Notes under the pieces: model-generated
The model's input: only the letters and a program-made list of their open reading frames with translations
Database searches by the model: none
What the model was told of the DNA's origin: nothing
Shown here: one piece after another, positions 1-46,591 of the stretch
Layout of the letters: every line of letters begins with the position of its first letter
Numbering within the stretch: the stretch's first letter is position 1
Translations under genes and position numbers: made by a program
From: Kiritimatiellia bacterium
GTDB taxonomy: Bacteria; Verrucomicrobiota; Kiritimatiellia; RFP12; UBA1067
Assembly: GCA_017459225.1 (NCBI GenBank)
Contig: JAFUDL010000537.1
Coordinates: forward strand, 1-46,591
Direction of reading: 5' to 3'
Length of the DNA stretch: 46,591 bases

Positions 1-2
1 TC

Positions 3-989
3 AACACGCGCAATCCCGCCGACCACGCCCGCTACGCCGAATCTCTCGCCGGCATCGTGCGCCACTACACGCAGGGCTGGGCCAACGGCTTCAAATGGGA
101 CATCGCGAACTGGGAGATCTACAACGAGCCCAACATCAGGTCATGCTGGCGCGGCACCAAGGCAGAGTTCATCGACCTCTACGTGACATGCCTGAAGCGG
201 CTGAAGTCGGAGTTCCCGCAGCTCAACTTTGGCGGACCCGCCTTCGCCGGCTGCCCCACGGACTACATGAAGGAGCTGCTCGCCGCATGCCGCGCGGCCG
301 ACGTGGCGCCGGACTTCATGAGCTGGCACTACTATGGGCAGAATCCTCGTGAACTCGTCGCCCAGCCGGCGCGCGTGCGCAAGCTCCTCGACGAAGCCGG
401 ATTCCCGAAGTGCCGCACCGTCATCAACGAATGGCACTACCTCGTTTCATGGGACGGCATACACGGCGCATCATCGCCGGACAAAATACGCAAGGCCCAC
501 TCCGGACCCTCCGCCCATAACGGCATCGACTCCGCCGCGTTCAATCTCGCCGTGCTCGCCGGCTTCCAGAACTCCTGCCTCGACCAGTCCTACTACTATG
601 GCTCCGGATGCACCGGGAACTGGGGCTACAAGGACGGCATCGGCAAATTCAACAAGTCCTACTGGTCGCTCAAGATATTCGGCGACATTGTCTCTGGCTA
701 CACGGAGAAGGTAGCCGCCGCGGCCACAGTGCCTTCGGTCACGGCCTTCGCCGGCCTCACGGCCGACAAGAAGCGCGGTTTCGTGCTGATCAGCGACTAC
801 CGCGGAAAGGGTCCGCTCAATGTCGCAGTCAAGGGCATGGACAACGCGCGCATCGTCTCCGCGCATGTGCTGGACCATACGCGCGACCTTGAACCCATCA
901 CTGTCGAGTGGAAGGATGGCACGCTCGCCCTTCCTCGCAAAGACGCCAACTCCGCCGCATTCTTCGTGGTGCTTGAACCGCAGCCGTGA
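3..989 (+). CDS. Glycoside hydrolase, clan GH-A TIM barrel (GH39-like), 5-prime end cut by window edge
   Basis: Frame 3 is open from the first bases of the window, so the GTG at 57 in the ORF track is an edge artefact. It contains FKWDIANWEIYNEPN (the NEP acid/base signature of clan GH-A). A later VINEWHY block sits where the nucleophile strand is expected. Confidence 0.7.
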   Translation, partial: NTRNPADHARYAESLAGIVRHYTQGWANGFKWDIANWEIYNEPNIRSCWRGTKAEFIDLYVTCLKRLKSEFPQLNFGGPAFAGCPTDYMKELLAACRAADVAPDFMSWHYYGQNPRELVAQPARVRKLLDEAGFPKCRTVINEWHYLVSWDGIHGASSPDKIRKAHSGPSAHNGIDSAAFNLAVLAGFQNSCLDQSYYYGSGCTGNWGYKDGIGKFNKSYWSLKIFGDIVSGYTEKVAAAATVPSVTAFAGLTADKKRGFVLISDYRGKGPLNVAVKGMDNARIVSAHVLDHTRDLEPITVEWKDGTLALPRKDANSAAFFVVLEPQP

Positions 990-1115
990 CTTCAGCAATC
1001 AGTTGCTATAAGACTCCAACGCCACGTAATTGAATGTTACGGAGGATAATGTAGATTGCTTTCGCCACGGAGAGTTTTTGAGTTAGGGAGAATACCCCCA
1101 AGGCAATCCTCAGCC

Positions 1116-1150
1116 CTCCAGAACTCCGAAACTCCAAGCAGCGAAAGCAA
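1116..1150 (+). repeat. Dispersed 35-nt repeat, copy 1 (second copy inverted at 16791-16825)
   Basis: ctccagaactccgaaactccaagcagcgaaagcaa matches the reverse complement of 16791-16825 at 32 of 35 positions in my hand alignment. It has an internal 8-nt periodicity (CTCCNNAA x3). It lies in a convergent intergenic gap. Confidence 0.8.
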
Positions 1151-1283
1151 CTAGGAGAAGTCAAAAGCACTGCTTGTGGCGGGAATGGCATCGGCGAGGA
1201 ACCGCGCGCGCAGCCAGTCCTTGCCGGAGAGGCCGCCGTGCGCTTCGATCTCGTCGGAGTCGTCGTATGAATCAAGTGATGTC

Positions 1284-2423
1284 TTAGCTTTGCGGGGATT
1301 GTGAAGCGAACGGCGTCTTGCAGAAGTCGAGGAAGAGCTTGAAGTCGTAGGGAAGGAAGTCGTGTCCGCCGGGGCGGACATGGCCGCCGACATGTCCCTT
1401 GTAGCCCCAGCCCTTGAGGTTCATGCGCTCCCAGGCACGGGAGGCCATCTCGGCGGCAAACTGCTCTCCCTCCGGACCCGCCCATACATCCTCGCTTGCG
1501 CTTGCCACGTAGAGGTAGCGCGGCGCCATGAGCGCGAGAAACTCGTCCATGTCGTGCGGCATGTTGCGCTCGTCCGCTTCGAACTTGCGCGAGTTGAAAC
1601 ATAGCCAGTGGCGATGGTGCTTGTTCACGAAGGAGAGCTTGCATACGCCCGGCTTCCAGAGTCGGTGCGGATGCGCGCCGCCAACGCCTGAGTCGTTGGA
1701 GTACGCAACGAGGAAGCGCTCGTCTGTGACGCCAGCGACGAGGGCGGTCTTGCCGAGGCGAGAGTGTCCGCAAACCGCAACGCGCTTCGCGTCGAGCATG
1801 GGCTGCGTCTCAATCCAGTCCATCACGCGGCTGTGGCCCCAGGCCCACGCTCGGATCGTTCCCCATGTGTCGCCTTTGCGTCCGTCGGGCTCGCCGCCGT
1901 AGAGTCCGAACACGCCCCATGCGTTTGGCGGCAGATCGGCCGGCTTCATCCTGATGTAGCGGTCATACAGCCAGCAGTCTGGCGCGACGTCGTTTACGTT
2001 CCACATGACAAGCGCATAGCCGCGTTCGGTCGCCATCCGCTTGAACTCCGCCTGCACGGCGAGAATCTTTTCAAGATTCTTTGAATTGATTGGCGTGGCG
2101 AAGCATGAACGTCTGTCGGCAACAAGCACAACGGGACATGGCTTCTCTTTCGTCGCGCCGGGCGGCATGGTGACGTCGAGGCGGATCTTCACCTTTCCGC
2201 CTGCAATGTGGATTTCGTTTTCTTTGAACTCCATGTCGTCCGGACGCCCCACAGGCGCGCGGCCGTAGTAGTTCTCGAGAAACCACTCCTTGATCCTCTG
2301 CTGCTCAGGATTATTTCGCGGCGGCTCCGCGACATTTGCCGCCGCTGCTCCTGCTGCGAGGATGGCGCAGGCAAAAAGACTGCACATGATGTTTTTCCCT
2401 CTGTTCGACAATGTCTTTTTCAT
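1284..2423 (-). CDS. Secreted carbohydrate esterase, CE15-like (glucuronoyl esterase family)
   Basis: The track ORF starts at TTG 2429; the first ATG is 2423 (MKKTLSNRG...). A hydrophobic signal-like segment follows. VAVCGHSRLGKTAL resembles the serine-nucleophile block (G-C/H-S-R-x-G-K) of CE15 as I remember it. The family needs an HMM check. Confidence 0.6.
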   Translation of the reverse strand: MKKTLSNRGKNIMCSLFACAILAAGAAAANVAEPPRNNPEQQRIKEWFLENYYGRAPVGRPDDMEFKENEIHIAGGKVKIRLDVTMPPGATKEKPCPVVLVADRRSCFATPINSKNLEKILAVQAEFKRMATERGYALVMWNVNDVAPDCWLYDRYIRMKPADLPPNAWGVFGLYGGEPDGRKGDTWGTIRAWAWGHSRVMDWIETQPMLDAKRVAVCGHSRLGKTALVAGVTDERFLVAYSNDSGVGGAHPHRLWKPGVCKLSFVNKHHRHWLCFNSRKFEADERNMPHDMDEFLALMAPRYLYVASASEDVWAGPEGEQFAAEMASRAWERMNLKGWGYKGHVGGHVRPGGHDFLPYDFKLFLDFCKTPFASQSPQS

Positions 2424-2430
2424 GGGCAAG

Positions 2431-2439
2431 ATTATACCA
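2431..2439 (-). promoter_or_regulatory. Extended -10 element TGGTATAAT, 7 nt before ATG 2423 (leaderless-type)
   Basis: The minus strand reads TGGTATAAT-cttgccc-ATG. With the usual -10 to +1 spacing, the predicted start site falls 1 nt before the start codon. Confidence 0.4.
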
Positions 2440-2477
2440 CATTTTAGTGCCTAGTGTTTGCCGTTGGTGCGGAAATA

Positions 2478-2486
2478 TGGTATGAT
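2478..2486 (+). promoter_or_regulatory. Extended -10 element TGGTATGAT, 6 nt before ATG 2493 (leaderless-type)
   Basis: The plus strand reads TGGTATGAT-agggac-ATG, so the predicted +1 coincides with the A of the ATG. Confidence 0.4.
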
Positions 2487-2492
2487 AGGGAC

Positions 2493-3056
2493 ATGAAGAA
2501 AAGCATTCACATGTTCGCCTGGTTGGGCAATGATGTGCGGCATCGCAGAATCACGATAGGACTGATTGTTCTGTCATTGCTCTTTTCTGCCGGATGCATA
2601 ATACTGCCCGTTCCGCATTACCGCAGGCACATGTGCGGAATTGACGGGACGGTGTGCGATGCGGAGACGGGTCGTCCGCTTGCCAACGCCGATATTTCTG
2701 TGAATGCTGGCAGATACAATCAACACACAATAACGGACGAGTTCGGTCACTTCTCGACAAGAGAAACGCACGGCTGGCATTTTATTTTCTGGATAGCAAC
2801 TCCGTCCAGTGGTTCATTGTTGCCCACGCACATTGATTTTTCCGATGGTATGTTTCATGACTTAACGGTGGCAGCCGCTGGTTATGAACGAACTAATTTT
2901 ACTTGTCCAATTGGATCTGTGGAAGAAGGAGTGGTGACCAACTGCGTCTTCTACATCGACCGTAAAGGCAAGTGGAACGAAGATAACTGTTTCAATCCTG
3001 ATTCGTTTTGGATTAAGGTGGGAAGAAGACGCCCCAATGCCGTTCCGTTTAAGTAG
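2493..3056 (+). CDS. Hypothetical lipoprotein with carboxypeptidase-regulatory-like beta-sandwich segment
   Basis: The start is moved to ATG 2493 (MKKSIHMF...). LLFSAGC is a lipobox-like motif. GIDGTVCDAETGRPLANADISV...TDEFGHFS resembles CarboxypepD_reg-like folds. The gene is visibly AT-richer than its neighbours. Confidence 0.5.
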   Translation: MKKSIHMFAWLGNDVRHRRITIGLIVLSLLFSAGCIILPVPHYRRHMCGIDGTVCDAETGRPLANADISVNAGRYNQHTITDEFGHFSTRETHGWHFIFWIATPSSGSLLPTHIDFSDGMFHDLTVAAAGYERTNFTCPIGSVEEGVVTNCVFYIDRKGKWNEDNCFNPDSFWIKVGRRRPNAVPFK

Positions 3057-3093
3057 ATTAAAACCCTAATTCCTCTGTTGCCACGGGCATTTC

Positions 3094-3149
3094 TTAACGC
3101 AGAGGCGCAGAGAAAGAAAAGTCTCTGCCCCTCTGCGTCTCTGCGTTAA
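3094..3149. repeat. REP-like hairpin: inverted 19-mers TTAACGCAGAGNCGCAGAG
   Basis: The left arm is ttaacgcagaggcgcagag (3094-3112) and the right arm is ctctgcgtctctgcgttaa (3131-3149). They are complementary at 18 of 19 positions with an 18-nt loop. A third copy of the 19-mer lies at 18349-18367. It sits between convergent genes but has no U-tract on either strand. Confidence 0.75.
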
Positions 3150-3160
3150 AAGAAAAGGCA

Positions 3161-3216
3161 CCACCCAACTACCAAACCACCCAACTACCTAACTACCCAA
3201 CTACCGAACCACTCTT
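3161..3216. repeat. Tandem 8-mer array (CTACCNAA / CCACCCAA), 7 units
   Basis: It reads ccacccaa ctaccaaa ccacccaa ctacctaa ctacccaa ctaccgaa ccactctt. It shares an exact 18-nt string (cctaactacccaactacc, 3188-3205) with 37903-37920. The array supplies the stop codon and last codons of the GT2 gene on the minus strand. Confidence 0.85.
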
Positions 3217-4214
3217 AGGGTGAGGACGGCGAGGGCGAGAAACGGGCGGTGGGCGCTGAGCGGGAAGCCGGCGATCGCGCGGCGCACCACGTCATAAGCC
3301 ATGTACTCGCGCACGAGGCGCAGGCTCTTCGCGAACGGCGCGCGCAGCGTGAACGCGATTTTGAGCATCTCAAGAACAGAGAACACGCACGACGCGGCGT
3401 ACATGGGCGCAAGCCGCCCGCCGCTCGCCGCGTCGAGCGCGATGCGCGCGCGCAGGAGCGCGAGCTTGTTCTCGATTTCGCGCTCGCCGCGCCGCAGCCG
3501 CGCAACTGCGCCGGTGTGCGCGTGAAGGTAGGTGTACAGCGGCTCCGCCACGCACGTCATACGCCGTGCATGCAGTAGATAGGCGCAGTTGAACATCGCG
3601 TCCTCATACAATGCGATGTCCTCGTCGAAGCGCACATGGTGCGTCTCGACGATGGAACGGCGGAACACGCACCAGCACACACCGCCCTGGATACGACGCT
3701 CGAAGAGCGGTGTGCCCGCGTACCATTCTTTCACATGTTCAAACGAGTAGCCGAACATGCGGCTCATGTACAGGCGCACGATCTCTTCGTTGGAAGAGAG
3801 GCGGCATTCGCCTTTGAGCGGCACAATGCGCGCTTCGGCATCCCCTTCGAATTTCTCCAGGTACGGAAACACGCAGTAGTCGGCGCTATCTGCCTCCATT
3901 GCGGCAATGCCCTTCTCGAGCATCTGCGGAGAGATCGAATCGTCGGGATCGGCAAAGAAGATGAATTCGCCGTTGGCCGCGTCTAGACCGGCGTTCCGGG
4001 CCGCGCTGACGCCGCGGTTCTCGGAGAGAGTGATCACGCGGATGCGCGCATCTTCGGACGCTGCCGCGGAGAGAATCTGTGGCGTCGCGTCTGCAGAGCC
4101 GTCGTCAACGAAGATTGCCTCGAAATCTGAAAATGTCTGCGCGCGCACGTCTGCGATGATGCGCGGCAGAGTGGCGGCGCTGTTCCAGCAGGGGATGATC
4201 AGCGTCGCCTTCAC
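3201..4214 (-). CDS. Glycosyltransferase family 2 (GT-A fold)
   Basis: It reads VKATLIIPCWNSAATLPRII..FEAIFVDDGSADAT..FFADPDD. The start is moved to GTG 4214, which overlaps the upstream stop (GTGA at 4211-4214). The 39 extra Arg-rich codons in the track ORF overlap the upstream gene in another frame. Confidence 0.85.
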   Translation of the reverse strand: MKATLIIPCWNSAATLPRIIADVRAQTFSDFEAIFVDDGSADATPQILSAAASEDARIRVITLSENRGVSAARNAGLDAANGEFIFFADPDDSISPQMLEKGIAAMEADSADYCVFPYLEKFEGDAEARIVPLKGECRLSSNEEIVRLYMSRMFGYSFEHVKEWYAGTPLFERRIQGGVCWCVFRRSIVETHHVRFDEDIALYEDAMFNCAYLLHARRMTCVAEPLYTYLHAHTGAVARLRRGEREIENKLALLRARIALDAASGGRLAPMYAASCVFSVLEMLKIAFTLRAPFAKSLRLVREYMAYDVVRRAIAGFPLSAHRPFLALAVLTLRVVR

Positions 4215-5710
4215 TGCGCGCCCACCCGCGCCTTGAGGAACGCGCGCACTTCGTCGTCGCCCGGGCAGCCGGACGCAAAGCGCGCCACCTCTTCGGCGTC
4301 CACTCCTTCTGCGCGTCCGGGATCTCGGCACACGAATATTCTCGCGTGGCCGGTGCGGTACACGCTCTTCTCGCTCACGTTGAGCTCCTCGAAGAGCTTC
4401 TCGCCTGGACGTATTCCCGTGAACACGATTGGAATGTCAACGTAGGGCTTGTAACCGGCCTGGCGGATCATGTCCTCCGCGAGGTCGACTATGCGCACCG
4501 GCTCGCCCATGTCGAGCGTGTAGATGCATCCGCCCTTCTGGGATCCGCGCGAGCCCATCGCGGCGGCCTCCAGCACGAGCGCCACGGCCTCCTCCACGCT
4601 CATGAAGTAGCGCTTCATTTCGGGATGCGTGACGGTGAGCGGACCCTTCCGGGCGATCTGTTCTCGGAAAAGCGGCACCACGCTTCCGCTCGATCCAAGC
4701 ACGTTCCCGAAGCGCACGCACGAGAACACGCACCCCTTCGCGTCCGGGCTGTTCAGCTCAAGGAGCAGCACTTCCGCAAGGCGCTTTGTCATGCCCATCA
4801 CGCTGATGGGATTCACCGCCTTGTCTGTGGAAATCATCACGAACCTCTCCACGCCCGCATCGCGCGACCATTCGCCGAGACGGCGCGTGGCGACTGCGTT
4901 GTTGCGCAGGCCGTCCAGCGGATTGCTCTCCACCATCGGCACGTGCTTGTATGCGGCGGCGTGCAGCACGATCTGCGGCTTCCAGCGCTCGAGCACCCGC
5001 TTCATGCGGTCGGCGTCCGTAATGTCCACCATCTCCGGCACGCACGGCGCGTTTGAGCCGGCGGCACGCATCTCGCGGTCGATTTCGTAGAGCGCGTTCT
5101 CGCCGCGCTCCACCATCACCACGCGCGCGGCGCCGCTGCGCGCGGTCTGGCGCACGATCTCGCTGCCGATCGAGCCGCCAGCGCCTGTAACGAGAACGGT
5201 CTTTCCGCGCAGCATCTCCAGCACGTCTTCTCCGCCGGCGATCTTCTCGCGGCGGCGCAGCAGCTTCTTCTCGTTGCTCCGCGCCTGCGAGTAGAAGCGC
5301 CATACGATGCGCACGCCTAGCACTGCGCAGAACGCGAGAACGGTAGAGATGAGCGTGATCGAGTAAGGCGGGCGCACATGGGCGAGCGTGAGCTCGGGCA
5401 TGTACCATCTGAGCGCGGTGAGCGCGAGCGCGCTCAGCGCGAACGCGCCCGCGTAGCGGGGCATCTCGAGTGCGCCGGTGCGGCGCCAGGGCAGCTTGTA
5501 GCATCCGGTCGCGATTAGGGCGAAGAGCTGCACCGCCCACACCGTGACGAAGCTGAGGGCCGTGGCGCGCCATCCCCACTGCGGCTCGCGGAAGTCGAAG
5601 CGCAGAGCGACGGCGGCCACGTATGCGGCGCCCATGAGGACGGAATCCACAGCCACGCCCACAAGGCGCGTGGCTATGAAGAGAGTCCAGTGTGCCCCGT
5701 GACGACCCAT
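4211..5710 (-). CDS. Membrane-anchored nucleotide-sugar 4,6-dehydratase/epimerase (CapD/WbpM/PglF, Polysacc_synt_2 family)
   Basis: N-terminal hydrophobic segments are followed by the VLVTGAGGSIGSEI Rossmann motif and the HAAAYKHVPMVE block typical of this family. The start lies 1 nt after the upstream stop. Confidence 0.85.
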   Translation of the reverse strand: MGRHGAHWTLFIATRLVGVAVDSVLMGAAYVAAVALRFDFREPQWGWRATALSFVTVWAVQLFALIATGCYKLPWRRTGALEMPRYAGAFALSALALTALRWYMPELTLAHVRPPYSITLISTVLAFCAVLGVRIVWRFYSQARSNEKKLLRRREKIAGGEDVLEMLRGKTVLVTGAGGSIGSEIVRQTARSGAARVVMVERGENALYEIDREMRAAGSNAPCVPEMVDITDADRMKRVLERWKPQIVLHAAAYKHVPMVESNPLDGLRNNAVATRRLGEWSRDAGVERFVMISTDKAVNPISVMGMTKRLAEVLLLELNSPDAKGCVFSCVRFGNVLGSSGSVVPLFREQIARKGPLTVTHPEMKRYFMSVEEAVALVLEAAAMGSRGSQKGGCIYTLDMGEPVRIVDLAEDMIRQAGYKPYVDIPIVFTGIRPGEKLFEELNVSEKSVYRTGHARIFVCRDPGRAEGVDAEEVARFASGCPGDDEVRAFLKARVGAQ

Positions 5711-5711
5711 C

Positions 5712-6920
5712 TTACTTCAGGCGGCCCGTGAATGCCTCGGCCGCGGAGTTGTCGATCTTCTGGCTGAAGAACTTCTGCTCGGCCTTGTTGCGAGCGCCGT
5801 CCCACGGACGAGGACCGCCCCTGAGCTGCACCGCCCAGAGCTTGAGCTGCTTCTTGTGCCAGTTGACCATGCAGTTGGTGCCCCATGCGCCGCCATGGCC
5901 GAACCACTCGTTCTCGCCGTCCTTCACCGGTGCGGCGAGGCCGAGCGAGTAGCCGCCGAGGTGGGGCGGGCGCGTGGAGACGGCGAGGATGCTCTTCACG
6001 GTCTCCTCCTTGAGGATGCGCGCGCCGTTCTCGCCAACGCCGAGGTTCATCAGCATCTTGTAGAACTTGAGCTGGTCGCGCGCGGTCGTCCACAGTCCCG
6101 CGCCGGCGCTCGGGAACACGCGGTCGTCGGCGTAAGGACGCTGCATGGACTGGTCGTGCTCCGTCCACACTGCGGGCTGGCCCTTGCGGCATGTGTACAT
6201 CTCCACCTTCTTCTCGAGCTGCTCCTTTGTGGGCCAGAAACCGGAGTCCTTCATTCCGAGCGGCTGGAACACGCGCTCCTTGAGGAAGTCCTCCCAGCGC
6301 TTGCCCGTGACGCGCTCCACCACTGCGGCGCCGATGTCGATGCCGACATTCGAGTACTGCTGCTTCGTGCCGGGCTCGAAGAGAATCGGCTGGGAGGCCG
6401 CGACGAGCGCCACGCTCCTGAGCGGCATCCTGCGGGACCATCCGCCCATCGAGTGGAAGTTGGGCAGCTCGAACGGGAAGCCGCCGGTGTGGTTCATCAC
6501 CATGCGCACGGTGAGCGTGTTCTTCGCCTTTTCGAGGGTGCGCACGCCGTTCTTGTTGGACTTCTCGATCCACAGAGTGCCGAATTCGGGGATGTACTTC
6601 GAGACGGGATCGTCGAGGCTGATCTTGCCCTCCTCCACAAGGATGGCGATCGTGACGCCGCAGAAGCCCTTCGTCTGCGAGCACTGCATGTACACGTCGT
6701 CGAGCGTGATCGGGCGCTTCTTGCCGGCGTCCGCATATCCGAGGCACGCGACCTCTTCCACGCCGTTGTTGTAGAACACGTTCACCGCGCCCGGCAGTTC
6801 GCCGGAGTCGACGTACTTCTGCAGCTCGTCGCGCGCGAATGTGGTTGCCGCAGGGGCGGCAAACAAGTTACCGGCGAGCGCAACGCCCGCCGCCAGCATG
6901 AGAATGTGATTTGTTTTCAT
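5712..6920 (-). CDS. Secreted serine hydrolase, beta-lactamase/esterase family VIII-like
   Basis: The start is moved to ATG 6920 (MKTNHILMLAAGVALAGNLFA, a signal peptide). SQTK (S-x-x-K), YSN (Y-x-N) and HGG blocks occur in the class C order. Confidence 0.8.
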   Translation of the reverse strand: MKTNHILMLAAGVALAGNLFAAPAATTFARDELQKYVDSGELPGAVNVFYNNGVEEVACLGYADAGKKRPITLDDVYMQCSQTKGFCGVTIAILVEEGKISLDDPVSKYIPEFGTLWIEKSNKNGVRTLEKAKNTLTVRMVMNHTGGFPFELPNFHSMGGWSRRMPLRSVALVAASQPILFEPGTKQQYSNVGIDIGAAVVERVTGKRWEDFLKERVFQPLGMKDSGFWPTKEQLEKKVEMYTCRKGQPAVWTEHDQSMQRPYADDRVFPSAGAGLWTTARDQLKFYKMLMNLGVGENGARILKEETVKSILAVSTRPPHLGGYSLGLAAPVKDGENEWFGHGGAWGTNCMVNWHKKQLKLWAVQLRGGPRPWDGARNKAEQKFFSQKIDNSAAEAFTGRLK

Positions 6921-6926
6921 GGCGCT

Positions 6927-6935
6927 ATTATACCA
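6927..6935 (-). promoter_or_regulatory. Extended -10 element TGGTATAAT, 6 nt before ATG 6920 (leaderless-type)
   Basis: The minus strand reads TGGTATAAT-agcgcc-ATG, so the predicted +1 is the A of the start codon. Confidence 0.4.
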
Positions 6936-6987
6936 AATGCAGACAGCTTTCGGTAGGCGATTTTTGAGAATGTTCGCGCGGCGCCTC

Positions 6988-7016
6988 TTGAATGGTGCGC
7001 GCAAATGTGGTAAACT
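6988..7016 (+). promoter_or_regulatory. Sigma70-like promoter TTGAAT-N17-TAAACT, 7 nt before ATG 7024
   Basis: TTGAAT (6988-6993), a 17-nt spacer and TAAACT (7011-7016) are followed by cgtgtgc-ATG. The predicted +1 is about 1 nt before the start codon. Confidence 0.35.
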
Positions 7017-7023
7017 CGTGTGC

Positions 7024-8184
7024 ATGAAAAAAATAATCTTGATCGCCCTCGCTTCAGCATCCTTTGCCGCATCCTGCGCGGCTGCGGTTCCGGAGACGCG
7101 CTTCTCCGTGCGTCGCATAGGCAACGCGCGCACCGAGGCGTGCGCCGTGGCGGACTTCAACAATGACGGCAAGCCCGACATCATCGCCGGACCCTACCTC
7201 TACCTCGCGCCGGCGTTCCGTCCGGTGAAGGTGCGCGAAGTTAAGACGAACGTGACGCCCGACGGCAAAGGCTACGCGAATGACTTCATGAACCTTCCGC
7301 TCGACGTGAACAGCGACGGCCGCATCGACGTAATATCCGGCGACTGGTTCAGCAAGGAGACGTGGTGGATCGAGAACGCGCTTCCGGCCACCAACATCTG
7401 GACGCAGCACCTCATCGAGCGGACGGGCAACATCGAGACCGGAATTCTTGTGGACATCGACGGCGACGGCAAGGCGACTGACTTCTTCCCCGACACGCAG
7501 CTCACATGCCTCTACACTCCATCTGGCGACGGATCGTTCAAGCGCGACTCGGTGGACAACTCGCGCTGCGACATGGGCCGCGGCTGCGGCGACCTAAACG
7601 GCGACGGCCGCAACGATATCCTCACGCCCGCCGCATGGTACGAGCAGCTGCCCGATCGCAAATGGCGCAGGCATCCGCTCGACATCGGCTTCTCGGACGG
7701 CGGCCGCGCGCTCGGCCACGCCTCCAACCTCATCGTCTACGACGTCAACCGCGACGGCCTTGCGGACATCCTCGTAAGCTCCGCCCACAAGTACGGCATC
7801 TTCTGGTGGGAGCAGCTTAAGGAGAAATCGCCATCCGGCGAACTGCAGTTCAAGAAGCACGTGATCGACGACACATGGACGCAGGCCCACTATCTCGGCT
7901 GGGGCGACATCAACGGCGACGGCATTCCAGAGCTCATCACCGGCAAGCGCTTCATGGCGCACAACGGCAACGATCCCGACGAGCATGGTCCGCTCGGCGT
8001 GTACTACTACGACTTCACGCCGGGTCCCAATCCCAAATTCACGAGGCATGTGATCACATACAACGAAGGCATCGGCGCCGGACTTAACATCGTGCCTGCC
8101 GACATCGACGGCGATGGCGACGTGGATCTTGTCACCACCGGCAAGTGGGGCGGCCCCGTGATCTTCGAGAACAAGACGAAGTGA
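7024..8184 (+). CDS. Secreted FG-GAP/VCBS-type seven-bladed beta-propeller protein
   Basis: The start is moved to ATG 7024 (MKKIILIALASASFAASCAAA). There are seven D-x-N/D-x-D-G-x-x-D calcium-loop motifs: DFNNDGKPD, DVNSDGRID, DIDGDGKAT, DLNGDGRND, DVNRDGLAD, DINGDGIPE, DIDGDGDVD. Confidence 0.7.
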   Translation: MKKIILIALASASFAASCAAAVPETRFSVRRIGNARTEACAVADFNNDGKPDIIAGPYLYLAPAFRPVKVREVKTNVTPDGKGYANDFMNLPLDVNSDGRIDVISGDWFSKETWWIENALPATNIWTQHLIERTGNIETGILVDIDGDGKATDFFPDTQLTCLYTPSGDGSFKRDSVDNSRCDMGRGCGDLNGDGRNDILTPAAWYEQLPDRKWRRHPLDIGFSDGGRALGHASNLIVYDVNRDGLADILVSSAHKYGIFWWEQLKEKSPSGELQFKKHVIDDTWTQAHYLGWGDINGDGIPELITGKRFMAHNGNDPDEHGPLGVYYYDFTPGPNPKFTRHVITYNEGIGAGLNIVPADIDGDGDVDLVTTGKWGGPVIFENKTK

Positions 8185-8231
8185 CTTAGTCGTTGCTCAA
8201 AAATAACTTTTACACTTGTCTGCACTTTTGT

Positions 8232-8330
8232 GATTGTTCACAAATCTCAATTGTTCACAAATGCCATAATTGCCACCAATACAAATTGCTATTTGTGAAC
8301 AATTGTGTCAATTGTCATTTGTGAACAATA
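8232..8330. repeat. Array of four TTGTTCACA(AAT) motifs, two direct then two inverted (DnaA-box-like)
   Basis: TTGTTCACA occurs at 8234-8242 and 8251-8259, and TGTGAACAA at 8294-8302 and 8320-8328. The 22-nt string cacaaatctcaattgttcacaa (8239-8260) recurs exactly at 16979-17000. The array lies in an AT-rich convergent gap. Confidence 0.85.
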
Positions 8331-9244
8331 TTCGATAGGGTGTTTGGCCCTTGCTTCTTCTGAGCCTCTTGCTTCCATTGTCCTTCTAATTGCTTTTCTA
8401 TCTTCCGTGTTCTCTCCGTATATATGCGTTCCCTCGCCTTGCGCTTTTCTCCTTCGATGCTATATCGGATTTCCAACTCCTTCATTTTCCTGAGCCTGTC
8501 GCGCTCTTCACGAGAATATCTTATCTGGCTTGCGGAACATCCGGCATTGGCTAACTTTACGTACTGCGCGTCGGTGACGTACCTCGACTCGCAGGCTGCG
8601 TCCGCTATAGGATTGCGCTCCCCTTCTTTAAGAGTCTTCTTGTGTTCGACGGCTTGGTTGACGATCCACTCAAAATCCGCATTAGACACGGCGAGTTGTT
8701 TGGCGACGTGGCAAAGATCCGGCAGCATGGACGGATCCTTTCTAATGGCGGCGAGGATGCGCGCGGCCTGCTTCGACGTAAGGTCTTCACGTTTCTTGTC
8801 TTTAAGCGCCCTTCCCAGCGACTCGCGCTGAATTGTATTTGTCGGCGACAGATAACGCTCGTCATTCAGGGCTTCGTCAAGGTGGTTAAAGGCGAGGTCA
8901 TAGGACTTCGCCCTCTCTCTTTGCATTCGCCTTTCGGGAGCACGCTCTATGTACTTGTAACAGTCGTACGGCATCCACAAGATGTCGTATGCAGGTGCCA
9001 CAACGCACATCTCGGTTTCATTGATTACAAACCCTACTGGCCAGGTCACAAGGCTGACGCATAGGTAACTGCCCAATGTAGGGAGGAATGGCCAGTATCT
9101 ATAGTTGTTATCGAGGTTCCACAGGGCCCTCGTCGAATTGAAGAACTCACCTCTCCTTGTCTCAAACATATAGCATCCGCCCGACATCGAACAGCAAACG
9201 ATGACAAGCAATGTCTTTGCGAATGTCTTTAGTTTGTCCATCAT
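8315..9244 (-). CDS. Hypothetical lipoprotein (helical, Lys/Glu/Arg-rich C-terminus)
   Basis: The start is moved from TTG 9256 to ATG 9244 (MMDKLKTFAKTLLVIVCCSMSGGC, lipobox-like). It begins 8 nt downstream of the GH89-like stop. I recognise no family motif. The codon usage is visibly AT-richer than the flanks. Confidence 0.5.
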   Translation of the reverse strand: MMDKLKTFAKTLLVIVCCSMSGGCYMFETRRGEFFNSTRALWNLDNNYRYWPFLPTLGSYLCVSLVTWPVGFVINETEMCVVAPAYDILWMPYDCYKYIERAPERRMQRERAKSYDLAFNHLDEALNDERYLSPTNTIQRESLGRALKDKKREDLTSKQAARILAAIRKDPSMLPDLCHVAKQLAVSNADFEWIVNQAVEHKKTLKEGERNPIADAACESRYVTDAQYVKLANAGCSASQIRYSREERDRLRKMKELEIRYSIEGEKRKARERIYTERTRKIEKQLEGQWKQEAQKKQGPNTLSNIVHK

Positions 9245-9252
9245 GGGGTTAC

Positions 9253-11454
9253 TCAATTGCCAAGGAGCGCGGCGATTTCGCGGAGGGTGCGGTGGAAGTT
9301 TTCTTCGGTGCGCGGAAGCGTTGGCGCGAGAGATGCGAGAGGCTTCGCCTTGAGCGCGAGGCGCTCCTTCTCCGCATTGACCTTTATGGCGGCTTTGCGG
9401 TTGCCTGCGGAAACGGCCTTAGCGAGATTTTCCGCCACTGCCTTCACGTGCGGTGCGTACCAGTGGCGCGCAAGCTCGTACTGGTGGCTGCGGCAGTAGC
9501 CGCAAGACGAGTTCTCGAAGAGCGTCTTCTCGAATAGCGGATTGCGGATCTTCTCAACGGCGTCGAGGCGCCGGTACGACTCCCACAGCGAATAGTCCGT
9601 GTGAAGCGCAAGGATGTCCGCCATCCTGTCGCAGAGCGCGGCGATACGATTCGCGCTGGCAACAAGGTCAGCGGGAGAGTTGTTTCCGTTCCCGGCGGAC
9701 TTTCTCCATTTGGCGAGGTCGCAGCCGAACTGCCACACGTGCAGGGCGATTGCACGGTCGAGGACCATGCGCGCGATGTCGATGGCGTCGCGCTGCACGA
9801 GTGGATCGTTCCACGGAACGCGTTGCAGAATCTCAAACGCAACCTTCGCCGCGGAGACGGGCTTCTCCCATTTCCCGATCAGCCCTCCAAGAACGTCGGT
9901 GTTGACCTCGCCGCCTATGCCTAGCACGGCCGTTGAGTAGTTGTTCCCCCAGTCGCGCAGCCACGATGCGGGCAGCACGGCCTTCCACGCGGCCTTCATC
10001 GCCTCTGCGTTCGCACCGTAGCGGCTCGCGCAGAACTCGTCCAGCACCTCGCCGTGCGGAATCGGCTTGTCGGCCCAGGCGTTCGCCGTGAAGAAGCGGA
10101 GCAAGAGCGTGTCGGTGTGGCTCGACTCCGGCCAGAATATGTAGCCCTTGCAGAAGGGATCGTTCTGGACGAGCTTCTGCCGCTTTTCAATGAGCGGATA
10201 GTTCGCGCGCGCGTCGAGCGCCTTTTCGTAGGCGAGGAAGATGGAGTATGTGTATGGGAACTTGCCGATGACGTCCCAGTTGGTGAAGATGCGGTTGTCG
10301 CGGGAAGACGGATAGTCGGCCTCGTAGTCCCAGAGGATAACGCGGTCCTTGTCGAGGGTCTTGAAGTATTCCCGCACCTCCTCGGCCTTCCAGGTGTGGT
10401 AGAAGTCCCAGCCGGCAAGCAGCAGTTTCGCGTCTGGGTAGTCGCGTTTGGCGATGTCGAGGAAGCGGTCGAGCGTCTTCACCTTGAGGTCGAAGTTGGC
10501 CTTGCGGTCCTTGTAGCAGCGGCGCTCGCCGAGGCCGATGGTGTGGAGGAGGAGCGGCTTGGGCGCACCCTTGCCGTAGGCGTCGAGGGCCGTCTTCGTC
10601 AGCTTCCAGTACTCCTCGGCCCAGTCGCCCTGACGGATGTCCCACACGCGCAGATGCGGCTCCGCGTGCGTGGAGTTGGACTGCGGAAGGAACGGCGGCT
10701 TCTTCCCGACGAGGTACGAATCGGGCGTGGGCGAGTACCAGTGGGACATCGTGCCGAAGTCCTCCGGCGCCATGAGCCCCCTCTCGAACGCGTACCGGTG
10801 CAGGTCTTGCCGCAGCTTGCCCCTGAACTCCAGGCTCCAGAAGAGCGTGCGGTCGTTGTAGCCACTGTACATTCCCGGCTGCGGCTTCGACGCGTCAGGG
10901 TATGGACACGTCTCCGGAAACGCGCGCTGGAACACATCGTCCTGCCCGATGCGCAGCATGAACGTGTTGAGGCGTCGCTTTAGGAGCCAGTCGATCTCCT
11001 TCTTCCAGTCGTCGAGCCCCCATTGTTCCGCCTGGAAGCGCGTGAGGCCGCGGTGCGCGAAATAGCGGATGGCGCGGTACTCGTAGTGAGCCTCCTCGTG
11101 GACGTCGAGGTTCGAGAGGTCGATCGAGTCGCGTTTCGGCACCACGTCGCCGTCCCAGAACCAGTGGCATCCGCCGCGACGTTCGAGGAGGTCGTAGAGG
11201 CCATACCATACGCTGCGCATGTTCGAGCCTGTGATGGCGGCGCCCTTCCCCGCCGAAACGATGCTGTATGCGTCGCGGCCGCTCTTCGACACCTTAGGGT
11301 CGATTGCGAACGTGACGATCCCTTCTGGTGCGTTGCGGCCGGTGATCGCCTTGTGGTACTTGGCGAACTCCGCGTTCTGTAAATCAAATTCGCCGGCAAC
11401 CGCTGCGAGAGCGGCACCGGCGAACACTACACATAACAGTTTATTCATGTTCAT
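9253..11454 (-). CDS. Secreted glycoside hydrolase, distant alpha-N-acetylglucosaminidase (GH89/NAGLU)-like
   Basis: The real start is ATG 11454 (MNMNKLLCVVFAGAALAAVAG, a signal peptide), overlapping the upstream stop as ATGA. WKKEIDWLLKRRLNTFMLRIGQDDVFQRAF and a C-terminal FCASRYG..AAWKAVL block parallel NAGLU blocks as I remember them. The 382 upstream codons in the track ORF are an alternative-frame overlap with the permease gene. Confidence 0.55.
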   Translation of the reverse strand: MNMNKLLCVVFAGAALAAVAGEFDLQNAEFAKYHKAITGRNAPEGIVTFAIDPKVSKSGRDAYSIVSAGKGAAITGSNMRSVWYGLYDLLERRGGCHWFWDGDVVPKRDSIDLSNLDVHEEAHYEYRAIRYFAHRGLTRFQAEQWGLDDWKKEIDWLLKRRLNTFMLRIGQDDVFQRAFPETCPYPDASKPQPGMYSGYNDRTLFWSLEFRGKLRQDLHRYAFERGLMAPEDFGTMSHWYSPTPDSYLVGKKPPFLPQSNSTHAEPHLRVWDIRQGDWAEEYWKLTKTALDAYGKGAPKPLLLHTIGLGERRCYKDRKANFDLKVKTLDRFLDIAKRDYPDAKLLLAGWDFYHTWKAEEVREYFKTLDKDRVILWDYEADYPSSRDNRIFTNWDVIGKFPYTYSIFLAYEKALDARANYPLIEKRQKLVQNDPFCKGYIFWPESSHTDTLLLRFFTANAWADKPIPHGEVLDEFCASRYGANAEAMKAAWKAVLPASWLRDWGNNYSTAVLGIGGEVNTDVLGGLIGKWEKPVSAAKVAFEILQRVPWNDPLVQRDAIDIARMVLDRAIALHVWQFGCDLAKWRKSAGNGNNSPADLVASANRIAALCDRMADILALHTDYSLWESYRRLDAVEKIRNPLFEKTLFENSSCGYCRSHQYELARHWYAPHVKAVAENLAKAVSAGNRKAAIKVNAEKERLALKAKPLASLAPTLPRTEENFHRTLREIAALLGN

Positions 11455-12917
11455 TTGGCTGGAGTGGTTGGTTGTACGTTCTGTACAGTTGCCGCCTTCG
11501 GGGCGGCTTCGATGCCTGCGGGCTTCGGCACCGGCATAATGAGCAGCATCAGCCAGGCGACGATTCCTGTGACCAGTCCCACCATCGCGCCGATCTTGAT
11601 CCAGTCGCTGAACTTTATGGGATGCTGGCCGTGCTTTTCGAGAAGGCCGGAGGCGACGATGTTGGCGGTGGAGCCCACCACGGTGATGTTGCCGCCGTAG
11701 CACGCGCCGAAGAGAAGCGCCCACCAGAGCACGGAGTACTCCGACGACATCTTCATCAGCTCCTGAACGACCGGGGTGAAGGACGCCACGAACACGATGT
11801 TGTCCACGAACGCAGAGCCCAGCGAGGAGATCAGCACCACGAGCGGGATCATTCCCGTGGGACCGCCCTTCACGTGCTGCGTGAGCGTTGTGGCGAGGTT
11901 GGCCGTGATGCCGTTCGTGCTGAGCGAGGCCGAGATGGAGAATAGCAGCATGAAGAAGAGCAGAGTCCACCACTCCACGTCGTGCTCCACGTACTGGCGG
12001 GCGCGCGACGGGCGCAGAATCATCAGAAGGCCCGCCATCACGAGCGGCGTCATGATGAGGAACGCGTTGTGGTTCTCGGCGCCCGTGAGCCCGAGCAGTC
12101 CCTCGATCTGGTGGTGGAAGGCGATCACCACCACGGTGGTGAGAAGCACGGCGAGACCGGCCTTGTAGGGTATCTTCGCGGTCGGGCCGAGGCCCGTCTT
12201 GCGGTGGGCCTCCATCGCCTGCGACATCGCATGGATATCCTTGCGGAACCAGAAGAGCGTGATCAGGAACGTGCACACGAGCGCCGCGAACGCCACGGGG
12301 GTTGCGCCAACGAGGAACTGCGAGAACGTGAAGCCGGCCTTGTTGCCGATGAAGATTCCCACGGGATTGCCTAGCATCGTTGCGGACGAGCCTATGTTGG
12401 TGGCCATCACGGCTATGAGCACGAACGGGTGCGGCCTGAGCTTCAGCGTCTCGCACACCTGGAAGACGAGGGCAAGCACCACGACGATGGACGACACTTC
12501 GTCCACGACCGACGCCATCACCGCCGAAAGCAGGCAGAGTATCGCGGTGAAGGATACGCCCGTCATCTTCTTCCTGCTGATGATGAGCTGGATCACCCAT
12601 GTGAGGAAGCCGAGGTCTTTCAGCACGCCCACGATGATCATCATGCCGACAAGGAAGAGGATGATGTCCAGCTCCGTGCCTACAAGCATCTGCCGCAGCG
12701 ACATCGCCTTGCAGCCCACGAGCAGCGCCACGCCTATGAACGCCACGCCCACGCGGCGCTCCCAGAATAGGAGCGTGGTGGAGATGACGGCCGAGAACAC
12801 GGCGAGCGTGAGCGCCTGCGTGGCGTTCGTGGCAAGCCCCGCCTCGAGCCCGCCGAACGTCACGCCGCAGACGATGAGAAGTTGAAGGATGAACTTAGGG
12901 TTGAAGAACTTTTTCAT
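11451..12917 (-). CDS. Ion/anion permease, ArsB/NhaD-like (IT superfamily)
   Basis: This is a 488-aa polytopic membrane protein with about 11-12 hydrophobic segments. Its length and repeated-half layout are typical of ArsB/NhaD/CitMHS-type carriers. The substrate is not inferable. Confidence 0.6.
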   Translation of the reverse strand: MKKFFNPKFILQLLIVCGVTFGGLEAGLATNATQALTLAVFSAVISTTLLFWERRVGVAFIGVALLVGCKAMSLRQMLVGTELDIILFLVGMMIIVGVLKDLGFLTWVIQLIISRKKMTGVSFTAILCLLSAVMASVVDEVSSIVVVLALVFQVCETLKLRPHPFVLIAVMATNIGSSATMLGNPVGIFIGNKAGFTFSQFLVGATPVAFAALVCTFLITLFWFRKDIHAMSQAMEAHRKTGLGPTAKIPYKAGLAVLLTTVVVIAFHHQIEGLLGLTGAENHNAFLIMTPLVMAGLLMILRPSRARQYVEHDVEWWTLLFFMLLFSISASLSTNGITANLATTLTQHVKGGPTGMIPLVVLISSLGSAFVDNIVFVASFTPVVQELMKMSSEYSVLWWALLFGACYGGNITVVGSTANIVASGLLEKHGQHPIKFSDWIKIGAMVGLVTGIVAWLMLLIMPVPKPAGIEAAPKAATVQNVQPTTPAK

Positions 12918-12926
12918 GACGCCCGA

Positions 12927-13847
12927 TCACTCTCTGAATATCTTGTTGAGGAATTCCGTCAGCTTCACAATGCCCACGAGGCGGCCTTCGTCGCGCACGT
13001 AGCACTTGGAGCTCTTGTGCTTCATCATCTCGCAGGAGACCTGCACGGCGGGGCTGCCTGGGGAGACGACGGGATATCTTTCGTCCATTATCGTGGTGAG
13101 CGGCGTGTTGTGCTCGTTGTCGAGAACCTGCGCGAACGGCTCGAAGTCGAGAATGGAGGAATAGTCGTCCATCCAGAGGAAGTGCTCGGGGATGCAGGCG
13201 CGCAGCAGCTTGTCGGCGCGCACCACGCCCTTGAGGTTTCCGGCGGCGTCGGTCACGGGCAGTTCAGAGACATGCTCCGATATGAGGGCGCTTATGCATG
13301 TCTGGAGAGTGCCGTCCTCCGGAAGAGCCCTGAAGTCGTTCGTCATTATGTCCGCCGCCGTGAGGAACCTGGGGAGATACGCCTTGCCGCTCTCGAGGAA
13401 GCGGAACACCTCTCCGGCGCTCATCATTCCTGCGAGCAGCTTGAGGTCCGCCGGATCGTCAAGCATGGTTCCAAGCACCCGAAGCACCTTCAGGTACAGC
13501 GCCGGGTCGTCGCGCGGGATGAGCATGAGGAACACTACATGCACCCTGCCTTCGCCTTCGCCGGACCATTCGACGCCGCGCTCGCTGGTGGCTACCGCGG
13601 CATACGGCCGCTTCAGCCCGTCTATGCGCGCGTGCGGCACGGCAAGGCCGTCTATGATGACGGTTGAACCGCACGCCTCGCGGTCGAGGACGCTCTTCGC
13701 TAGCTCGTCCCCGCTAGGGAGCCCATGACGCTCGGCAAGCCCGGTCACGAGCCTCCGCACGATATCGTCGCGCGACACCTCGCCGCACTGCGGCAACACG
13801 TCCTCCAAACCGAAGAACGCAGTAAGTTTTAATTCTTCTTGTTTCAC
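12927..13847 (-). CDS. PTS EIIA(Ntr/Fru type-2)-domain plus CBS-pair regulatory protein
   Basis: The N-terminal half has LDREACGSTVIIDGLAVPHARIDGL (the EIIA-2 histidine region). The C-terminal half has two CBS-like units (TAADIMTNDFRALPEDGTL..., MDERYPVVSPGSPAV...). It uses a GTG start at 13847 and lies directly upstream of the permease. Confidence 0.7.
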   Translation of the reverse strand: MKQEELKLTAFFGLEDVLPQCGEVSRDDIVRRLVTGLAERHGLPSGDELAKSVLDREACGSTVIIDGLAVPHARIDGLKRPYAAVATSERGVEWSGEGEGRVHVVFLMLIPRDDPALYLKVLRVLGTMLDDPADLKLLAGMMSAGEVFRFLESGKAYLPRFLTAADIMTNDFRALPEDGTLQTCISALISEHVSELPVTDAAGNLKGVVRADKLLRACIPEHFLWMDDYSSILDFEPFAQVLDNEHNTPLTTIMDERYPVVSPGSPAVQVSCEMMKHKSSKCYVRDEGRLVGIVKLTEFLNKIFRE

Positions 13848-13855
13848 GGCAGAAT

Positions 13856-13884
13856 AGTATACCGCTTTTACCTTTTATGTGCAA
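13856..13884 (-). promoter_or_regulatory. Sigma70-like promoter TTGCAC-N17-TATACT, 6 nt before GTG 13847
   Basis: The minus strand reads TTGCAC (13884-13879), a 17-nt spacer and TATACT (13861-13856), then attctgcc-GTG. The predicted +1 is about 2 nt before the start codon. Confidence 0.4.
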
Positions 13885-13898
13885 TGGGAAAGTGGAAA

Positions 13899-13986
13899 TG
13901 TTGCCAGTGTTGCCAATATCCAGTTCCAATGACCAATTGTGCATTGGCAACATTGGAACTGGCAACACTTTCACATTGGCAACATT
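13899..13986. repeat. TGTTGCCA / TGGCAACA inverted array (2 direct plus 3 inverted copies)
   Basis: TGTTGCCA occurs at 13899 and 13908, and TGGCAACA at 13945, 13960 and 13977. The reverse complement of 13942-13986 matches 18250-18293 at 41 of 44 positions in my hand alignment. Confidence 0.85.
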
Positions 13987-14024
13987 CACAACCGACAACT
14001 GAAGATGTGTTAATTGACGCATAA

Positions 14025-16643
14025 CTATATATGGCCACGTTTGATGATGATTGCAAGAACAGCAATGTCTGCAGGATTGACGCCTGGGATGCGTGAAGCC
14101 TGCGCAAGCGTCTCGGGCTTGTAGCGTTTCAGCTTCTCCCGGCTTTCATAACGCACGGCAGTGCATTTGTCGAGATCAAGCCAAGCGGGGAAGGAAATCT
14201 CCTCGTCACGTTTCGCCCGTGCGGCGGCAGCCTCCTCGCGCGTTATGTAGCCCGCATACCGGGCGCGTATCGACAACTGCTCAAGAACTTCTGGCGGGAT
14301 TTTGCATGCTGCGGAATCCTTACCCACCTTCTCACTCACATGTTCATTGCAATTAGCCGGGTCCGTTGCATTGCTCGCGCTATTACTTTCACCTATTTCA
14401 CAAAGGCGTTCTCGTCCATGTACTCCCGTCGCGACATCTACCTCTAGGTCATGCCCTTCATGCCCTGATGGTGGCCTTGCGGTCAACTGCTTGAGAAGCT
14501 TTGGCGACGACTCGATTTCATCGATCATCTGCTGAAAGCGGTGCGTTTCGGCGCGGATGTCGGAAGGGAGCACGCCAATGCGGTCGGCAGCGTTCGATAG
14601 GCGGTAGCGCGCATTGTCCTGGCGCAGTATCAGGCGACGCTCTGCTCGGCTTGTGAACATGCGGTATGGTTCGTCCGTACCTTTGGTGACGAGATCGTCA
14701 ATCAAGACGCCGATGTAGGCATCCTGCCGACTTAGCACGAGCGGAGCCTCGCCCTTCACGGCAAATGCGGCGTTGATTCCGGCCATGATGCCCTGAGCGG
14801 CGGCCTCTTCGTAGCCAGTGGTGCCGTTTACCTGTCCGGCGAAGTAGAGTCCGCTAATCCGCTTCGACTCTAGCGTATGCTTCAATTCGCGCGCGTCAAT
14901 GCCATCGTATTCGATTGCGTAGGCGTAGGCGAGAAACTCAGCATGCTCTAGACCGGGAACGGAATGGACAAGACGTTCCTGGACATCTCGTGGCAGGCTG
15001 TTCGAGAGACCGTTGGGATATATGATCGTTCCGGCCCTGTCTTCGGGTTCTAGCATTACATGGTGGCCAGGCGCGTCAGGGAAGCGGACAATCTTGTCCT
15101 CAATCGATGGACAGTATCTCACGCCCGTCCCGCTTATCGCCCCTCCGTAAAGCGCACTTCGGTCCAGATTCGAGCGAATGATTTCGTGTGTTTCCGCTGT
15201 TGTGCGTGTTGCCCAACAGGACATCTTCGGCTCGTTCAACGGCCATGGAGCCCTTTCTTGTGCCCACACATCATCGTCCGAAGAATGTTCATTAGTCTGT
15301 TTCCACGTGGAAACATTGTTCTTCAAGGCGGCATTTTGAACGTCCGTGATGCCGTGTTCTACGGCTGTAGTGGCGTCGTTCTTGGTCGGCTGCTCATCAT
15401 TACAATCGCCACACGCACCACGCTGGCCCCAAAAATCCGTTCCGCCGCCCGTCCGCATATCCACGGGACAACCACACCCGCCAGCTGCGCCCTTACCTTC
15501 ATCCTGTTTCCACGTGGAAACAGTCCCGCCCGAAGACCTACCCGCGCCACAGACATCACAACAATCTTCGCAACCCTCTGGCCGGGGCACATTCTGGGCG
15601 TGCAATCCGTCCGCACGTTTCCACGTGGAAACGTCGGCCTCAGGAGCAGCTGAAGAATCTGGTAATGGGTAATCGTGCGTTATATTTTCGTTATGCGTCA
15701 TAATTTCCGCGTTCAGACGATCTTGTTTCCACGTGGAAACGCACTTTTCGGGTTGTTGGACGCCGCGGTCGGTCTGTTTCCACGTGGAAACGCCGCCCTT
15801 ATCGTGTCCGATTCGCCCTGGAGTGACCGCCGCGCACAATGCGGCGGCATCACGGTATGGGAATCTTAGGCCTTCTACATGGGCATCATCTTCGCGTTTC
15901 CACGTGGAAACAGACTTGAGCAGCGCCCGTGTGCGTAGCGAAAAGTAGGGAGGATGGGCTTCAGCTGGGTGTTCGACAGTCTTGGAGAAGTCGATGGATG
16001 ACGCTTTGAGGCGCGGTGGAGTGCCTGTCTTTAGGCGGATCAGCGTGAATCCAAGGCGTTCAAGCGATGCGCTAAGCTGATCAACGGCGGGGCGTCCATC
16101 GCCGCCAGAAGGTTTCGCGTCGCGTCCGATGAAGATGCGTCCGCGAAGGGATGTGCCTGTCGTGAGAATGACGGCGCGAGCGGGGATGAAGCCATGTGCA
16201 GATGTTGTCACACCGATTGTCTGAACATGCCTTTCGGCGTCAAGAGGAGTCGTCTGAATCTCTACAACTGCATCTTCGAGCACCTCGAGATTGGTCTGTG
16301 AGGCAATTACGCGCTGCATTCTGAGGGTGTATTCTGCCTTGTCGCATTGAGCGCGTGTGGCCTGCACAGCGGGTCCGCGGCTAGTGTTTAGCGTCTTTTC
16401 CTGAAGGGCGGTGAGGTCGGCGTTGAAGCCCATTTCGCCGCCAAGAGAGTCCAGCTCAAACACCAGGTGGCTTTTGGCAAGGCCGCCGATCGAGGGATTG
16501 CATGGCATGCGGGCGATTGCCGACTTCAGGCTAGTGACGAGAAGGGTGGGCACGCCCATTCGCGCAGCTATGAGAGCTGCCTCTGCACCGGCATGTCCAC
16601 CTCCGACTACAATTATCTCTGGCTTAAAGTTCATATCGGTCAT
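14025..16643 (-). CDS. mnmG: tRNA uridine-5-carboxymethylaminomethyl modification enzyme MnmG (GidA) with a large in-frame insertion
   Basis: It carries [85 protein letters not shown] and [11 protein letters not shown]. It is 872 aa against roughly 630 aa for typical MnmG. The promoter geometry suggests an alternative start at ATG 16634 (M4). Confidence 0.95.
15299..15911. repeat. Six perfect copies of the 16-bp palindrome GTTTCCACGTGGAAAC (parS-like) inside mnmG
   Basis: Copies lie at 15299-15314, 15506-15521, 15617-15632, 15725-15740, 15776-15791 and 15896-15911. None has a mismatch and the spacers are unique. Each copy is read as V-S-T-W-K in the mnmG frame. Confidence 0.95.
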
Positions 16644-16652
16644 AGTATATCA
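16644..16652 (-). promoter_or_regulatory. Extended -10 element TGATATACT abutting the first ATG of mnmG
   Basis: The minus strand reads TGATATACT-ATGACCGATATG. The predicted +1 (about 16637) lies after the first ATG and 3 nt before the second ATG (16634). Confidence 0.35.
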
Positions 16653-16692
16653 CAACGAGTGCGGTTGGGGAAGAAGGGAGAGAGGGGGGGAG

Positions 16693-16756
16693 GTTTAAAA
16701 GTTTATAAGTTTGAAGGCTTCGAAGTATATGAGTTTCGGGGTTTGGGTGGTGGAGT
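16693..16756. repeat. Tandem 8-mer array GTTTNNNN, 8 units
   Basis: It reads gtttaaaa gtttataa gtttgaag gcttcgaa gtatatga gtttcggg gtttgggt ggtggagt. Confidence 0.8.
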
Positions 16757-16854
16757 TGATTGCAAATTGCTCTGCTTTGACGTATGTTTATTGCTTTCGC
16801 TGGTTGGAGTTTCGGAGTGTTGGAGGTTTTAAAACTAAACTCCACAGTTGAATG

Positions 16855-17276
16855 TCTCACACAGAGGCGCAGAGAGGCAGAGGGCGAAGAGAAAGATCCA
16901 AAATCAGGAGGAAAAGTTAAAGCTATGGCAGGAAGGATCTCAAGAATCTCTTTCACCTTGCCTTAACTTCGTATTGCCCACAAATCTCAATTGTTCACAA
17001 TTGCCAAATACATATTTTTGAAGCAATTGGAAGACCACGAGTCCATGATATGATGTGGCGAGGCCGCCTCGGCCTTGCTGCAAGGGCGATGGCGCTCTTG
17101 CCACATCGGGTTTTGCAACTCAACTAACCTCTTCTGCCATTTGTGAACGATAACGATGTTATCAACATTTACATTCCCGTGCGCAGTGCGGGCGGCGGGC
17201 TAATGGTGAAAACAAACGCACCCGCTCAAAGCGGGATGACCAATCATCTCTGCGCTCTCCGCGCCTCTGTGTGAGA
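16855..17276. repeat. 422-bp segment bounded by perfect 16-bp inverted repeats TCTCACACAGAGGCGC (MITE-like)
   Basis: 16855-16870 tctcacacagaggcgc is the exact reverse complement of 17261-17276 gcgcctctgtgtgaga. The interior holds TTGTTCACA-type motifs, a GC-rich hairpin (17052-17108), the GATAAC-gat-GTTATC palindrome (17149-17163) and a small hairpin (17221-17235). I did not identify target-site duplications. Confidence 0.6.
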
Positions 17277-17307
17277 TATGAGGTAATGCAAAACCTCCAA
17301 AAACATC

Positions 17308-17380
17308 TCACGCCAAGTTCGCAAAGTACGCGAAGTTCTGTTTCATGGATGACTTTGCGAACTTAGCGGACTTTGCGTGA
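17308..17380. repeat. Inverted repeat built from three 9-mers (ACTTNGCGN) per arm
   Basis: The right arm actttgcga acttagcgg actttgcgtga (17352-17380) pairs with the left arm 17308-17336 at 24 of 29 positions. The loop is 15 nt. Confidence 0.8.
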
Positions 17381-17542
17381 AACTAAAAAGCAGGTTTTGC
17401 AACTGGCTCAGAGGGTAAGTGGGGGATGGGAACGGGGACAGGAAGTGCATCGCAAAAATCAAATGCAGACATCATGGGCAATAAAGGAATTCGGAAAATT
17501 CCTTCAGAGGTGTCCTCGTAGATGTGCAAGGCCGAGGCGGCC

Positions 17543-17812
17543 TTGCCACATCGTGCATCGTGTGAGAAGGTTCACGCTGTGGGAAGGGGGGGGGATGGAC
17601 CTATGTTCAGTACAAGGCCGGGAACGGCATTGCTACATCATCGCACACATGAGAGGTAGTGGCCGTAACACGATGTGGCAAGGGCGCCCCGCCCTCGCCC
17701 TTGTGGTAAGGCTAAGGTGGCGTTGCTACATCATCCGTGCATGCGGGAGAGAAGGTAGCTGTAACACGCGATGTTGGCAAAACGAGGCTGCCGTGAGGAG
17801 GCGCACCAATGC
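17543..17812 (+). repeat. Three degenerate tandem units of about 87-93 nt, each starting TTGC(C/T)ACATC
   Basis: Unit starts are at 17543, 17630 and 17723, with a related copy at 17099. Units 2 and 3 share ttgctacatcatc, ggtag, gtaacacg and gatgt(t)ggcaa blocks. GC-rich hairpins include gatgtgcaaggcc..ggccttgccacatc (17521-17552). Confidence 0.65.
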
Positions 17813-18170
17813 GACAACTTATACAAGAGGATTTATCAACAGCAACTATAGAGTTAATAACATATACGTTATGCGTCACGGAAATTGAAGCAAAATTGCG
17901 TTTCCCCCTTTATTTACTGGGGATTGCAAAACATGGAGTCAAAATCAAGCCAAAAATATTAGATTTTTATTAAAAGTTGTCAACGGGTTATCTACAGATA
18001 TGAAACATTAAAATCTAGCCTAGTATATTAGATTTTTCATGCCGTTTTCATTATCGGCGAATGATTTCTGGGGGAGTTATGATAAGATGAAAATATCTTC
18101 AAGGATTTCTGTAGATTCTTTGGCGGCAGCGCCTACTCATCAGTGGACAAAGCCAACCAACTGTCCGTTA

Positions 18171-18209
18171 CCGCTCCAGGTCCTCCCCATACCCTGGAGC
18201 GGGTTTTTT
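18171..18209 (+). terminator. Rho-independent terminator-like hairpin with U-tract, not attached to any CDS
   Basis: It consists of CCGCTCCAGG (18171-18180), a 12-nt loop, CCTGGAGCGG (18193-18202), then G and TTTTTT (18204-18209). The stem is a perfect 10 bp. No T-run exists on the opposite strand. Confidence 0.5.
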
Positions 18210-18249
18210 ATTGTCACAGATAACAATTCGGAAAATCACGGACTTGGAG

Positions 18250-18322
18250 AATGTTGCCAATGTGGAAATGTTGCCAGTCCCAATGTTGCCAATTTCCAAT
18301 GTTGCCATTTGCAACATTTGCC
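18250..18322 (+). repeat. Four direct AATGTTGCCA motifs (periods 17, 14, 16 nt)
   Basis: It reads aatgttgccaatgtgga aatgttgccagtccc aatgttgccaatttcc aatgttgccatttgc. The first 44 nt match the inverted copy at 13942-13986 at 41 of 44 positions. Confidence 0.85.
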
Positions 18323-18338
18323 CCTGTTGCAGCCGAAA

Positions 18339-18367
18339 GCCTCTGCCTCTCTGCGACTCTGCGTTAA
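18339..18367 (-). repeat. REP-like element copy (TTAACGCAGAGTCGCAGAGAGGCAGAGGC on the minus strand)
   Basis: 18349-18367 is the same 19-mer family as 3094-3112 and 3131-3149. 18340-18355 is the exact 16-nt reverse complement of 16868-16883 (cgcagagaggcagagg). The two copies therefore bracket the non-coding island in inverted orientation. Confidence 0.8.
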
Positions 18368-18408
18368 AATCCAAACGAGGAGTTTAGGGTAAACGTTATT
18401 ATTTCTAC

Positions 18409-18443
18409 GCACTAGACACTATACACTATATTCCCTAATCCCT
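18409..18443 (-). repeat. Tandem heptamer array (AGGGATT AGGGAAT ATAGTGT ATAGTGT CTAGTGC on the minus strand)
   Basis: The period-7 array overlaps the last seven codons (..SGIREYSV) and the TAG stop of the NUDIX gene. It shares TAGGGAATA with the heptamer array at 25041-25113. Confidence 0.7.
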
Positions 18444-18862
18444 GAGTCTGTCTCTTTCGTGAAGAAATTCTTCATGACGGGGGGAAGGATGTTGGCTGTA
18501 TCTAGGTTGTCAAGGGGACACCATTCGAAGTCAATCCAGTCCTCGGCGGCTTCTGCCGCTGTTTCTGGCGGAACCTCCATACGATACACGAGGTTGATTT
18601 CGGCGTGGGGCTTCCCGTGCTGAATGAAGGAGTTTTCCACGACGCCGAGAAGGGGGCCGACGGTGGCGTCCACATTCATCTCCTCCTTCATCTCGCGCGC
18701 GAGGGCCTGGCGGCCCGTCTCGCCGAACTCGATGTGTCCGCCGGGAAGGTAGGTTGTGGCGCCGCCCTTAGCGCGGCAGAGAAGCGCCCTGCCGTTCTGC
18801 ACGCACACGCCGCGGGCGATCGTCTCGATGCCCGCCAATTCGTATTCAGGAAAGTTGCTCAT
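18419..18862 (-). CDS. NUDIX hydrolase
   Basis: GGHIEFGETGRQALAREMKEEMNV is a near-perfect Nudix box (G-x5-E-x7-R-E-U-x-E-E-x-G-U). Confidence 0.85.
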   Translation of the reverse strand: MSNFPEYELAGIETIARGVCVQNGRALLCRAKGGATTYLPGGHIEFGETGRQALAREMKEEMNVDATVGPLLGVVENSFIQHGKPHAEINLVYRMEVPPETAAEAAEDWIDFEWCPLDNLDTANILPPVMKNFFTKETDSGIREYSV

Positions 18863-18868
18863 GGAGGA

Positions 18869-18877
18869 ATTATATCA
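18869..18877 (-). promoter_or_regulatory. Extended -10 element TGATATAAT, 6 nt before ATG 18862 (leaderless-type)
   Basis: The minus strand reads TGATATAAT-tcctcc-ATG, so the predicted +1 is the A of the start codon. Confidence 0.4.
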
Positions 18878-18994
18878 AATCTCCGCGGAGAGTGCGACAC
18901 ATGCAAAAAGAATTTGCAAAGCGCAATTGACAAGCGGCGCACAGGGAATGTAAACTATTGGCACTGAAACACAAGAAACTGCATTGAGGTGTAG

Positions 18995-19810
18995 ATGAGC
19001 AGGAAAACAAAGATTGGCCTGGCGCTTGGCTCGGGCGGCGCGCGCGGACTCGCCCATCTGGGCGTCTTGGCGCGCTTGAACGAGTGGGGCGTCAAGTTGC
19101 ACTGTGTGGCGGGCACGTCCATCGGCGCGATCATGGGCGCCATCTACGCTTCGGGCGCCGTGGACAAGGCGATTGCCTGGGCCGAGCGCCTCGACTGGGC
19201 CGGCGCGGCGACTCTCTTTGCTGAGATAAACATGCCCGTCACCGGCTTCTTCACCGGCAGGCGAGTGGAGGAGCGACTGCGTAAGTTCATTCCATACGGC
19301 GACTTCTCGGAGTCGCCCGTTCCGCTGGCGACTGTTGCCACCGACATCGTGACAGGCGAGGAGGTGGTGCTGCGTACGGGCGACATGATGGAGGGAGTGC
19401 GCGCAAGCTATGCGATTCCAGGAGTGTTCACGCCGGTGGAGCGCGACGGGCGTCAGCTTGTGGACGGAGGGCTTGTGAATCCTCTGCCGATATCGGTGTG
19501 CCGCGAGCTCGGCGCGGATGCTGTGATCGCGGTGGACATCAATCTCAGGAAGGGTCCACCCGGATATCGCCGCACGAAGAAGTCGCTCAAGATCATGGAG
19601 ATACTCGCCAACACCATCAGCATCCTCGAGAACGAAGTCACCCGAGGCACCCTTGCCGCCCAGGCTCCTGACGTGTGCGTCCAGCCTGCGGTGGGCGACA
19701 TCTTCACGCTCGACTTCTTGACCGCCCGCACAGCCATTGAGGCAGGCTATGCAGCAGCCGACGAGCGACGCGCCGAGATCGAGGCGCTTGTGGAAGGGCG
19801 GACAAGTTGA
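18995..19810 (+). CDS. Patatin-like phospholipase (RssA-like)
   Basis: It has GSGGARG (oxyanion hole G-G-x-R), GTSIGA (G-x-S-x-G) and VDGGL (catalytic Asp). A GAGG Shine-Dalgarno sits 5 nt upstream of the start. Confidence 0.85.
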   Translation: MSRKTKIGLALGSGGARGLAHLGVLARLNEWGVKLHCVAGTSIGAIMGAIYASGAVDKAIAWAERLDWAGAATLFAEINMPVTGFFTGRRVEERLRKFIPYGDFSESPVPLATVATDIVTGEEVVLRTGDMMEGVRASYAIPGVFTPVERDGRQLVDGGLVNPLPISVCRELGADAVIAVDINLRKGPPGYRRTKKSLKIMEILANTISILENEVTRGTLAAQAPDVCVQPAVGDIFTLDFLTARTAIEAGYAAADERRAEIEALVEGRTS

Positions 19811-20391
19811 TGGTGGATGCGGCAGATTTCGGCGTGGCGCGATTCGTGGCGATCGACTTCGAGACGACCGGCTCGGTGAAGGGCTGGCCGAACGAGCCTT
19901 GGCAGGTCGGATTCGTCGAGATCGGAAGGGAAGGGCCGGTGGCGGGTTCACAGCGCGAGCATCTTCTCAAGACAGCGCCGGAGCGTCCGTTCTCGCCGCG
20001 CGCGCCGGGAAGATGGGCGCAGCTTCGCGGCGAGCTCGCGGCGGCGCCGGCGTTTATGGACGTGTGGCCAGAACTAGCATCCAGCCTCGTAGGCGTGCCG
20101 CTCGTGGCGCACAACGCCTCGACCGAACGCACCATACTAGAGAAGCGTGCGCCGCTCACGCGGTTTGGTCCGTGGGTTGATACACTCCGCATCGTGCGCA
20201 GGTTCTGGCCGCTGATGGAGTCCTTTGCGCTCGGCGACGTTGTGCGCACGTTCGGCCTTCAGGCGCAGGTGGACGCGCTCTGCCCGGGACGCGTCTGGCA
20301 CGACGCCCTCTACGACGCTTGTGCATGCGCGGTGCTGTTCTGCCATGTGCGCCGTCTCGCGCCGATGTGGATGGAGGTGTGCGGTGCTTGA
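19810..20391 (+). CDS. DEDDh 3-prime-5-prime exonuclease (DnaQ/epsilon-like domain)
   Basis: It has FVAIDFETTG (ExoI), VAHNASTERT (ExoII) and WHDALYDA (ExoIII, H-x4-D). The ATG at 19810 overlaps the patatin stop (TGATG). Confidence 0.75.
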   Translation: MVDAADFGVARFVAIDFETTGSVKGWPNEPWQVGFVEIGREGPVAGSQREHLLKTAPERPFSPRAPGRWAQLRGELAAAPAFMDVWPELASSLVGVPLVAHNASTERTILEKRAPLTRFGPWVDTLRIVRRFWPLMESFALGDVVRTFGLQAQVDALCPGRVWHDALYDACACAVLFCHVRRLAPMWMEVCGA

Positions 20392-21313
20392 GAGCCTTCT
20401 GGTAGTTGCGCGGCAGGTGGCCGTTCTCTTCGCGCTGATGGGTGTGGGATATGTCTGCAACAAAAGGCGCGTGCTAACGGAGACAACGGTGAAGGGACTC
20501 GTGGAGGTGCTGCTGGTGGTGGTCACTCCGTGTGTGATCGTGCATGCGTTCCAGCGTCCGTACGATCGTCATCTTCTGCAGGGGTTAGGCTGGGCGCTAG
20601 GTATCGCCGTCCTGTCGCATGCGCTCGGCATGGTTGCGAGTTTGTGCTTTCGCTCGGCGGAGCTGGCACGTCGCAGCGTGTTGCGCTTTGCCGTCACTTT
20701 CTCGAATGCGGGCTTCATGGGGATCCCGCTAGAACAGGCGCTTCTGGGAAGCGACGGCGTGTTCTTCGGCGCTGTGTATGTGGCGGTGTTCAATGTGTTG
20801 TGCTGGAGCTGGGGGCTGGTGACGATGTGCGGAAGCGCGAAGGAAGTGAGCACACGTACGCTCTTCGTGAACCCGGGAACGCTGGGCATTGCGTGCGGGC
20901 TGCCGTTCTTCCTCTTCTCGGTGACGCTTCCGGAGGCAGTGGGAGAGCCGGTGAAGATGCTTGCGGATCTCAATACGCCGCTTGCGATGATCGTGATCGG
21001 GTACTATCTCGCCGAGGCGTCGTTCGGAGCGGTGCTGCGCTGCGGCGCGGCGTACGCGGTGGCGTTCCTGCGACTTGTGGCGTTGCCGTGTGCGGTGCTG
21101 GGAACGGTGTGGCTGTGCAGTCCGCCCGACGGCACGATGGCCGTGGCGCTCGTCACCGCGTCGAGCGCGCCCGTGGCGGCGCTCACCACGGTCTTCGCCG
21201 CGAAGTACAGCCGCGACGTGCCGCTTTCCGTGGGGATCGTCTCTGGCACCACTCTCCTTTCGCTTGTCACCATGCCGCCGATCGTCGGCCTCGCCATGTG
21301 GCTTTTCAAGTAA
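20384..21313 (+). CDS. AEC (auxin efflux carrier) family permease
   Basis: The start is moved to GTG 20384 (VLESLLVVARQVAVLFALMGVGY...), overlapping the exonuclease gene by 8 nt. About 10 hydrophobic segments and a length near 309 aa are typical of AEC/membrane transport proteins. Confidence 0.7.
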   Translation: MLESLLVVARQVAVLFALMGVGYVCNKRRVLTETTVKGLVEVLLVVVTPCVIVHAFQRPYDRHLLQGLGWALGIAVLSHALGMVASLCFRSAELARRSVLRFAVTFSNAGFMGIPLEQALLGSDGVFFGAVYVAVFNVLCWSWGLVTMCGSAKEVSTRTLFVNPGTLGIACGLPFFLFSVTLPEAVGEPVKMLADLNTPLAMIVIGYYLAEASFGAVLRCGAAYAVAFLRLVALPCAVLGTVWLCSPPDGTMAVALVTASSAPVAALTTVFAAKYSRDVPLSVGIVSGTTLLSLVTMPPIVGLAMWLFK

Positions 21314-21334
21314 AGCCGCGCGTTCACTCTGCAA

Positions 21335-21363
21335 TTGCATTCTGCGGCGAAATAGGTTATACT
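21335..21363 (+). promoter_or_regulatory. Sigma70-like promoter TTGCAT-N17-TATACT
   Basis: It comprises TTGCAT (21335-21340), a 17-nt spacer and TATACT (21358-21363). It lies 35 nt upstream of ATG 21399, with AAGAAAGG between them. Confidence 0.45.
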
Positions 21364-21398
21364 GTCTGACACGCAAAACCATAAGAAAGGCTTGACGC

Positions 21399-22553
21399 AT
21401 GAAAAAACTCAAGATGGGCATGGTGGGCGGCGGCATCGGCGCCTTCATCGGAGAAGTACACCGCAAGGCGGCGCGCATGGACGGCGGCGTGGAATTCGTC
21501 GCGGGCGCGTTCGACATTGATCCTGAGAAGTCGCTCGAGCAGGGGCGCATTCTCGGTGTGGATCCGAAGCGCACGTACCGCACGTACGACGAGATGATCA
21601 AGGCGGAGCTCGCGCTGCCGAAGGGCGAGCGCGTGGACTTCATCTCGATCTGCACTCCGAACCACACCCACTTCCCCATCGCGAAGGCGTGCCTTGAGGC
21701 CGGCTTCAACGTGATGTGCGAAAAGCCCATGACGCTCACCGTGGAGCAGGCGCTCGAGCTCGACGCGCTCGTGAAGAAGACGAAGCTCACGTTCGGCCTC
21801 ATGCACACGTACACCGGCTACCCGATGGTGAAGCTCGCCCGCGACATGGTGAAGGCGGGCGACCTCGGCAAGATCCGCAAGGTGGTGGTGCAGTATCCGC
21901 AGGGCTGGCTCTTCAAGCTCACCGGCAAGGAGAACATGCAGGCCTCGTGGCGCACCGACCCGAAGCGCAGCGGCCGCGCCGGCTGCATGGGCGACATCGG
22001 AACGCATGCGGCGAACCTCGCCGAGTTCGTGACCGGCCTCAGGATCACCGAGGTGCTCGCGGACCTCACCATCTTCGTGAAGGGACGCAAGCTCGACGAC
22101 GACGGCAACGTGCTCTTCCACATGGAGAAGGGCGCCAAGGGCGTCCTCACCGCCTCCCAGATCGCCCCCGGCGAGGAGAACGACCTCCACATCTGGGTCT
22201 ATGGCGAGAAGAAGGCCCTTGCATGGTATCAGGAGAATCCCAACTATCTGCGCGTGTTCGACCAGGAGGCTCCCGAGCAGGTGTGGAAGCGCGGCAACGG
22301 GTATGTGGGCACGAAGAGCGCGAGCGCAGTCCGCTGCACTCGCACGCCGAGCGGCCACCCGGAGGCGTTCCTCGAGGCGTTCGCCAACAACTACTGCAAC
22401 TTCTGCGACACGATCCGCGCGAAGATGGAGAAGAGGAAGCCCACGGCGCTCGAGCTCGACTTCCCTGGAATCATCGACGGCGTGCGCGGCATGAAGTTCA
22501 TCGACGCGGTGTGCGACTCGTCCGAGCAGGGCAACGTATGGAAGAAGATCTGA
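21399..22553 (+). CDS. Gfo/Idh/MocA family NAD(P)-dependent oxidoreductase
   Basis: It has an N-terminal Rossmann motif ([17 protein letters not shown]), an EKP motif (MCEKPMT) and the length typical of the family. Confidence 0.85.
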
Positions 22554-22564
22554 GGAGGAGAGCA

Positions 22565-23557
22565 ATGGCGAGAAAAGTGACGATATTCACCGGCCAGTGG
22601 GCGGACCTTCCGTTCGAGACCGTGTGCGAGAAGATGGCGGCGATCGGCTACGACGGCCTTGAGATCGCCACGTGGGGCGACCATCTCGACATCGAGAAGG
22701 CCGCGAAGTCCAAGGCCTACTGCGACGAACGCAAGGCGACGCTCGCGAAGAACGGCCTTGGGTGCTGGGCGATCGGAACGCACCTCACCGGGCAGCTCGT
22801 GTGCGACGTCTACGACGTCCGCCACGACCAGTTCGCGCCCGCGTCGGTGCGCGGCAAGCCGAAGGAGATGCGCGCGTGGGCGGTGAAGACGATGAAGCTC
22901 GCCGCCAAGGCCGCGAAGAACATGGGCGCGGGCGTTGTGACCGGCTTCACCGGCTCGCCCATCTGGCCCTACCTCTACAGCTTCCCGCCCACGTCCCCGC
23001 AGATGGTGGCCGAAGGATACAAGACCTTCGCGAAGGCGTGGAAGCCGATCCTCGACGTGTTCGCCGACTGCGGCGTGAAGTTCGCGCTCGAGGTGCATCC
23101 CACCGAGATCGCGTTCGACACGGCGTCAGCCCAGCGCGCGCTTGAGGCGGTCGACGGCCATCCCGCGTTCGGATTCAACTTCGACCCGTCGCACCTCGGC
23201 TACCAGGGCGTCGACTACGTGAAGTTCATCCGCACGTTCAAGGACCGCATCTTCCACGTGCACATGAAGGACGCCTGGTGGGGCCACGGCGACGGAACGG
23301 TGGGCGTGTTCGGCGGCCACGTGGACTTCGGCGACGCGCGCAGGTACTGGGACTTCCGCTCGCTCGGACACGGCGACGTGAAGTTCGAGGACATCATCGT
23401 GGCGCTCAACGACGTGGGCTACCAGGGTCCGCTCTCCGTCGAGTGGGAGGACGGCCGCATGGACCGCTTCCACGGCGCGAAGGAGTCGTGCGAGTTCGTG
23501 CGCAAGGTCGATTTCGCGCCTTCCACTCTCGCCTTCGACGGCGCGTTCGAGCAGTAG
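22565..23557 (+). CDS. Sugar phosphate isomerase/epimerase (xylose isomerase-like TIM barrel)
   Basis: The real start is ATG 22565 ([35 protein letters not shown]...). The track ORF 21716..23557 is the same frame extended across the upstream gene. FALEVHP and HVHMKD blocks are typical of this fold. Confidence 0.8.
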
Positions 23558-23576
23558 CGGAGGCGCAGATCAGTAC

Positions 23577-24944
23577 ATGCGCTTGAATCGGCGAGATTTC
23601 CTGAAGGCGTCCGCATGCGCGCTTGCGTTTCCTGCGCTGCGCGCATCGGCCGCGTCGCCGAACGGGAAGGTGAACATGGCGTTCGTCGGCGTGGGCCACC
23701 AGGCCGGACGCGACCTCGCCATGTTCGCCTACTACCGCGACTTCGTGAACGTGGTGGCGCTGTGCGACACGCAGATGGGCGCCGACCACACGCTCAACAC
23801 GCTGAAGGCGCATCCCGCCGCGCCGCGCTACCAGGACTTCAGGAAGATGCTCGACGAGCACGGCCGCGACATCGACGCCGTATGCGTTGCCACGCCAGAC
23901 TTCTCGCACTTCCCCGCCGCGATGCTCGCGATGTCCATGGGCAAGGCCGTGTACTGCGAGAAGCCCATGTGCAACAACTTCCGCGAGATCGGCCTCATGA
24001 CCGCCGCGGCGAAGCGCCACAAGGTGGTCACGCAGATGGGTAACCAGGGGCACTCGGACGCCAACTACTGGCAGATGAAGTCCCTCGTGGAGAACGGCTA
24101 CATCAAGGACGTCACGCGCATCGACGCGTACATGTGCGCCAACAACCGTCGCTGGTTCAAGTGGAAGGGCACGCTCAAGGAGATGCCCGGCGAAGAGGCG
24201 GAACCGGCGGAGATGGACTGGGACGTGTGGCTCGCGCAGCGTCCGTTCCGCCCCTACAACCACAACTTCATCAACGGCGACTGGCGTTCGTTCTATGAAT
24301 ACGGCACTGGCGCGCTCGGCGACTGGGGTGCGCACATCTTCGACGCTGCTCACGAGTTTCTGCGCCTCGGTCTGCCGTCGAAGATCGAGACCGTGAAGAA
24401 CGAAGGCCGCACGCCCGTGGTCTTCCCCATGGCCTCGACGATACGCTACTCCTTCCCCGCGCGCGGCGAGGGGATGCCCGCATGCGACATCGTGTGGCAC
24501 GACGGCGCAGGGAATTTCCCGGCGAGCCTCGTAGGCGTCACCGACAGAAAATGGCGTCGCCGCGACTGCGGCGCGGAGCTTCATCTGAAGGACGGCCGCG
24601 TGTTCGCGCGCACAAGCCACGGCTCGCCTCTGCAGCTCGTGGCGGGCGGCGATCCGCGCGACCCGTCGGTGAAGAGCGCGATGCGCGATTTCCCGCGCGG
24701 CAAGAGCGGGCACTATCTCAATTTCATCAAGGCCGTGCGCGGCGAGGAGAAGGCCAACTCGTCGTTCGACGTGGCGGGCCCGCTTTCGCAGGTGCTGGCG
24801 CTCGGCGCGGTGGCGCAGCGTCTCGGCGAGCCGTCTCTCGAGTTCGATCCCGCGAAGGGCCGCTTCGTGGGCAACGCGGCGGCGAACGCGCTTCTCGACG
24901 GACCGCCCGCGCGCAAGGGGTGGGAGGAGTTCGAGACGCTCTGA
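23577..24944 (+). CDS. Tat-exported Gfo/Idh/MocA family oxidoreductase
   Basis: It has the twin-arginine signal MRLNRRDFLKASACALAFPALRASAA, then VNMAFVGVGHQAG (Rossmann) and YCEKPM. Confidence 0.85.
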   Translation: MRLNRRDFLKASACALAFPALRASAASPNGKVNMAFVGVGHQAGRDLAMFAYYRDFVNVVALCDTQMGADHTLNTLKAHPAAPRYQDFRKMLDEHGRDIDAVCVATPDFSHFPAAMLAMSMGKAVYCEKPMCNNFREIGLMTAAAKRHKVVTQMGNQGHSDANYWQMKSLVENGYIKDVTRIDAYMCANNRRWFKWKGTLKEMPGEEAEPAEMDWDVWLAQRPFRPYNHNFINGDWRSFYEYGTGALGDWGAHIFDAAHEFLRLGLPSKIETVKNEGRTPVVFPMASTIRYSFPARGEGMPACDIVWHDGAGNFPASLVGVTDRKWRRRDCGAELHLKDGRVFARTSHGSPLQLVAGGDPRDPSVKSAMRDFPRGKSGHYLNFIKAVRGEEKANSSFDVAGPLSQVLALGAVAQRLGEPSLEFDPAKGRFVGNAAANALLDGPPARKGWEEFETL

Positions 24945-24951
24945 GAATTTT

Positions 24952-25035
24952 GCGCCCGTGGTGGAATGGCAGACACGCTGGATTTAGGTTCCAGTTCCGA
25001 AAGGAGTGTGGGTTCAAGTCCCACCGGGCGCACCA
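24952..25035 (+). tRNA. tRNA-Leu, anticodon UAG, class II long variable arm, CCA encoded
   Basis: The hand fold gives acceptor GCGCCCG/CGGGCGC and a D arm GTG..CAC. The anticodon stem is CTGGA/TCCAG with loop TTTAGGT. The variable arm is TCC-GAAA-GGA and the T arm is GTGGG-TTCAAGT-CCCAC. The discriminator is A, followed by CCA. Confidence 0.9.
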
Positions 25036-25040
25036 ATGGC

Positions 25041-25113
25041 AGGTAATAGGTAACAGGTGATAGGGAATAGGTGATAGGGAATAGGTTGGTGGTTTGAGGG
25101 GTTTGGTGATTTG
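25041..25113 (+). repeat. Tandem heptamer array (AGGTAAT AGGTAAC AGGTGAT AGGGAAT AGGTGAT AGGGAAT ...), about 10 units
   Basis: The period-7 units start 6 nt after the tRNA and grade into the G/T-rich GGTTGGTGGTTTGAGGGGTTTGGTGATTTGG. Confidence 0.85.
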
Positions 25114-25238
25114 GCTGGCGAGATGTGGTTTGATGGCGATGTTTTTCGCGAGCAATGTTCGCGCGTGTTATCGATATCCATGGCGCTGAGAGAATGTCCG
25201 GCAGATTTCAATTCACCCGAAAAAAAATCATTTACCCC

Positions 25239-25268
25239 TTGCAACAACAGTCCAAACAATGATAAAAT
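25239..25268 (+). promoter_or_regulatory. Sigma70-like promoter TTGCAA-N18-TAAAAT upstream of the lipoprotein and giant-gene pair
   Basis: It comprises TTGCAA (25239-25244), an 18-nt spacer and TAAAAT (25263-25268). It lies about 47 nt upstream of ATG 25316. Confidence 0.35.
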
Positions 25269-25315
25269 GTTTATCGGCTTCGGGAGGTTCAGTGTTCCCG
25301 AGGCTGATCGATCGA

Positions 25316-25822
25316 ATGGAAAAAAAGAAAGTACAGATTCTTGCACCGCTTGTGGCGGTGGTGTGTTTGCTTGCTTTCGTGGCTTTTGAGGGCTGCGAAA
25401 GGAAGCCAGATGAGTCTGTGCTGCAAGGCAGCGGCGGCAATGCCAGCAACCAGGTGTATGTGTCGCGCACCGAGGACCCCGCCTACAGCAAGGCGCTTAA
25501 GGATCAAGTTGCGCAGCAGAAGCGCACGGCGATGGCCCTTGCGAAGATCAAGCGGCAGATGGACGATCTGAAGGAGCGTGCGCGTGCGAAGCTGGGCAAG
25601 GACGCCACGGAGGAGCAGATCAAGGCCGAACTGGACGGCAACCCCGCGAAGTACGCGGGATGGAAGCTACTTGTCGACGCGTACGCGAAAGCGAACGCGA
25701 AGATGGAGAAAGAGTTGGCTGATGTGCGCGGCATAGTGCGGCGACGCATCGAAAAGGAGGCGGCGGACCAAAAGGCCGTGGCCGAGGGGAAGGCGACGGC
25801 GGTGCCCGTTGCCTCTAAATGA
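25316..25822 (+). CDS. Small coiled-coil lipoprotein, function unknown
   Basis: The start is moved to ATG 25316 (MEKKKVQILAPLVAVVCLLAFVAFEGC, lipobox-like). The rest is Lys/Ala/Glu-rich helical sequence. The stop lies 35 nt before the giant gene start. Confidence 0.6.
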   Translation: MEKKKVQILAPLVAVVCLLAFVAFEGCERKPDESVLQGSGGNASNQVYVSRTEDPAYSKALKDQVAQQKRTAMALAKIKRQMDDLKERARAKLGKDATEEQIKAELDGNPAKYAGWKLLVDAYAKANAKMEKELADVRGIVRRRIEKEAADQKAVAEGKATAVPVASK

Positions 25823-25857
25823 CGGACGGAAGAGATTCAACGGAAGGAAGCGGCAAC

Positions 25858-28800
25858 ATGAAGACAAAGAAAACGCTTGGCATATTGGCGATGGCGCTCA
25901 CCGCGCTCGCGTGCGCCCTGCCGCGCACGGCCGAGGCTGCGGGCGACATACGCTCGATCGAGGTTTACTCCGACGCGGAGACGGTGGACCGCACGTTCCC
26001 CAACCTGAACGAGCCGCTCGTTGCAGGCGAGACGGTGAAGTTCAAGATCCGCACAGTCAACCGCCGCCGCGGCGACGTTGCCCCCGATGCAGCGCCGGAT
26101 CCCGATCAGTGGAGGAATCCGTGGTCGCTCCAGCATGTGGGCCCCAACGATCCGATTGCGGACACCAACAACATGCCGCAGGTGGGTCTGTGGGTCAGCG
26201 GTCAGGTCAGATACGCGAAGATAGAGTCGCTTAGGCAGTCCGACGATGGATTCTTCACGGACTTCATCTGCTCCTACGTTGTGCAGCGCGGCGATCTCGC
26301 AATGCCGCTCAAGCTCGTCCGTCCCGACGGAAAGGGCGAGGCGATGAGCGTCAACGGCCAGGGGTACAGCGAGTCGTACTACATGCTCAACGAGTCGCTT
26401 TGGAACTTCTTCCCCGCGGTCAACAGCGGAGTTGCGTACAAGAACGCAAATCAGCTCCAACTTTTCTTCGGCGAGCAGACTCTTCAGAACGGCGGTTATC
26501 ACCAGAGCGTCGTGACGGCCGATGCAACCTACAACAACATCCGCGACTACGACCTCAGCCTGGCCGGCATCTACATCCAGGCAATTGACTTCGACAGCAC
26601 CACCTCCGAAGACACAACCGCCAGCGGCGCCACCATCTGGCGCAACATCGCCGCCAACTCTACCACCGCGACTCCCGCGATGCCTCGCCTCGCCATACCG
26701 GGCGGCAGCGCAAAGGAGCAGACGCTCTATGTGTGGACGAAGGATCCCACCATCGCGGAAATGGCGAACGGCACCGAAACCGAGTACGCCTTCATGGACG
26801 GTGTGACTCGCAAGGTGAGCAAGATCTCCATCAAGCCCAACGACGAGCTGGTCACATTCCGCGTCAAGGGCCTCCGGGAAGGATTAGACACCGAAATCTT
26901 CATGGCCGCCACGCCCACCAACGTCTACAACGCCGCCGGTGTGATGCTCACCAACTTCACATGGCGCACGATCCACATCACCAAGGCCCTGCCGCCCGGC
27001 ATGACGGTGGAGATCGATCCCGACGAGGTGGCAACCTCCGCCGACTACAAGACTTCCGTCGCCGCCATCAACCTCAACCTCACCCAGGCCTGGACGAACG
27101 ACGAAGACCTCGTGGTGCACCTCATTCCGACGATGAAGGACGATCCCTCTGTCGATCCCTGGAAGTACATCGGCGTGTCGACCATCGGCAGCGGTAAGGA
27201 CGAGTACAGCAAGCGCGAGCTCACCATGACCATCCACAAGGGAGACAGCTCCGCGGCTGAATCGGGCAGCATGCTCTACCTCTACGCGAACAGGGCCGAC
27301 GCGCTCACGCTCAAGGGCATCCAGTTCGCCGTCGACGAAAGCGCGCTTTCAGATCGGGCGCGTGCGTTCTTCACAGGCACCTTCACGCCCGGCACGGTGA
27401 CGATCGACTACGCCGGCGGTGCGCTTCAGGTGGTGTTGCCAGAGGAGAACAAGGAGTTCTTCGGCATACCCGGCAACGTGGAGCATCCGTTCACCGTTGA
27501 AATCACCGATGTCATCGGCGAGCTCAACGACACCGGCAACTATACCGTCTACTGGGACAACAACGGCAGCGGAGCGTACGCAGTCATCTCCGGTCTTACC
27601 GCCAACAACGGCAAGCTCACCGTCCCCCGCCGCTATGTCACCGCCACTCTTCCGGGCAATCCCTACCACTCCAAGTTCTACGTCATGAACTCCGGCGGCG
27701 CGAGGTCGCCCGAGCGTACGATTCTCGTGAACGTCGATGCCCCCAAGACCATCACGGCGACTCTTGACAAGGGCGTGGCCAACTATCAGGAAGGCGAGAC
27801 CGCAAAGGTCACGTTCGACTTCTCCGCAGAGTTCCAGGAGAACAACGGCCAGCCTGGCTACCTGTTCATCTATCCTCTCGACGAGACGACCTCGAATCTG
27901 GTCACCATCGCCTCGCAGAGCGGCACAGGCACGAGCGTGAGCGTGTATCCAGGCTATGCCTCCGCCAACTCACAGGCGTCGATTCTGCTGAAAGACGGCT
28001 ACAATGGCTGCACGCTCAGCTTCGGCGTGGAAGTGCGCGAGTCGAACGACAACTCCCTGGACAACATCATCGGAGCCTGGGTTGGCAAGCAGTTCTTCAT
28101 CAATGTCACCAATGTGCTGCCCCGCGTCTCCTACATCTCGATGAACGACACGCCCGTCAAGAACAGCGGCGGCACGTTCACCGCCGCAGTGCCGATGGGC
28201 GTGCAGAAGACGTTCTCCATCGGCATCGCCGATCCCGGCGTCAACTACTTCGACTTTGAAGACGAGAACAAGGCCTACACCGAACTGCGCTTCTGGGAGA
28301 ACGGCGAAGTGGTGGAGAAGAAGGTGATCAAGGGCGCACCTGCCGGCAAGAGCGTCAGCCACACCTTCAGCAACGCGGGCAATGCCCAGGTCACCGCCAA
28401 GGTGCGCGACAAGGACATGACCGACCAGGAGTTCGACGAGGCACCCGAGTTCGTCGTGAACGTCACCGTGATCGATGCGCCTGCCATCTCGCTCTCGCCG
28501 GCGCTCGGCGACAGCGTTTTCGATGAAAGCGCAACTGGTCCTGTAAACGGCCGAATCAACGTCGAACTGAACGTGCCGCCTACCGGCCTCGACGTGAGCG
28601 AACACATAACGGTGGAACTGTCGGTCACGCGCAACGGCGCCAACGACGGAATGCTCCCCGTTCTGAACCGCTACGAGATCGAGTTCAAGAACGGCCAGAA
28701 GACCGGCTTCTTCTACTTCAGTGAACTTGACGGCACGCCTGAGAGCGAGAACAAGGGCTTCAGGATCAACGCATGGGTCAAGGAGACCACCACCAGCACG

Positions 28801-31800
28801 GCCGACCCCAACAAGACATGGCGCCAGTACTATCAGCCTGTGACTGATTTCGACGTCTTCATCCGCAACATGGAGCCTGAGATCGGTCCTGGCGCTGATC
28901 CCTCCACGAACGCGCAGCCTGCCGCGCTCAACGTGCCGTTCAACATCATATGGAACGTGAAGGATGTTGCGGCCGACCAGGCGAACATGACGGTGACATG
29001 GAGCTACAACGGCTCGTCCCAGACCACCACGCAGCCCGTCACCAGCACATACAGCAAGCAGATTCTCTTCACTAGCGCCGGCCACAAGGAGGTCACGCTC
29101 ACGGTGCAGGACAAGGACGGCGGAACCGACACCCGCACCTGGTACTACAAGGTCGATCCTTCGATGGGCCTTGAGATCACGCCTCGCCGTCCGAACACAG
29201 GCGCACTCTCCGCGTTCTCGCAGAAGTACACAGGAGCCGTGGGCATAGGCGCGGGCCGTGTGTGGTCGACGTCAACCGACTATCCAACCCGCGTGAGCAA
29301 CTTCACTCAGTACTGGGACTTCCAGCCTGCCAACGACCTCAACCCGAAGATCTACGCATACGGCTACAAGGTTGGCGACAGGGACAACGGCAGTCTCGGC
29401 CCGGCAGGCAGCCGCGACTACGCAGTCGACAACGCCGGCACATGGTACAACCAGGCCTCCTACTACGGTTCCTACTACACCTACAATCCGGGCAACGGCA
29501 AGGACAGCTACTTCTACTGCTGGCTGTACTTCGACGTTGAGGAGAACAACTCCACCCACCTCAGCGGCACCGTGCAGCCGGAGGTCGGCACATCCACGGG
29601 CGAGAACCGCGTGCAGATGCCTGAGCAGGATGAAGAGGCTACGTCCTATCCGCGTACGATGGTGGAGGCCATCTTCTCCGTCGAACGCGACCCCGAGGAC
29701 AACGTGGGCGACATCAACCAGGACGGCATCCCCGACGTATATGCCGCCAACACCACGTGGAACGGCGGGCGCCTCTTCCAGTTCGCGGGGTACGAACTCG
29801 AAGAGGGCGGAGACCTCATGAACCTCGCAGGGGTGAACGACGATGGCGACTACCTGCCCGCGACAACCGCCAGCGGCGGCGCGCTTGTGGAGAACGTCCA
29901 GAACTGGCCGCGTCTCGGCGGCGATTTCACGGCCATCCTCGAGATCCGCGGCTTCCACAAGGGCCTCAACTTCCGTGCCGACAATGACGGGCTCAACCGC
30001 AACGTGCGTGGAGCCTGGATCTCCATTCCCTCGTTCTCCGAGGCGGAGTCCAACGCAATCGCCCGCGTGAACAACCTCTGGGTTGATGACACCGACGAGG
30101 AAGGCAACGCGATTCGCCGTCTGCCCAACCCGGAGAACGCCGCCGAGGTGGCCAACTGGACCGCGGGCCTCAACAGGGCTGACAGCTGGATCCCCGAGAA
30201 GCGTACCGACCCGACAATGGAGGACACCGACCAGGACGGCTTCCCGGACGGCTATGAGTACTTCTTCTGGTACAGCGCAATGGTTGGCGTGGATGGCATC
30301 GACAATCGTCTGCGCGGCTCCAAGTTCACCATCGACGACATTGCAACGGGCGAGGAGCTGACCCCCGAGGAGATCGCTGCCGCGTTTGATCCGACTGTTG
30401 CCGCCGACGGGAATCCCGACAGGCGCGACACCGACAACGACGGCCTTACCGATCTTGAGGAGTATGCGCTCGGCACCAACCCGATCAACTGGGACACCGA
30501 CGGCGACGGTCTTTCCGACTTGTGGGAGATCATGCGCGGCATGAACCCCGTCAAGGCCGACAGCGCCAACAACGGCGGCATGAACGCCGACGGCGACTTC
30601 ATGGCCTACTGCGAGACCGATCCCGAATATGCCATCGTCAACATCGAAGGACTTGGCGAGTTCGCCATTCCGAACGACGGCGGCAGTTACATCACGATGG
30701 ATGGCGACACGTGGAAGTTCACAGACGGCGTCACCAACGTGAACGCGATCGCGGTGTTCCGCTATGGCAAGCCTGATGCGATCTGCGTGCCGAGAAACCG
30801 CGGCACGGCCGGGCTGCCGCCCCTCTCCGCGACTTCGCTTCTGCTCGAAGGCAACACGAACATCGTCTCCGTCGCCCTCGGCCAGCCCCTCGCGCTCATC
30901 CACGATCAGGTGTACAACCAGTTCGGGTTCGATCCGCGCACAGGCTGGTTCATTAACGACCACGGCTTCCTTGGCAGGCGCTGGGAGCCCAACTCCGTGG
31001 TGGCGGGTTCGAGGTTCTTGAACGGCGCCGGTGAGCCCGTGAACACCAAGGCCTACACGGCGCGCGACGAGTACCTCCTCCTCAAGTACCGCTACGAGGC
31101 GACGCCCGCGATGGAGGGCTGGGACGAAGACGCCGGCGAGGCGTTCGTCTTCTCCAAGGCGGCCGACAAGGCGCTCTGGAACGACAGGACTCAGCGCCAC
31201 CACGAGCGCGTGTTCCGCCGCGGCACCACCAACCCGAACGTTGCCTACGAGGAGCGCGTATGGGTGACGGAGTCCATGAACGGCCAGAACTACGCGAGCG
31301 AGAACCATGGAGCCGACACTGACGGCGACGGCGTGCCGGATGGATGGGAGCTCTACGTAGCCCACAACCCGAACGACAACCGCGCTGCCGACACTGCTGA
31401 CGGAGACAACGACGGCCTCAACCTCGTGAGAGAGTACGCAGGCACAGACTCCTGCAATGCGTACGCGGCGTGCGAGAGCATCTATTCCCAGCATCCTGGC
31501 ATTGCAAGCGGCTGGTTCAACAAGTTCTTCCCGACTGACCCGAACAATGCCGATACCGACGGTGATGGACTGGACGACGGCGAAGAAGGGGCTGCCTGGA
31601 TTGGCACATGGGTGTACGGCAAGTCCACCTCGCTTCAGGGCCATCGCTTCACCTTCATTTATGGCGACCGTGACGGCATGCCGGCTGAAGAATTTGCCGA
31701 TCCCAACAACCGAGAGCTCTGCATCCGCGGCGGCGGCTTGAACCCGTGCACGGTCGATACCGACGGCGACCTCCTGCCTGACGCGTGGGAGAGGCAGTTC

Positions 31801-34800
31801 GCAGGCATCCTCTTCGACGCCTCCGCCTCGCCTGTCGGCGCCGATCGCGACGATGGTGTGATTACGATGATCCGTCGCGGCGATGGTCTTGGAGCCGAAG
31901 GCGCTACGGCAGCAGGATTCTACATCACGGGCGGCATGGACGGCACGTATGGCGCCGATGCATATACGCTTTCCCCAGGAGGTGCGTTCTTCGATGGTTC
32001 GTCGAGAGACCCGCGTACCGGCACAAGGCGCGATTTCGACTTCGACCACGACGGACTCCAGAACTTCCAGGAGTATCTCGTGCAGTCGCTGCGCCATCTC
32101 CGCTTCGACGACAGCGAGACGCCTCTGATGGGCAGCTGGATGCCAGACGGTCCCCAGGGTTCGCGCAAGTTCGTGCGCTTCCTGCCCATGAACATCATGG
32201 ACGGCGACACCTTCTACAAGATCTGCAAGGACAATGGCTTCGCAGCCACTGGAGCCTGGCAGTTCGAATATCTCGGCTATTTCGTGCAGCCGCCCAGGGA
32301 GTGGGACTGGGTGCGCATCAACAACTACACAGAGTTCATGATGAACTATGACGAGTTGGGATATCGCGTGATGCTCATCCCTGCGGCCCTTGACCCGAAC
32401 GGCCAGCGCATGTCTGCTCTCGGCTACCTCACCACCGATCCGCGCAAGTGGGATACAGACTCTGACGGCATGGACGACTTCTACGAGCTGTTCCACGGCC
32501 TGAACCCGCTGCTCGGCAGCGTGCAGGACGGCACGCTTGACTATGACATCATCGGCCAGCAGTACATGGGCATGATCAACCACTGGTATAATGGCTGGAC
32601 GGCCTGGCCGCAGATGCCCTGGAACGGCGAGGAGCCCAAGTTCGACGCAATCGCCTATCCCTGGATGATGGGTGCGCCCGAGGCTGATGCCGACGGCGAT
32701 GGACTGAGGAACAACTCCGAAGCTCTGCTCGTGAACATGACCTCGCCGATGCCCACGCACACCGACCCCACTCCGTTGTGGTACACCGACTCCACCGCCC
32801 TCAACAATGCGAGCTACACAGTCCAGTACTACCAGCTTGATCCATACGCTGACAGCCCAGACTTCATGATGTATCCGTGGTCTTGGTCCGTTGGAAGCGG
32901 CAAGACGATGGAAGGCTCGACGTCGGGCACCTTCATGTACTCCTTCGAGGAGAACGAGGGCTACGACACGGACAACGACCGCATCGCCGACGCCGACGAG
33001 CGTGCTATGACGGGCAATGCCATCTCTGATCCGCTCAAGTTCTCCGATCCCGACCGCCGTCAGGCTCTCTGGTTCCCGGGTTCCGAGTCCGCCGCTGTTT
33101 CGTACTCCGGCTACTTCCACCGTCCGAACGGCGATCAGTACGACGTGCTGCGCCAGTTCACAGTCGAGGCCTGGATCTGCCCCGAGGACCTTGAGCGCGA
33201 GCAGGTGATTCTCGAGCGCGTGGCCAGATACACGTCCTCCACCTATCAGAACAACGAGGCGCAGGTGCGCGCCAACTTCCGCATCGGCATCAAGGCCGAC
33301 GGCCGCGTGTATGGTCTGTTCGACACTTCGGATGCCGTTCCCTCCGGAATTGGTCCTGGTTCGCCAACGGTTGTTGGCACCGTTCCCGAGGCCGGCAAGT
33401 GGCAGCATGTTGCCCTCACCTACGACGGCAAGGAGCTGAAGCTGCATCAGGATGGTCGCGTCTCTGGCATTACCGCGACCTCGCTAGAGCCCGCGAATGG
33501 TCTCGTGGTGCTGCAGCAGGAAGCTGTGATCGGAATGGAGAACTTCCCCGTTCTTGAGAACGGCTACTTCAACCTGCCTTGCGCGTTCGTGCTTGGCGCG
33601 CAGGCCATGGATGAAAAAGCGATCGGCCTCACGCCCGAAACCGAGTGGGCCAGCTACTCGAACTTCTACCAGGGCTATATCGACGAAGTCCGCGTGTGGG
33701 ACGGCGTGCGCTCGCTCAGCGAGATCAAGGAGTCCTACAAGAAGCGCATGAGCTTCGATGACGTTGCCGCGCAGCGCGAAGAGGTGTACAATGCCTGGTT
33801 GAGAGGTGCCACCCGCAACGACAACGACGGCAAGGAGATGCTGCCCGCCGAACTGCTGCAGCACTATGCGTTCCAGGCTCTCCCCGGCGCCGTGAACGCC
33901 ACGGACGTTCTCTGGGAACCCGCTGGATTCACGAAGTGCGTGTTCGACAACGTGCGCGACATGGACGGCGTGCTGCCCGCCGGCACCTTCGAGGTAGGCT
34001 GGTGGAGCGCTCTGCCCGTGCGCAGCACCGTGTACGAGAACTACCGCTGGGTGCCTTGGATCCAGAATACATGCGGTCACCTGCCGTTCATGGACGGCTC
34101 CTGCGCCGACTCGCGCTACTGGAGCGAGTTCTTCGGCGGCACTGCCTCCGCGCAGGAGGTCTATAACGACCGTAATCAGGCGAACACCGACGCCCAGATT
34201 CTGGCCCTTGGCGAGGTCAAGAAGATCCTATTCTCGAACACCGCGCATCCTTATTCAATGTACAACTACAGTTCCGAGCGGTTCTATCACGAATTCTTCC
34301 TCAACTACATGGCGGAGGCCGATTCGAACTTCCAGACGAACAGCACGCTCTATGCGTTCGAGATCCGCAGCGGCTTCGTTGGCACTTCCGACCTCGTTCC
34401 GTTGGGCGGCGCGTTCGCCAAGCGCACAGAACAGATGTGGGATGGCGACGGCGCGGCTGACGCATGGGAGGTCACGGCCGACGGCGACTCTGCCCTTGCC
34501 GACATCGACGGCAACGGAATGCCCGACTGGTGGCAGGAAATTGCGATCGCAAGGTATGGCGCGCCTGAGGACTTCGACTGGGCTTCTCTTGTGAAGTGGC
34601 CCGATGCCTCCGGCACGGAGATGACGGCGCGCGAGGCGTATCTGCGCGACATCGCAAGCGGCATGCTGCCCGGCGGCGTGACGGAGACGGTGTTCGTTGA
34701 CAAGCGCGACACTGACAAGGACGGAATGCCTGACTGGTGGGAGCGTCTCAACGGCATTGCGGATGAGACCGCCTATGGCGACCATGACAACGATCAGCTC

Positions 34801-37800
34801 TCCAACTACGCCGAGTACCTCATTTCCGAGGGCTTCGTCAAGTACGGCTTCCCGGCCGTCAGCCCGATCAAGCCGAACACGTTCGGACAGGGCGTGCCTG
34901 ACTACTTCCTGCGCGTCGGCTCGCTCTACCTCGGCCAGATGTTTGCCGACGGCGACATGATCAGCGACATCTGGGAAGACCAGTTCGGCGTAGACGTGGC
35001 CTCGCGCGGCCTGTGGGACGCCCATAAGGACGCCGATGACGACGGATGGAGTAACTGGGCAGAGTACCAGGCCGGAACGCGTCCGGATCTCGAGGCCATT
35101 CTTGGCCCTGATGGCTCCACGCTTTCCGAGTACCCGGTGCCCGTGATCGAGGCGAGCGTGGTGTACAACGGAAAGAAGGACTTCTCGAGCGCGGTTGTCG
35201 TGCAGGCTTGGTCGCAGTCCAACAGGGGCGACAAGCAGATGACGGGAATGCCAGACGCTTCCTGGACGATTCCTGCGCCGGGTGCGGCGGTCGAGAAGAC
35301 GCATGTCTTGGGCTCCAACAGAGGCCGAGTGGTCAACTTCAGCCTTGGCCCGGGAGCAGTCGAGCCTGGAAGCGTTGAGATCCGCTTCAAGGACCTCAAC
35401 TCCCAATGGCGTTGGCAGGGCGAGTACCATGCCGAAGAGATGGTGCGCGACTGGAGAAACCGCTTCAACGACAGGAAGCTTGAAGGCACTGACGAATTCG
35501 GCGAGATGCTGGTCGATGGCGTAAAGGTGGGCGACATCAACTACGTCACCGGCAGCGTAACGATCGACTTTGGAGTGGACGATCTTCAGAACCAGTGGCC
35601 GTTCCTCGTGGCGATGGACGATCAGCACGCGGTCTGGGAGGTTCTCGACCTCAAGAACTCCTATGTGATGGTCAGCTGGAGAACCCAGAAGGTCAACGTG
35701 GGCAATTCGGGCAGGTTCTACCTCTCCTGGTCCGACGAGAACGCCGTCAACGGCGGTGGCGATAACAACAATGGCGGTGGCAACGACAACAGTGCGGCCG
35801 GTCTCACGAAGTACGGCCATCTCCGCGAGGGCAAGAACATGTTCATCGCCTTTGCCGACATGGACGGCAACGGCGTGTGGACGCCAGGCGAGCCTCTCGG
35901 CGTCGCGGCCGACGTTGACGTGGGCTGGTCTTCGGCCTCGTTCTCGGTGGAGCTCACGGACGTCGCGCCGCAGATGGCGCGCATGAACATCTCCGGCCTT
36001 ACTGCTGCGGCAGACTTCGGCGCGGCGGATGCGCTTACCGACCGCAGCGCGACTGTAAACGGATACTACTATTCCAACCAGTCTCTGCAGACGGCATTCC
36101 GCATTCTGCAGACCGAAGACGGCGACGACAATGGTCTTGGTGGCGGAACGGATGTAGGGGGTACTCAGGCCGAGGGCAGGCCTGCCGCCAACGCAACGAG
36201 CCGAATCCGCGTGATCCGCACGGCCGTCAACGGCGAACTGGGAGTTGGCGACGTGCTGTACAACGGAGTGGTGCTTGACCGCGAGATCTATCTCGGCGGC
36301 CACCCGATGCTGACCGAAGCGGACCTTGTGGCCGATGGCCTCCTCGACCTCGACTGGGGCACGCTCACCGCTGCCTGGCAGTCCACGCACAACGGTTCTG
36401 CCATCACCACCAGTCTCACTAACGCCACGTACCGTGTGCTCTACGGCAACGGTTCCGCGGAGAAGTGGACGTTTGACTCGTTCGCCGCGGTCACGTTTGT
36501 GAACGCATACGAATACGGACGTACGCAGACGGCCGCAGTGCCGGTGGCGCCCAAGGGCACAACTCAAGGCGCCACGGTTACGTTCAAGTGGCGTCACGAG
36601 GCACTTGACGCGAACGGCTACAAGATCAAGGACTACCCGGCGTTCCGCCTGCAGGTGCTTGACAGCTCCGACACGGTGGTGTACGATTCCGGCAACAGGC
36701 GTGCGCCTGCCCGCAACTCGCAGGGCGTGTACAGCTGGACGGCTCCGCTCTACGACGGAATGGTCACCGCAAAGGGCCATGTGTTCTCCTCAAAGCAGAG
36801 CTACAAGTGGCGCGTCTCGATGCTCGACGCCAAGTTCACCAGTCCGAACTGGGCTACGCAGGAGTTCCGCGTTGAGGCCTCCGGCATGATGAACGATGGT
36901 CGCCGTCTTGGCGCAATCGCCGCGAACGTGAGGTACTTCGGTCCGATCTTGGACAAGGTCTCCAATAAGGCCTCTAACATCCAGAACCTCATCCACGTGC
37001 AGGCGTTCACCTCGCCCGACTTCTCCGGCGTGCCTGTGTCGGAGGGCTGGGTGTCCAACGTGACTGATCTCGCATCGCAGAGCGTCGAGGGCGTCAATGC
37101 CGTAACGCTTGCGGTTCCTGCTGGCACCTACTACCTCTGCGCGTACATCGACACGAACGGCAACTTCAAGCGCGACAGCTGGGAGAGCTGGGGCTACGCC
37201 AACGGCATCGGCGGCAGCGATCCCGATGTGTACAAGCCGGCAAAGGTCGTTATTGAGGAGCCCAGCTCCGCCGTGCCCTGCGTGACGATCTTCATCGAGG
37301 ACTGCGACACCGACCAGGACGGCTTCCCGGATGCGTGGGAGTACGTGACCAACGGTTCGCTTGCCACCCAGGGTTCCGCAGGCGGAAACACTTTCTTCAC
37401 GAAGGTCAATCCGAACCTGCTCGCGACGGTCCAGGCCTACAGCAACCTCGGTCTTGCCCAGCTCGCAACGGGCAGCGACTATGTGGTGCCCAGGCTCATG
37501 AGCGTGCTCTCCGGCGATGACGCCGCCAGCCTCGCGATGGCCTATCTGCTGAGCGGCGGAACGAATCCTGACGATCTCGCGCCAGAGATGGAGGTGAAGG
37601 TCGATTCGTTCAGCACCGAGGGCGGAATGAAGCTCATCATCTCCTGCGAAACGAAGCCAGTGACGGGCGGAAGGCTGCTGGCCGCCGTTCCTGATCCCGA
37701 GTTCGAGATCGTGCTCCTCTCGAAGAAGGCGCTCTCCGACGAGTCCTGGACCGAGACCGTTGCAGGAAAGGTTACGGTGCCCGCGAACGGCAAGGTGGAC

Positions 37801-37881
37801 GTTTCCACAGAGCTTCTCAACCTCACGGTGAAGGCCCGCAAGGAAGCTGGCGACCAGTTCTTCAAGATCAAGATCCGCTAG
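25858..37881 (+). CDS. Giant (4,007 aa) secreted multidomain protein: PKD/Ig-like modules, at least 16 thrombospondin type-3-like calcium motifs, one LamG domain
   Basis: The likely start is ATG 25858 ([27 protein letters not shown]), preceded by GGAAGGAAG. PKD-like blocks occur near 28360-28430 and 29068-29130. DxDxDG/TSP3 motifs run from 29707 to 33015 and from 34498 to 35090, with others near 35850 and 37298. A LamG block lies at about 33050-33750 (ALWFPG...[12 protein letters not shown]...[13 protein letters not shown]). It ends in a tandem TAGTAG stop. Confidence 0.9.
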   Translation: [4007 protein letters not shown]

Positions 37882-37886
37882 TAGCC

Positions 37887-37942
37887 GCCCAACCGCCGCT
37901 CGCCTAACTACCCAACTACCAAACTACCCAACTACAAAACCA
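37887..37942 (+). repeat. Tandem 8-mer array (CCNAACTA), filling the gap between the giant gene and ackA
   Basis: It reads gcccaacc gccgctcg cctaacta cccaacta ccaaacta cccaacta caaaacca, followed directly by the ackA ATG. The 18-nt string at 37903-37920 is identical to 3188-3205. No Shine-Dalgarno is present. Confidence 0.85.
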
Positions 37943-39160
37943 ATGAAGAAAGCGATTCAGAAGGTCCTCGTAGTAAACTGTGGTTCTTCGTCCCTCAAGT
38001 TCCAGCTCTTCGACATGAAGGGCGAGACCATGCTCTGCAAGGGGCTGGTGGAGCGCATCGGCATAGCCGGGTCGCGGCTCGTCTACACCAAGACGGGCTG
38101 CGACAAGGTCGTACGCGAGGTGGCGATGAAGAACCACGTGGAGGCCATTGCGCAGGTGATGGCGGTGCTGTGCGATCCGCAGTGCGGCGTGGTAAAGAGC
38201 CTTGGCGAGATCGACGCCATCGGCCACCGCGTGGTGCATGGTGGCGACAAGTTCTCCGCTCCCGCGAAGATCACCGCCGCCGCGAAGGCGCTCATTCGCA
38301 AATGCGTGCCGCTTGCGCCTCTCCACAACCCGGCGAACCTTCAGGGCATCGAGGCTTGCGAGAAGGCGGCCAAGGGCGTTCCCAACGTGGGCGTGTTCGA
38401 CACCGCCTTCCACCAGACCATGCCCGGATGCGCCTATCAGTATGCGCTGCCGCGCAAGGTGGCGAAGAAGTTCGGCATCCGCAAGTACGGTTTCCACGGC
38501 ACTTCGCACAAGTTCATCACGCAGGCCGCTGCGGCGTGGCTGAAGAAGCCGCTGAAGAAGGTCAATCTCGTCACATGCCATCTCGGCAACGGATCGTCTC
38601 TTGCCGCAGTGAAGAACGGCGAGTGCATCGACACAACGATGGGCCTCACGCCGCTTGACGGGCTTATCATGGGCACGCGTTCCGGAACGATCGATCCAGG
38701 CGTTCTGCTCTTCCTCGGCAAGCAGGGCTACACCTTCGACCAGCTCGACCGTCTGCTCAACAAGGAGAGCGGCTTCCAGGGCCTCGCCGGCGCACAGGGC
38801 GGCGACTCGCGCGACGTGGTGGCCAAGGCGGAGAAGGGCGACATTGACGCGGTGGAGGCGCTTGAGGCGTTCGGCCACCGCACGGCGAGGTACATCGGCG
38901 GCTACAATACGCTCATTGGCGGAGCCGATGCCATCGTGATGGCGGGCGGCATCGGCGAGAATGCCGCCGAGCTGCGCGCGCAGATCGTGAAGCGCCTTGG
39001 CGCGCTCGGCGTGAAGCTAGACCCCAAGGCCAATCTCAAGGTGCGCTTCGGCGCGTCAGGCGTGATATCCACCAAGGACTCGAAGATCCCCGTGATCGTC
39101 ATCCCCACGAACGAGGAACTGATGATCGCCCGCGAGACCGTTGCCGTGCTGAAGGGATAG
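37943..39160 (+). CDS. ackA: Acetate kinase
   Basis: It has KVLVVNCGSSSLKFQLFD, AIGHRVVHGG, VFDTAFHQTMP, YGFHGTSH and IPTNEELMIA, over the full 405-aa length. Confidence 0.95.
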   Translation: MKKAIQKVLVVNCGSSSLKFQLFDMKGETMLCKGLVERIGIAGSRLVYTKTGCDKVVREVAMKNHVEAIAQVMAVLCDPQCGVVKSLGEIDAIGHRVVHGGDKFSAPAKITAAAKALIRKCVPLAPLHNPANLQGIEACEKAAKGVPNVGVFDTAFHQTMPGCAYQYALPRKVAKKFGIRKYGFHGTSHKFITQAAAAWLKKPLKKVNLVTCHLGNGSSLAAVKNGECIDTTMGLTPLDGLIMGTRSGTIDPGVLLFLGKQGYTFDQLDRLLNKESGFQGLAGAQGGDSRDVVAKAEKGDIDAVEALEAFGHRTARYIGGYNTLIGGADAIVMAGGIGENAAELRAQIVKRLGALGVKLDPKANLKVRFGASGVISTKDSKIPVIVIPTNEELMIARETVAVLKG

Positions 39161-39171
39161 TTCGCCTGGAA

Positions 39172-39215
39172 TGTAGAAACTATAAACAGAAAACTCTAAA
39201 CCAGAAACAAGAAGC
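39172..39215 (+). repeat. Tandem heptamer array NNNAAAC in the ackA-pta gap
   Basis: It reads tgtagaaac tataaac agaaaac tctaaac cagaaac aagaagc, ending 5 nt before the pta ATG. Confidence 0.75.
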
Positions 39216-39220
39216 GTAGA

Positions 39221-40258
39221 ATGAAGGCGATTGAGAAAATCATAGAGAAGGCATCCGCCCTTAAAGGTACGATAGTGTTGCCTGAGGGCATGGACGCCCG
39301 CGTGATAACCGCAGCATGCAGCTGCGTTGATCGCGGCATCTGCACGCCGATCGTGCTTGGCACCCCGCAGGAGATTGCTGAGGCCGAGGCGAAGGCCGGC
39401 CTCTCGCTAGTTGAGCGCAACATCCGCACGATCGACTACACGCAGGGCGACACCGAGCTTGAAGCCGCGTATCTCGAGGCGTGGAACGCCAAGGAGGCGC
39501 GCAAGCCTGCCGAGAAGCAGAAGATCATCGACATTGAGACGGCGCAGAAGACGCTTCGCACGAAGCGCATCTACTTCGGCGGAATGATGGTGCGCCTTGG
39601 GCGCGTGAACGGCCTTGTGGCTGGCTCGATCGCCTCTACTGGAGACATGCTGCGCGCGGCGTTCCACACGCTCGGCACGCAGAAGGGCGTGAAGACGGCG
39701 TCCAGCTGCTTCATCATGGACCTCAAGGAACCAACGGCGAGCGGCGACAGCGTGCTCGCGTTCGGCGACTGCGCCGTGATTCCCAACCCCACTGCGGAGC
39801 AGCTTGTTGACATTGGCCTTGCGAGCGCGCAGACATACCGCGACCTCACCGGCAACGAACCGCGCGTGGCGTTTCTCAGCTTCTCCACGAAGGGCTCCGC
39901 AGCGGGCGATCTCGTCGAGAAGGTGCAGAAGGCCGTGGAGCTGGCGCGTCCGGTCTTCGCGGAGAAGGGCATCAATATGGACGGCGAGATGCAGTTCGAC
40001 GCCGCGATCGTTCCCTCCGTTGGACAGCTCAAGAATCCCAAGGGCGAGATACAGGGCAATGCCAACGTGTTCATCTTCCCGGACCTCCAGGCCGGCAACA
40101 TCGGCTACAAGATTGCGCAGCGCCTTGGCGGCGCGACGGCGATCGGGCCTAATCTGCAGGGCCTTGCGAAGGCCATGAACGACCTTAGCCGCGGATGCAG
40201 CGCAGAGGACATTGTGGGCACGATCTGCGTGACGCTTCTGCAGTCCACTACAAAGTGA
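39221..40258 (+). CDS. pta: Phosphate acetyltransferase (short PTA_PTB form)
   Basis: It reads TIVLPEGMDARVITAA...PIVLG...AFLSFSTKGSA...ANVFIFPDLQAGNIGYKIAQRLGGA. It lies immediately downstream of ackA. Confidence 0.85.
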   Translation: MKAIEKIIEKASALKGTIVLPEGMDARVITAACSCVDRGICTPIVLGTPQEIAEAEAKAGLSLVERNIRTIDYTQGDTELEAAYLEAWNAKEARKPAEKQKIIDIETAQKTLRTKRIYFGGMMVRLGRVNGLVAGSIASTGDMLRAAFHTLGTQKGVKTASSCFIMDLKEPTASGDSVLAFGDCAVIPNPTAEQLVDIGLASAQTYRDLTGNEPRVAFLSFSTKGSAAGDLVEKVQKAVELARPVFAEKGINMDGEMQFDAAIVPSVGQLKNPKGEIQGNANVFIFPDLQAGNIGYKIAQRLGGATAIGPNLQGLAKAMNDLSRGCSAEDIVGTICVTLLQSTTK

Positions 40259-40283
40259 GGCATGGAAACAGGGTTGGCTTGTC

Positions 40284-41282
40284 ATGACGGATGAAAAGAA
40301 GATAGCGCGTGCGCGGCAGGTGTTCGACGCGGAGATCGCGGGGCTTGAGAGGACCCGTGATTCCTTGGGTGCGTCGTTCGTCGCCACCGTGGATCTTCTC
40401 AACGAGACGCTCGACGCGGGCGGGCTTGTGGTGATGACAGGCGTGGGCAAGAGTCTGCAGGTGGCCGAGAAGACGAGCGCGATCTTCGCCTCCACTGGCA
40501 CGCGCTCGATCGTGCTCAATCCAGTGCAGGCGATGCACGGCGACCTTGGAATGGTGAGTTCGCGCGACGTGCTTCTGGCGCTCTCCTTCTCCGGCGAGAG
40601 CGACGAGCTGCTGCGCCTGGTGCCGGCCATTCGGCGCCATGGGCTTAAGATCGTGGCGCTCACGGGAAGGAGCGATTCGTCGCTTGCGCGCCTGAGCGAC
40701 ATCGTGCTCGAGATTCCGTGCGGACCCGAGGCGTGTCCCTTCGGCATGGCGCCCACCACCTCCGCCACCGCCACGATGGCGATGGGCGATGCGCTTGCGA
40801 TGACGATGCTCGAGGCGCGCCGCTTCAACAAGGAGAGCTATGCGCTCAACCATCCCGCCGGCGCGATCGGGCGCGCGCTCGTGCTGCGCGTCTCCGACGT
40901 GATGCGCACCGGCGAGAGAGTGGCCGTGGTCTCGCCCGAGACTCCGGTTCTCGACACGCTTCTCGCGATGACGAAGGCACAGGGCGGCAGCGCTGTGGTG
41001 GCCGATGCCGAGGGAAGGCTCGTGGGCATCTTCACCGACGGCGACTTCCGCCGTGCGTTTGCCGCAGGGAGCGTCGACGGCCAGTCTGCGCTGGGACTTT
41101 CCGATCCCGTCTCGAAGCACATGACGCGCAATCCGCTCTTCGTCAACGCCGATGCATACGCCGCCGAGCTGCTGCGCATCTTCGAAAAGCGCCGCATCGA
41201 CGACCTTCCGGTGTGCGATGTCGACGGAAAAGTTCTTGGGCTTGTCGACATTCAGGATTTGCCCAAACTAAAGGTTTTATGA
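40284..41282 (+). CDS. kpsF: Arabinose-5-phosphate isomerase (SIS domain plus CBS pair), KpsF/GutQ family
   Basis: It has the SIS motif VVMTGVGKSLQVAEKTSAIFASTG, then LALSFSGESDE, then two CBS units at the C-terminus (LRVSDVMRTG..., VSKHMTRNPLFV...). Confidence 0.9.
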   Translation: MTDEKKIARARQVFDAEIAGLERTRDSLGASFVATVDLLNETLDAGGLVVMTGVGKSLQVAEKTSAIFASTGTRSIVLNPVQAMHGDLGMVSSRDVLLALSFSGESDELLRLVPAIRRHGLKIVALTGRSDSSLARLSDIVLEIPCGPEACPFGMAPTTSATATMAMGDALAMTMLEARRFNKESYALNHPAGAIGRALVLRVSDVMRTGERVAVVSPETPVLDTLLAMTKAQGGSAVVADAEGRLVGIFTDGDFRRAFAAGSVDGQSALGLSDPVSKHMTRNPLFVNADAYAAELLRIFEKRRIDDLPVCDVDGKVLGLVDIQDLPKLKVL

Positions 41283-41318
41283 TACAATGTATTCAGTCAA
41301 CCAAAAGAGGAGATAACA

Positions 41319-42038
41319 ATGAAGCTTAAAACAATCGCATTCCTCACGCTCGCAGCCGCGTGCGCGTTTTCAGTCTCGGCTCAGTCGATGCGCCGTCGCG
41401 GTGCAGCTGCTAGCACAGAAACGACCAATGCCCGTGACTCCTACGTTTCGATCGACATCCCCGCCCGCCCGGGTGGCACCTGTCTCGCTAGCGCCCCCAA
41501 CCTCCAGGCTAACGGCAAGCTTCTCCCTCCGCTCGGCGGACGTCCGCGCCAGTGGATTGTGCTTGAGACTAAGTACACTACAATGGCAAAGTGGCAGGAC
41601 GAGCTCACATTCACCTGGCATGTGCTTCTCGACTCCTCGAAGGCCAAGGAGAAGGATCCGCGCAATCCTCCAGCGCCCTATTCCTACTACACCGCGCAGG
41701 TGCGCTACGTCGACATCAAGAAGGGCAGCCACATGGCGAGCGTCTGCCTGCCGCCCAACGTGCTCGAGCGCTTCGGCGAGCCCTGCACCGTCACGCTGAT
41801 CATCACGAACAAGGACGGCGAACAGCTCGCGATGCACACCGAGAACCAGGACAGGAACGCCGCCTCTGCCGCGCAGGGAGCCAACGGCAAGTGGTGGGAG
41901 AACGACAAGTTCATGAGCTGGCAGAGGACGGTGAACGGCGAGCAGAAGAACCAGGTGGAGCGCCGTCAGGGGCTGGTGGATCGTTCAAAGACGCCGTTCT
42001 GGCTCGTCAACAACGCCGACTACGAACTGGTGCAGTAG
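41319..42038 (+). CDS. Secreted hypothetical protein at the head of the pilus-like cluster (position of Amuc_1102-type proteins)
   Basis: It has the signal peptide MKLKTIAFLTLAAACAFSVSAQ and a strong AGGAG ribosome-binding site. I recognise no motif. The assignment rests on synteny only. Confidence 0.6.
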   Translation: MKLKTIAFLTLAAACAFSVSAQSMRRRGAAASTETTNARDSYVSIDIPARPGGTCLASAPNLQANGKLLPPLGGRPRQWIVLETKYTTMAKWQDELTFTWHVLLDSSKAKEKDPRNPPAPYSYYTAQVRYVDIKKGSHMASVCLPPNVLERFGEPCTVTLIITNKDGEQLAMHTENQDRNAASAAQGANGKWWENDKFMSWQRTVNGEQKNQVERRQGLVDRSKTPFWLVNNADYELVQ

Positions 42039-42087
42039 CCAGTGCCTTCTCAAAGCTTTCAAGTACGCACACTTAGAAGACTGAACC

Positions 42088-43812
42088 ATGTCTCGAATCC
42101 TCACATTAAACATCGGCGCCTCGAAGGCGGTTCTTGCCGAGTATTCGCTCGGCGGTAAGGGCCGCCTCACGCTGACGGGCTACGGCAGCGGCGAACTGCC
42201 CGCAGTCGACGTCAACGACATAGGCTCTCTTGGCGCCACTCTGCCGCAGGTGCTTCGCCAGATAATGCGAGAGAAGGACATCCATCCCGCGCCGCTCGTC
42301 GTGTCGCTCGGCGGCCAAATGGTGTTCCCGCGCTTCGCGAAGTGTCCACCCGTAGGTGAGCTCGAGCAGCAGGTTCGCTATGAGATCGAGGAGAACGTGC
42401 CGTTCCCGATCGACGAGATCGTGAGCGACTACCAGTTCCTCGGCAACATGGCCGACGGCGACAAGGCCGTGATGATCGTTGCGGCGAAGGTGGAGGCCGT
42501 TCGCGCGGTGACCGACGCCGTTCGCGCGGCAGGCCTCAAGCCCACCGTTGTCGACGTCTCGCCCGTCGCGATCTGCAACGCGCTCAAGGTGGCGTATCCG
42601 CAGCTCGAAGGCTGCTCTGTTGTGCTTGACGTTGGCTCGAAGACCACGAACCTCATAATCCTCGAGGGCGAGAAGGTCTACAACCGTTCGATTCCGATCG
42701 CCGGCAACACCATCACCAAGGACATCGCACAGCAGTTCGGCTGCTCCTTCGAGGAGGCAGAGCAGGTGAAGCTTGAGCGCGGCTATGTGGCGCTCGGTGG
42801 CGTGACGGAGGATGAGGACGAGGTTACCGACCGCATCTCGAAGATAATCCGCACTGTGCTCACGCGTCTGCACGCGGAGATATCGCGCTCCATCAACTTC
42901 TACCGCTCGCAGCAGGGCGGCAGCGCTCCAACGCGCCTCTTCCTCACGGGCGGCACCGCTCGCCTTCCGCAGCTCGACCAGTTCTTCATGGACGCGCTGC
43001 AGGTCGACGTGCAGTACCTCAATCCGTTCGGGTCCGTGGCGTTCGGCTCAAAGATCAACAAGGCCCAGTTTGAGGATGATGCATTCGCTCTTACGGAAAG
43101 CGTGGGCCTTGCGCTGCGCGGCGGCGACAATGCGTGGATATCGATAAACCTCCTTCCGCCGGAGCTCGTGAACGAAGCGCGCGCGATGAAGCGCATTCCG
43201 TTCCTCGTGGCGGGCGGTGTGGCGTTTCTCGCCGCTCTTGGCGTGGGCTGGATGCTTGAGAGCGGCGGAGTGGAGAAGGCAAAGGCAAAGCTCGAACGCG
43301 TGGAGAGCCGCAACCGGTCGTTGAAGTCGCTCGATACGAAGCTCAAGGCAGAGCAGAAGGCAGAGCAGGAGGTTCGCGGCAAGTGCGACGAGTTCCAGCA
43401 GCTGCTGATGAGCCGTTCGGCGGCGCTGCGCCGTCTGCAGGACGTGCGCCGCAGCCTTCTGGACGGCATGTGGATCACGGAGTGGAAGGCGCTTCCGGCG
43501 GAAAAGGACAAGCCCGAGGCCCGCGAGGCCGTGATGGTGACTGTGCGTGGCTGGCGCGACGCGATGGAGAAGGCCGAGGCCAAGTGGGCTGAGGACAACG
43601 GCGGCAAGGGCTCCACCGTGGCCGAGATTGTCATGTCCAAGATCAAGCGCAGCGCGGAGTTCGTGCCGGAGAGCGTTAAGATCGACAAGCAGAGAAGCGT
43701 GGAGGGATGCCTTACCGAGTTCACGCTGCTAATGCAATTGGCACCGGCCCCCAGCATCGTGCCCGAGAACGAGAAGGAGAAGGGCCGTAAAGGAAAGGGG
43801 ACGAAGAAATGA
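42088..43812 (+). CDS. PilM-like actin-fold ATPase fused to a PilN-like transmembrane/coiled-coil module
   Basis: The N-terminal 350 aa or so look like PilM/FtsA (ILTLNIGASKAVLAEY, VVDVSPVAICNA, VLDVGSKTTNLIIL, LFLTGGTARLPQL). A transmembrane segment (IPFLVAGGVAFLAALGVGWML) and a coiled coil follow. Confidence 0.75.
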   Translation: MSRILTLNIGASKAVLAEYSLGGKGRLTLTGYGSGELPAVDVNDIGSLGATLPQVLRQIMREKDIHPAPLVVSLGGQMVFPRFAKCPPVGELEQQVRYEIEENVPFPIDEIVSDYQFLGNMADGDKAVMIVAAKVEAVRAVTDAVRAAGLKPTVVDVSPVAICNALKVAYPQLEGCSVVLDVGSKTTNLIILEGEKVYNRSIPIAGNTITKDIAQQFGCSFEEAEQVKLERGYVALGGVTEDEDEVTDRISKIIRTVLTRLHAEISRSINFYRSQQGGSAPTRLFLTGGTARLPQLDQFFMDALQVDVQYLNPFGSVAFGSKINKAQFEDDAFALTESVGLALRGGDNAWISINLLPPELVNEARAMKRIPFLVAGGVAFLAALGVGWMLESGGVEKAKAKLERVESRNRSLKSLDTKLKAEQKAEQEVRGKCDEFQQLLMSRSAALRRLQDVRRSLLDGMWITEWKALPAEKDKPEAREAVMVTVRGWRDAMEKAEAKWAEDNGGKGSTVAEIVMSKIKRSAEFVPESVKIDKQRSVEGCLTEFTLLMQLAPAPSIVPENEKEKGRKGKGTKK

Positions 43813-44939
43813 GTCTCTCCAGGCAGCAGATGATAGGCGCCGTGGGCGCGGGCATTTTCGTGGTGTGCGCAGGCGGTCTTGGCTGGATGCTCTATTCGGC
43901 GTGGTCCGACAAGGGCGAAGTCGAGGAGAGGGTGACCGAGGAGACAGATGCGTTCAGGCGCTTCAACGAGTCTGCGATCTATCCATCCAAGGCGTCGATC
44001 GACAGCGTAAAGTCAAACGAGACGAGCTATGCCCAGTGGTATGATTCGGCCGTGACGCTTGCGGCGCGCGGCGACAGGGCCATGCAGATAGAATCGGCCT
44101 CGAAGTTCAAGCAGCTGCTTGAACGCGAGGTGCGCCGCGTGCGCGAACTTCCCGGCGGCGCCGGCGGAAAGATCTCTGCGCCCACATTCCTCTTCGGTTT
44201 CGAGCAGTATCTCGGCGAAGGCGGAGTGCTGCCGAAGGAGGCGGATGTGCCTCGCCTTGCGGTGCAGCTTGGATCGATATGCCGCCTTGCCGACGCTTTC
44301 GCCGAGGCTGGCGTGTACGAGGTGAAGTCCGTCACGCGCCTTGAGGAGAAGTCCGACAAGTCGGAAAGAGAGGATTCCGGCTCGTCGTCTTCCGCCAAGA
44401 ACAAGAAGCAGGCTGCGAACAAGGAGGCGGAGGACGCGCCCAAGATGACGAAGGAGTCGTATGCGTTCGAGATTCTGGCGCGTCCGACGGCCATCGTCCA
44501 GGTGTTGAACAAGCTCACGGCGTGCGAACGGTTTGTTGTGGTGCGCAACCTCTCGTTCAGGCAGTCGGTTGATTCGATTGTGGACCACATCGCAGCGGCG
44601 AAGAAGGCCGAGGATGCCAAGAACGCGCCAAGCACCGGCTCACGTCGTCGTCGCGGCGCTGCCGCGGCGCCGGCTGACGCAAATCCCGAAGCGCTGGCGC
44701 TCGCGAGCAGAATCGTGGCCGATCCCGAGGGCGACGAGCCGCTAACGGTGTCGTTCACGCTCGACGTGTACGACTTCGGCCGTCCCGCGCAGGCGTCCGC
44801 CGCGCAGGAGACCAAGGACGCCGATGCGGCTCCCGCAGACGCCGGCAAGGCGGATTCCGCGAAACCGTCTGCCGCGGATGCCAAGGCCGAGGAGAAGAAG
44901 CCCGCCGAGAAGAAGGCGGAGAAGGGGGATTTTGAATGA
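43809..44939 (+). CDS. Amuc_1100-like pilus-associated membrane-anchored protein (PilO position)
   Basis: The start overlaps the upstream stop as ATGA. It has an N-terminal transmembrane segment. Blocks such as FGFEQY, LAVQLGSICRLADAFAEAGV and FVVVRNLSFRQ parallel my recollection of Akkermansia Amuc_1100. The C-terminal tail is Ala/Lys/Glu-rich. Confidence 0.55.
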   Translation: MSLSRQQMIGAVGAGIFVVCAGGLGWMLYSAWSDKGEVEERVTEETDAFRRFNESAIYPSKASIDSVKSNETSYAQWYDSAVTLAARGDRAMQIESASKFKQLLEREVRRVRELPGGAGGKISAPTFLFGFEQYLGEGGVLPKEADVPRLAVQLGSICRLADAFAEAGVYEVKSVTRLEEKSDKSEREDSGSSSSAKNKKQAANKEAEDAPKMTKESYAFEILARPTAIVQVLNKLTACERFVVVRNLSFRQSVDSIVDHIAAAKKAEDAKNAPSTGSRRRRGAAAAPADANPEALALASRIVADPEGDEPLTVSFTLDVYDFGRPAQASAAQETKDADAAPADAGKADSAKPSAADAKAEEKKPAEKKAEKGDFE

Positions 44940-46051
44940 GCGCCTCCAAGCAGAATTTCTTTGCGGCGCATTGGGACTGGCTTGTGGCTGCGGTGGGCTT
45001 CGCCGTGCTCGCCGCCGCTGCTGCGTTGTACGCGATGTCCCTCGGCGATTCGCCCGAGGCCAGCGCCAACGCCTATGAGGCGCAGCTCAAGACGATGACG
45101 CCTTCCCACGAAGGCGTGCCAAGCGCAAACCTTGACTTGCTCCAGAAGGCGCTGCGCCAGATGAAGACGCCGCCGCGTCTTGACGCGGTCAACGCCAAGA
45201 AGGCGAACTTCCTCGCGAGCGAGGGACGCGTCTTCTGCCAGCAGGGCGACAGCGACCCCAAGGCCAAGAAGGGCTGCGGCAAGCCTATTCCCGCAGAGGC
45301 CGAGCTGTGCCCCTTCTGCGGCGTGAAGCAGCACGTGGTGAAGATCGAGGCCGATGCAGACCATGACGGCATGTCGAACGAATGGGAGCTCAAGTACGGT
45401 CTGAACCCGAACGATCCGAGCGACGCAAAGAAGGATCTCGACGGCGACGGCTTCACCAACTACGAGGAGTTCCTAGCGGGGACCGATCCTAGGGACAAGG
45501 AGTCGCATCCCGATTATGCCGACTCGCTCGTCGTCTCGGCTCCGCTCAAGCACACCTCCCTGCCGTTCTACTTCTACGCCTACAGCAGAGTGCGCAATGG
45601 CTATCGCTTCACGTTCCGCCGCAAGGATGCGAAGAACAAGTTCGACAGCACTCTCTCCGCGCTCTTGAACGACGAGATCCGCTCGCCCGACGGCAAGATG
45701 AAGACCGGGTGGAAGGTGACTGCGTTCGAGCAGAAGGAAGAACGCCGCACGATTCCTGGCTCGAAGGATCCCAACCTCAAGCGCGCAGTGGATGTTTCCA
45801 CTGTGGAGCTCAAGAGGGAGAAGGACGGCAAGACCCTCACGGTCGCCCTCCGCGTGCCGGACATCGCAGTGGAGACCGAAACGGAGCTCACCTACAAGCG
45901 TGGCACGGAACGCAAGTTCGTCGTCACCAAGGGCACTGAATTCGAGCTCAACGGCAGCAAATACCGCGTGGAAAAGCTTGCCGCAGTTGAGAACGGATGC
46001 GAAGTCACCATTGTCGATCTGAAAACAAAAAAAGAAAAAATCGTACGTTGA
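44936..46051 (+). CDS. Membrane-anchored zinc-ribbon plus TSP3-motif protein with PilP-like beta C-terminus (Amuc_1099 position)
   Basis: The start is an ATGA overlap. It has the transmembrane segment WDWLVAAVGFAVLAAAAALYA and the zinc ribbon CQQGDSDPKAKKGCGKPIPAEAELCPFCG. It also carries DADHDGMSNEWELKYGLNPNDPSDAKKDLDGDGFTNYEEFLAGTDP. Confidence 0.6.
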   Translation: MSASKQNFFAAHWDWLVAAVGFAVLAAAAALYAMSLGDSPEASANAYEAQLKTMTPSHEGVPSANLDLLQKALRQMKTPPRLDAVNAKKANFLASEGRVFCQQGDSDPKAKKGCGKPIPAEAELCPFCGVKQHVVKIEADADHDGMSNEWELKYGLNPNDPSDAKKDLDGDGFTNYEEFLAGTDPRDKESHPDYADSLVVSAPLKHTSLPFYFYAYSRVRNGYRFTFRRKDAKNKFDSTLSALLNDEIRSPDGKMKTGWKVTAFEQKEERRTIPGSKDPNLKRAVDVSTVELKREKDGKTLTVALRVPDIAVETETELTYKRGTERKFVVTKGTEFELNGSKYRVEKLAAVENGCEVTIVDLKTKKEKIVR

Positions 46052-46109
46052 TGCTTGATTCATCAGCCAAAATGGGGTATCATAGTAAAACCTTTCAAGG
46101 AGCAATTCG

Positions 46110-46591
46110 ATGAGAGCCAATAAAACACTCGCCGCATTGGGCGCCACATTCCTTTCTCTCGCTTTCACAGCGAGCGTTGTCGCGGATGATCTAGATGATC
46201 TTCTTAACGACGACCCCAAACCGCCAAAAAAGGCAGAGATTGCGAAGCCGGTTGAACCCAACAATTCTGCGCCTGTCGCGAAGCAAGCTGAGCCTGCTCC
46301 CGCAGAGCCCGCGAAGCCCGCCGTGGCCAAGCCCGATGTGAAGCCTGTGCCCGCGAAGCCTGTTGCGCCTGAGGCGAAACCCGCTCCTGCACCTGCGAAG
46401 CCCGCAGAGCCCGCGATTGACGATCTTGATCCTCTCAACGACGCTCCTGCAAAGGCCGCTCCTGCCGCAAAGCCTGAGGTGAAGCCTGCGGAACCTGTGC
46501 CCGAGGTGAAGCCTGCTGAGCCGCCGCATCCCGAAGCGGAGCTCATCAGCGACTTGATGGAGACGGAGAAGCTGCGCCGCCAGTCGCTCGA
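46110..46591 (+). CDS. Secreted protein with Pro/Ala/Lys-rich linker, 3-prime end cut by window (position expected for the cluster secretin)
   Basis: This ORF is absent from the track because no stop is reached. AAGGAG (46097-46102) lies 7 nt before ATG 46110. I translated 160 codons by hand without a stop: MRANKTLAALGATFLSLAFTASVVA, then (K/E)P(A/V)-rich repeats. The secretin call rests on synteny only. Confidence 0.6.
   Translation, partial: MRANKTLAALGATFLSLAFTASVVADDLDDLLNDDPKPPKKAEIAKPVEPNNSAPVAKQAEPAPAEPAKPAVAKPDVKPVPAKPVAPEAKPAPAPAKPAEPAIDDLDPLNDAPAKAAPAAKPEVKPAEPVPEVKPAEPPHPEAELISDLMETEKLRRQSL

Follow-up and report, generated by a model that had tools for sequence, protein, structure and literature searches.

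A candidate parS-type palindrome array in a coding insertion of mnmG from a Kiritimatiellae-like bacterium

The mnmG gene and its six palindromes

The window analysed here, a stretch of 46,591 nucleotides from a Kiritimatiellae-like bacterium, contains an intact mnmG (gidA) gene in which a 16-bp palindrome, GTTTCCACGTGGAAAC, occurs six times. The features on which the argument depends are as follows.

14025 to 16643, minus strand: mnmG (gidA) coding sequence, 872 aa, intact, assigned from Pfam, structure matches and dN/dS
15246 to 15923, minus strand: in-frame insertion of ~225 codons (residues ~241-466) that holds the palindromes, seen as a gap against Aquifex MnmG
15299 to 15314, unstranded: palindrome copy 1, GTTTCCACGTGGAAAC, which extends to the 18-bp TGTTTCCACGTGGAAACA
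15506 to 15521, unstranded: palindrome copy 2, which extends to the 18-bp TGTTTCCACGTGGAAACA
15617 to 15632, unstranded: palindrome copy 3, with flanks C...G
15725 to 15740, unstranded: palindrome copy 4
15776 to 15791, unstranded: palindrome copy 5
15896 to 15911, unstranded: palindrome copy 6
16644 to 18418, unstranded: gene-poor stretch of lower GC (0.47), directly upstream of mnmG, candidate oriC

The product of the gene matches the Pfam family GIDA at 3e-142, in two parts (residues 10-241 and ~470 onward) and together with SAM_GIDA_C, and solved MnmG structures at 1e-149. Purifying selection on the enzyme core is strong, with a dN/dS of ~0.10 against a 90% identical orthologue. The insertion is bounded by the conserved motifs FSLRT and APWP, at a place where Aquifex MnmG has a loop of ~6 residues, between residues 253 and 260. 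The array is housed in a long in-frame insertion within a surface loop of an essential tRNA-modification enzyme. The length of this insertion is hypervariable in relatives, the proteins of which range from 656 to 964 aa. The insertion is probably disordered, insofar as the AF2 model gives pLDDT values of 22-30 and no secondary structure across residues 248-472; the model is poor as a whole (mean pLDDT 52.6), and its use is limited to identifying the insertion as its least confident and least structured region. An intein or the insertion of a mobile element was also considered, and both were rejected since the Pfam families found are all those of MnmG, with none in the insertion, and the likeness between copies ends at the palindrome.

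All six copies are exact, as the initial annotation had it, and its statement that they are the sole full copies in the window stands as well, in that a scan tolerant of up to two mismatches finds no seventh (the expectation from shuffled sequence is 0). The copy-to-copy distances of 207, 111, 108, 51 and 120 bp are all multiples of three, and each copy, lying within the mnmG open reading frame in a single codon phase, is read as VSTWK. The extension to 18 bp holds for the first two copies, for which it had been proposed, and the third extends to a different 18-bp palindrome, CGTTTCCACGTGGAAACG. The spacers are dissimilar from one another, again as reported, apart from a few palindrome-flanking bases and one weak 15-nt match between two copies at 80% identity; such short two-copy families are often chance matches.

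Selection at the level of DNA

Conservation of the array extends through the class, with one to six VSTWK motifs at a common insertion point in nearly all of the best 120 MnmG homologues. Across ~396 kb of Kiritimatiellae-type loci, copies outside mnmG were not found. Where orthologues were fetched by protein identity, 23 of 24 VSTWK motifs are encoded as exactly GTTTCCACGTGGAAA followed by C, and gene GC among mnmG relatives spans 0.44-0.61 (five measured). Over all loci and the mnmG genes of relatives, the exact 16-mer is present in 112 of 121 distinct VSTWK instances, and each of the other nine differs by one synonymous transition, ACG to ACA. The codon combinations in use for the peptide number two, out of 192 possible. 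Moreover, C invariably follows the K codon (AAA) and T usually precedes the V codon (GTT), constraints which are relevant to the palindrome and not to the peptide.

The comparison of orthologues gives a similar picture. The palindrome codons have a dN of 0 and a dS of 0.044, the enzyme core values of 0.012 and 0.127, and the spacers values of 0.16 and 0.42 along with many indels in multiples of three, such that the spacers evolve ~13-fold faster than the core. In the sister lineage P0046, which retains the mnmG-dnaA-dnaN synteny, the matching place in mnmG holds four exact copies of another palindrome, TGTGCCACGTGGCACA, in the same phase and read as CATWH. Concerted replacement of this kind is what would be expected from a co-evolving, trans-acting DNA binder. 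From the invariant codons, the fast spacers and the exchange of palindromes it follows that selection acts at the level of DNA, on the 16-mer itself, which is what the initial annotation had concluded from the window; aligned orthologues keep the palindromes while the spacers drift, as the conservation of a parS-type DNA element would have it. The spacers are weakly constrained, and to that extent the insertion is no more than tolerated by the coding frame. As to the earlier description of a DNA element accommodated in an open reading frame, the constant codon phase calls for no special accommodation, since growth by in-frame duplication would produce it.

Proximity to a putative replication origin

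The origin-proximal placing of the array, first suggested from the identity of the gene, is supported by dnaA: on this contig the start of dnaA is found ~20 kb downstream from mnmG, a distance that shrinks to 3-4 kb in relatives. The gene-poor stretch directly upstream of mnmG, whose ORFs have no Pfam match, is the putative oriC region. To its left, as far as dnaA, all called genes but one (an FG-GAP gene) are on the minus strand; from ~18.9 kb rightward, as far as polA, they are on the plus strand; and the GC skew turns positive within the stretch, in which oriC itself would be situated. The DnaA-box-like TTATCAACA (8/9 matches) has its only two occurrences in the window here, at 17159 and 17833, against 0.11 expected, and its complement, TGTTGATAA, recurs in five of six orthologous intergenic regions. 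The canonical DnaA box TTWTNCACA is absent from the window and from most of the related loci. A search of Rfam returned only a tRNA at the gathering threshold and, for the upstream intergenic stretch, only sub-threshold eukaryotic miRNA and snoRNA matches, dismissed as chance.

The palindrome beside parA-parB in other phyla

Further evidence on function comes from scans of a wider collection, the loci of which were chosen by the motif itself, such that the locus counts are those among the matches listed. There are 30 listed loci with a chromosomal-type parA, from Omnitrophota, Planctomycetota, Elusimicrobiota and Gemmatimonadota, and in every one of them the 16-mer precedes parA-parB, at a distance of 8-630 bp (median ~60 bp); it often stands between mnmG and parA, with dnaA-dnaN no more than a few kb away. 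Canonical parS was not found in these parAB loci. An Omnitrophota locus that was retrieved through its ParB protein, and not through the motif, has the identical arrangement. Thus the behaviour of a centromere site, which the initial annotation had supposed for the palindrome, is borne out elsewhere by its adjacency to parA-parB. The 16-mer is also conserved in non-coding DNA of these other phyla, in Omnitrophota often with the flanks AAA...TTT.

The partner proteins there are chromosomal-type Soj/Spo0J homologues, and the ParBs adjacent to the motif differ from canonical ones in their recognition sequence. Canonical ParBs have GK[S/A/E]R...GHAR, whereas the adjacent proteins have GK[D/N]K...GHAK (116 of 120 Omnitrophota-like proteins) or GKDR...GHAK (120 of 120 Gemmatimonadota-like proteins). 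These are substitutions to K at one or both of the DNA-contact residues known in Caulobacter as R173 and R204, the former of which hydrogen-bonds guanine 1 of parS and is invariant among parS-specific ParB proteins (PMC7383237).

The 16-mer has other settings as well. On one Planctomycetota contig four exact copies lie upstream of a plasmid-type parA and a ParB with a SopB-type HTH, beside an integrase, and a Burkholderiales contig with three copies carries the plasmid/ICE-type genes KfrA, integrase and HipA. For a Burkholderia sp. with four copies, Pfam searches of the adjoining ORFs gave no partition gene and nothing informative. In one MAG of 28% GC (CASFZN01) the 16-mer is dispersed, in ~20 copies, at gene 3' ends with A/T tracts on either side and folds at -13.5 kcal/mol, in which form it looks like a terminator hairpin; its use is therefore not exclusively centromeric.

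The ParB of the present lineage was sought near mnmG. The window has no ParA or ParB gene, nor was one found at less than 10 kb from mnmG in the Kiritimatiellae-type loci, and tblastn with Spo0J and Soj, over the window and all loci, gave no match adjoining a Kiritimatiellae mnmG. The 10 kb past each window end contain dnaA and no parAB, and protein-database searches with two ParBs adjacent to the 18-mer returned proteins of Omnitrophota and Gemmatimonadota. The linkage to parA-parB is hence a feature of the other phyla and is not seen within 10 kb in the Kiritimatiellae-type loci.

Alternative explanations

This result bears on the possibility that the palindromes are bound by a dimeric protein with no part in partition (a transcription factor, a nucleoid-associated protein or a Noc/KorB-type ParB paralogue) that has some other role at the origin, such as replication control, tethering or silencing. 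The searched loci of this lineage yielded no ParB, the site departs from canonical parS, and proteins of the ParB fold that bind different sites and serve different functions have been described; such a binder is nevertheless unlikely, if still worthy of consideration, given that the identical 16-mer stands immediately upstream of bona fide parA-parB in four other phyla (30 of 30 listed loci), that the recognition helix of the neighbouring ParB is altered, and that the inner 12 bp are those of an experimentally bound parS (see below).

A second possibility, that the palindromes are paired inverted DnaA boxes forming a DnaA-titrating or reactivating cluster by oriC, akin to datA or DARS, draws on the half-site TTTCCAC, which fits the DnaA-box consensus TTATCCACA at 7/9 positions, and on the position of the array by the putative origin and near dnaA. 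Repeated 9-mers matching TTATCCACA are not found in the array, however, and a strictly conserved, perfect palindrome of 16-18 bp is atypical of DnaA boxes. Moreover, the motif tracks parA, always upstream of it, also in loci where dnaA is not adjacent; the TGTGCCAC of the sister lineage is further from a DnaA box; and the intergenic stretch offers a better candidate in TTATCAACA. This explanation is accordingly very improbable.

Still harder to credit is that the copies are RNA or DNA hairpins (terminator, attenuator or REP-like) or remnants of small mobile elements. The A/T-tract-flanked copies at the gene 3' ends of the low-GC MAG, with their stronger fold, and the frequent AAA...TTT flanks in Omnitrophota would suit hairpins, but in the window the folds are weak, at -8 to -10.8 kcal/mol, the sense strand has no U tract, and every copy falls within an essential open reading frame, unlike terminators or REP-like elements, and the stems of terminators are not conserved in sequence between phyla. 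A mobile element is contradicted by similarity that stops at the edge of the palindrome, and neither version sits well with the fact that related loci totalling 396 kb contain no further copies. The least credible explanation is that VSTWK is a functional peptide of an MnmG insertion domain and the palindrome incidental, for although all copies share one reading phase and VSTWK is kept at the protein level in >100 homologues, the phase is automatic under in-frame duplication, the codon choice is restricted to two of 192 combinations, bases just outside the codons are constrained (C after, usually T before), the 16-mer is conserved in non-coding DNA of other phyla, the sister lineage has CATWH from a different palindrome, and the spacers evolve almost neutrally and are predicted to lack structure.

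A proposed centromere array and its implications

On the sequence comparisons above, the six palindromes are probably a lineage-specific parS-type array, sited in a tolerated and probably disordered coding insertion of this Kiritimatiellae-like bacterium. The variant form of parS would be T-GTTTCCAC joined to GTGGAAAC-A. We infer that ParB binds the array in this lineage. A dimer of the ParB family would recognise each palindrome, load there as a CTP-dependent sliding clamp and then spread, the outcome of which would be a partition and SMC-loading complex beside the replication origin. The array itself may have grown by in-frame duplications, in multiples of three, after which the spacers would have diverged while the palindromes were held fixed.

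A broader proposition, for which the odds appear evenly balanced, extends this proposal to the whole class. In Kiritimatiellae and close relatives the chromosomal centromere may be an expandable cassette of two to six non-canonical parS sites, carried by a disordered in-frame insertion of mnmG beside oriC, with the site and the recognition helix of ParB having co-evolved away from a supposedly universal parS. The same 16-mer is common to Omnitrophota, Planctomycetota and Elusimicrobiota, Gemmatimonadota have hybrid half-sites, and inside the class the site has switched a second time, to TGTGCCACGTGGCACA.

Were this to be so, several large and mostly uncultured phyla would use another site, one that is missed by consensus scans. 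Chromosomal parS is mostly portrayed as a single universal 16-mer (PMC5450999), and searches of genomes for centromeres depend on this consensus. The sites and their switches would provide a natural series in which to study how ParB-parS specificity changes, with ParB altered at R173 and R204, for which experiments point to a role in specificity or DNA contact, as a natural counterpart of the laboratory switch from ParB to Noc specificity. Equally, a cis-acting chromosome element would be stably lodged in an essential gene by means of a disposable disordered loop, such that length variation in a housekeeping enzyme would reflect selection on DNA and not on protein. In practical terms, the motif may serve as a marker of the origin region in Kiritimatiellae MAGs.

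Comparison with known partition sites

Literature searches found no mention of the exact 16-mer GTTTCCACGTGGAAAC, and nothing relevant on parS in PVC, Omnitrophota or Gemmatimonadota. Canonical parS is given as TGTTTCACGTGAAACA, and the consensus searched for here, TGTTNCACGTGNAACA, is absent from the window even when two mismatches are allowed. The array sites nonetheless share a perfect palindrome with a CACGTG centre with the parS of Bacillus and most bacteria, TGTTNCACGTGAAACA, and with that of Pseudomonas and Myxococcus, TGTTCCACGTGGAACA. Indeed, over the inner 12 bp, TTCCACGTGGAA, they do not differ from the parS of the latter two, for which binding has been shown by experiment. The difference is in the outer part of the half-site, which is GTTTCCAC in the array and TGTTCCAC in known parS, two outer positions being changed. 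The initial description of the site as canonical parS with one extra base pair in each half-site is valid, but an equivalent alternative is to derive it from TGTTCCACGTGGAACA with the outer dinucleotide TG changed to GT. As to the similarity to the Noc-binding site ATTTCCCGGGAAAT that had also been pointed out, the TTTCC/GGAAA arms are indeed common to both, but the resemblance is superficial, the centre of the Noc site being CCCGGG and that of the array CACGTG. Noc belongs to the ParB family and has the specificity residues Q173, K179, K184 and R201 (PMC7383237). The motif-linked proteins lack this signature, since their position 173 is K or R and the G at 201 is retained, and their genes lie beside parA; neither the Noc site nor a protein with the Noc residues is thus associated with the motif.

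A parallel in form outside chromosomal parS is found in the Bsr-type centromeres that Burkholderiales have on secondary replicons and plasmids; these are perfect 16-bp palindromes whose 5' end is T-rich and whose 6-bp core has a central CG (PMC5450999). The array sites have the same length of palindrome, a T-rich 5' end and a core with central CG. Bsr-type sites belong to secondary replicons and plasmids, however, whereas the array has a chromosomal context near dnaA.

Known multi-site parS clusters are spread across intergenic and genic DNA, and a parS within a coding sequence has a precedent in the founding B. subtilis site, which lies within spo0J. All chromosomal Par systems have been said to share the canonical 16-mer (PMC5450999). 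Myxococcus xanthus has 22 putative parS sites near the origin (PMC3899335) and Pseudomonas aeruginosa four that are origin-proximal (PMC4368675). These clusters are likewise made up of several close sites near oriC that act as one centromere region. They differ from the array in that the latter, with two to six sites at a spacing of 39-207 bp, occupies one ORF and keeps to one codon phase, and in that its site sequence has been replaced in concert in a sister lineage. The overall picture is of sites that resemble chromosomal parS in being multicopy, origin-proximal and, in related phyla, linked to parAB, but that are unlike known chromosomal parS in that a single essential gene holds all the sites of the region, in one in-frame insertion that is hypervariable and dedicated to them.

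The palindrome array within mnmG

The 16-bp palindrome GTTTCCACGTGGAAAC occurs six times without mismatch in the window, starting at 15299, 15506, 15617, 15725, 15776 and 15896, each copy lying in the coding frame of mnmG, where it is read as VSTWK, at spacings that are multiples of three; all of this reproduces the initial annotation. Its further claim of no other full copy holds even when the 46.6-kb window is searched to two mismatches, which gave no seventh copy (the chance expectation being none). The spacers are broadly dissimilar from each other, as had been proposed, but do share one weak 15-nt two-copy match and a few palindrome-flanking bases. The features concerned are:

14025-16643, minus strand: mnmG/GidA open reading frame, 872 aa, with the Pfam GIDA domain in two pieces (residues 10-241 and ~470 onward)
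~15246-15923, minus strand: mnmG insertion of ~225 extra residues (residues ~241-466), from alignment to solved MnmG structures

In that alignment the insertion occupies a loop of just ~6 residues in Aquifex MnmG. The AlphaFold model of this MnmG is poor overall and least confident in the insertion (pLDDT 22-30), which has no secondary structure there and is probably disordered. A second, smaller insertion of ~60 residues (~717-778; window 14310-14495) in the C-terminal helical region also has low pLDDT and contains no palindromes.

Selection on the DNA sequence

Among the 120 MnmG homologues nearest to this one, all of them Kiritimatiellae-type MAG proteins of 656-964 aa and 54-97% identity, nearly every protein has one to six VSTWK motifs at the same insertion point, between conserved FSLRT and APWP. 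Where orthologue DNA was picked by protein and not by motif, 23/24 VSTWK show the exact coding GTT TCC ACG TGG AAA, then C, in genes of GC 0.44-0.61. The codon after the motif is CAx or CGx in every case, and the base before it is usually T. Over all loci collected, the exact 16-mer accounts for 112 of 121 distinct VSTWK instances, the remaining nine having a single synonymous change, ACG to ACA, and none of the other ~190 synonymous codings appears among the 121. Against a 90% identical orthologue, the palindrome codons have dN 0 and dS 0.044, compared with dN 0.012 and dS 0.127 for the enzyme core, and dN 0.16 and dS 0.42, plus 3n indels, for the insertion spacers, which are saturated against a 70% identical orthologue. 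In other words, the palindromes are kept while the spacers drift, which is the pattern the initial annotation had proposed to look for.

In a sister lineage (MnmG proteins P0033 and P0046) synteny is unchanged, mnmG-exchanger-dnaA-dnaN, and VSTWK is not present in the mnmG insertion. Instead, the locus of MAG GCA_024712465.1 (L228 1585-1961) has four exact copies of TGTGCCACGTGGCACA, read CATWH, in the same phase and at the same insertion point. One site type has here been exchanged for another in concert, within a single class, and we take this as the decisive observation for DNA-level selection, since replacement in all copies fits binding sites that track a changed DNA-binding protein and not a peptide motif. 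Indeed, selection of VSTWK as a peptide is effectively excluded: its codons are near-invariant despite the range of gene GC, and its substitution throughout by another perfect DNA palindrome is not expected of a peptide motif. The constant codon phase (132/132 copies) requires no peptide-level cause, because frame-keeping duplications in mnmG are multiples of three and preserve phase. The proposal that selection acts on the 16-mer itself is, therefore, borne out by the nearly unused synonymous codings, the fast spacers and the different palindrome of the sister lineage.

The motif beside partition genes

Screening one genome per species for the 16-mer gave at least 119 eight-kb blocks that contain it. 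By estimate, ~140 chance matches are expected in 596 Gb, and many lone matches in high-GC genomes are at chance level. Blocks from Omnitrophota, Planctomycetota, Elusimicrobiota and 'Makaraimicrobium', however, have the motif directly upstream of soj/parA-spo0J/parB. It often falls between the mnmG 3' end and parA, dnaA-dnaN being a few kb distant. When these were pooled with a metagenome scan using the 18-mer (the 16-mer extended by one flanking pair), the motif was upstream of parA in 30/30 loci with chromosomal-type parA among the matches listed, at 8-630 bp (median ~60 bp). Canonical GTTNCACGTGNAAC was absent from those loci to one mismatch; variants such as GTTTTCACGTGAAAAC stand beside the motif, giving a family consensus of GTTT[C/T]CACGTG[G/A]AAAC.

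Two loci reached through ParB proteins provide a motif-independent check. The Omnitrophota locus is an origin region of the form dnaA-dnaN / rpmH-rnpA-yidC-jag-parAB; canonical parS is absent from it, and the exact motif stands upstream of parA at a distance of 56 bp. The other locus, from a Gemmatimonadales MAG (L231 9134-9178), shows a pair of hybrid sites, GTTCCACGTGGAAAC and ATTTCCACGTGGAAC, on the upstream side of parA. In each, a canonical half-site of 7 nt is paired with a lengthened one of 8 nt, and the adjoining ParB keeps R173 and has K204 (Caulobacter numbering).

Several multi-copy loci were also observed. In Planctomycetota MAG SJ778 (L045 5971-6277), four exact 16-mers precede the genes for a plasmid-type ParA and for a ParB of 469 aa that has a SopB-like HTH, with an integrase and an MmeI-type restriction enzyme encoded alongside. 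The same site seems to be used here by a partition system of mobile or secondary-replicon type. Burkholderia sp. Ac-20353 (L109 250-785) has four exact copies with no recognisable partition gene nearby, and a Burkholderiales MAG (L070 920-4613) has three on a contig with KfrA, integrase and HipA, a plasmid or ICE context. The 28% GC MAG CASFZN01 contains at least 18 dispersed copies of the same 16-mer (L003, L017, L022, L025, L066, L074, L081-L083, L101, L102, L110 and others). A and T tracts border the copies, which mostly follow closely on gene 3' ends and fold at -13.5 kcal/mol; a 426-kb contig of this MAG has at least 12, those listed all within 78-352 kb, around dnaA (~231 kb). These fold like bidirectional terminators and may be terminators, parS sites or both; they show that the 16-mer sequence can serve other uses.

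Within 47 loci with Kiritimatiellae-type MnmG (~396 kb), 133/133 copies lie in the mnmG insertion, a count biased by many loci having been found via the motif, whereas the lack of copies in the flanks is unbiased. Four copies flagged as outside the insertion were alignment-boundary artefacts or belonged to a non-Kiritimatiellae locus. Neither ParB nor ParA was found in the window, within 10 kb beyond its ends or within 10 kb of mnmG in relatives, and the ParBs searched in the protein database proved to be from Omnitrophota and Gemmatimonadota, not Kiritimatiellae-type. The lack of a ParB of this lineage in the window or near mnmG is a point for occupation of the palindromes by some other DNA binder, a reading to which we give a small probability.

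Position relative to the replication origin

The array was proposed to be origin-proximal, and dnaA does lie near mnmG, both in relatives (long intergenic region, mnmG, Na/H-exchanger-EIIA, dnaA, dnaN; dnaA 3-4 kb from mnmG) and on the window's contig, where ~20 kb of other genes intervene and dnaA starts ~20 kb downstream of mnmG, ~5.9 kb outside the window, beyond its start. Leftward from 16.6 kb as far as dnaA, the called genes are almost all minus-strand (the single exception being an FG-GAP gene); rightward from ~18.9 kb, over 38 kb or more and as far as polA, they are plus-strand, and GC skew becomes positive at this orientation change right of mnmG. Between these two sets of genes lies:

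16644-18418: gene-poor stretch upstream of mnmG, 1.8 kb, GC 0.47

Both window copies of the DnaA-box-like TTATCAACA are in this stretch (0.11 expected), and it recurs in 5/6 orthologous intergenic regions. With moderate confidence, we would place oriC in this stretch, at ~1 kb from the array.

It is unlikely that the palindromes are paired DnaA boxes, given that the palindrome is strict, that the motif tracks parA, that the variant of the sister lineage departs from the DnaA box and that TTATCAACA is a better candidate nearby. A role as terminator or REP-like hairpin is at odds with the window hairpins, which are weak, without U tracts and inside an essential ORF.

The gene-poor stretch has other repeats: four tandem AATGTTGCCAAT, 15-17 bp apart (18250-18309), which could be a protein-binding array; GC-rich inverted repeats, 3-4 times (GCAAGGCCGAGGCGGCCTTGC flanked by CACATCG / CGATGTG; 17043-17112, 17524-17555, 17663-17735), in the putative origin region, which look like REP-like or protein-binding hairpins; and a terminator-like hairpin, CCGCTCCAGG-N11-CCTGGAGCGG then TTTTTT (18171-18212). 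The last has no match in Rfam, its loop motif GGGGAGGAC is kept in 4/6 orthologous intergenic regions compared, and it may mark where an unannotated small RNA ends. Elsewhere in the window, at 25819-37881, a 4020-aa ORF (4007 aa in the contig's gene call) encodes Laminin_G_3 together with bacterial thrombospondin-type repeats and has a local GC skew opposite to that of its neighbours. At 41319-46051, a cluster of Amuc_1102-like, PilM/FtsA-like and Amuc_1100-like proteins and a TSP3-repeat protein, followed by a secretin beyond the window, resembles the Akkermansia pilus-associated locus.

Comparison with canonical parS

The inner 12 bp, TTCCACGTGGAA, are the same as in the experimentally bound Pseudomonas/Myxococcus parS, TGTTCCACGTGGAAC(A/G), and the outer half-site differs, GTTTCCAC here versus TGTTCCAC there. 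The initial description of one extra base pair per half-site can be read as one extra T, but equally as an outer TG to GT swap. In the structure of Caulobacter ParB with parS, half-site guanine 1 receives a hydrogen bond from R173, which is invariant among parS-specific ParBs; a further conserved contact is R204 (PMC7383237). The structurally solved ParBs have GK[S/A/E]R...GHAR, whereas the ParBs encoded beside the variant motif have GKDR...GHAK in 120/120 Gemmatimonadota-like proteins and GK[D/N/G/K]K...GHAK in 116/120 Omnitrophota-like and most locus-derived ones. The shifted base and the contacting residue thus change together, a covariation and not proof of binding.

The canonical 16-mer is explicitly stated to be common to all chromosomal Par systems (PMC5450999), and no paper with the exact 16-mer described here was found in the searchable literature. 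The finding is real, and comparative evidence supports its reading as parS: the motif is best classed as a putative non-canonical chromosomal parS common to several phyla that have been little studied and in which ParB contact residues covary with it. Its housing in Kiritimatiellae is best classed as unusual, the whole origin-proximal array lying in a hypervariable, in-frame and probably disordered insertion of mnmG.

Follow-up and report, generated by a model that had tools for sequence, protein, structure and literature searches.

A conserved cluster of predicted DnaA boxes in a repeat-rich, origin-proximal spacer beside mnmG of a Kiritimatiellia bacterium

The spacer beside mnmG and its repeats

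The window analysed here, 46,591 nucleotides of contig JAFUDL010000537.1 from a Kiritimatiellia bacterium, holds between mnmG and a NUDIX hydrolase gene a repeat-packed island, whose features are collected in Table 1. It is the largest non-coding gap of the window, as the first-pass annotation of this DNA had reported, with other called gaps amounting to about 300 nt or less, and the gene that it abuts is indeed mnmG (PF01134, E=3e-142). Pfam returned nothing for the two longest island ORFs (17373-17888 and 18039-18392), both of which are broken by indels or a stop in L001, a relative with 90% MnmG identity (related lineages are designated by such L numbers). Synteny of the island with the NUDIX gene is retained in L001, L011, L013 and L029. 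For the wider surroundings, an 85.6-kb metagenome contig, k141_150882, which differs from the window at 2-5 positions per overlap, and a 71.8-kb composite covering window coordinates -15.8 to +56 kb were employed.

Table 1. Features of the mnmG-NUDIX region (window coordinates)
Feature	Position	Strand	Description
AATGTTGCCA array 1	13897-13986	two plus, three minus copies	between mnmG stop and EIIA/CBS gene
mnmG	14025-16643	minus	872 aa, with ~240-aa lineage-specific insertion
parS-like array	15299-15911		six perfect 16-bp palindromes GTTTCCACGTGGAAAC, in frame in the mnmG insertion
Island	16644-18418		1.78 kb, non-coding, AT-rich, repeat-packed; beside mnmG
-10 element of mnmG	16644-16652	minus	TGATATACT
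G-rich low-complexity stretch	16653-16830		GGTTT/GAGTTTCGG units, upstream of mnmG promoter
Foldback (MITE-like) element	16852-17279		25-nt terminal inverted repeats ATGTCTCACACAGAGGCGCAGAGAG
Near-perfect palindrome	17309-17379		71 nt, CGCCAAGTTCGCAAAGT ... ACTTTGCGAACTTAGCG
Tandem units	17520-17800		about three units of ~90 nt, GATGTGGCAAGG/CCTTGCCACATC hairpin at core of each
DnaA-box module (predicted)	17831-17998	plus	~170 bp; three boxes, all in the same orientation
Box a	17833-17841		TTATCAACA
Conserved block	17852-17876		AGTTAAnAACATATAyGTTATGCG, within module
Conserved block	17905-17922		CCCCTTTATTTACTGGGG, within module
AT-rich core	17941-18037		28-nt direct repeat (17941-17968, 18010-18037) flanking boxes b and c
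Box b	17977-17985		TTGTCAACG
Box c	17988-17996		TTATCTACA
Candidate sRNA gene	18110-18209	plus	RNA from ~18122 to 18209, ~90 nt
-10-like element of sRNA	18110-18117		TGTAGATT
First hairpin of sRNA			GGACA-AAGCCAACCAAC-UGUCC
Intrinsic terminator of sRNA	18171-18180 with 18193-18202		stem, loop UCCUCCCCAUAC, then U-run
AATGTTGCCA array 2	18250-18318	four plus, one minus copy	between sRNA terminator and NUDIX stop
CAGAG-type repeat	18340-18364		CCTCTGCCTCTCTGCGACTCTGCGT, member of dispersed family; similar hairpin at 3094-3150
NUDIX hydrolase gene	18419-18862	minus	right-hand syntenic neighbour of island

The GIDA domain of MnmG is split in two stretches, and its homologues measure 705-882 aa. 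Translation of mnmG probably begins at its second ATG (16634), and the -10 element located directly upstream of the mnmG ATG is kept in relatives, an arrangement that would be compatible with leaderless initiation. Six perfect copies of the GTTTCCACGTGGAAAC palindrome, against 0.14 expected by chance, bear out the earlier description of a parS-like array. Each palindrome encodes VSTWK, the copies fall within residues 245-444 and all spacings are multiples of 3. Four to six perfect copies lie inside mnmG in L001, L011, L013, L014 and L015, with three additional degenerate ones in L013, and none was found outside mnmG in the loci scanned. Like a parS site, the array lies near the origin, is clustered and is conserved at the DNA level. 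Its relationship to known sites is distant, as the canonical parS TGTTNCACGTGAAACA has no match at up to 3 mismatches, and GTTTCCACGTGGAAAC shares the inner 12 bp with the palindromised TGTTCCAC half-site while differing from it in the outer 2 nt on each side. The G-rich stretch upstream of the mnmG promoter shows moderate conservation in L001 and L011, and related CA-rich units, in coding-strand orientation, are present before or after other genes (3160-3212 and 37906-37940).

Much of the island consists of repeats. AATGTTGCCA at up to 1 mismatch was found 12 times, as compared to 2.0 expected, and is concentrated in the two arrays, of which the first occupies the corresponding position in L007-L011, L002 and L030 and is absent from L013, L014 and L015, and the second is kept in L001, L011, L024, L025, L027 and L030 and is absent from L013 and L014. 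The foldback element, with a DNA fold z of -7.4, contains copies of the TTGTTCACA family and a central GATGTGGCAAGG hairpin; it is absent from L011, and L001 has another insert that shares its terminal repeats. Related copies are located at 3094-3150, 8233-8330 and 18340-18364, so that terminal inverted repeats, dispersed copies and presence or absence among relatives all mark it as REP/MITE-like. A search of Rfam with the near-perfect palindrome gave spurious miRNA-hairpin matches only, far under the gathering scores. The ~90-nt unit is present about three times in the window as compared to once each in L001 and L011, and its hairpin motif is confined to the island within the 71.8-kb composite. 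The growth of the spacer, from ~0.76 kb in L013 to 1.78 kb in the window, is due to the lineage-specific AATGTTGCCA arrays and foldback/hairpin elements.

These repeats bear directly on the box evidence put forward earlier. All four 9-mers that had been reported as DnaA-box-like are indeed present at the positions given, but three of them are dispersed repeat copies: TTGCCCACA (16974), TTGTTCACA (16991) and TGTGAACGA (17142) belong to the family ATTGTTCACAA, which has four further copies at 8233-8330, and were rejected as DnaA boxes. They fall in 16830-17400, a region without homologue in L001. At up to one mismatch, TTATCCACA occurs 5 times in the window against 3.6 expected, which is no enrichment. 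As to base composition, the G+C count of 17821-18060 is exactly 78 of 240, as previously given, and the most AT-rich 100 nt in the composite are those at 17941-18040. The AT-rich 13-mer ATATTAGATTTTT is found at 17956 and 18025 as reported, although the second copy of the 28-nt repeat (18010-18037) is limited to the clade of the window. The sequence following box c is unconserved, with ~50% GC in L013.

To the right of the AT-rich core lies a candidate small RNA. In its 9 distinct variants all 15 pairs are 100% paired, including the 10-bp terminator stem; compensatory changes were observed at two terminator pairs, and the G-U pairs are compatible with the plus strand only. The fold z is -3.3, and all variants (9/9) share TGTAGAWW some 10 nt before the first hairpin, with an inconsistent -35 element and spacing. 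No Rfam family matched at the gathering threshold, and relaxing E up to 10 yielded terminator-like noise only. The sRNA occurs without the DnaA-box module in L026 and L028, and the module without the sRNA in L015. By these features 18110-18209 is a candidate sRNA gene separate from the module, with its own predicted -10 element and terminator.

A fixed-geometry module of predicted DnaA boxes and an unwinding-type signature at dnaA-dnaN

The first-pass annotation overlooked two conserved boxes, at 17833 and 17977, which together with box c define the module. Box a is followed after 144 bp by boxes b and c, 11 bp apart, giving a total of 164 bp; across 7 lineages boxes a and b are spaced by 144 nt, or by 143 nt in one case. 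The island had been proposed for a check of conservation beside mnmG, and the ~170-bp module can in fact be followed through 6 lineages, to a MnmG identity as low as 59% (alignments A2 and A3), but 16830-17400 lacks a counterpart even in L001. The strict motif TTATCDACA was found 3 times in the window, as compared to 0.29 expected, with all three in the island, and 5 times in L016 (0.21 expected), all within two spacers; across the loci it forms clusters at four sites only. At the dnaA promoter of L014, L015 and L016 lie TTATCTACA, TTATCAACA in inverted orientation and a third 9-mer resembling a box, and from this box set the lineage DnaA box was taken to be TTATC[A/T/G]ACA. Boxes a and c match this type exactly, with position 6 setting the module boxes apart from TTATCCACA. 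The three boxes form a cluster of predicted DnaA boxes of the organism's own, high-affinity type, as is looked for at an oriC. As is looked for in an accessory cluster, several consensus boxes lie in a compact non-coding segment of conserved geometry, outside the predicted unwinding origin.

No covariation or compensatory pairs were found in the module, which argues against an RNA structure. Distances to the flanking promoters vary from ~350 to 1200 nt for that of mnmG and from ~100 to 250 nt for the sRNA -10 element, and since, in addition, module and sRNA occur apart, the module is not simply the operator of either promoter.

The first-pass annotation was right that the window contains neither dnaA nor dnaN, but both are present on the matching contig, 5.9-8.7 kb past the left end. 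Their spacer carries a tandem box pair GTTGTGAACGTTGTCTACA, then AAG ATA ATA ATA TTA TTA TTC, so that a box pair, DnaA-trio-like triplets with the invariant middle base, very AT-rich DNA and dnaN follow each other in this order, with the triplets and the AT-richest 30-mer of the region directly after the box pair. A scan for at least six NTN triplets, at least four of them NTA, revealed the dnaA-dnaN spacer, ~24 kb left of the island, as the sole site in the 71.8-kb composite, and the homologous dnaA-dnaN site alone in L014, L015, L019, L021 and L022; the island and the remaining loci scanned gave no run. Box pair and triplets are nearly invariant across 5 lineages (alignment A6). Several of the triplets read 3'-TAT-5', not 3'-GAT-5'. 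The basal unwinding system (BUS) consists of two DnaA boxes beside 3'-GAT-5' trios and is reported for 85% of 2070 predicted origins (PMC8287927). Its layout, known for example from incC of B. subtilis at dnaA-dnaN, is matched by the dnaA-dnaN spacer of this genome, whereas the island is without trios. Hence the site of unwinding would lie at dnaA-dnaN, and replication most probably starts in this spacer, at a predicted position between about -7.3 and -7.6 kb in window coordinates. The module is 24 kb away from this site here; for the L013 genome the distance is ~20 kb, and for L014 and L015 it is ~6.5 kb.

Strand switch and competing readings of the island

Gene orientation to the left of the island was confirmed to be minus for 9 of 12 genes, and to the right every gene but NUDIX is plus-strand, a bias that persists across the 71.8-kb composite. 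The switch is indeed present at the island end, but it is located at the NUDIX/patatin junction (18.9 kb) and not within the island, the switch point being the 5' end of the NUDIX gene (18863-18994). All lineages examined (the window, L011, L013 with L021, L014 and L015) have the switch on the island side of the block, and in the window, L011, L013, L014 and L015 genes on both sides are transcribed away from the NUDIX/island end. With oriC placed at dnaA-dnaN, 15 of the 18 genes of the intervening 24 kb would be head-on to replication, as would all genes across ~20 kb in the L013 genome. The cumulative GC skew gives a noisy curve with a minimum at ~8-16 kb, at neither candidate site and closer to the island, and at 4-fold sites the skew mainly reflects effects of individual genes.

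The island is indeed part of the chromosomal origin region, given the conserved lineage-type DnaA boxes, the adjoining parS-like array, the strand switch and the proximity to dnaA-dnaN in L014 and L015. Within this frame, we regard it as probable, with some reserve, that the island is an origin-proximal composite spacer with an accessory DnaA-box cluster, and that unwinding and the start of replication take place at dnaA-dnaN instead. DnaA would bind boxes a to c as a self-contained complex, and the module, as an accessory cluster, would hold or regulate DnaA near the origin. Such a complex may also couple DnaA occupancy to mnmG, the sRNA and the parS-like array within mnmG. The switch at the island end, with the head-on genes that follow from it, the AT-richest 100 nt and the skew minimum nearer the island, the last being noisy, count against this explanation.

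The proposal of the first-pass annotation, that the island itself is oriC, retains its origin-proximal position and the presence of DnaA boxes, but lacks a box pair followed by trios, and most of its box evidence turned out to be dispersed repeat. Because the unwinding features are located elsewhere and the earlier box evidence is of this kind, the island is unlikely to be the initiation site. Even when widened to a functional oriC or one member of a pair of initiation or sub-origin sites, at which DnaA on boxes a to c opens the AT-rich core and forks diverge, this reading is unlikely. It would account for the strand switch in all lineages and would leave ~51/55 genes of the composite co-oriented with replication as compared to ~39/55 for an origin at dnaA-dnaN (our own count); the deep conservation of the boxes, the AT-richest stretch inside the island, the parS-like array at a distance of 2 kb and the transcription of mnmG away from the island, as for gidA at the oriC of E. 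coli, agree with it as well. However, the boxes number only three, the sequence downstream of box c is unconserved, and in these same genomes selection keeps the canonical signature at dnaA-dnaN, which is hard to explain if it were unused. Furthermore, the intervening co-oriented block could be a single insertion, which would reduce its orientation to a 50:50 matter. A split origin region is an improbable variant, in which the module would serve as the point of fork divergence, or as a second cooperating site for initiation or centromere coupling, 6.5-24 kb from the box-pair-plus-trio element at dnaA-dnaN, with DnaA acting together with the parS-like array.

It is improbable that the module is chiefly a transcriptional operator, by which DnaA would govern the sRNA, mnmG and/or the gene downstream with no role in replication or DnaA supply. 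The apparent repression of the trmE-noc operon by DnaA in B. subtilis offers a precedent (PMC4447404), and wherever the downstream sequence could be read, a plus-strand transcription unit follows the module, which is the sRNA in six lineages and, in L015, a His_Phos gene with a TGGTATAAT promoter. Yet the internal spacing of the module is rigid while either flanking promoter lies at a distance that varies by hundreds of nucleotides, and the sRNA keeps TGTAGAWW without the module in L026 and L028. Binding of another protein, or an RNA or structural element in a merely repeat-accumulating spacer with coincidental likeness to boxes, is very improbable: despite the deviation at position 6 and the unexplained conserved blocks AGTTAAnAACATATAyGTTATGCG and CCCCTTTATTTAyTGGGG, the same 9-mer type recurs in three divergent lineages at the dnaA promoter, in a classic autoregulatory layout, and in the dnaA-dnaN spacer, is found almost nowhere else, and comes with neither RNA covariation nor an Rfam match.

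The analysis yields a testable map of the origin region for Kiritimatiellota, in which the literature searched gave no mapped origin, comprising the lineage box TTATC[A/T/G]ACA and a predicted unwinding site at dnaA-dnaN. To these the map adds three DnaA-box clusters besides dnaA-dnaN, one of them the 170-bp fixed-geometry module that is widely conserved in Kiritimatiellae. It also cautions that a strand switch, AT-richness and loose 9-mers alone are insufficient for calling an origin, as here they point 24 kb off the unwinding signature. If the strand switch were nevertheless the better guide, DnaA loading or fork divergence would be separated from the canonical unwinding element, which would be unusual.

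Relation to known DnaA-binding regions

In E. coli, oriC lies between gidA (mnmG) and mioC and combines AT-rich DNA with DnaA boxes; tandem 13-mers flank its array of more than 10 DnaA sites on one side, and it is the only origin. The island shares with it the neighbour mnmG, transcribed away, and AT-rich DNA with predicted DnaA boxes, but its boxes number three and an array of trios or 13-mers is missing, and the canonical signature is located elsewhere in the genome. In Caulobacter, DnaA binds at the centromere (the parS region), away from the origin proper. The module similarly lies 2 kb from a parS-like array, although the palindrome here is not canonical parS and sits in a coding insertion. 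Regulation of DnaA by box clusters of fixed geometry, with a few essential boxes in ~100-200 bp, in which spacing matters and which lie outside oriC, is exemplified by datA and DARS of E. coli, whose function depends on IHF or Fis sites. The module would resemble them in its few predicted boxes, compactness and fixed spacing; there is no sequence homology, and unlike in datA/DARS no conserved IHF-like site was found in the module.

The best reading of the module is by analogy with the accessory DnaA-box cluster that precedes trmE in B. subtilis, which it appears to resemble. That cluster of 4 sites is one of eight strong DnaA-binding regions and is located in the same 7-kb region as both parts of oriC, and DnaA appears to repress the operon downstream of it (PMC4447404). 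Differences are that here mnmG is co-oriented with dnaA and trmE is missing, and that the module has three predicted boxes, a rigid 144-bp gap, extra conserved blocks and, in the window clade, a distance of 24 kb from dnaA. Common to both is a small cluster of consensus boxes, in B. subtilis within the jag-trmE spacer, that lies apart from the unwinding site; the B. subtilis cluster is placed upstream of a tRNA-modification operon with mnmG/gidA, a few kb from the dnaA-flanking oriC, and the ancestral layout in the present lineage, as seen in L014 and L015 with the module ~6.5 kb from the dnaA-dnaN spacer, compares well with this arrangement.

The non-coding island beside mnmG

The window belongs to a Kiritimatiellae (PVC group) genome, whose nearest species-level relative is the sheep-rectum MAG RGIG6444 (locus L001, MnmG identity of 90%). 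The island at 16644-18418 is non-coding, with a G+C content of 46.8% as compared to 60.5% for the entire window. Its two longest ORFs gave no match in a Pfam search and are broken in the sequences of relatives; the ORF at 18039-18392 was rejected as a protein gene due to a stop interrupting it in L001 and in the homologous loci L011 and L013, and the absence of a Pfam match. An Rfam scan of the window at the gathering threshold revealed tRNA-Leu only, an E-value scan of the island returned hairpin and terminator noise only, and ARAGORN found no tmRNA.

The anatomy of the island was obtained by comparison with L001, L011, L013, the distant loci L014 and L015 and eight metagenome loci. The same spacer measures about 0.76 kb in L013, and by this comparison the growth from 0.76 to 1.78 kb is due to lineage-specific repeats. 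The description of this region in the first-pass annotation was confirmed in the main: a recount agrees on 78 G+C among the 240 nt at 17821-18060, the duplicated 13-mers lie at 17956 and 18025, and 9 of the 12 genes to the left are on the minus strand. The four DnaA-box-like 9-mers were also correctly placed, but three of them sit in the foldback element together with the ATTGTTCACAA family.

Coordinates of features in the window and, as negative values, to its left
Feature	Coordinates	Strand	Remarks
dnaN	-7.6 to -8.7 kb	minus	outside the window
dnaA-dnaN spacer	about -7.3 to -7.6 kb (L016 12158-12467)		several DnaA boxes, tandem box pair, triplets, AT-rich DNA
dnaA	-5.9 to -7.3 kb	minus	outside the window
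ATTGTTCACAA(ATCTCA) dispersed family	8233-8330, 16974-17006, 17135-17151		
AATGTTGCCA arrays	13897-13986 and 18250-18318		direct and inverted copies, on both sides of mnmG and island
mnmG	14025-16643	minus	left neighbour of island
mnmG promoter and G-rich simple repeats	16644-16830		TGATATACT immediately 5' of ATG
Segment without homologue in L001	16830-17400		foldback element, then separate palindrome
Foldback element	within 16830-17400		25-nt inverted repeats at ends; DNA fold z = -7.4
71-nt palindrome	17309-17379		separate from foldback element
Hairpin units of ~90 nt, about three	17520-17800		single unit in L001 and L011
Module	17831-17998		conserved across every lineage
Candidate box a	17833		TTATCAACA; same orientation as b and c
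Candidate box b	17977		TTGTCAACG; same orientation as a and c
Candidate box c	17988		TTATCTACA; same orientation as a and b
Candidate small RNA	18110-18209	plus	~90 nt
CAGAG-type repeat	18340-18364		
NUDIX gene	18419-18862	minus	right neighbour of island

The ATTGTTCACAA(ATCTCA) repeat looks like a high-GC DnaA box (TTGTTCACA), which misled the earlier assignment; besides the copies inside the foldback element, four more (two direct and two inverted) lie at 8233-8330 between convergent genes. The AATGTTGCCA arrays bracket mnmG and the island in the window clade only (MnmG identity of at least 85%). A 71.8-kb composite was built by joining the reverse complement of the overlapping locus L016, the window and the overlapping locus L003 (window coordinates -15,778 to 56,051), and its remaining 38 kb yielded no such array. 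A two-copy AATGTTGCCA cluster is located at L016 15101-15142, near the HTH gene past dnaN.

Proposed DnaA box of the lineage and the conserved module

We take the DnaA box of this lineage to be TTATC[A/T/G]ACA, whose position 6 departs from TTATCCACA. At the dnaA promoter, TTATCTACA occurs together with an inverted TTATCAACA and a third 9-mer that resembles a box, which is TTGTAAACA in the genome of the window; L014, L015 and L016 show the same arrangement. This strict motif has three matches in the window, where 0.29 would be expected, and each of them falls within the island; L016 has five, with 0.21 expected. When the search is made with TTATCCACA at up to one mismatch, no enrichment is obtained. 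Across loci, strict boxes form four clusters: the island core, the dnaA promoter, the dnaA-dnaN spacer and the spacer 5' of the HTH gene following RlmL. The last of these is a second repeat-packed spacer of 600 nt (L016 14854-15448, window about -10.0 to -10.6 kb), situated between RlmL and the HTH gene. It contains (TTCGTGG)n runs together with eight GGGGACAGTCCCC palindromes; its three strict boxes are TTATCTACA and two inverted TTATCAACA, and L014 and L015 also have boxes at this position.

The module in the island core has a nearly fixed geometry, with box a separated from box b by 144 nt in six lineages and by 143 nt in a seventh, and further invariant blocks, AGTTAAnAACATATAyGTTATGCG and CCCCTTTATTTAyTGGGG, between the boxes. 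An RNA structure was rejected, as RNAalifold gave 15 pairs with no compensatory change, and hence the most plausible cause of the conservation is constraint on the DNA and on protein binding. Depending on the lineage, the module lies about 350-1200 nt from the mnmG promoter and about 100-250 nt from the -10 element of the candidate small RNA; furthermore, L015 has the module without the small RNA, while the homologous loci L026 and L028 have the small RNA without the module. Because of these variable distances and separate occurrence, the module looks self-contained rather than the operator of one promoter. A proposed fourth, inverted DnaA box, TGTAGATTC, was rejected since it is retained in the module-less small RNA copies of L026 and L028, and is more likely the -10 element of the small RNA. 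By inspection, TGGCAACATT has the wrong spacing for a sigma-54 promoter, and a second GTTATGCGTCA match at 15690 lies inside mnmG with one mismatch and was set aside as chance.

Candidate small RNA and sequences within mnmG

Nine distinct variants of the segment at 18110-18209 occur in Kiritimatiellae contigs, with a common -10-like TGTAGAWW, a common hairpin GGACA-AAGCCAACCAAC-UGUCC with a CA-rich loop, and a terminator in which a 10-bp stem with the loop UCCUCCCCAUAC precedes a U-run. Standard pairs occupy each of the 135 pair cells, compensatory changes are present at two pairs of the terminator, G-U intermediates are compatible with the plus strand only, and the fold has a z of -3.3. No Rfam family matches this segment, which we consider a candidate new small RNA. 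The terminator loop is C-rich (UCCUCCCC) and resembles an anti-Shine-Dalgarno sequence.

An extended -10 (TGATATACT) lies 7-9 nt 5' of a conserved mnmG ATG in all lineages (window 16632-16652, minus strand). The gene is apparently leaderless, with translation probably beginning at an ATG other than the annotated first one (16643). In L015, TGGTATAAT is found 6 nt 5' of the ATG of a His_Phos gene (about 9000-9030). CA-rich simple tandem repeats (ACCCAACT, AACTACCC, AGGTAAT...) occupy many short spacers (3160-3212, 37906-37940, 25040-25086 and 39177-39207), some of them directly 5' of start codons without a Shine-Dalgarno sequence, such as that of the acetate kinase gene at 37943.

Within mnmG, six perfect 16-bp palindromes GTTTCCACGTGGAAAC (15299-15911) occupy an insertion of ~240 aa in MnmG, where every copy is in frame and encodes VSTWK. 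The distance of 0.7-1.3 kb between this array, previously described as parS-like, and the island was verified. All relatives, including those at only 59% MnmG identity, have four to six perfect copies inside mnmG, L013 having three additional degenerate ones, and scanning of the loci gave no copy elsewhere. Such retention within mnmG only suggests that selection acts on the DNA itself. A canonical parS was rejected, as there are no matches at up to three mismatches, and a literature search for the palindrome gave nothing relevant (the sole match, on HIV, is unrelated). The array looks like a ParB/Noc-type binding-site array carried by coding sequence.

The dnaA-dnaN spacer and the position of the origin

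The window matches the 85.6-kb contig ena:ERZ27256839:k141_150882 with 2-5 mismatches in each overlap, found via exact-protein look-ups; those for window 1284-2429 and 1284-2423 returned no record. To the left of the window, a PTS-EIIA gene, dnaA, dnaN, RlmL and the HTH gene all lie on the minus strand, placing the island about 24 kb from dnaA/dnaN. On a single contig of the L013 genome (MnmG identity of 70%), the island is about 20 kb from the dnaA-dnaN spacer. L014 and L015 (MnmG identity of 59%) have the order of a 1.1-1.4-kb gap, mnmG, a transporter-EIIA gene, dnaA and dnaN, with about 6.5 kb between the mnmG-side gap and the dnaA-dnaN spacer.

According to PMC8287927, 85% of 2070 predicted origins have the basal unwinding system (BUS), which consists of two DnaA boxes adjoining 3'-GAT-5' DnaA-trios. 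The same arrangement of box pair and triplets is found in the dnaA-dnaN spacer of this genome, which reads ...GTTGTGAACG TTGTCTACA AAG ATA ATA ATA TTA TTA TTC ATT CTT TAC... before dnaN. Triplets with an invariant middle T (A on the opposite strand) directly follow the tandem boxes and are themselves followed by AT-rich DNA. A scan for at least six NTN triplets, of which at least four are NTA, gave this spacer as the single site in the composite and one site apiece in L014, L015 and the loci L019, L021 and L022, each time in the homologous spacer, with none in the island or the remaining loci scanned. The box pair and triplet run are almost invariant in five lineages (alignment A6), and the AT-richest 30-mer of the composite falls in this site. 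The unwinding origin of the genome is predicted to lie in the dnaA-dnaN spacer. A literature search revealed nothing on a Kiritimatiellota origin.

The first-pass annotation had proposed the island itself as oriC, a reading that is supported in part. Its origin-proximal position and its predicted DnaA boxes stand, but the unwinding signature is located in the dnaA-dnaN spacer instead. Gene orientation argues for initiation at the island: about 51 of 55 composite genes would then be co-oriented, while an origin at dnaA-dnaN sets 15 of 18 genes across 24 kb, and in the L013 genome every gene across about 20 kb, head-on to replication; the AT-richest 100 nt of the composite also lie within the island. 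Nevertheless, initiation at the island is considered unlikely, as the strand pattern, which could arise from a single block insertion, is outweighed by an unwinding signature that is conserved, unique and located where an origin is canonically found. In every lineage, the flanking genes are directed away from the block NUDIX-island-mnmG...dnaA-dnaN-RlmL-HTH, whose uniform orientation puts the strand switch at the island end. Divergence of the flanks from the block in both the window and L013 genomes argues for an origin inside it. GC skew across the composite is noisy, has no clear V shape and does not separate the two candidate sites; nor does coding-strand skew at 4-fold sites, which was applied to tell leading from lagging genes and has a gene-to-gene scatter larger than any replication signal, with some strand errors made by the simple gene caller. 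Between lineages (window as compared to L011 and L013+L021), this block of about 30 kb seems to be inverted with respect to its flanks, and a giant gene for a 4020-aa Laminin_G_3/TSP3 protein (25819-37881, plus strand) lies past NUDIX in the window, whereas the L013 genome has it past the HTH gene. In the window, it is followed by genes for Amuc_1102, PilM, Amuc_1100-like proteins and a secretin (41319-46051, plus strand), which are Akkermansia-type pilus-associated proteins.

With the unwinding origin predicted at dnaA-dnaN, the island core would be a DnaA-box cluster of accessory type within the origin region, and the remainder of the island would comprise an unrelated small RNA gene and lineage-specific repeats. 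Among described systems, the closest counterpart lies upstream of trmE in B. subtilis: a DnaA-binding cluster of four sites, counted among eight strong DnaA-binding regions, which shares a 7-kb region with the two oriC parts and lies at the trmE-noc operon that DnaA appears to repress (PMC4447404). Based on this likeness, we read the island core, with its predicted boxes, as an accessory cluster of a known kind, whose geometry is unusually rigid.

Follow-up and report, generated by a model that had tools for sequence, protein, structure and literature searches.

At the 3' end of a 46,591-nucleotide contig from a gut or rumen Kiritimatiellia MAG, five co-directional genes raise the question of which envelope machine they encode and what a bacterium other than Akkermansia would use it for. 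The contig, analysed over its whole length and termed the window here, is one of 564 in an assembly with a completeness of 89.9%. A preliminary description made from the nucleotide sequence had placed the genes in the type IV pilus-like Amuc_1098-1102 cluster of Akkermansia, and this assignment is borne out gene for gene, for the fifth gene by way of its orthologues, by family models, profiles, structures, and gene order. The cluster is a pilMNOPQ-like scaffold-plus-secretin module, that is, a known system annotated in a new lineage and no new type of machine. We consider it highly probable that the five genes constitute one operon for a type IV pilus-like machine of the Amuc_1098-1102 (MUL2) kind, of which they encode the envelope-spanning scaffold and the pore in the outer membrane.

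Organization of the gene cluster

The five open reading frames (ORFs) occupy positions 41319-46591 of the plus strand, and their coordinates in the preliminary description were exact. Signal peptides and membrane anchors of the encoded proteins were assigned by eye from the sequence. The features are as follows:

41319-42038, plus strand: ORF 1, 239 aa, exported beta-sandwich protein, Amuc_1102 (MUL2A) homologue (profile and predicted structure)
42088-43812, plus strand: ORF 2, 574 aa, PilM-PilN fusion protein
42088-43122, plus strand: PilM part of ORF 2 (actin-like ATPase fold), residues 1-345 (Pfam, TIGRFAM, NCBIfam)
43123-43812, plus strand: PilN part of ORF 2, residues 346-574 (profile match to PilN)
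43138-43161, plus strand: ISINLLPP motif in the PilN part
about 43189-43257, plus strand: membrane helix in the PilN part
43809-44939, plus strand: ORF 3, 376 aa, bitopic Amuc_1100 homologue with PilO-type core (NCBIfam, PDB profile, predicted structure)
44936-46051, plus strand: ORF 4, 371 aa, bitopic Amuc_1099-family protein (NCBIfam, Pfam, blastp)
46110-46591, plus strand: ORF 5, N-terminal 160 aa of a putative Amuc_1098-type secretin (collinear with secretins of relatives), coding to at least 46589, 3' end open at the contig end

Two ATGA overlaps, at the junctions of the 574-aa with the 376-aa gene and of the 376-aa with the 371-aa gene, can be read directly in the sequence. Upstream of the cluster lie, as the preliminary description had it, ackA, pta, and kpsF, all of which score above curated cut-offs; the Akkermansia-type locus does not have them in this place. 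A whole-genome search placed no T2SSE ATPase, T2SSF platform, or prepilin motif on the contig of the cluster, in agreement with the earlier statement that the cluster lacks pilin, PilB/PilT, and PilC genes. The Akkermansia cluster likewise has no pilin, ATPase, or platform gene.

The PilM-PilN fusion protein

The 574-aa protein is the only PilM_2 match in the genome. It passes the curated models Pfam PilM_2 (148 bits; cut-off 27) and TIGR01175 pilM (171.6 bits; cut-off 133) and so shares PilM with the type IVa pilus (T4aP) PilMNOPQ module (M. xanthus 3JC8 model; P. aeruginosa PilO 2RJZ/5UVR). Its match to NF045709 Amuc_1101_fam (E 2.5e-130, 436.2 bits) remains under the equivalog cut-off of 650 bits. 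The remaining part of the chain is composed of the ISINLLPP motif, a membrane helix, a coiled coil, and a small alpha/beta domain. A profile of 25 such C-terminal halves retrieved the T4aP PilN of M. xanthus (3jc8_Na) with an E value of 6.7e-8, the next match being unrelated (E 0.018). The alignment spans PilN residues 3 ('IRINLLP') to 125 and takes in the N-terminal INLLP as well as the membrane helix and the coiled coil; I8, L10, and P12 of the segment, which are residues 353, 355, and 357 of the full 574-aa chain, show little or no variation. We take INLLP to be the PilM-binding motif, for which a literature search returned no supporting paper. The Pfam PilN model matched none of the 25 family members. 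On the profile evidence, the 574-aa protein joins PilM and a true PilN in one chain, as had been described from the sequence. The Akkermansia-type counterpart of 612 aa aligns with this family throughout, so that the fusion is common to both lineages, whereas T4aP have PilM and PilN in separate chains. In the proposed machine, the cytoplasmic PilM domain would be fused to PilN with the N-terminal INLLP motif of the latter kept in cis.

A single chain of this kind is also known from the T2SS, in which a membrane helix of GspL connects an actin-like domain in the cytoplasm with a ferredoxin-like domain in the periplasm. The cluster could accordingly be read as a T2SS-like exporter and not a pilus. 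In that case PilM-PilN would stand for GspL, the Amuc_1100-like protein for GspM, the Amuc_1099-like protein for GspC, and the secretin for GspD, and folded periplasmic proteins such as glycan-degrading enzymes would be expelled by a short pseudopilus. Besides the GspL-like architecture, weak matches of Pfam T2SSL in four of the 25 family members (best E 0.0057) point in this direction. However, T2SSL is not significant in, and not listed for, the protein of the window, in which the PilM models pass and the C-terminal half aligns with PilN from its INLLP N-terminus. Moreover, all T2SS family models stay below cut-off in the proteins of the cluster and their orthologues, and pseudopilin, GspE, and GspF genes are absent from the cluster. 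Taking these and the data given below together, we regard such an exporter as unlikely.

The Amuc_1100 homologue and its predicted partner

The 376-aa protein consists of an N-terminal membrane helix, a long coiled coil, a core with two alpha-beta-beta units, and an acidic, lysine-rich tail. It matches NF038287 Amuc_1100_fam (E 9.7e-26, 90.9 bits) below the cut-off of 180, and its profile aligned over nearly the full length with the Amuc_1100 structures 6lad, 6kny, and 6laf (E 2.8e-13 to 1.8e-9). With an AF2 model (pLDDT 74.6), all ten Foldseek matches at E ≤0.001 were Amuc_1100 chains, and VIA-align gave a Z score of 16.1 for Amuc_1100 6lad_A. The homology is thus seen by profile and structure and not by pairwise BLAST, in which the comparison with the Akkermansia-type counterpart was not significant (E 4.1). 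The relationship to Amuc_1100 proposed in the preliminary description stands, but the sequence blocks named in its support fit the real protein only loosely. Charged insertions and the long tail distinguish the Kiritimatiellia protein from that of Akkermansia.

Below Amuc_1100, Foldseek listed the PilO structures 3jc8_Oa, 2rjz, and 5uvr with probabilities of 0.97-0.99, and the Z scores for PilO were 9.4 for 2rjz_B (92 residues aligned, 2.6 Å), 8.6 for 3jc8_Oa, and 7.8 for 5uvr. The 376-aa protein is an Amuc_1100 homologue with a PilO-type fold and has the same bitopic coiled-coil layout as T4aP PilO, although it is about twice as long, carries extra helices, and is not matched by Pfam PilO. 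The periplasmic domains of GspM and GspL share the fold of its core and follow PilO among the matches outside Amuc_1100 (EpsM 6.4, PulL C-terminal domain 6.1, EpsL 6.0, XcpY 5.9), which would suit the T2SS-like exporter; yet PilO, as the best match outside the family, exceeds GspM by about 3 Z units. Overall, PilM, PilN, and PilO match the proteins of the cluster better than the T2SS parts do.

A pairing of the PilN/PilO type, as in T4aP, is predicted between the PilN part of the fusion and the 376-aa protein. Complex models gave a median ipSAE of 0.82 (0.71, 0.82, and 0.83), the best control reaching 0.01, and passed a mark that 116 of 157 solved complexes but only two of 215 mismatched pairs attain. 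The runs share at least 97% of contacts, the partner pLDDT is at least 74, and the modelled interface extends along the membrane helix, the coiled coil, and one strand of the core. As complexes of the PilN/PilO-like and GspL/GspM kinds are known, a resemblance to them may account for the passing of the pairing test. In the type IV pilus-like reading, PilN would use its membrane helix, its coiled coil, and its core domain to form an inner-membrane alignment heterodimer with the PilO-fold protein. From this structural reading, based on the fusion, the PilO fold, and the predicted pairing, Amuc_1100-type proteins would be expected in the inner membrane. Among the host-active proteins of Akkermansia, Amuc_1100 itself has been studied most.

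The Amuc_1102 and Amuc_1099 homologues

The operon is headed by a gene for an exported beta-sandwich protein that has no counterpart in T4aP. The 239-aa product matched no Pfam or NCBIfam family; a profile from 25 orthologues had 7DSZ 'Amuc_1102' as its sole PDB match (E 6.4e-6). For its AF2 model (pLDDT 80.5), all three Foldseek matches at E ≤0.001 were 7dsz chains (E 3.5e-10), and VIA-align superimposed 163 residues on 7DSZ (Z 17.1, rmsd 2.5 Å), followed by generic Ig-like domains with Z scores of 7.7 or less. Since the protein starts with a Sec-type signal peptide, as judged by eye, and not with a prepilin-type N-terminus, it does not qualify mechanistically as a pilin, and it probably represents a family-specific fifth part of the machine.

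The 371-aa protein passes NF042425 Amuc_1099_fam (E 9.8e-27, 94.4 bits; cut-off 50) and is 30% identical in blastp to the 337-aa protein of the Akkermansia-type genome G233 (E 2.5e-11). Its N-terminal membrane helix is followed by a four-cysteine knuckle and a pair of TSP3-type Ca-binding repeats, and its C-terminal domain is putatively beta-rich. The preliminary description had termed it zinc-ribbon/TSP3/PilP-like. The repeats are supported by Pfam TSP3_bac (38.2 bits; cut-off 25), and the zinc ribbon by weak Pfam matches (E 0.011-0.032) and four cysteines (C101, C114, C125, and C128) that are nearly invariant across 24 orthologues and missing in the Akkermansia-type protein. A similarity to PilP was not supported, as the family profile found no PilP or GspC structure in the PDB and Pfam PilP gave no match, this model being silent in every control genome, too. 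PilP is a lipoprotein whose beta-sandwich domain binds the secretin, whereas the 371-aa protein appears membrane-anchored and carries TSP3 repeats. This anchored architecture, as read from the sequence, resembles GspC more than PilP and counts in favour of the T2SS-like exporter. In the pilus-like machine, the protein, encoded at the PilP/GspC position of the operon, could take the role of PilP and would probably bridge the PilN/PilO-type heterodimer to the secretin.

The truncated putative secretin gene

The last gene had been described as cut by the window with a secretin expected in its place. It is indeed truncated, by the end of the contig and hence by the assembly, and its remaining part, including the secretin domain, is absent from the window and from this assembly; in related loci with at least 3300 nt beyond the fourth gene, a secretin gene follows in 58 of 58 cases. 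The 160-aa fragment comprises a signal peptide, assigned by eye, and a linker rich in proline, alanine, and lysine, and is collinear with the N-terminal ~170 residues of the secretins of relatives, which measure about 880-1310 aa. It is 54% identical to the secretin of relative G008, and an identity of 67% was obtained for its last 24 residues. The orthologues match Pfam Secretin with 115-130 bits and NF042912 Amuc_1098_fam with E values of 1e-118 to 1e-130 (396-434 bits; cut-off 750). The orthologues thus suggest that the fifth gene encodes an Amuc_1098-type secretin, which would form the outer-membrane channel. Compared with Akkermansia, the Kiritimatiellia secretin has an added N-terminal linker of about 130 residues, and the G008 secretin aligns to the Akkermansia-type 907-aa protein from its residue 174 onward only. 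The putative secretin gene is the last of the operon here, as the secretin gene is in T4aP PilMNOPQ.

Two alternatives touch on these secretins. Their scores are higher for GspD (TIGR02517) than for PilQ (TIGR02515), with 129.4 vs 106.9 bits in G008 and 165 vs 132.7 bits in G023, as a T2SS-like exporter would suggest, but all of them are under cut-off (124-165 bits for TIGR02517, cut-off 351.35). Secondly, PilMNOPQ-type modules with a secretin serve as the route of DNA uptake in several bacteria, e.g., Thermus and Neisseria, so that the machine might be a competence pilus and not a device for glycan acquisition or adhesion. Weak matches of HofQ DNA-uptake porin models to the orthologous secretins agree with this, but they score far below cut-off (81.6 vs 554 bits) and cover the shared C-terminal secretin core only. 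As the sole functional data for the Amuc_1098-1102 family, taken from secondary accounts, concern mucin use, we consider a competence pilus very improbable.

Further components in the genome and putative function

As a rule, pilMNOPQ operons lie apart from the genes for the motor ATPases, the platform protein, and the prepilins, and the pilus-like machine of the window would be supplied with these parts from elsewhere in the genome. The genome search for pilins and PilB/PilT that had been proposed earlier revealed 15 prepilin motifs and three PilT/PilU-family ATPases above cut-off, five PilB/GspE-like ATPases below their specific cut-offs (best 595 vs 675.65), and three GspF/PilC-like platforms below theirs (best 314 vs 424). 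A prepilin peptidase (Peptidase_A24) was not found in this 89.9% complete genome. The link of the cluster to particular ATPases and pilins is a putative one. To our knowledge, T2SSs do not use PilT-family retraction ATPases, and the three found here argue against the T2SS-like exporter, as do a separate GspL-like/GspM-like pair on contig C354 and the naming of the family, which is 'pilus complex' at NCBI and type IV pili-like in the Akkermansia literature.

The preliminary description held that the role of the machine is undefined even in Akkermansia. This view is dated: the MUL2 locus, consisting of Amuc_1099-1102 and the PilQ secretin Amuc_1098, has been tied to mucin uptake and attachment in two reports (PMC13174399; PMC12418764). 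By analogy with MUL2 of A. muciniphila as portrayed there, the module of the window may serve the attachment to and uptake of complex glycans. A more far-reaching proposal, which we put forward tentatively and as rather doubtful, is that the module is an ancient, phylum-wide glycan-reeling device and neither an adhesion nor a motility pilus. The PilM-PilN/PilO-like scaffold, a giant secretin, and retraction ATPases encoded elsewhere would draw complex glycans into the periplasm, and the device would serve gut Kiritimatiellia as MUL2 serves Akkermansia. If so, Amuc_1100-family proteins would be equivalent to PilO, being anchored in the inner membrane and co-fractionating with the secretin complex, and would not, contrary to their labels in the Akkermansia literature, be proteins of the outer membrane or the pilus surface.

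Conservation and transcripts

The Amuc_1098-1102 cluster has been reported mainly within Verrucomicrobiales (PMC13174399). In our searches, 29 of the 31 genomes drawn from the genus and order had the Amuc_1100 family, with none of the 31 reaching the equivalog cut-off, and in a sample of 301 genomes from across the phylum it was found in 226. All five genes were present in 56 of 84 fetched loci, and in each of these 56 they were collinear and on one strand. In the close relatives of the window, coaE and rho follow the secretin gene, and the Akkermansia-type genome G233 has the same order (242, 612, 317, 337, and 907 aa, then coaE and rho). The Akkermansia cluster hence shares the five genes, their order, and the single strand, although it belongs to a different class and its proteins are 20-30% identical to those of the present cluster; of the four family-specific NCBIfam models, only Amuc_1099 passes its cut-off, whereas Amuc_1101, Amuc_1100, and Amuc_1098 (orthologues) remain below the equivalog cut-offs. 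The window, its relatives, and the phylum sample show that Kiritimatiellia of gut and rumen have the module as part of their standard equipment.

Contigs from RNA libraries with at least 95% identity, from four runs of four studies, cover parts of all five genes, and some span the junctions between the 239-aa and 574-aa genes and between the 574-aa and 376-aa genes. These contigs are consistent with expression of the five genes and, as DNA can occur in RNA libraries, no proof of it. The libraries with sequences of the module originated from cattle and sheep gut.

Organization of the gene cluster and its surroundings

The five genes at the 3' end of contig C424, which makes up the entire window, represent a divergent but complete-looking member of the system that was defined in Akkermansia muciniphila as the Amuc_1098-1102 cluster (Ottman et al. 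2017; PMC5332112). This system has been described in a 2023 review as a type IV pili gene cluster in which PilQ is represented by Amuc_1098 (PMC10688800), and in a 2026 paper in the ISME Journal Amuc_1099-1102 are termed the MUL2 locus, a name taken from Davey et al. (2023), with synteny of MUL2 with the secretin, coaE and rho being shown (PMC13174399). The overall assignment made in the preliminary description is supported by gene-by-gene homology and by the same gene order in an Akkermansia-type genome (G233). The source metagenome-assembled genome (MAG) comprises 3.68 Mb on 564 contigs and is 89.9% complete. The relevant features, all on the + strand, are:

37943-41282, +, ackA-pta-kpsF (curated family models)
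41319-42038, +, first cluster gene, 239-aa ORF (ORF read)
42088-43812, +, second cluster gene, 574-aa ORF (ORF read)
43809-44939, +, third cluster gene, 376-aa ORF (ORF read)
44936-46051, +, fourth cluster gene, 371-aa ORF (ORF read)
46110-46589, +, fifth cluster gene, 160-aa open ORF (ORF read)

The ORFs and the overlap sequences confirmed that the five genes are co-directional and that two ATGA overlaps are present, one between the second and third and one between the third and fourth gene. Likewise, ackA, pta and kpsF were found directly 5' of the cluster and oriented like its genes, as had been stated, and all three score above the curated cut-offs; kpsF is separated from the first cluster gene by 36 bases. 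Among 84 fetched loci of relatives (L035-L118, including three duplicates from contigs fetched twice), ackA is located upstream in 59, pta in 66 and kpsF in 68, whereas this arrangement is absent from the locus of the more distant relative G023 and from the Akkermansia-type locus. All five cluster genes are present in 56 of the 84 loci, and in all 56 they are collinear and on one strand. The G+C content across the region is 57-64% without a compositional break. Neither promoter-like sites (3 versus 1.1 ± 1.0 expected) nor terminator-like sites (5 versus 7.3 ± 2.8 expected) are clearly above chance, the site at 41259-41288, in front of the first gene, is no more than a match to the consensus, and no match was obtained when the fetched loci were searched with a 30-base pattern.

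Just upstream of ackA, a giant ORF of 4020 aa (25819-37881, + strand) with a signal-peptide-like N-terminus was observed, which contains a Laminin_G_3 domain (52 bits), three bacterial TSP3 repeats (27 bits) and weak PKD-like matches; the DxDxDG type of calcium-binding repeat is common to this ORF and the 371-aa cluster protein.

The PilM-PilN fusion protein

The second gene had been proposed to encode a PilM-like protein fused to a PilN-like tail, and this proposal is borne out for both halves. Residues 1-345 match TIGR01175 (pilM; 171.6 versus a cut-off of 133) and Pfam PilM_2 (148 versus 27). In the part comprising residues 346-574, the initial sequence "ISINLLPP" precedes a membrane helix, which leads via a coiled coil into a small alpha/beta domain. 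A profile of the PilN halves matches the type IVa PilN protein of Myxococcus xanthus (3jc8 chain Na) with an E value of 6.7e-8, the alignment spanning PilN residues 3 ("IRINLLP") to 125, and the next match is unrelated (E 0.018); the Pfam PilN model matched none of the 25 family members. In 25 orthologues, the isoleucine, leucine and proline residues of the INLLP motif show no or almost no variation. We take INLLP to be the peptide by which PilN binds PilM; a literature search found no report joining INLLP with PilN and PilM. Against the NCBIfam model Amuc_1101_fam, the 574-aa protein scores 436 bits (E 2.5e-130), which is below the cut-off of 650. The fusion is a family trait; the 612-aa protein of the Akkermansia-type genome aligns with the 574-aa protein throughout.

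Amuc_1102- and Amuc_1100-like proteins

The 239-aa product of the first gene matched no Pfam or NCBIfam family, and the sole PDB match of a 25-member profile was 7DSZ, the crystal structure of Amuc_1102 (E 6.4e-6). Its structural model (pLDDT 80.5) agrees with 7DSZ (Foldseek E 3.5e-10; Z 17.1 over 163 residues at 2.5 A), the structural matches ranking below being generic Ig-like domains with Z values of at most 7.7. This Amuc_1102-like protein possesses a Sec-type signal peptide and is without prepilin features, as judged by eye from the alignment, and a wide structural search with the model revealed no pilin, archaellin or PilP among the 50 matches listed. In Foldseek, the archaellin 9eq7 was obtained with an E value of 0.011, but many beta-sandwich domains score equally well or better, and therefore the published label "archaeal pilin-like" is not confirmed as specific.

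The resemblance of the 376-aa protein to Amuc_1100, which had been noticed from short sequence blocks, is corroborated by the family model, a PDB profile search and structure comparison. The protein scores 90.9 bits (E 9.7e-26) against Amuc_1100_fam, below the cut-off of 180, and a profile of 25 orthologues matches the Amuc_1100 chains 6LAD, 6KNY and 6LAF over nearly the full length (E 2.8e-13 to 1.8e-9), with nothing else below an E value of 0.3. The AF2 model (pLDDT 74.6) superposes on 6LAD with a Z value of 16.1 (176 residues, 3.4 A). The relation is visible only by profiles and structures, since phmmer with the single sequence against the PDB gave nothing at E ≤ 1 and pairwise blastp with the 317-aa protein of the Akkermansia-type genome was not significant (E 4.1).

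After Amuc_1100, the sole high-probability Foldseek matches of the 376-aa model are PilO structures, namely 3jc8_Oa (E 7e-3, probability 0.99), 2RJZ (0.98) and 5UVR (0.97). A search independent of Foldseek retrieved the same structures (2RJZ, Z 9.4 over 92 residues at 2.6 A; 3jc8_Oa, 8.6; 5UVR, 7.8) as well as the type II secretion equivalents EpsM (Z 6.4), the PulL C-terminal domain (6.1), EpsL (6.0) and XcpY (5.9), the remaining matches being coiled coils superposed on the long N-terminal helix. With the Pfam PilO model, all matches in the genome were sub-threshold and none was located in the cluster. As predicted from the model, the Amuc_1100-like protein thus has a PilO-type core, a reading that is not new for Amuc_1100 itself; among the literature matches listed, Amuc_1100 was not named together with PilO or GspM.

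When the PilN half and the first 330 residues of the 376-aa protein were modelled as a complex, with a 25-row alignment per partner, the ipSAE was 0.82 (runs 0.71, 0.82 and 0.83), versus 0.01 for the best control; 116 of 157 solved complexes attained this mark, as did 2 of 215 mismatched pairs. At least 97% of the contacts are common to the runs, the pLDDT of the partners is at least 74, and the modelled interface extends over the membrane helices and coiled coils of both partners and one core beta-strand. PilN/PilO-like and GspL/GspM pairs are known to form complexes, and the score may for this reason reflect likeness to them; it supports binding between the PilN half and the 376-aa protein without demonstrating it. 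When the PilN halves were compared with the Amuc_1100-like family by hhalign, the membrane helix alone was aligned (probability 45%).

The Amuc_1099-like protein

The 371-aa protein is the only protein of the cluster that passes its Amuc model (Amuc_1099_fam, 94.4 bits versus a cut-off of 50). It contains an N-terminal membrane helix, recognized by eye, and two TSP3-type calcium-binding repeats (Pfam 38.2 versus 25). Four cysteine residues on the predicted periplasmic side (C101, C114, C125 and C128; window positions 45236-45319) are near-invariant in an alignment of the Kiritimatiellia orthologues, whereas this set is absent from Amuc_1099 of the Akkermansia type; they may constitute a metal or disulfide knuckle specific to this lineage. 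The designation of this protein as PilP-like is not supported by sequence: the family profile retrieved neither PilP nor GspC from the PDB, giving weak EF-hand-like matches on the DxDxDG repeats (E ≥ 0.029), and the Pfam PilP model found nothing in the genome, a search in which the control genomes were also without any match. A protein atlas search matched only the protein's own family. As there is no sequence link to PilP, only the place in the operon and the bitopic architecture speak for the designation.

The truncated fifth gene, a probable secretin gene

The secretin expected as the fifth gene is present at this position in orthologous loci, while the fragment in the window contains no secretin domain and the rest is absent from the assembly. 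The 160 residues consist of a signal peptide and a Pro/Ala/Lys-rich linker and are collinear with the N-terminus of the next gene in relatives (54% identity to G008; 67% for the last 24 residues). In the three relatives tested, this gene encodes a protein of 988-1129 aa that matches Pfam Secretin with 115-130 bits and Amuc_1098_fam with 396-434 bits (E 1e-118 to 1e-130; cut-off 750), and a secretin follows the fourth gene in all 58 loci that extend at least 3300 nt beyond it. A tblastn search of the whole assembly with the G008 secretin failed to find the remainder and detected only 23-39% identical paralogues on contigs C265, C477, C62, C261 and C497. Contig C261 begins within a secretin ORF and was therefore a candidate for the missing part; it was rejected as a paralogue because it is 23-29% identical to the downstream secretin of the relatives, versus 50-80% for the other genes.

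Some further observations concern secretin genes. The C261 secretin (C261:1-2465, locus L003) is GspD-like (168 bits) and ends in an unusual tail of some 280 residues, in which a Lys/Glu-rich coiled coil precedes PAPAKPA repeats; the DNA of these repeats cross-matches the linker of the fifth gene. The next ORF encodes a membrane protein, STAS/MlaE-like by eye. In locus L038 (G014:C89), two ORFs of 253 aa and 904 aa, which overlap in different frames, take the place of a single secretin reading frame at 8550-11992, owing to a frameshift or an assembly error.

Comparison with Akkermansia and distribution

The locus of G233, whose Amuc_1100-family score is above the cut-off, shows the same order, with proteins of 242, 612, 317, 337 and 907 aa followed by coaE and rho, and the 317-aa protein matches the solved Amuc_1100 chain. 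By blastp, identities to G233 are 30% for the second gene (E 2e-63), 30% for the fourth (E 2.5e-11), 25% for the fifth as represented by the G008 secretin (E 4e-66) and 20% for the first (E 0.002). With an alignment including four orthologues as query, 237 relatives of the 574-aa protein were found in named genomes, of which the best 80 are, with few exceptions, MAGs from gut, rumen or faeces that bear the label Kiritimatiellae or Kiritimatiellia; some of the bin labels are vaguer or plainly wrong. The host of the cluster is a member of the Kiritimatiellia, not Akkermansia.

Of 31 genomes from the genus and order, 29 gave a match to the Amuc_1100 family, in no case above the cut-off; in a draw of 301 genomes across the phylum, matches were obtained in 226, of which 18 exceeded the cut-off, and two families of the same class were mostly negative (0 of 9 and 2 of 6 genomes). 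These tallies of missing matches include false negatives, because genome G029 was matched in the search of genus and order (E 4.3e-11) and not in that of the phylum.

No printed report of the system in this lineage was found: "Kiritimatiellia" does not occur in the main text of PMC13174399, and among the literature matches listed no work paired a Kiritimatiell* word with a name of the cluster.

Occurrence in RNA libraries

Near-identical sequence is present in metatranscriptome runs of cattle and sheep gut. At identities of at least 95%, RNA-library contigs from four runs of four studies match portions of each of the five genes; libraries of this type can include DNA, and neither strand nor level can be read from the contigs. 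Positions 41056-41269 are uncovered in the four runs, a gap that is uninterpretable. One contig bridges the junction between the first and second gene (41747-42421) and one that between the second and third (43550-44039).

Proposed function and further components in the genome

In the study of Ottman et al. (PMC5332112), every protein of the Amuc_1098-1102 cluster was enriched ten-fold or more in one membrane fraction; this includes the PilM-like Amuc_1101, which fits co-fractionation of a whole complex. A scaffold of PilM-PilN, the PilO-like protein, possibly a PilP-like protein and the secretin most likely serves a pilus-like fibre, and by analogy with A. muciniphila only, the cluster probably functions in glycan attachment or uptake.

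The genome search suggested for pilins and PilB/PilT revealed 15 prepilin N-terminal motifs, grouped on C123 and C483, and three ATPases of the PilT/PilU family that exceed the cut-off (C548, C305 and C497). Also present elsewhere in the genome are five PilB/GspE-like ATPases (best 595 bits versus 675.65) and three GspF/PilC-like platform proteins (best 314 versus 424), all below their specific cut-offs, and one TadA-like ATPase; a prepilin peptidase was not found in the 89.9% complete genome. The gene for the 574-aa protein is the sole PilM_2 match of the genome. In model organisms, pilMNOPQ is a scaffold-plus-secretin operon that is normally located apart from the pilins and motors, and a separate operon of this kind is not the mark of an orphan machine.

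Components of other systems were also observed. Contig C354 (1-2193, L126) encodes a 490-aa protein of GspL-like layout, in which residues 388-439 form a weak PilN-type segment. The next gene, truncated at the contig end, specifies a T2SSM/PilO-like protein, and the two proteins constitute an additional alignment pair, which is of the type II secretion kind and is separate from that of the window. On C127 (1940-5425, L005), a 674-aa secretin passes the model for SctC of type III secretion (357 bits versus 238), which suggests that the genome encodes a type III secretion or related system.
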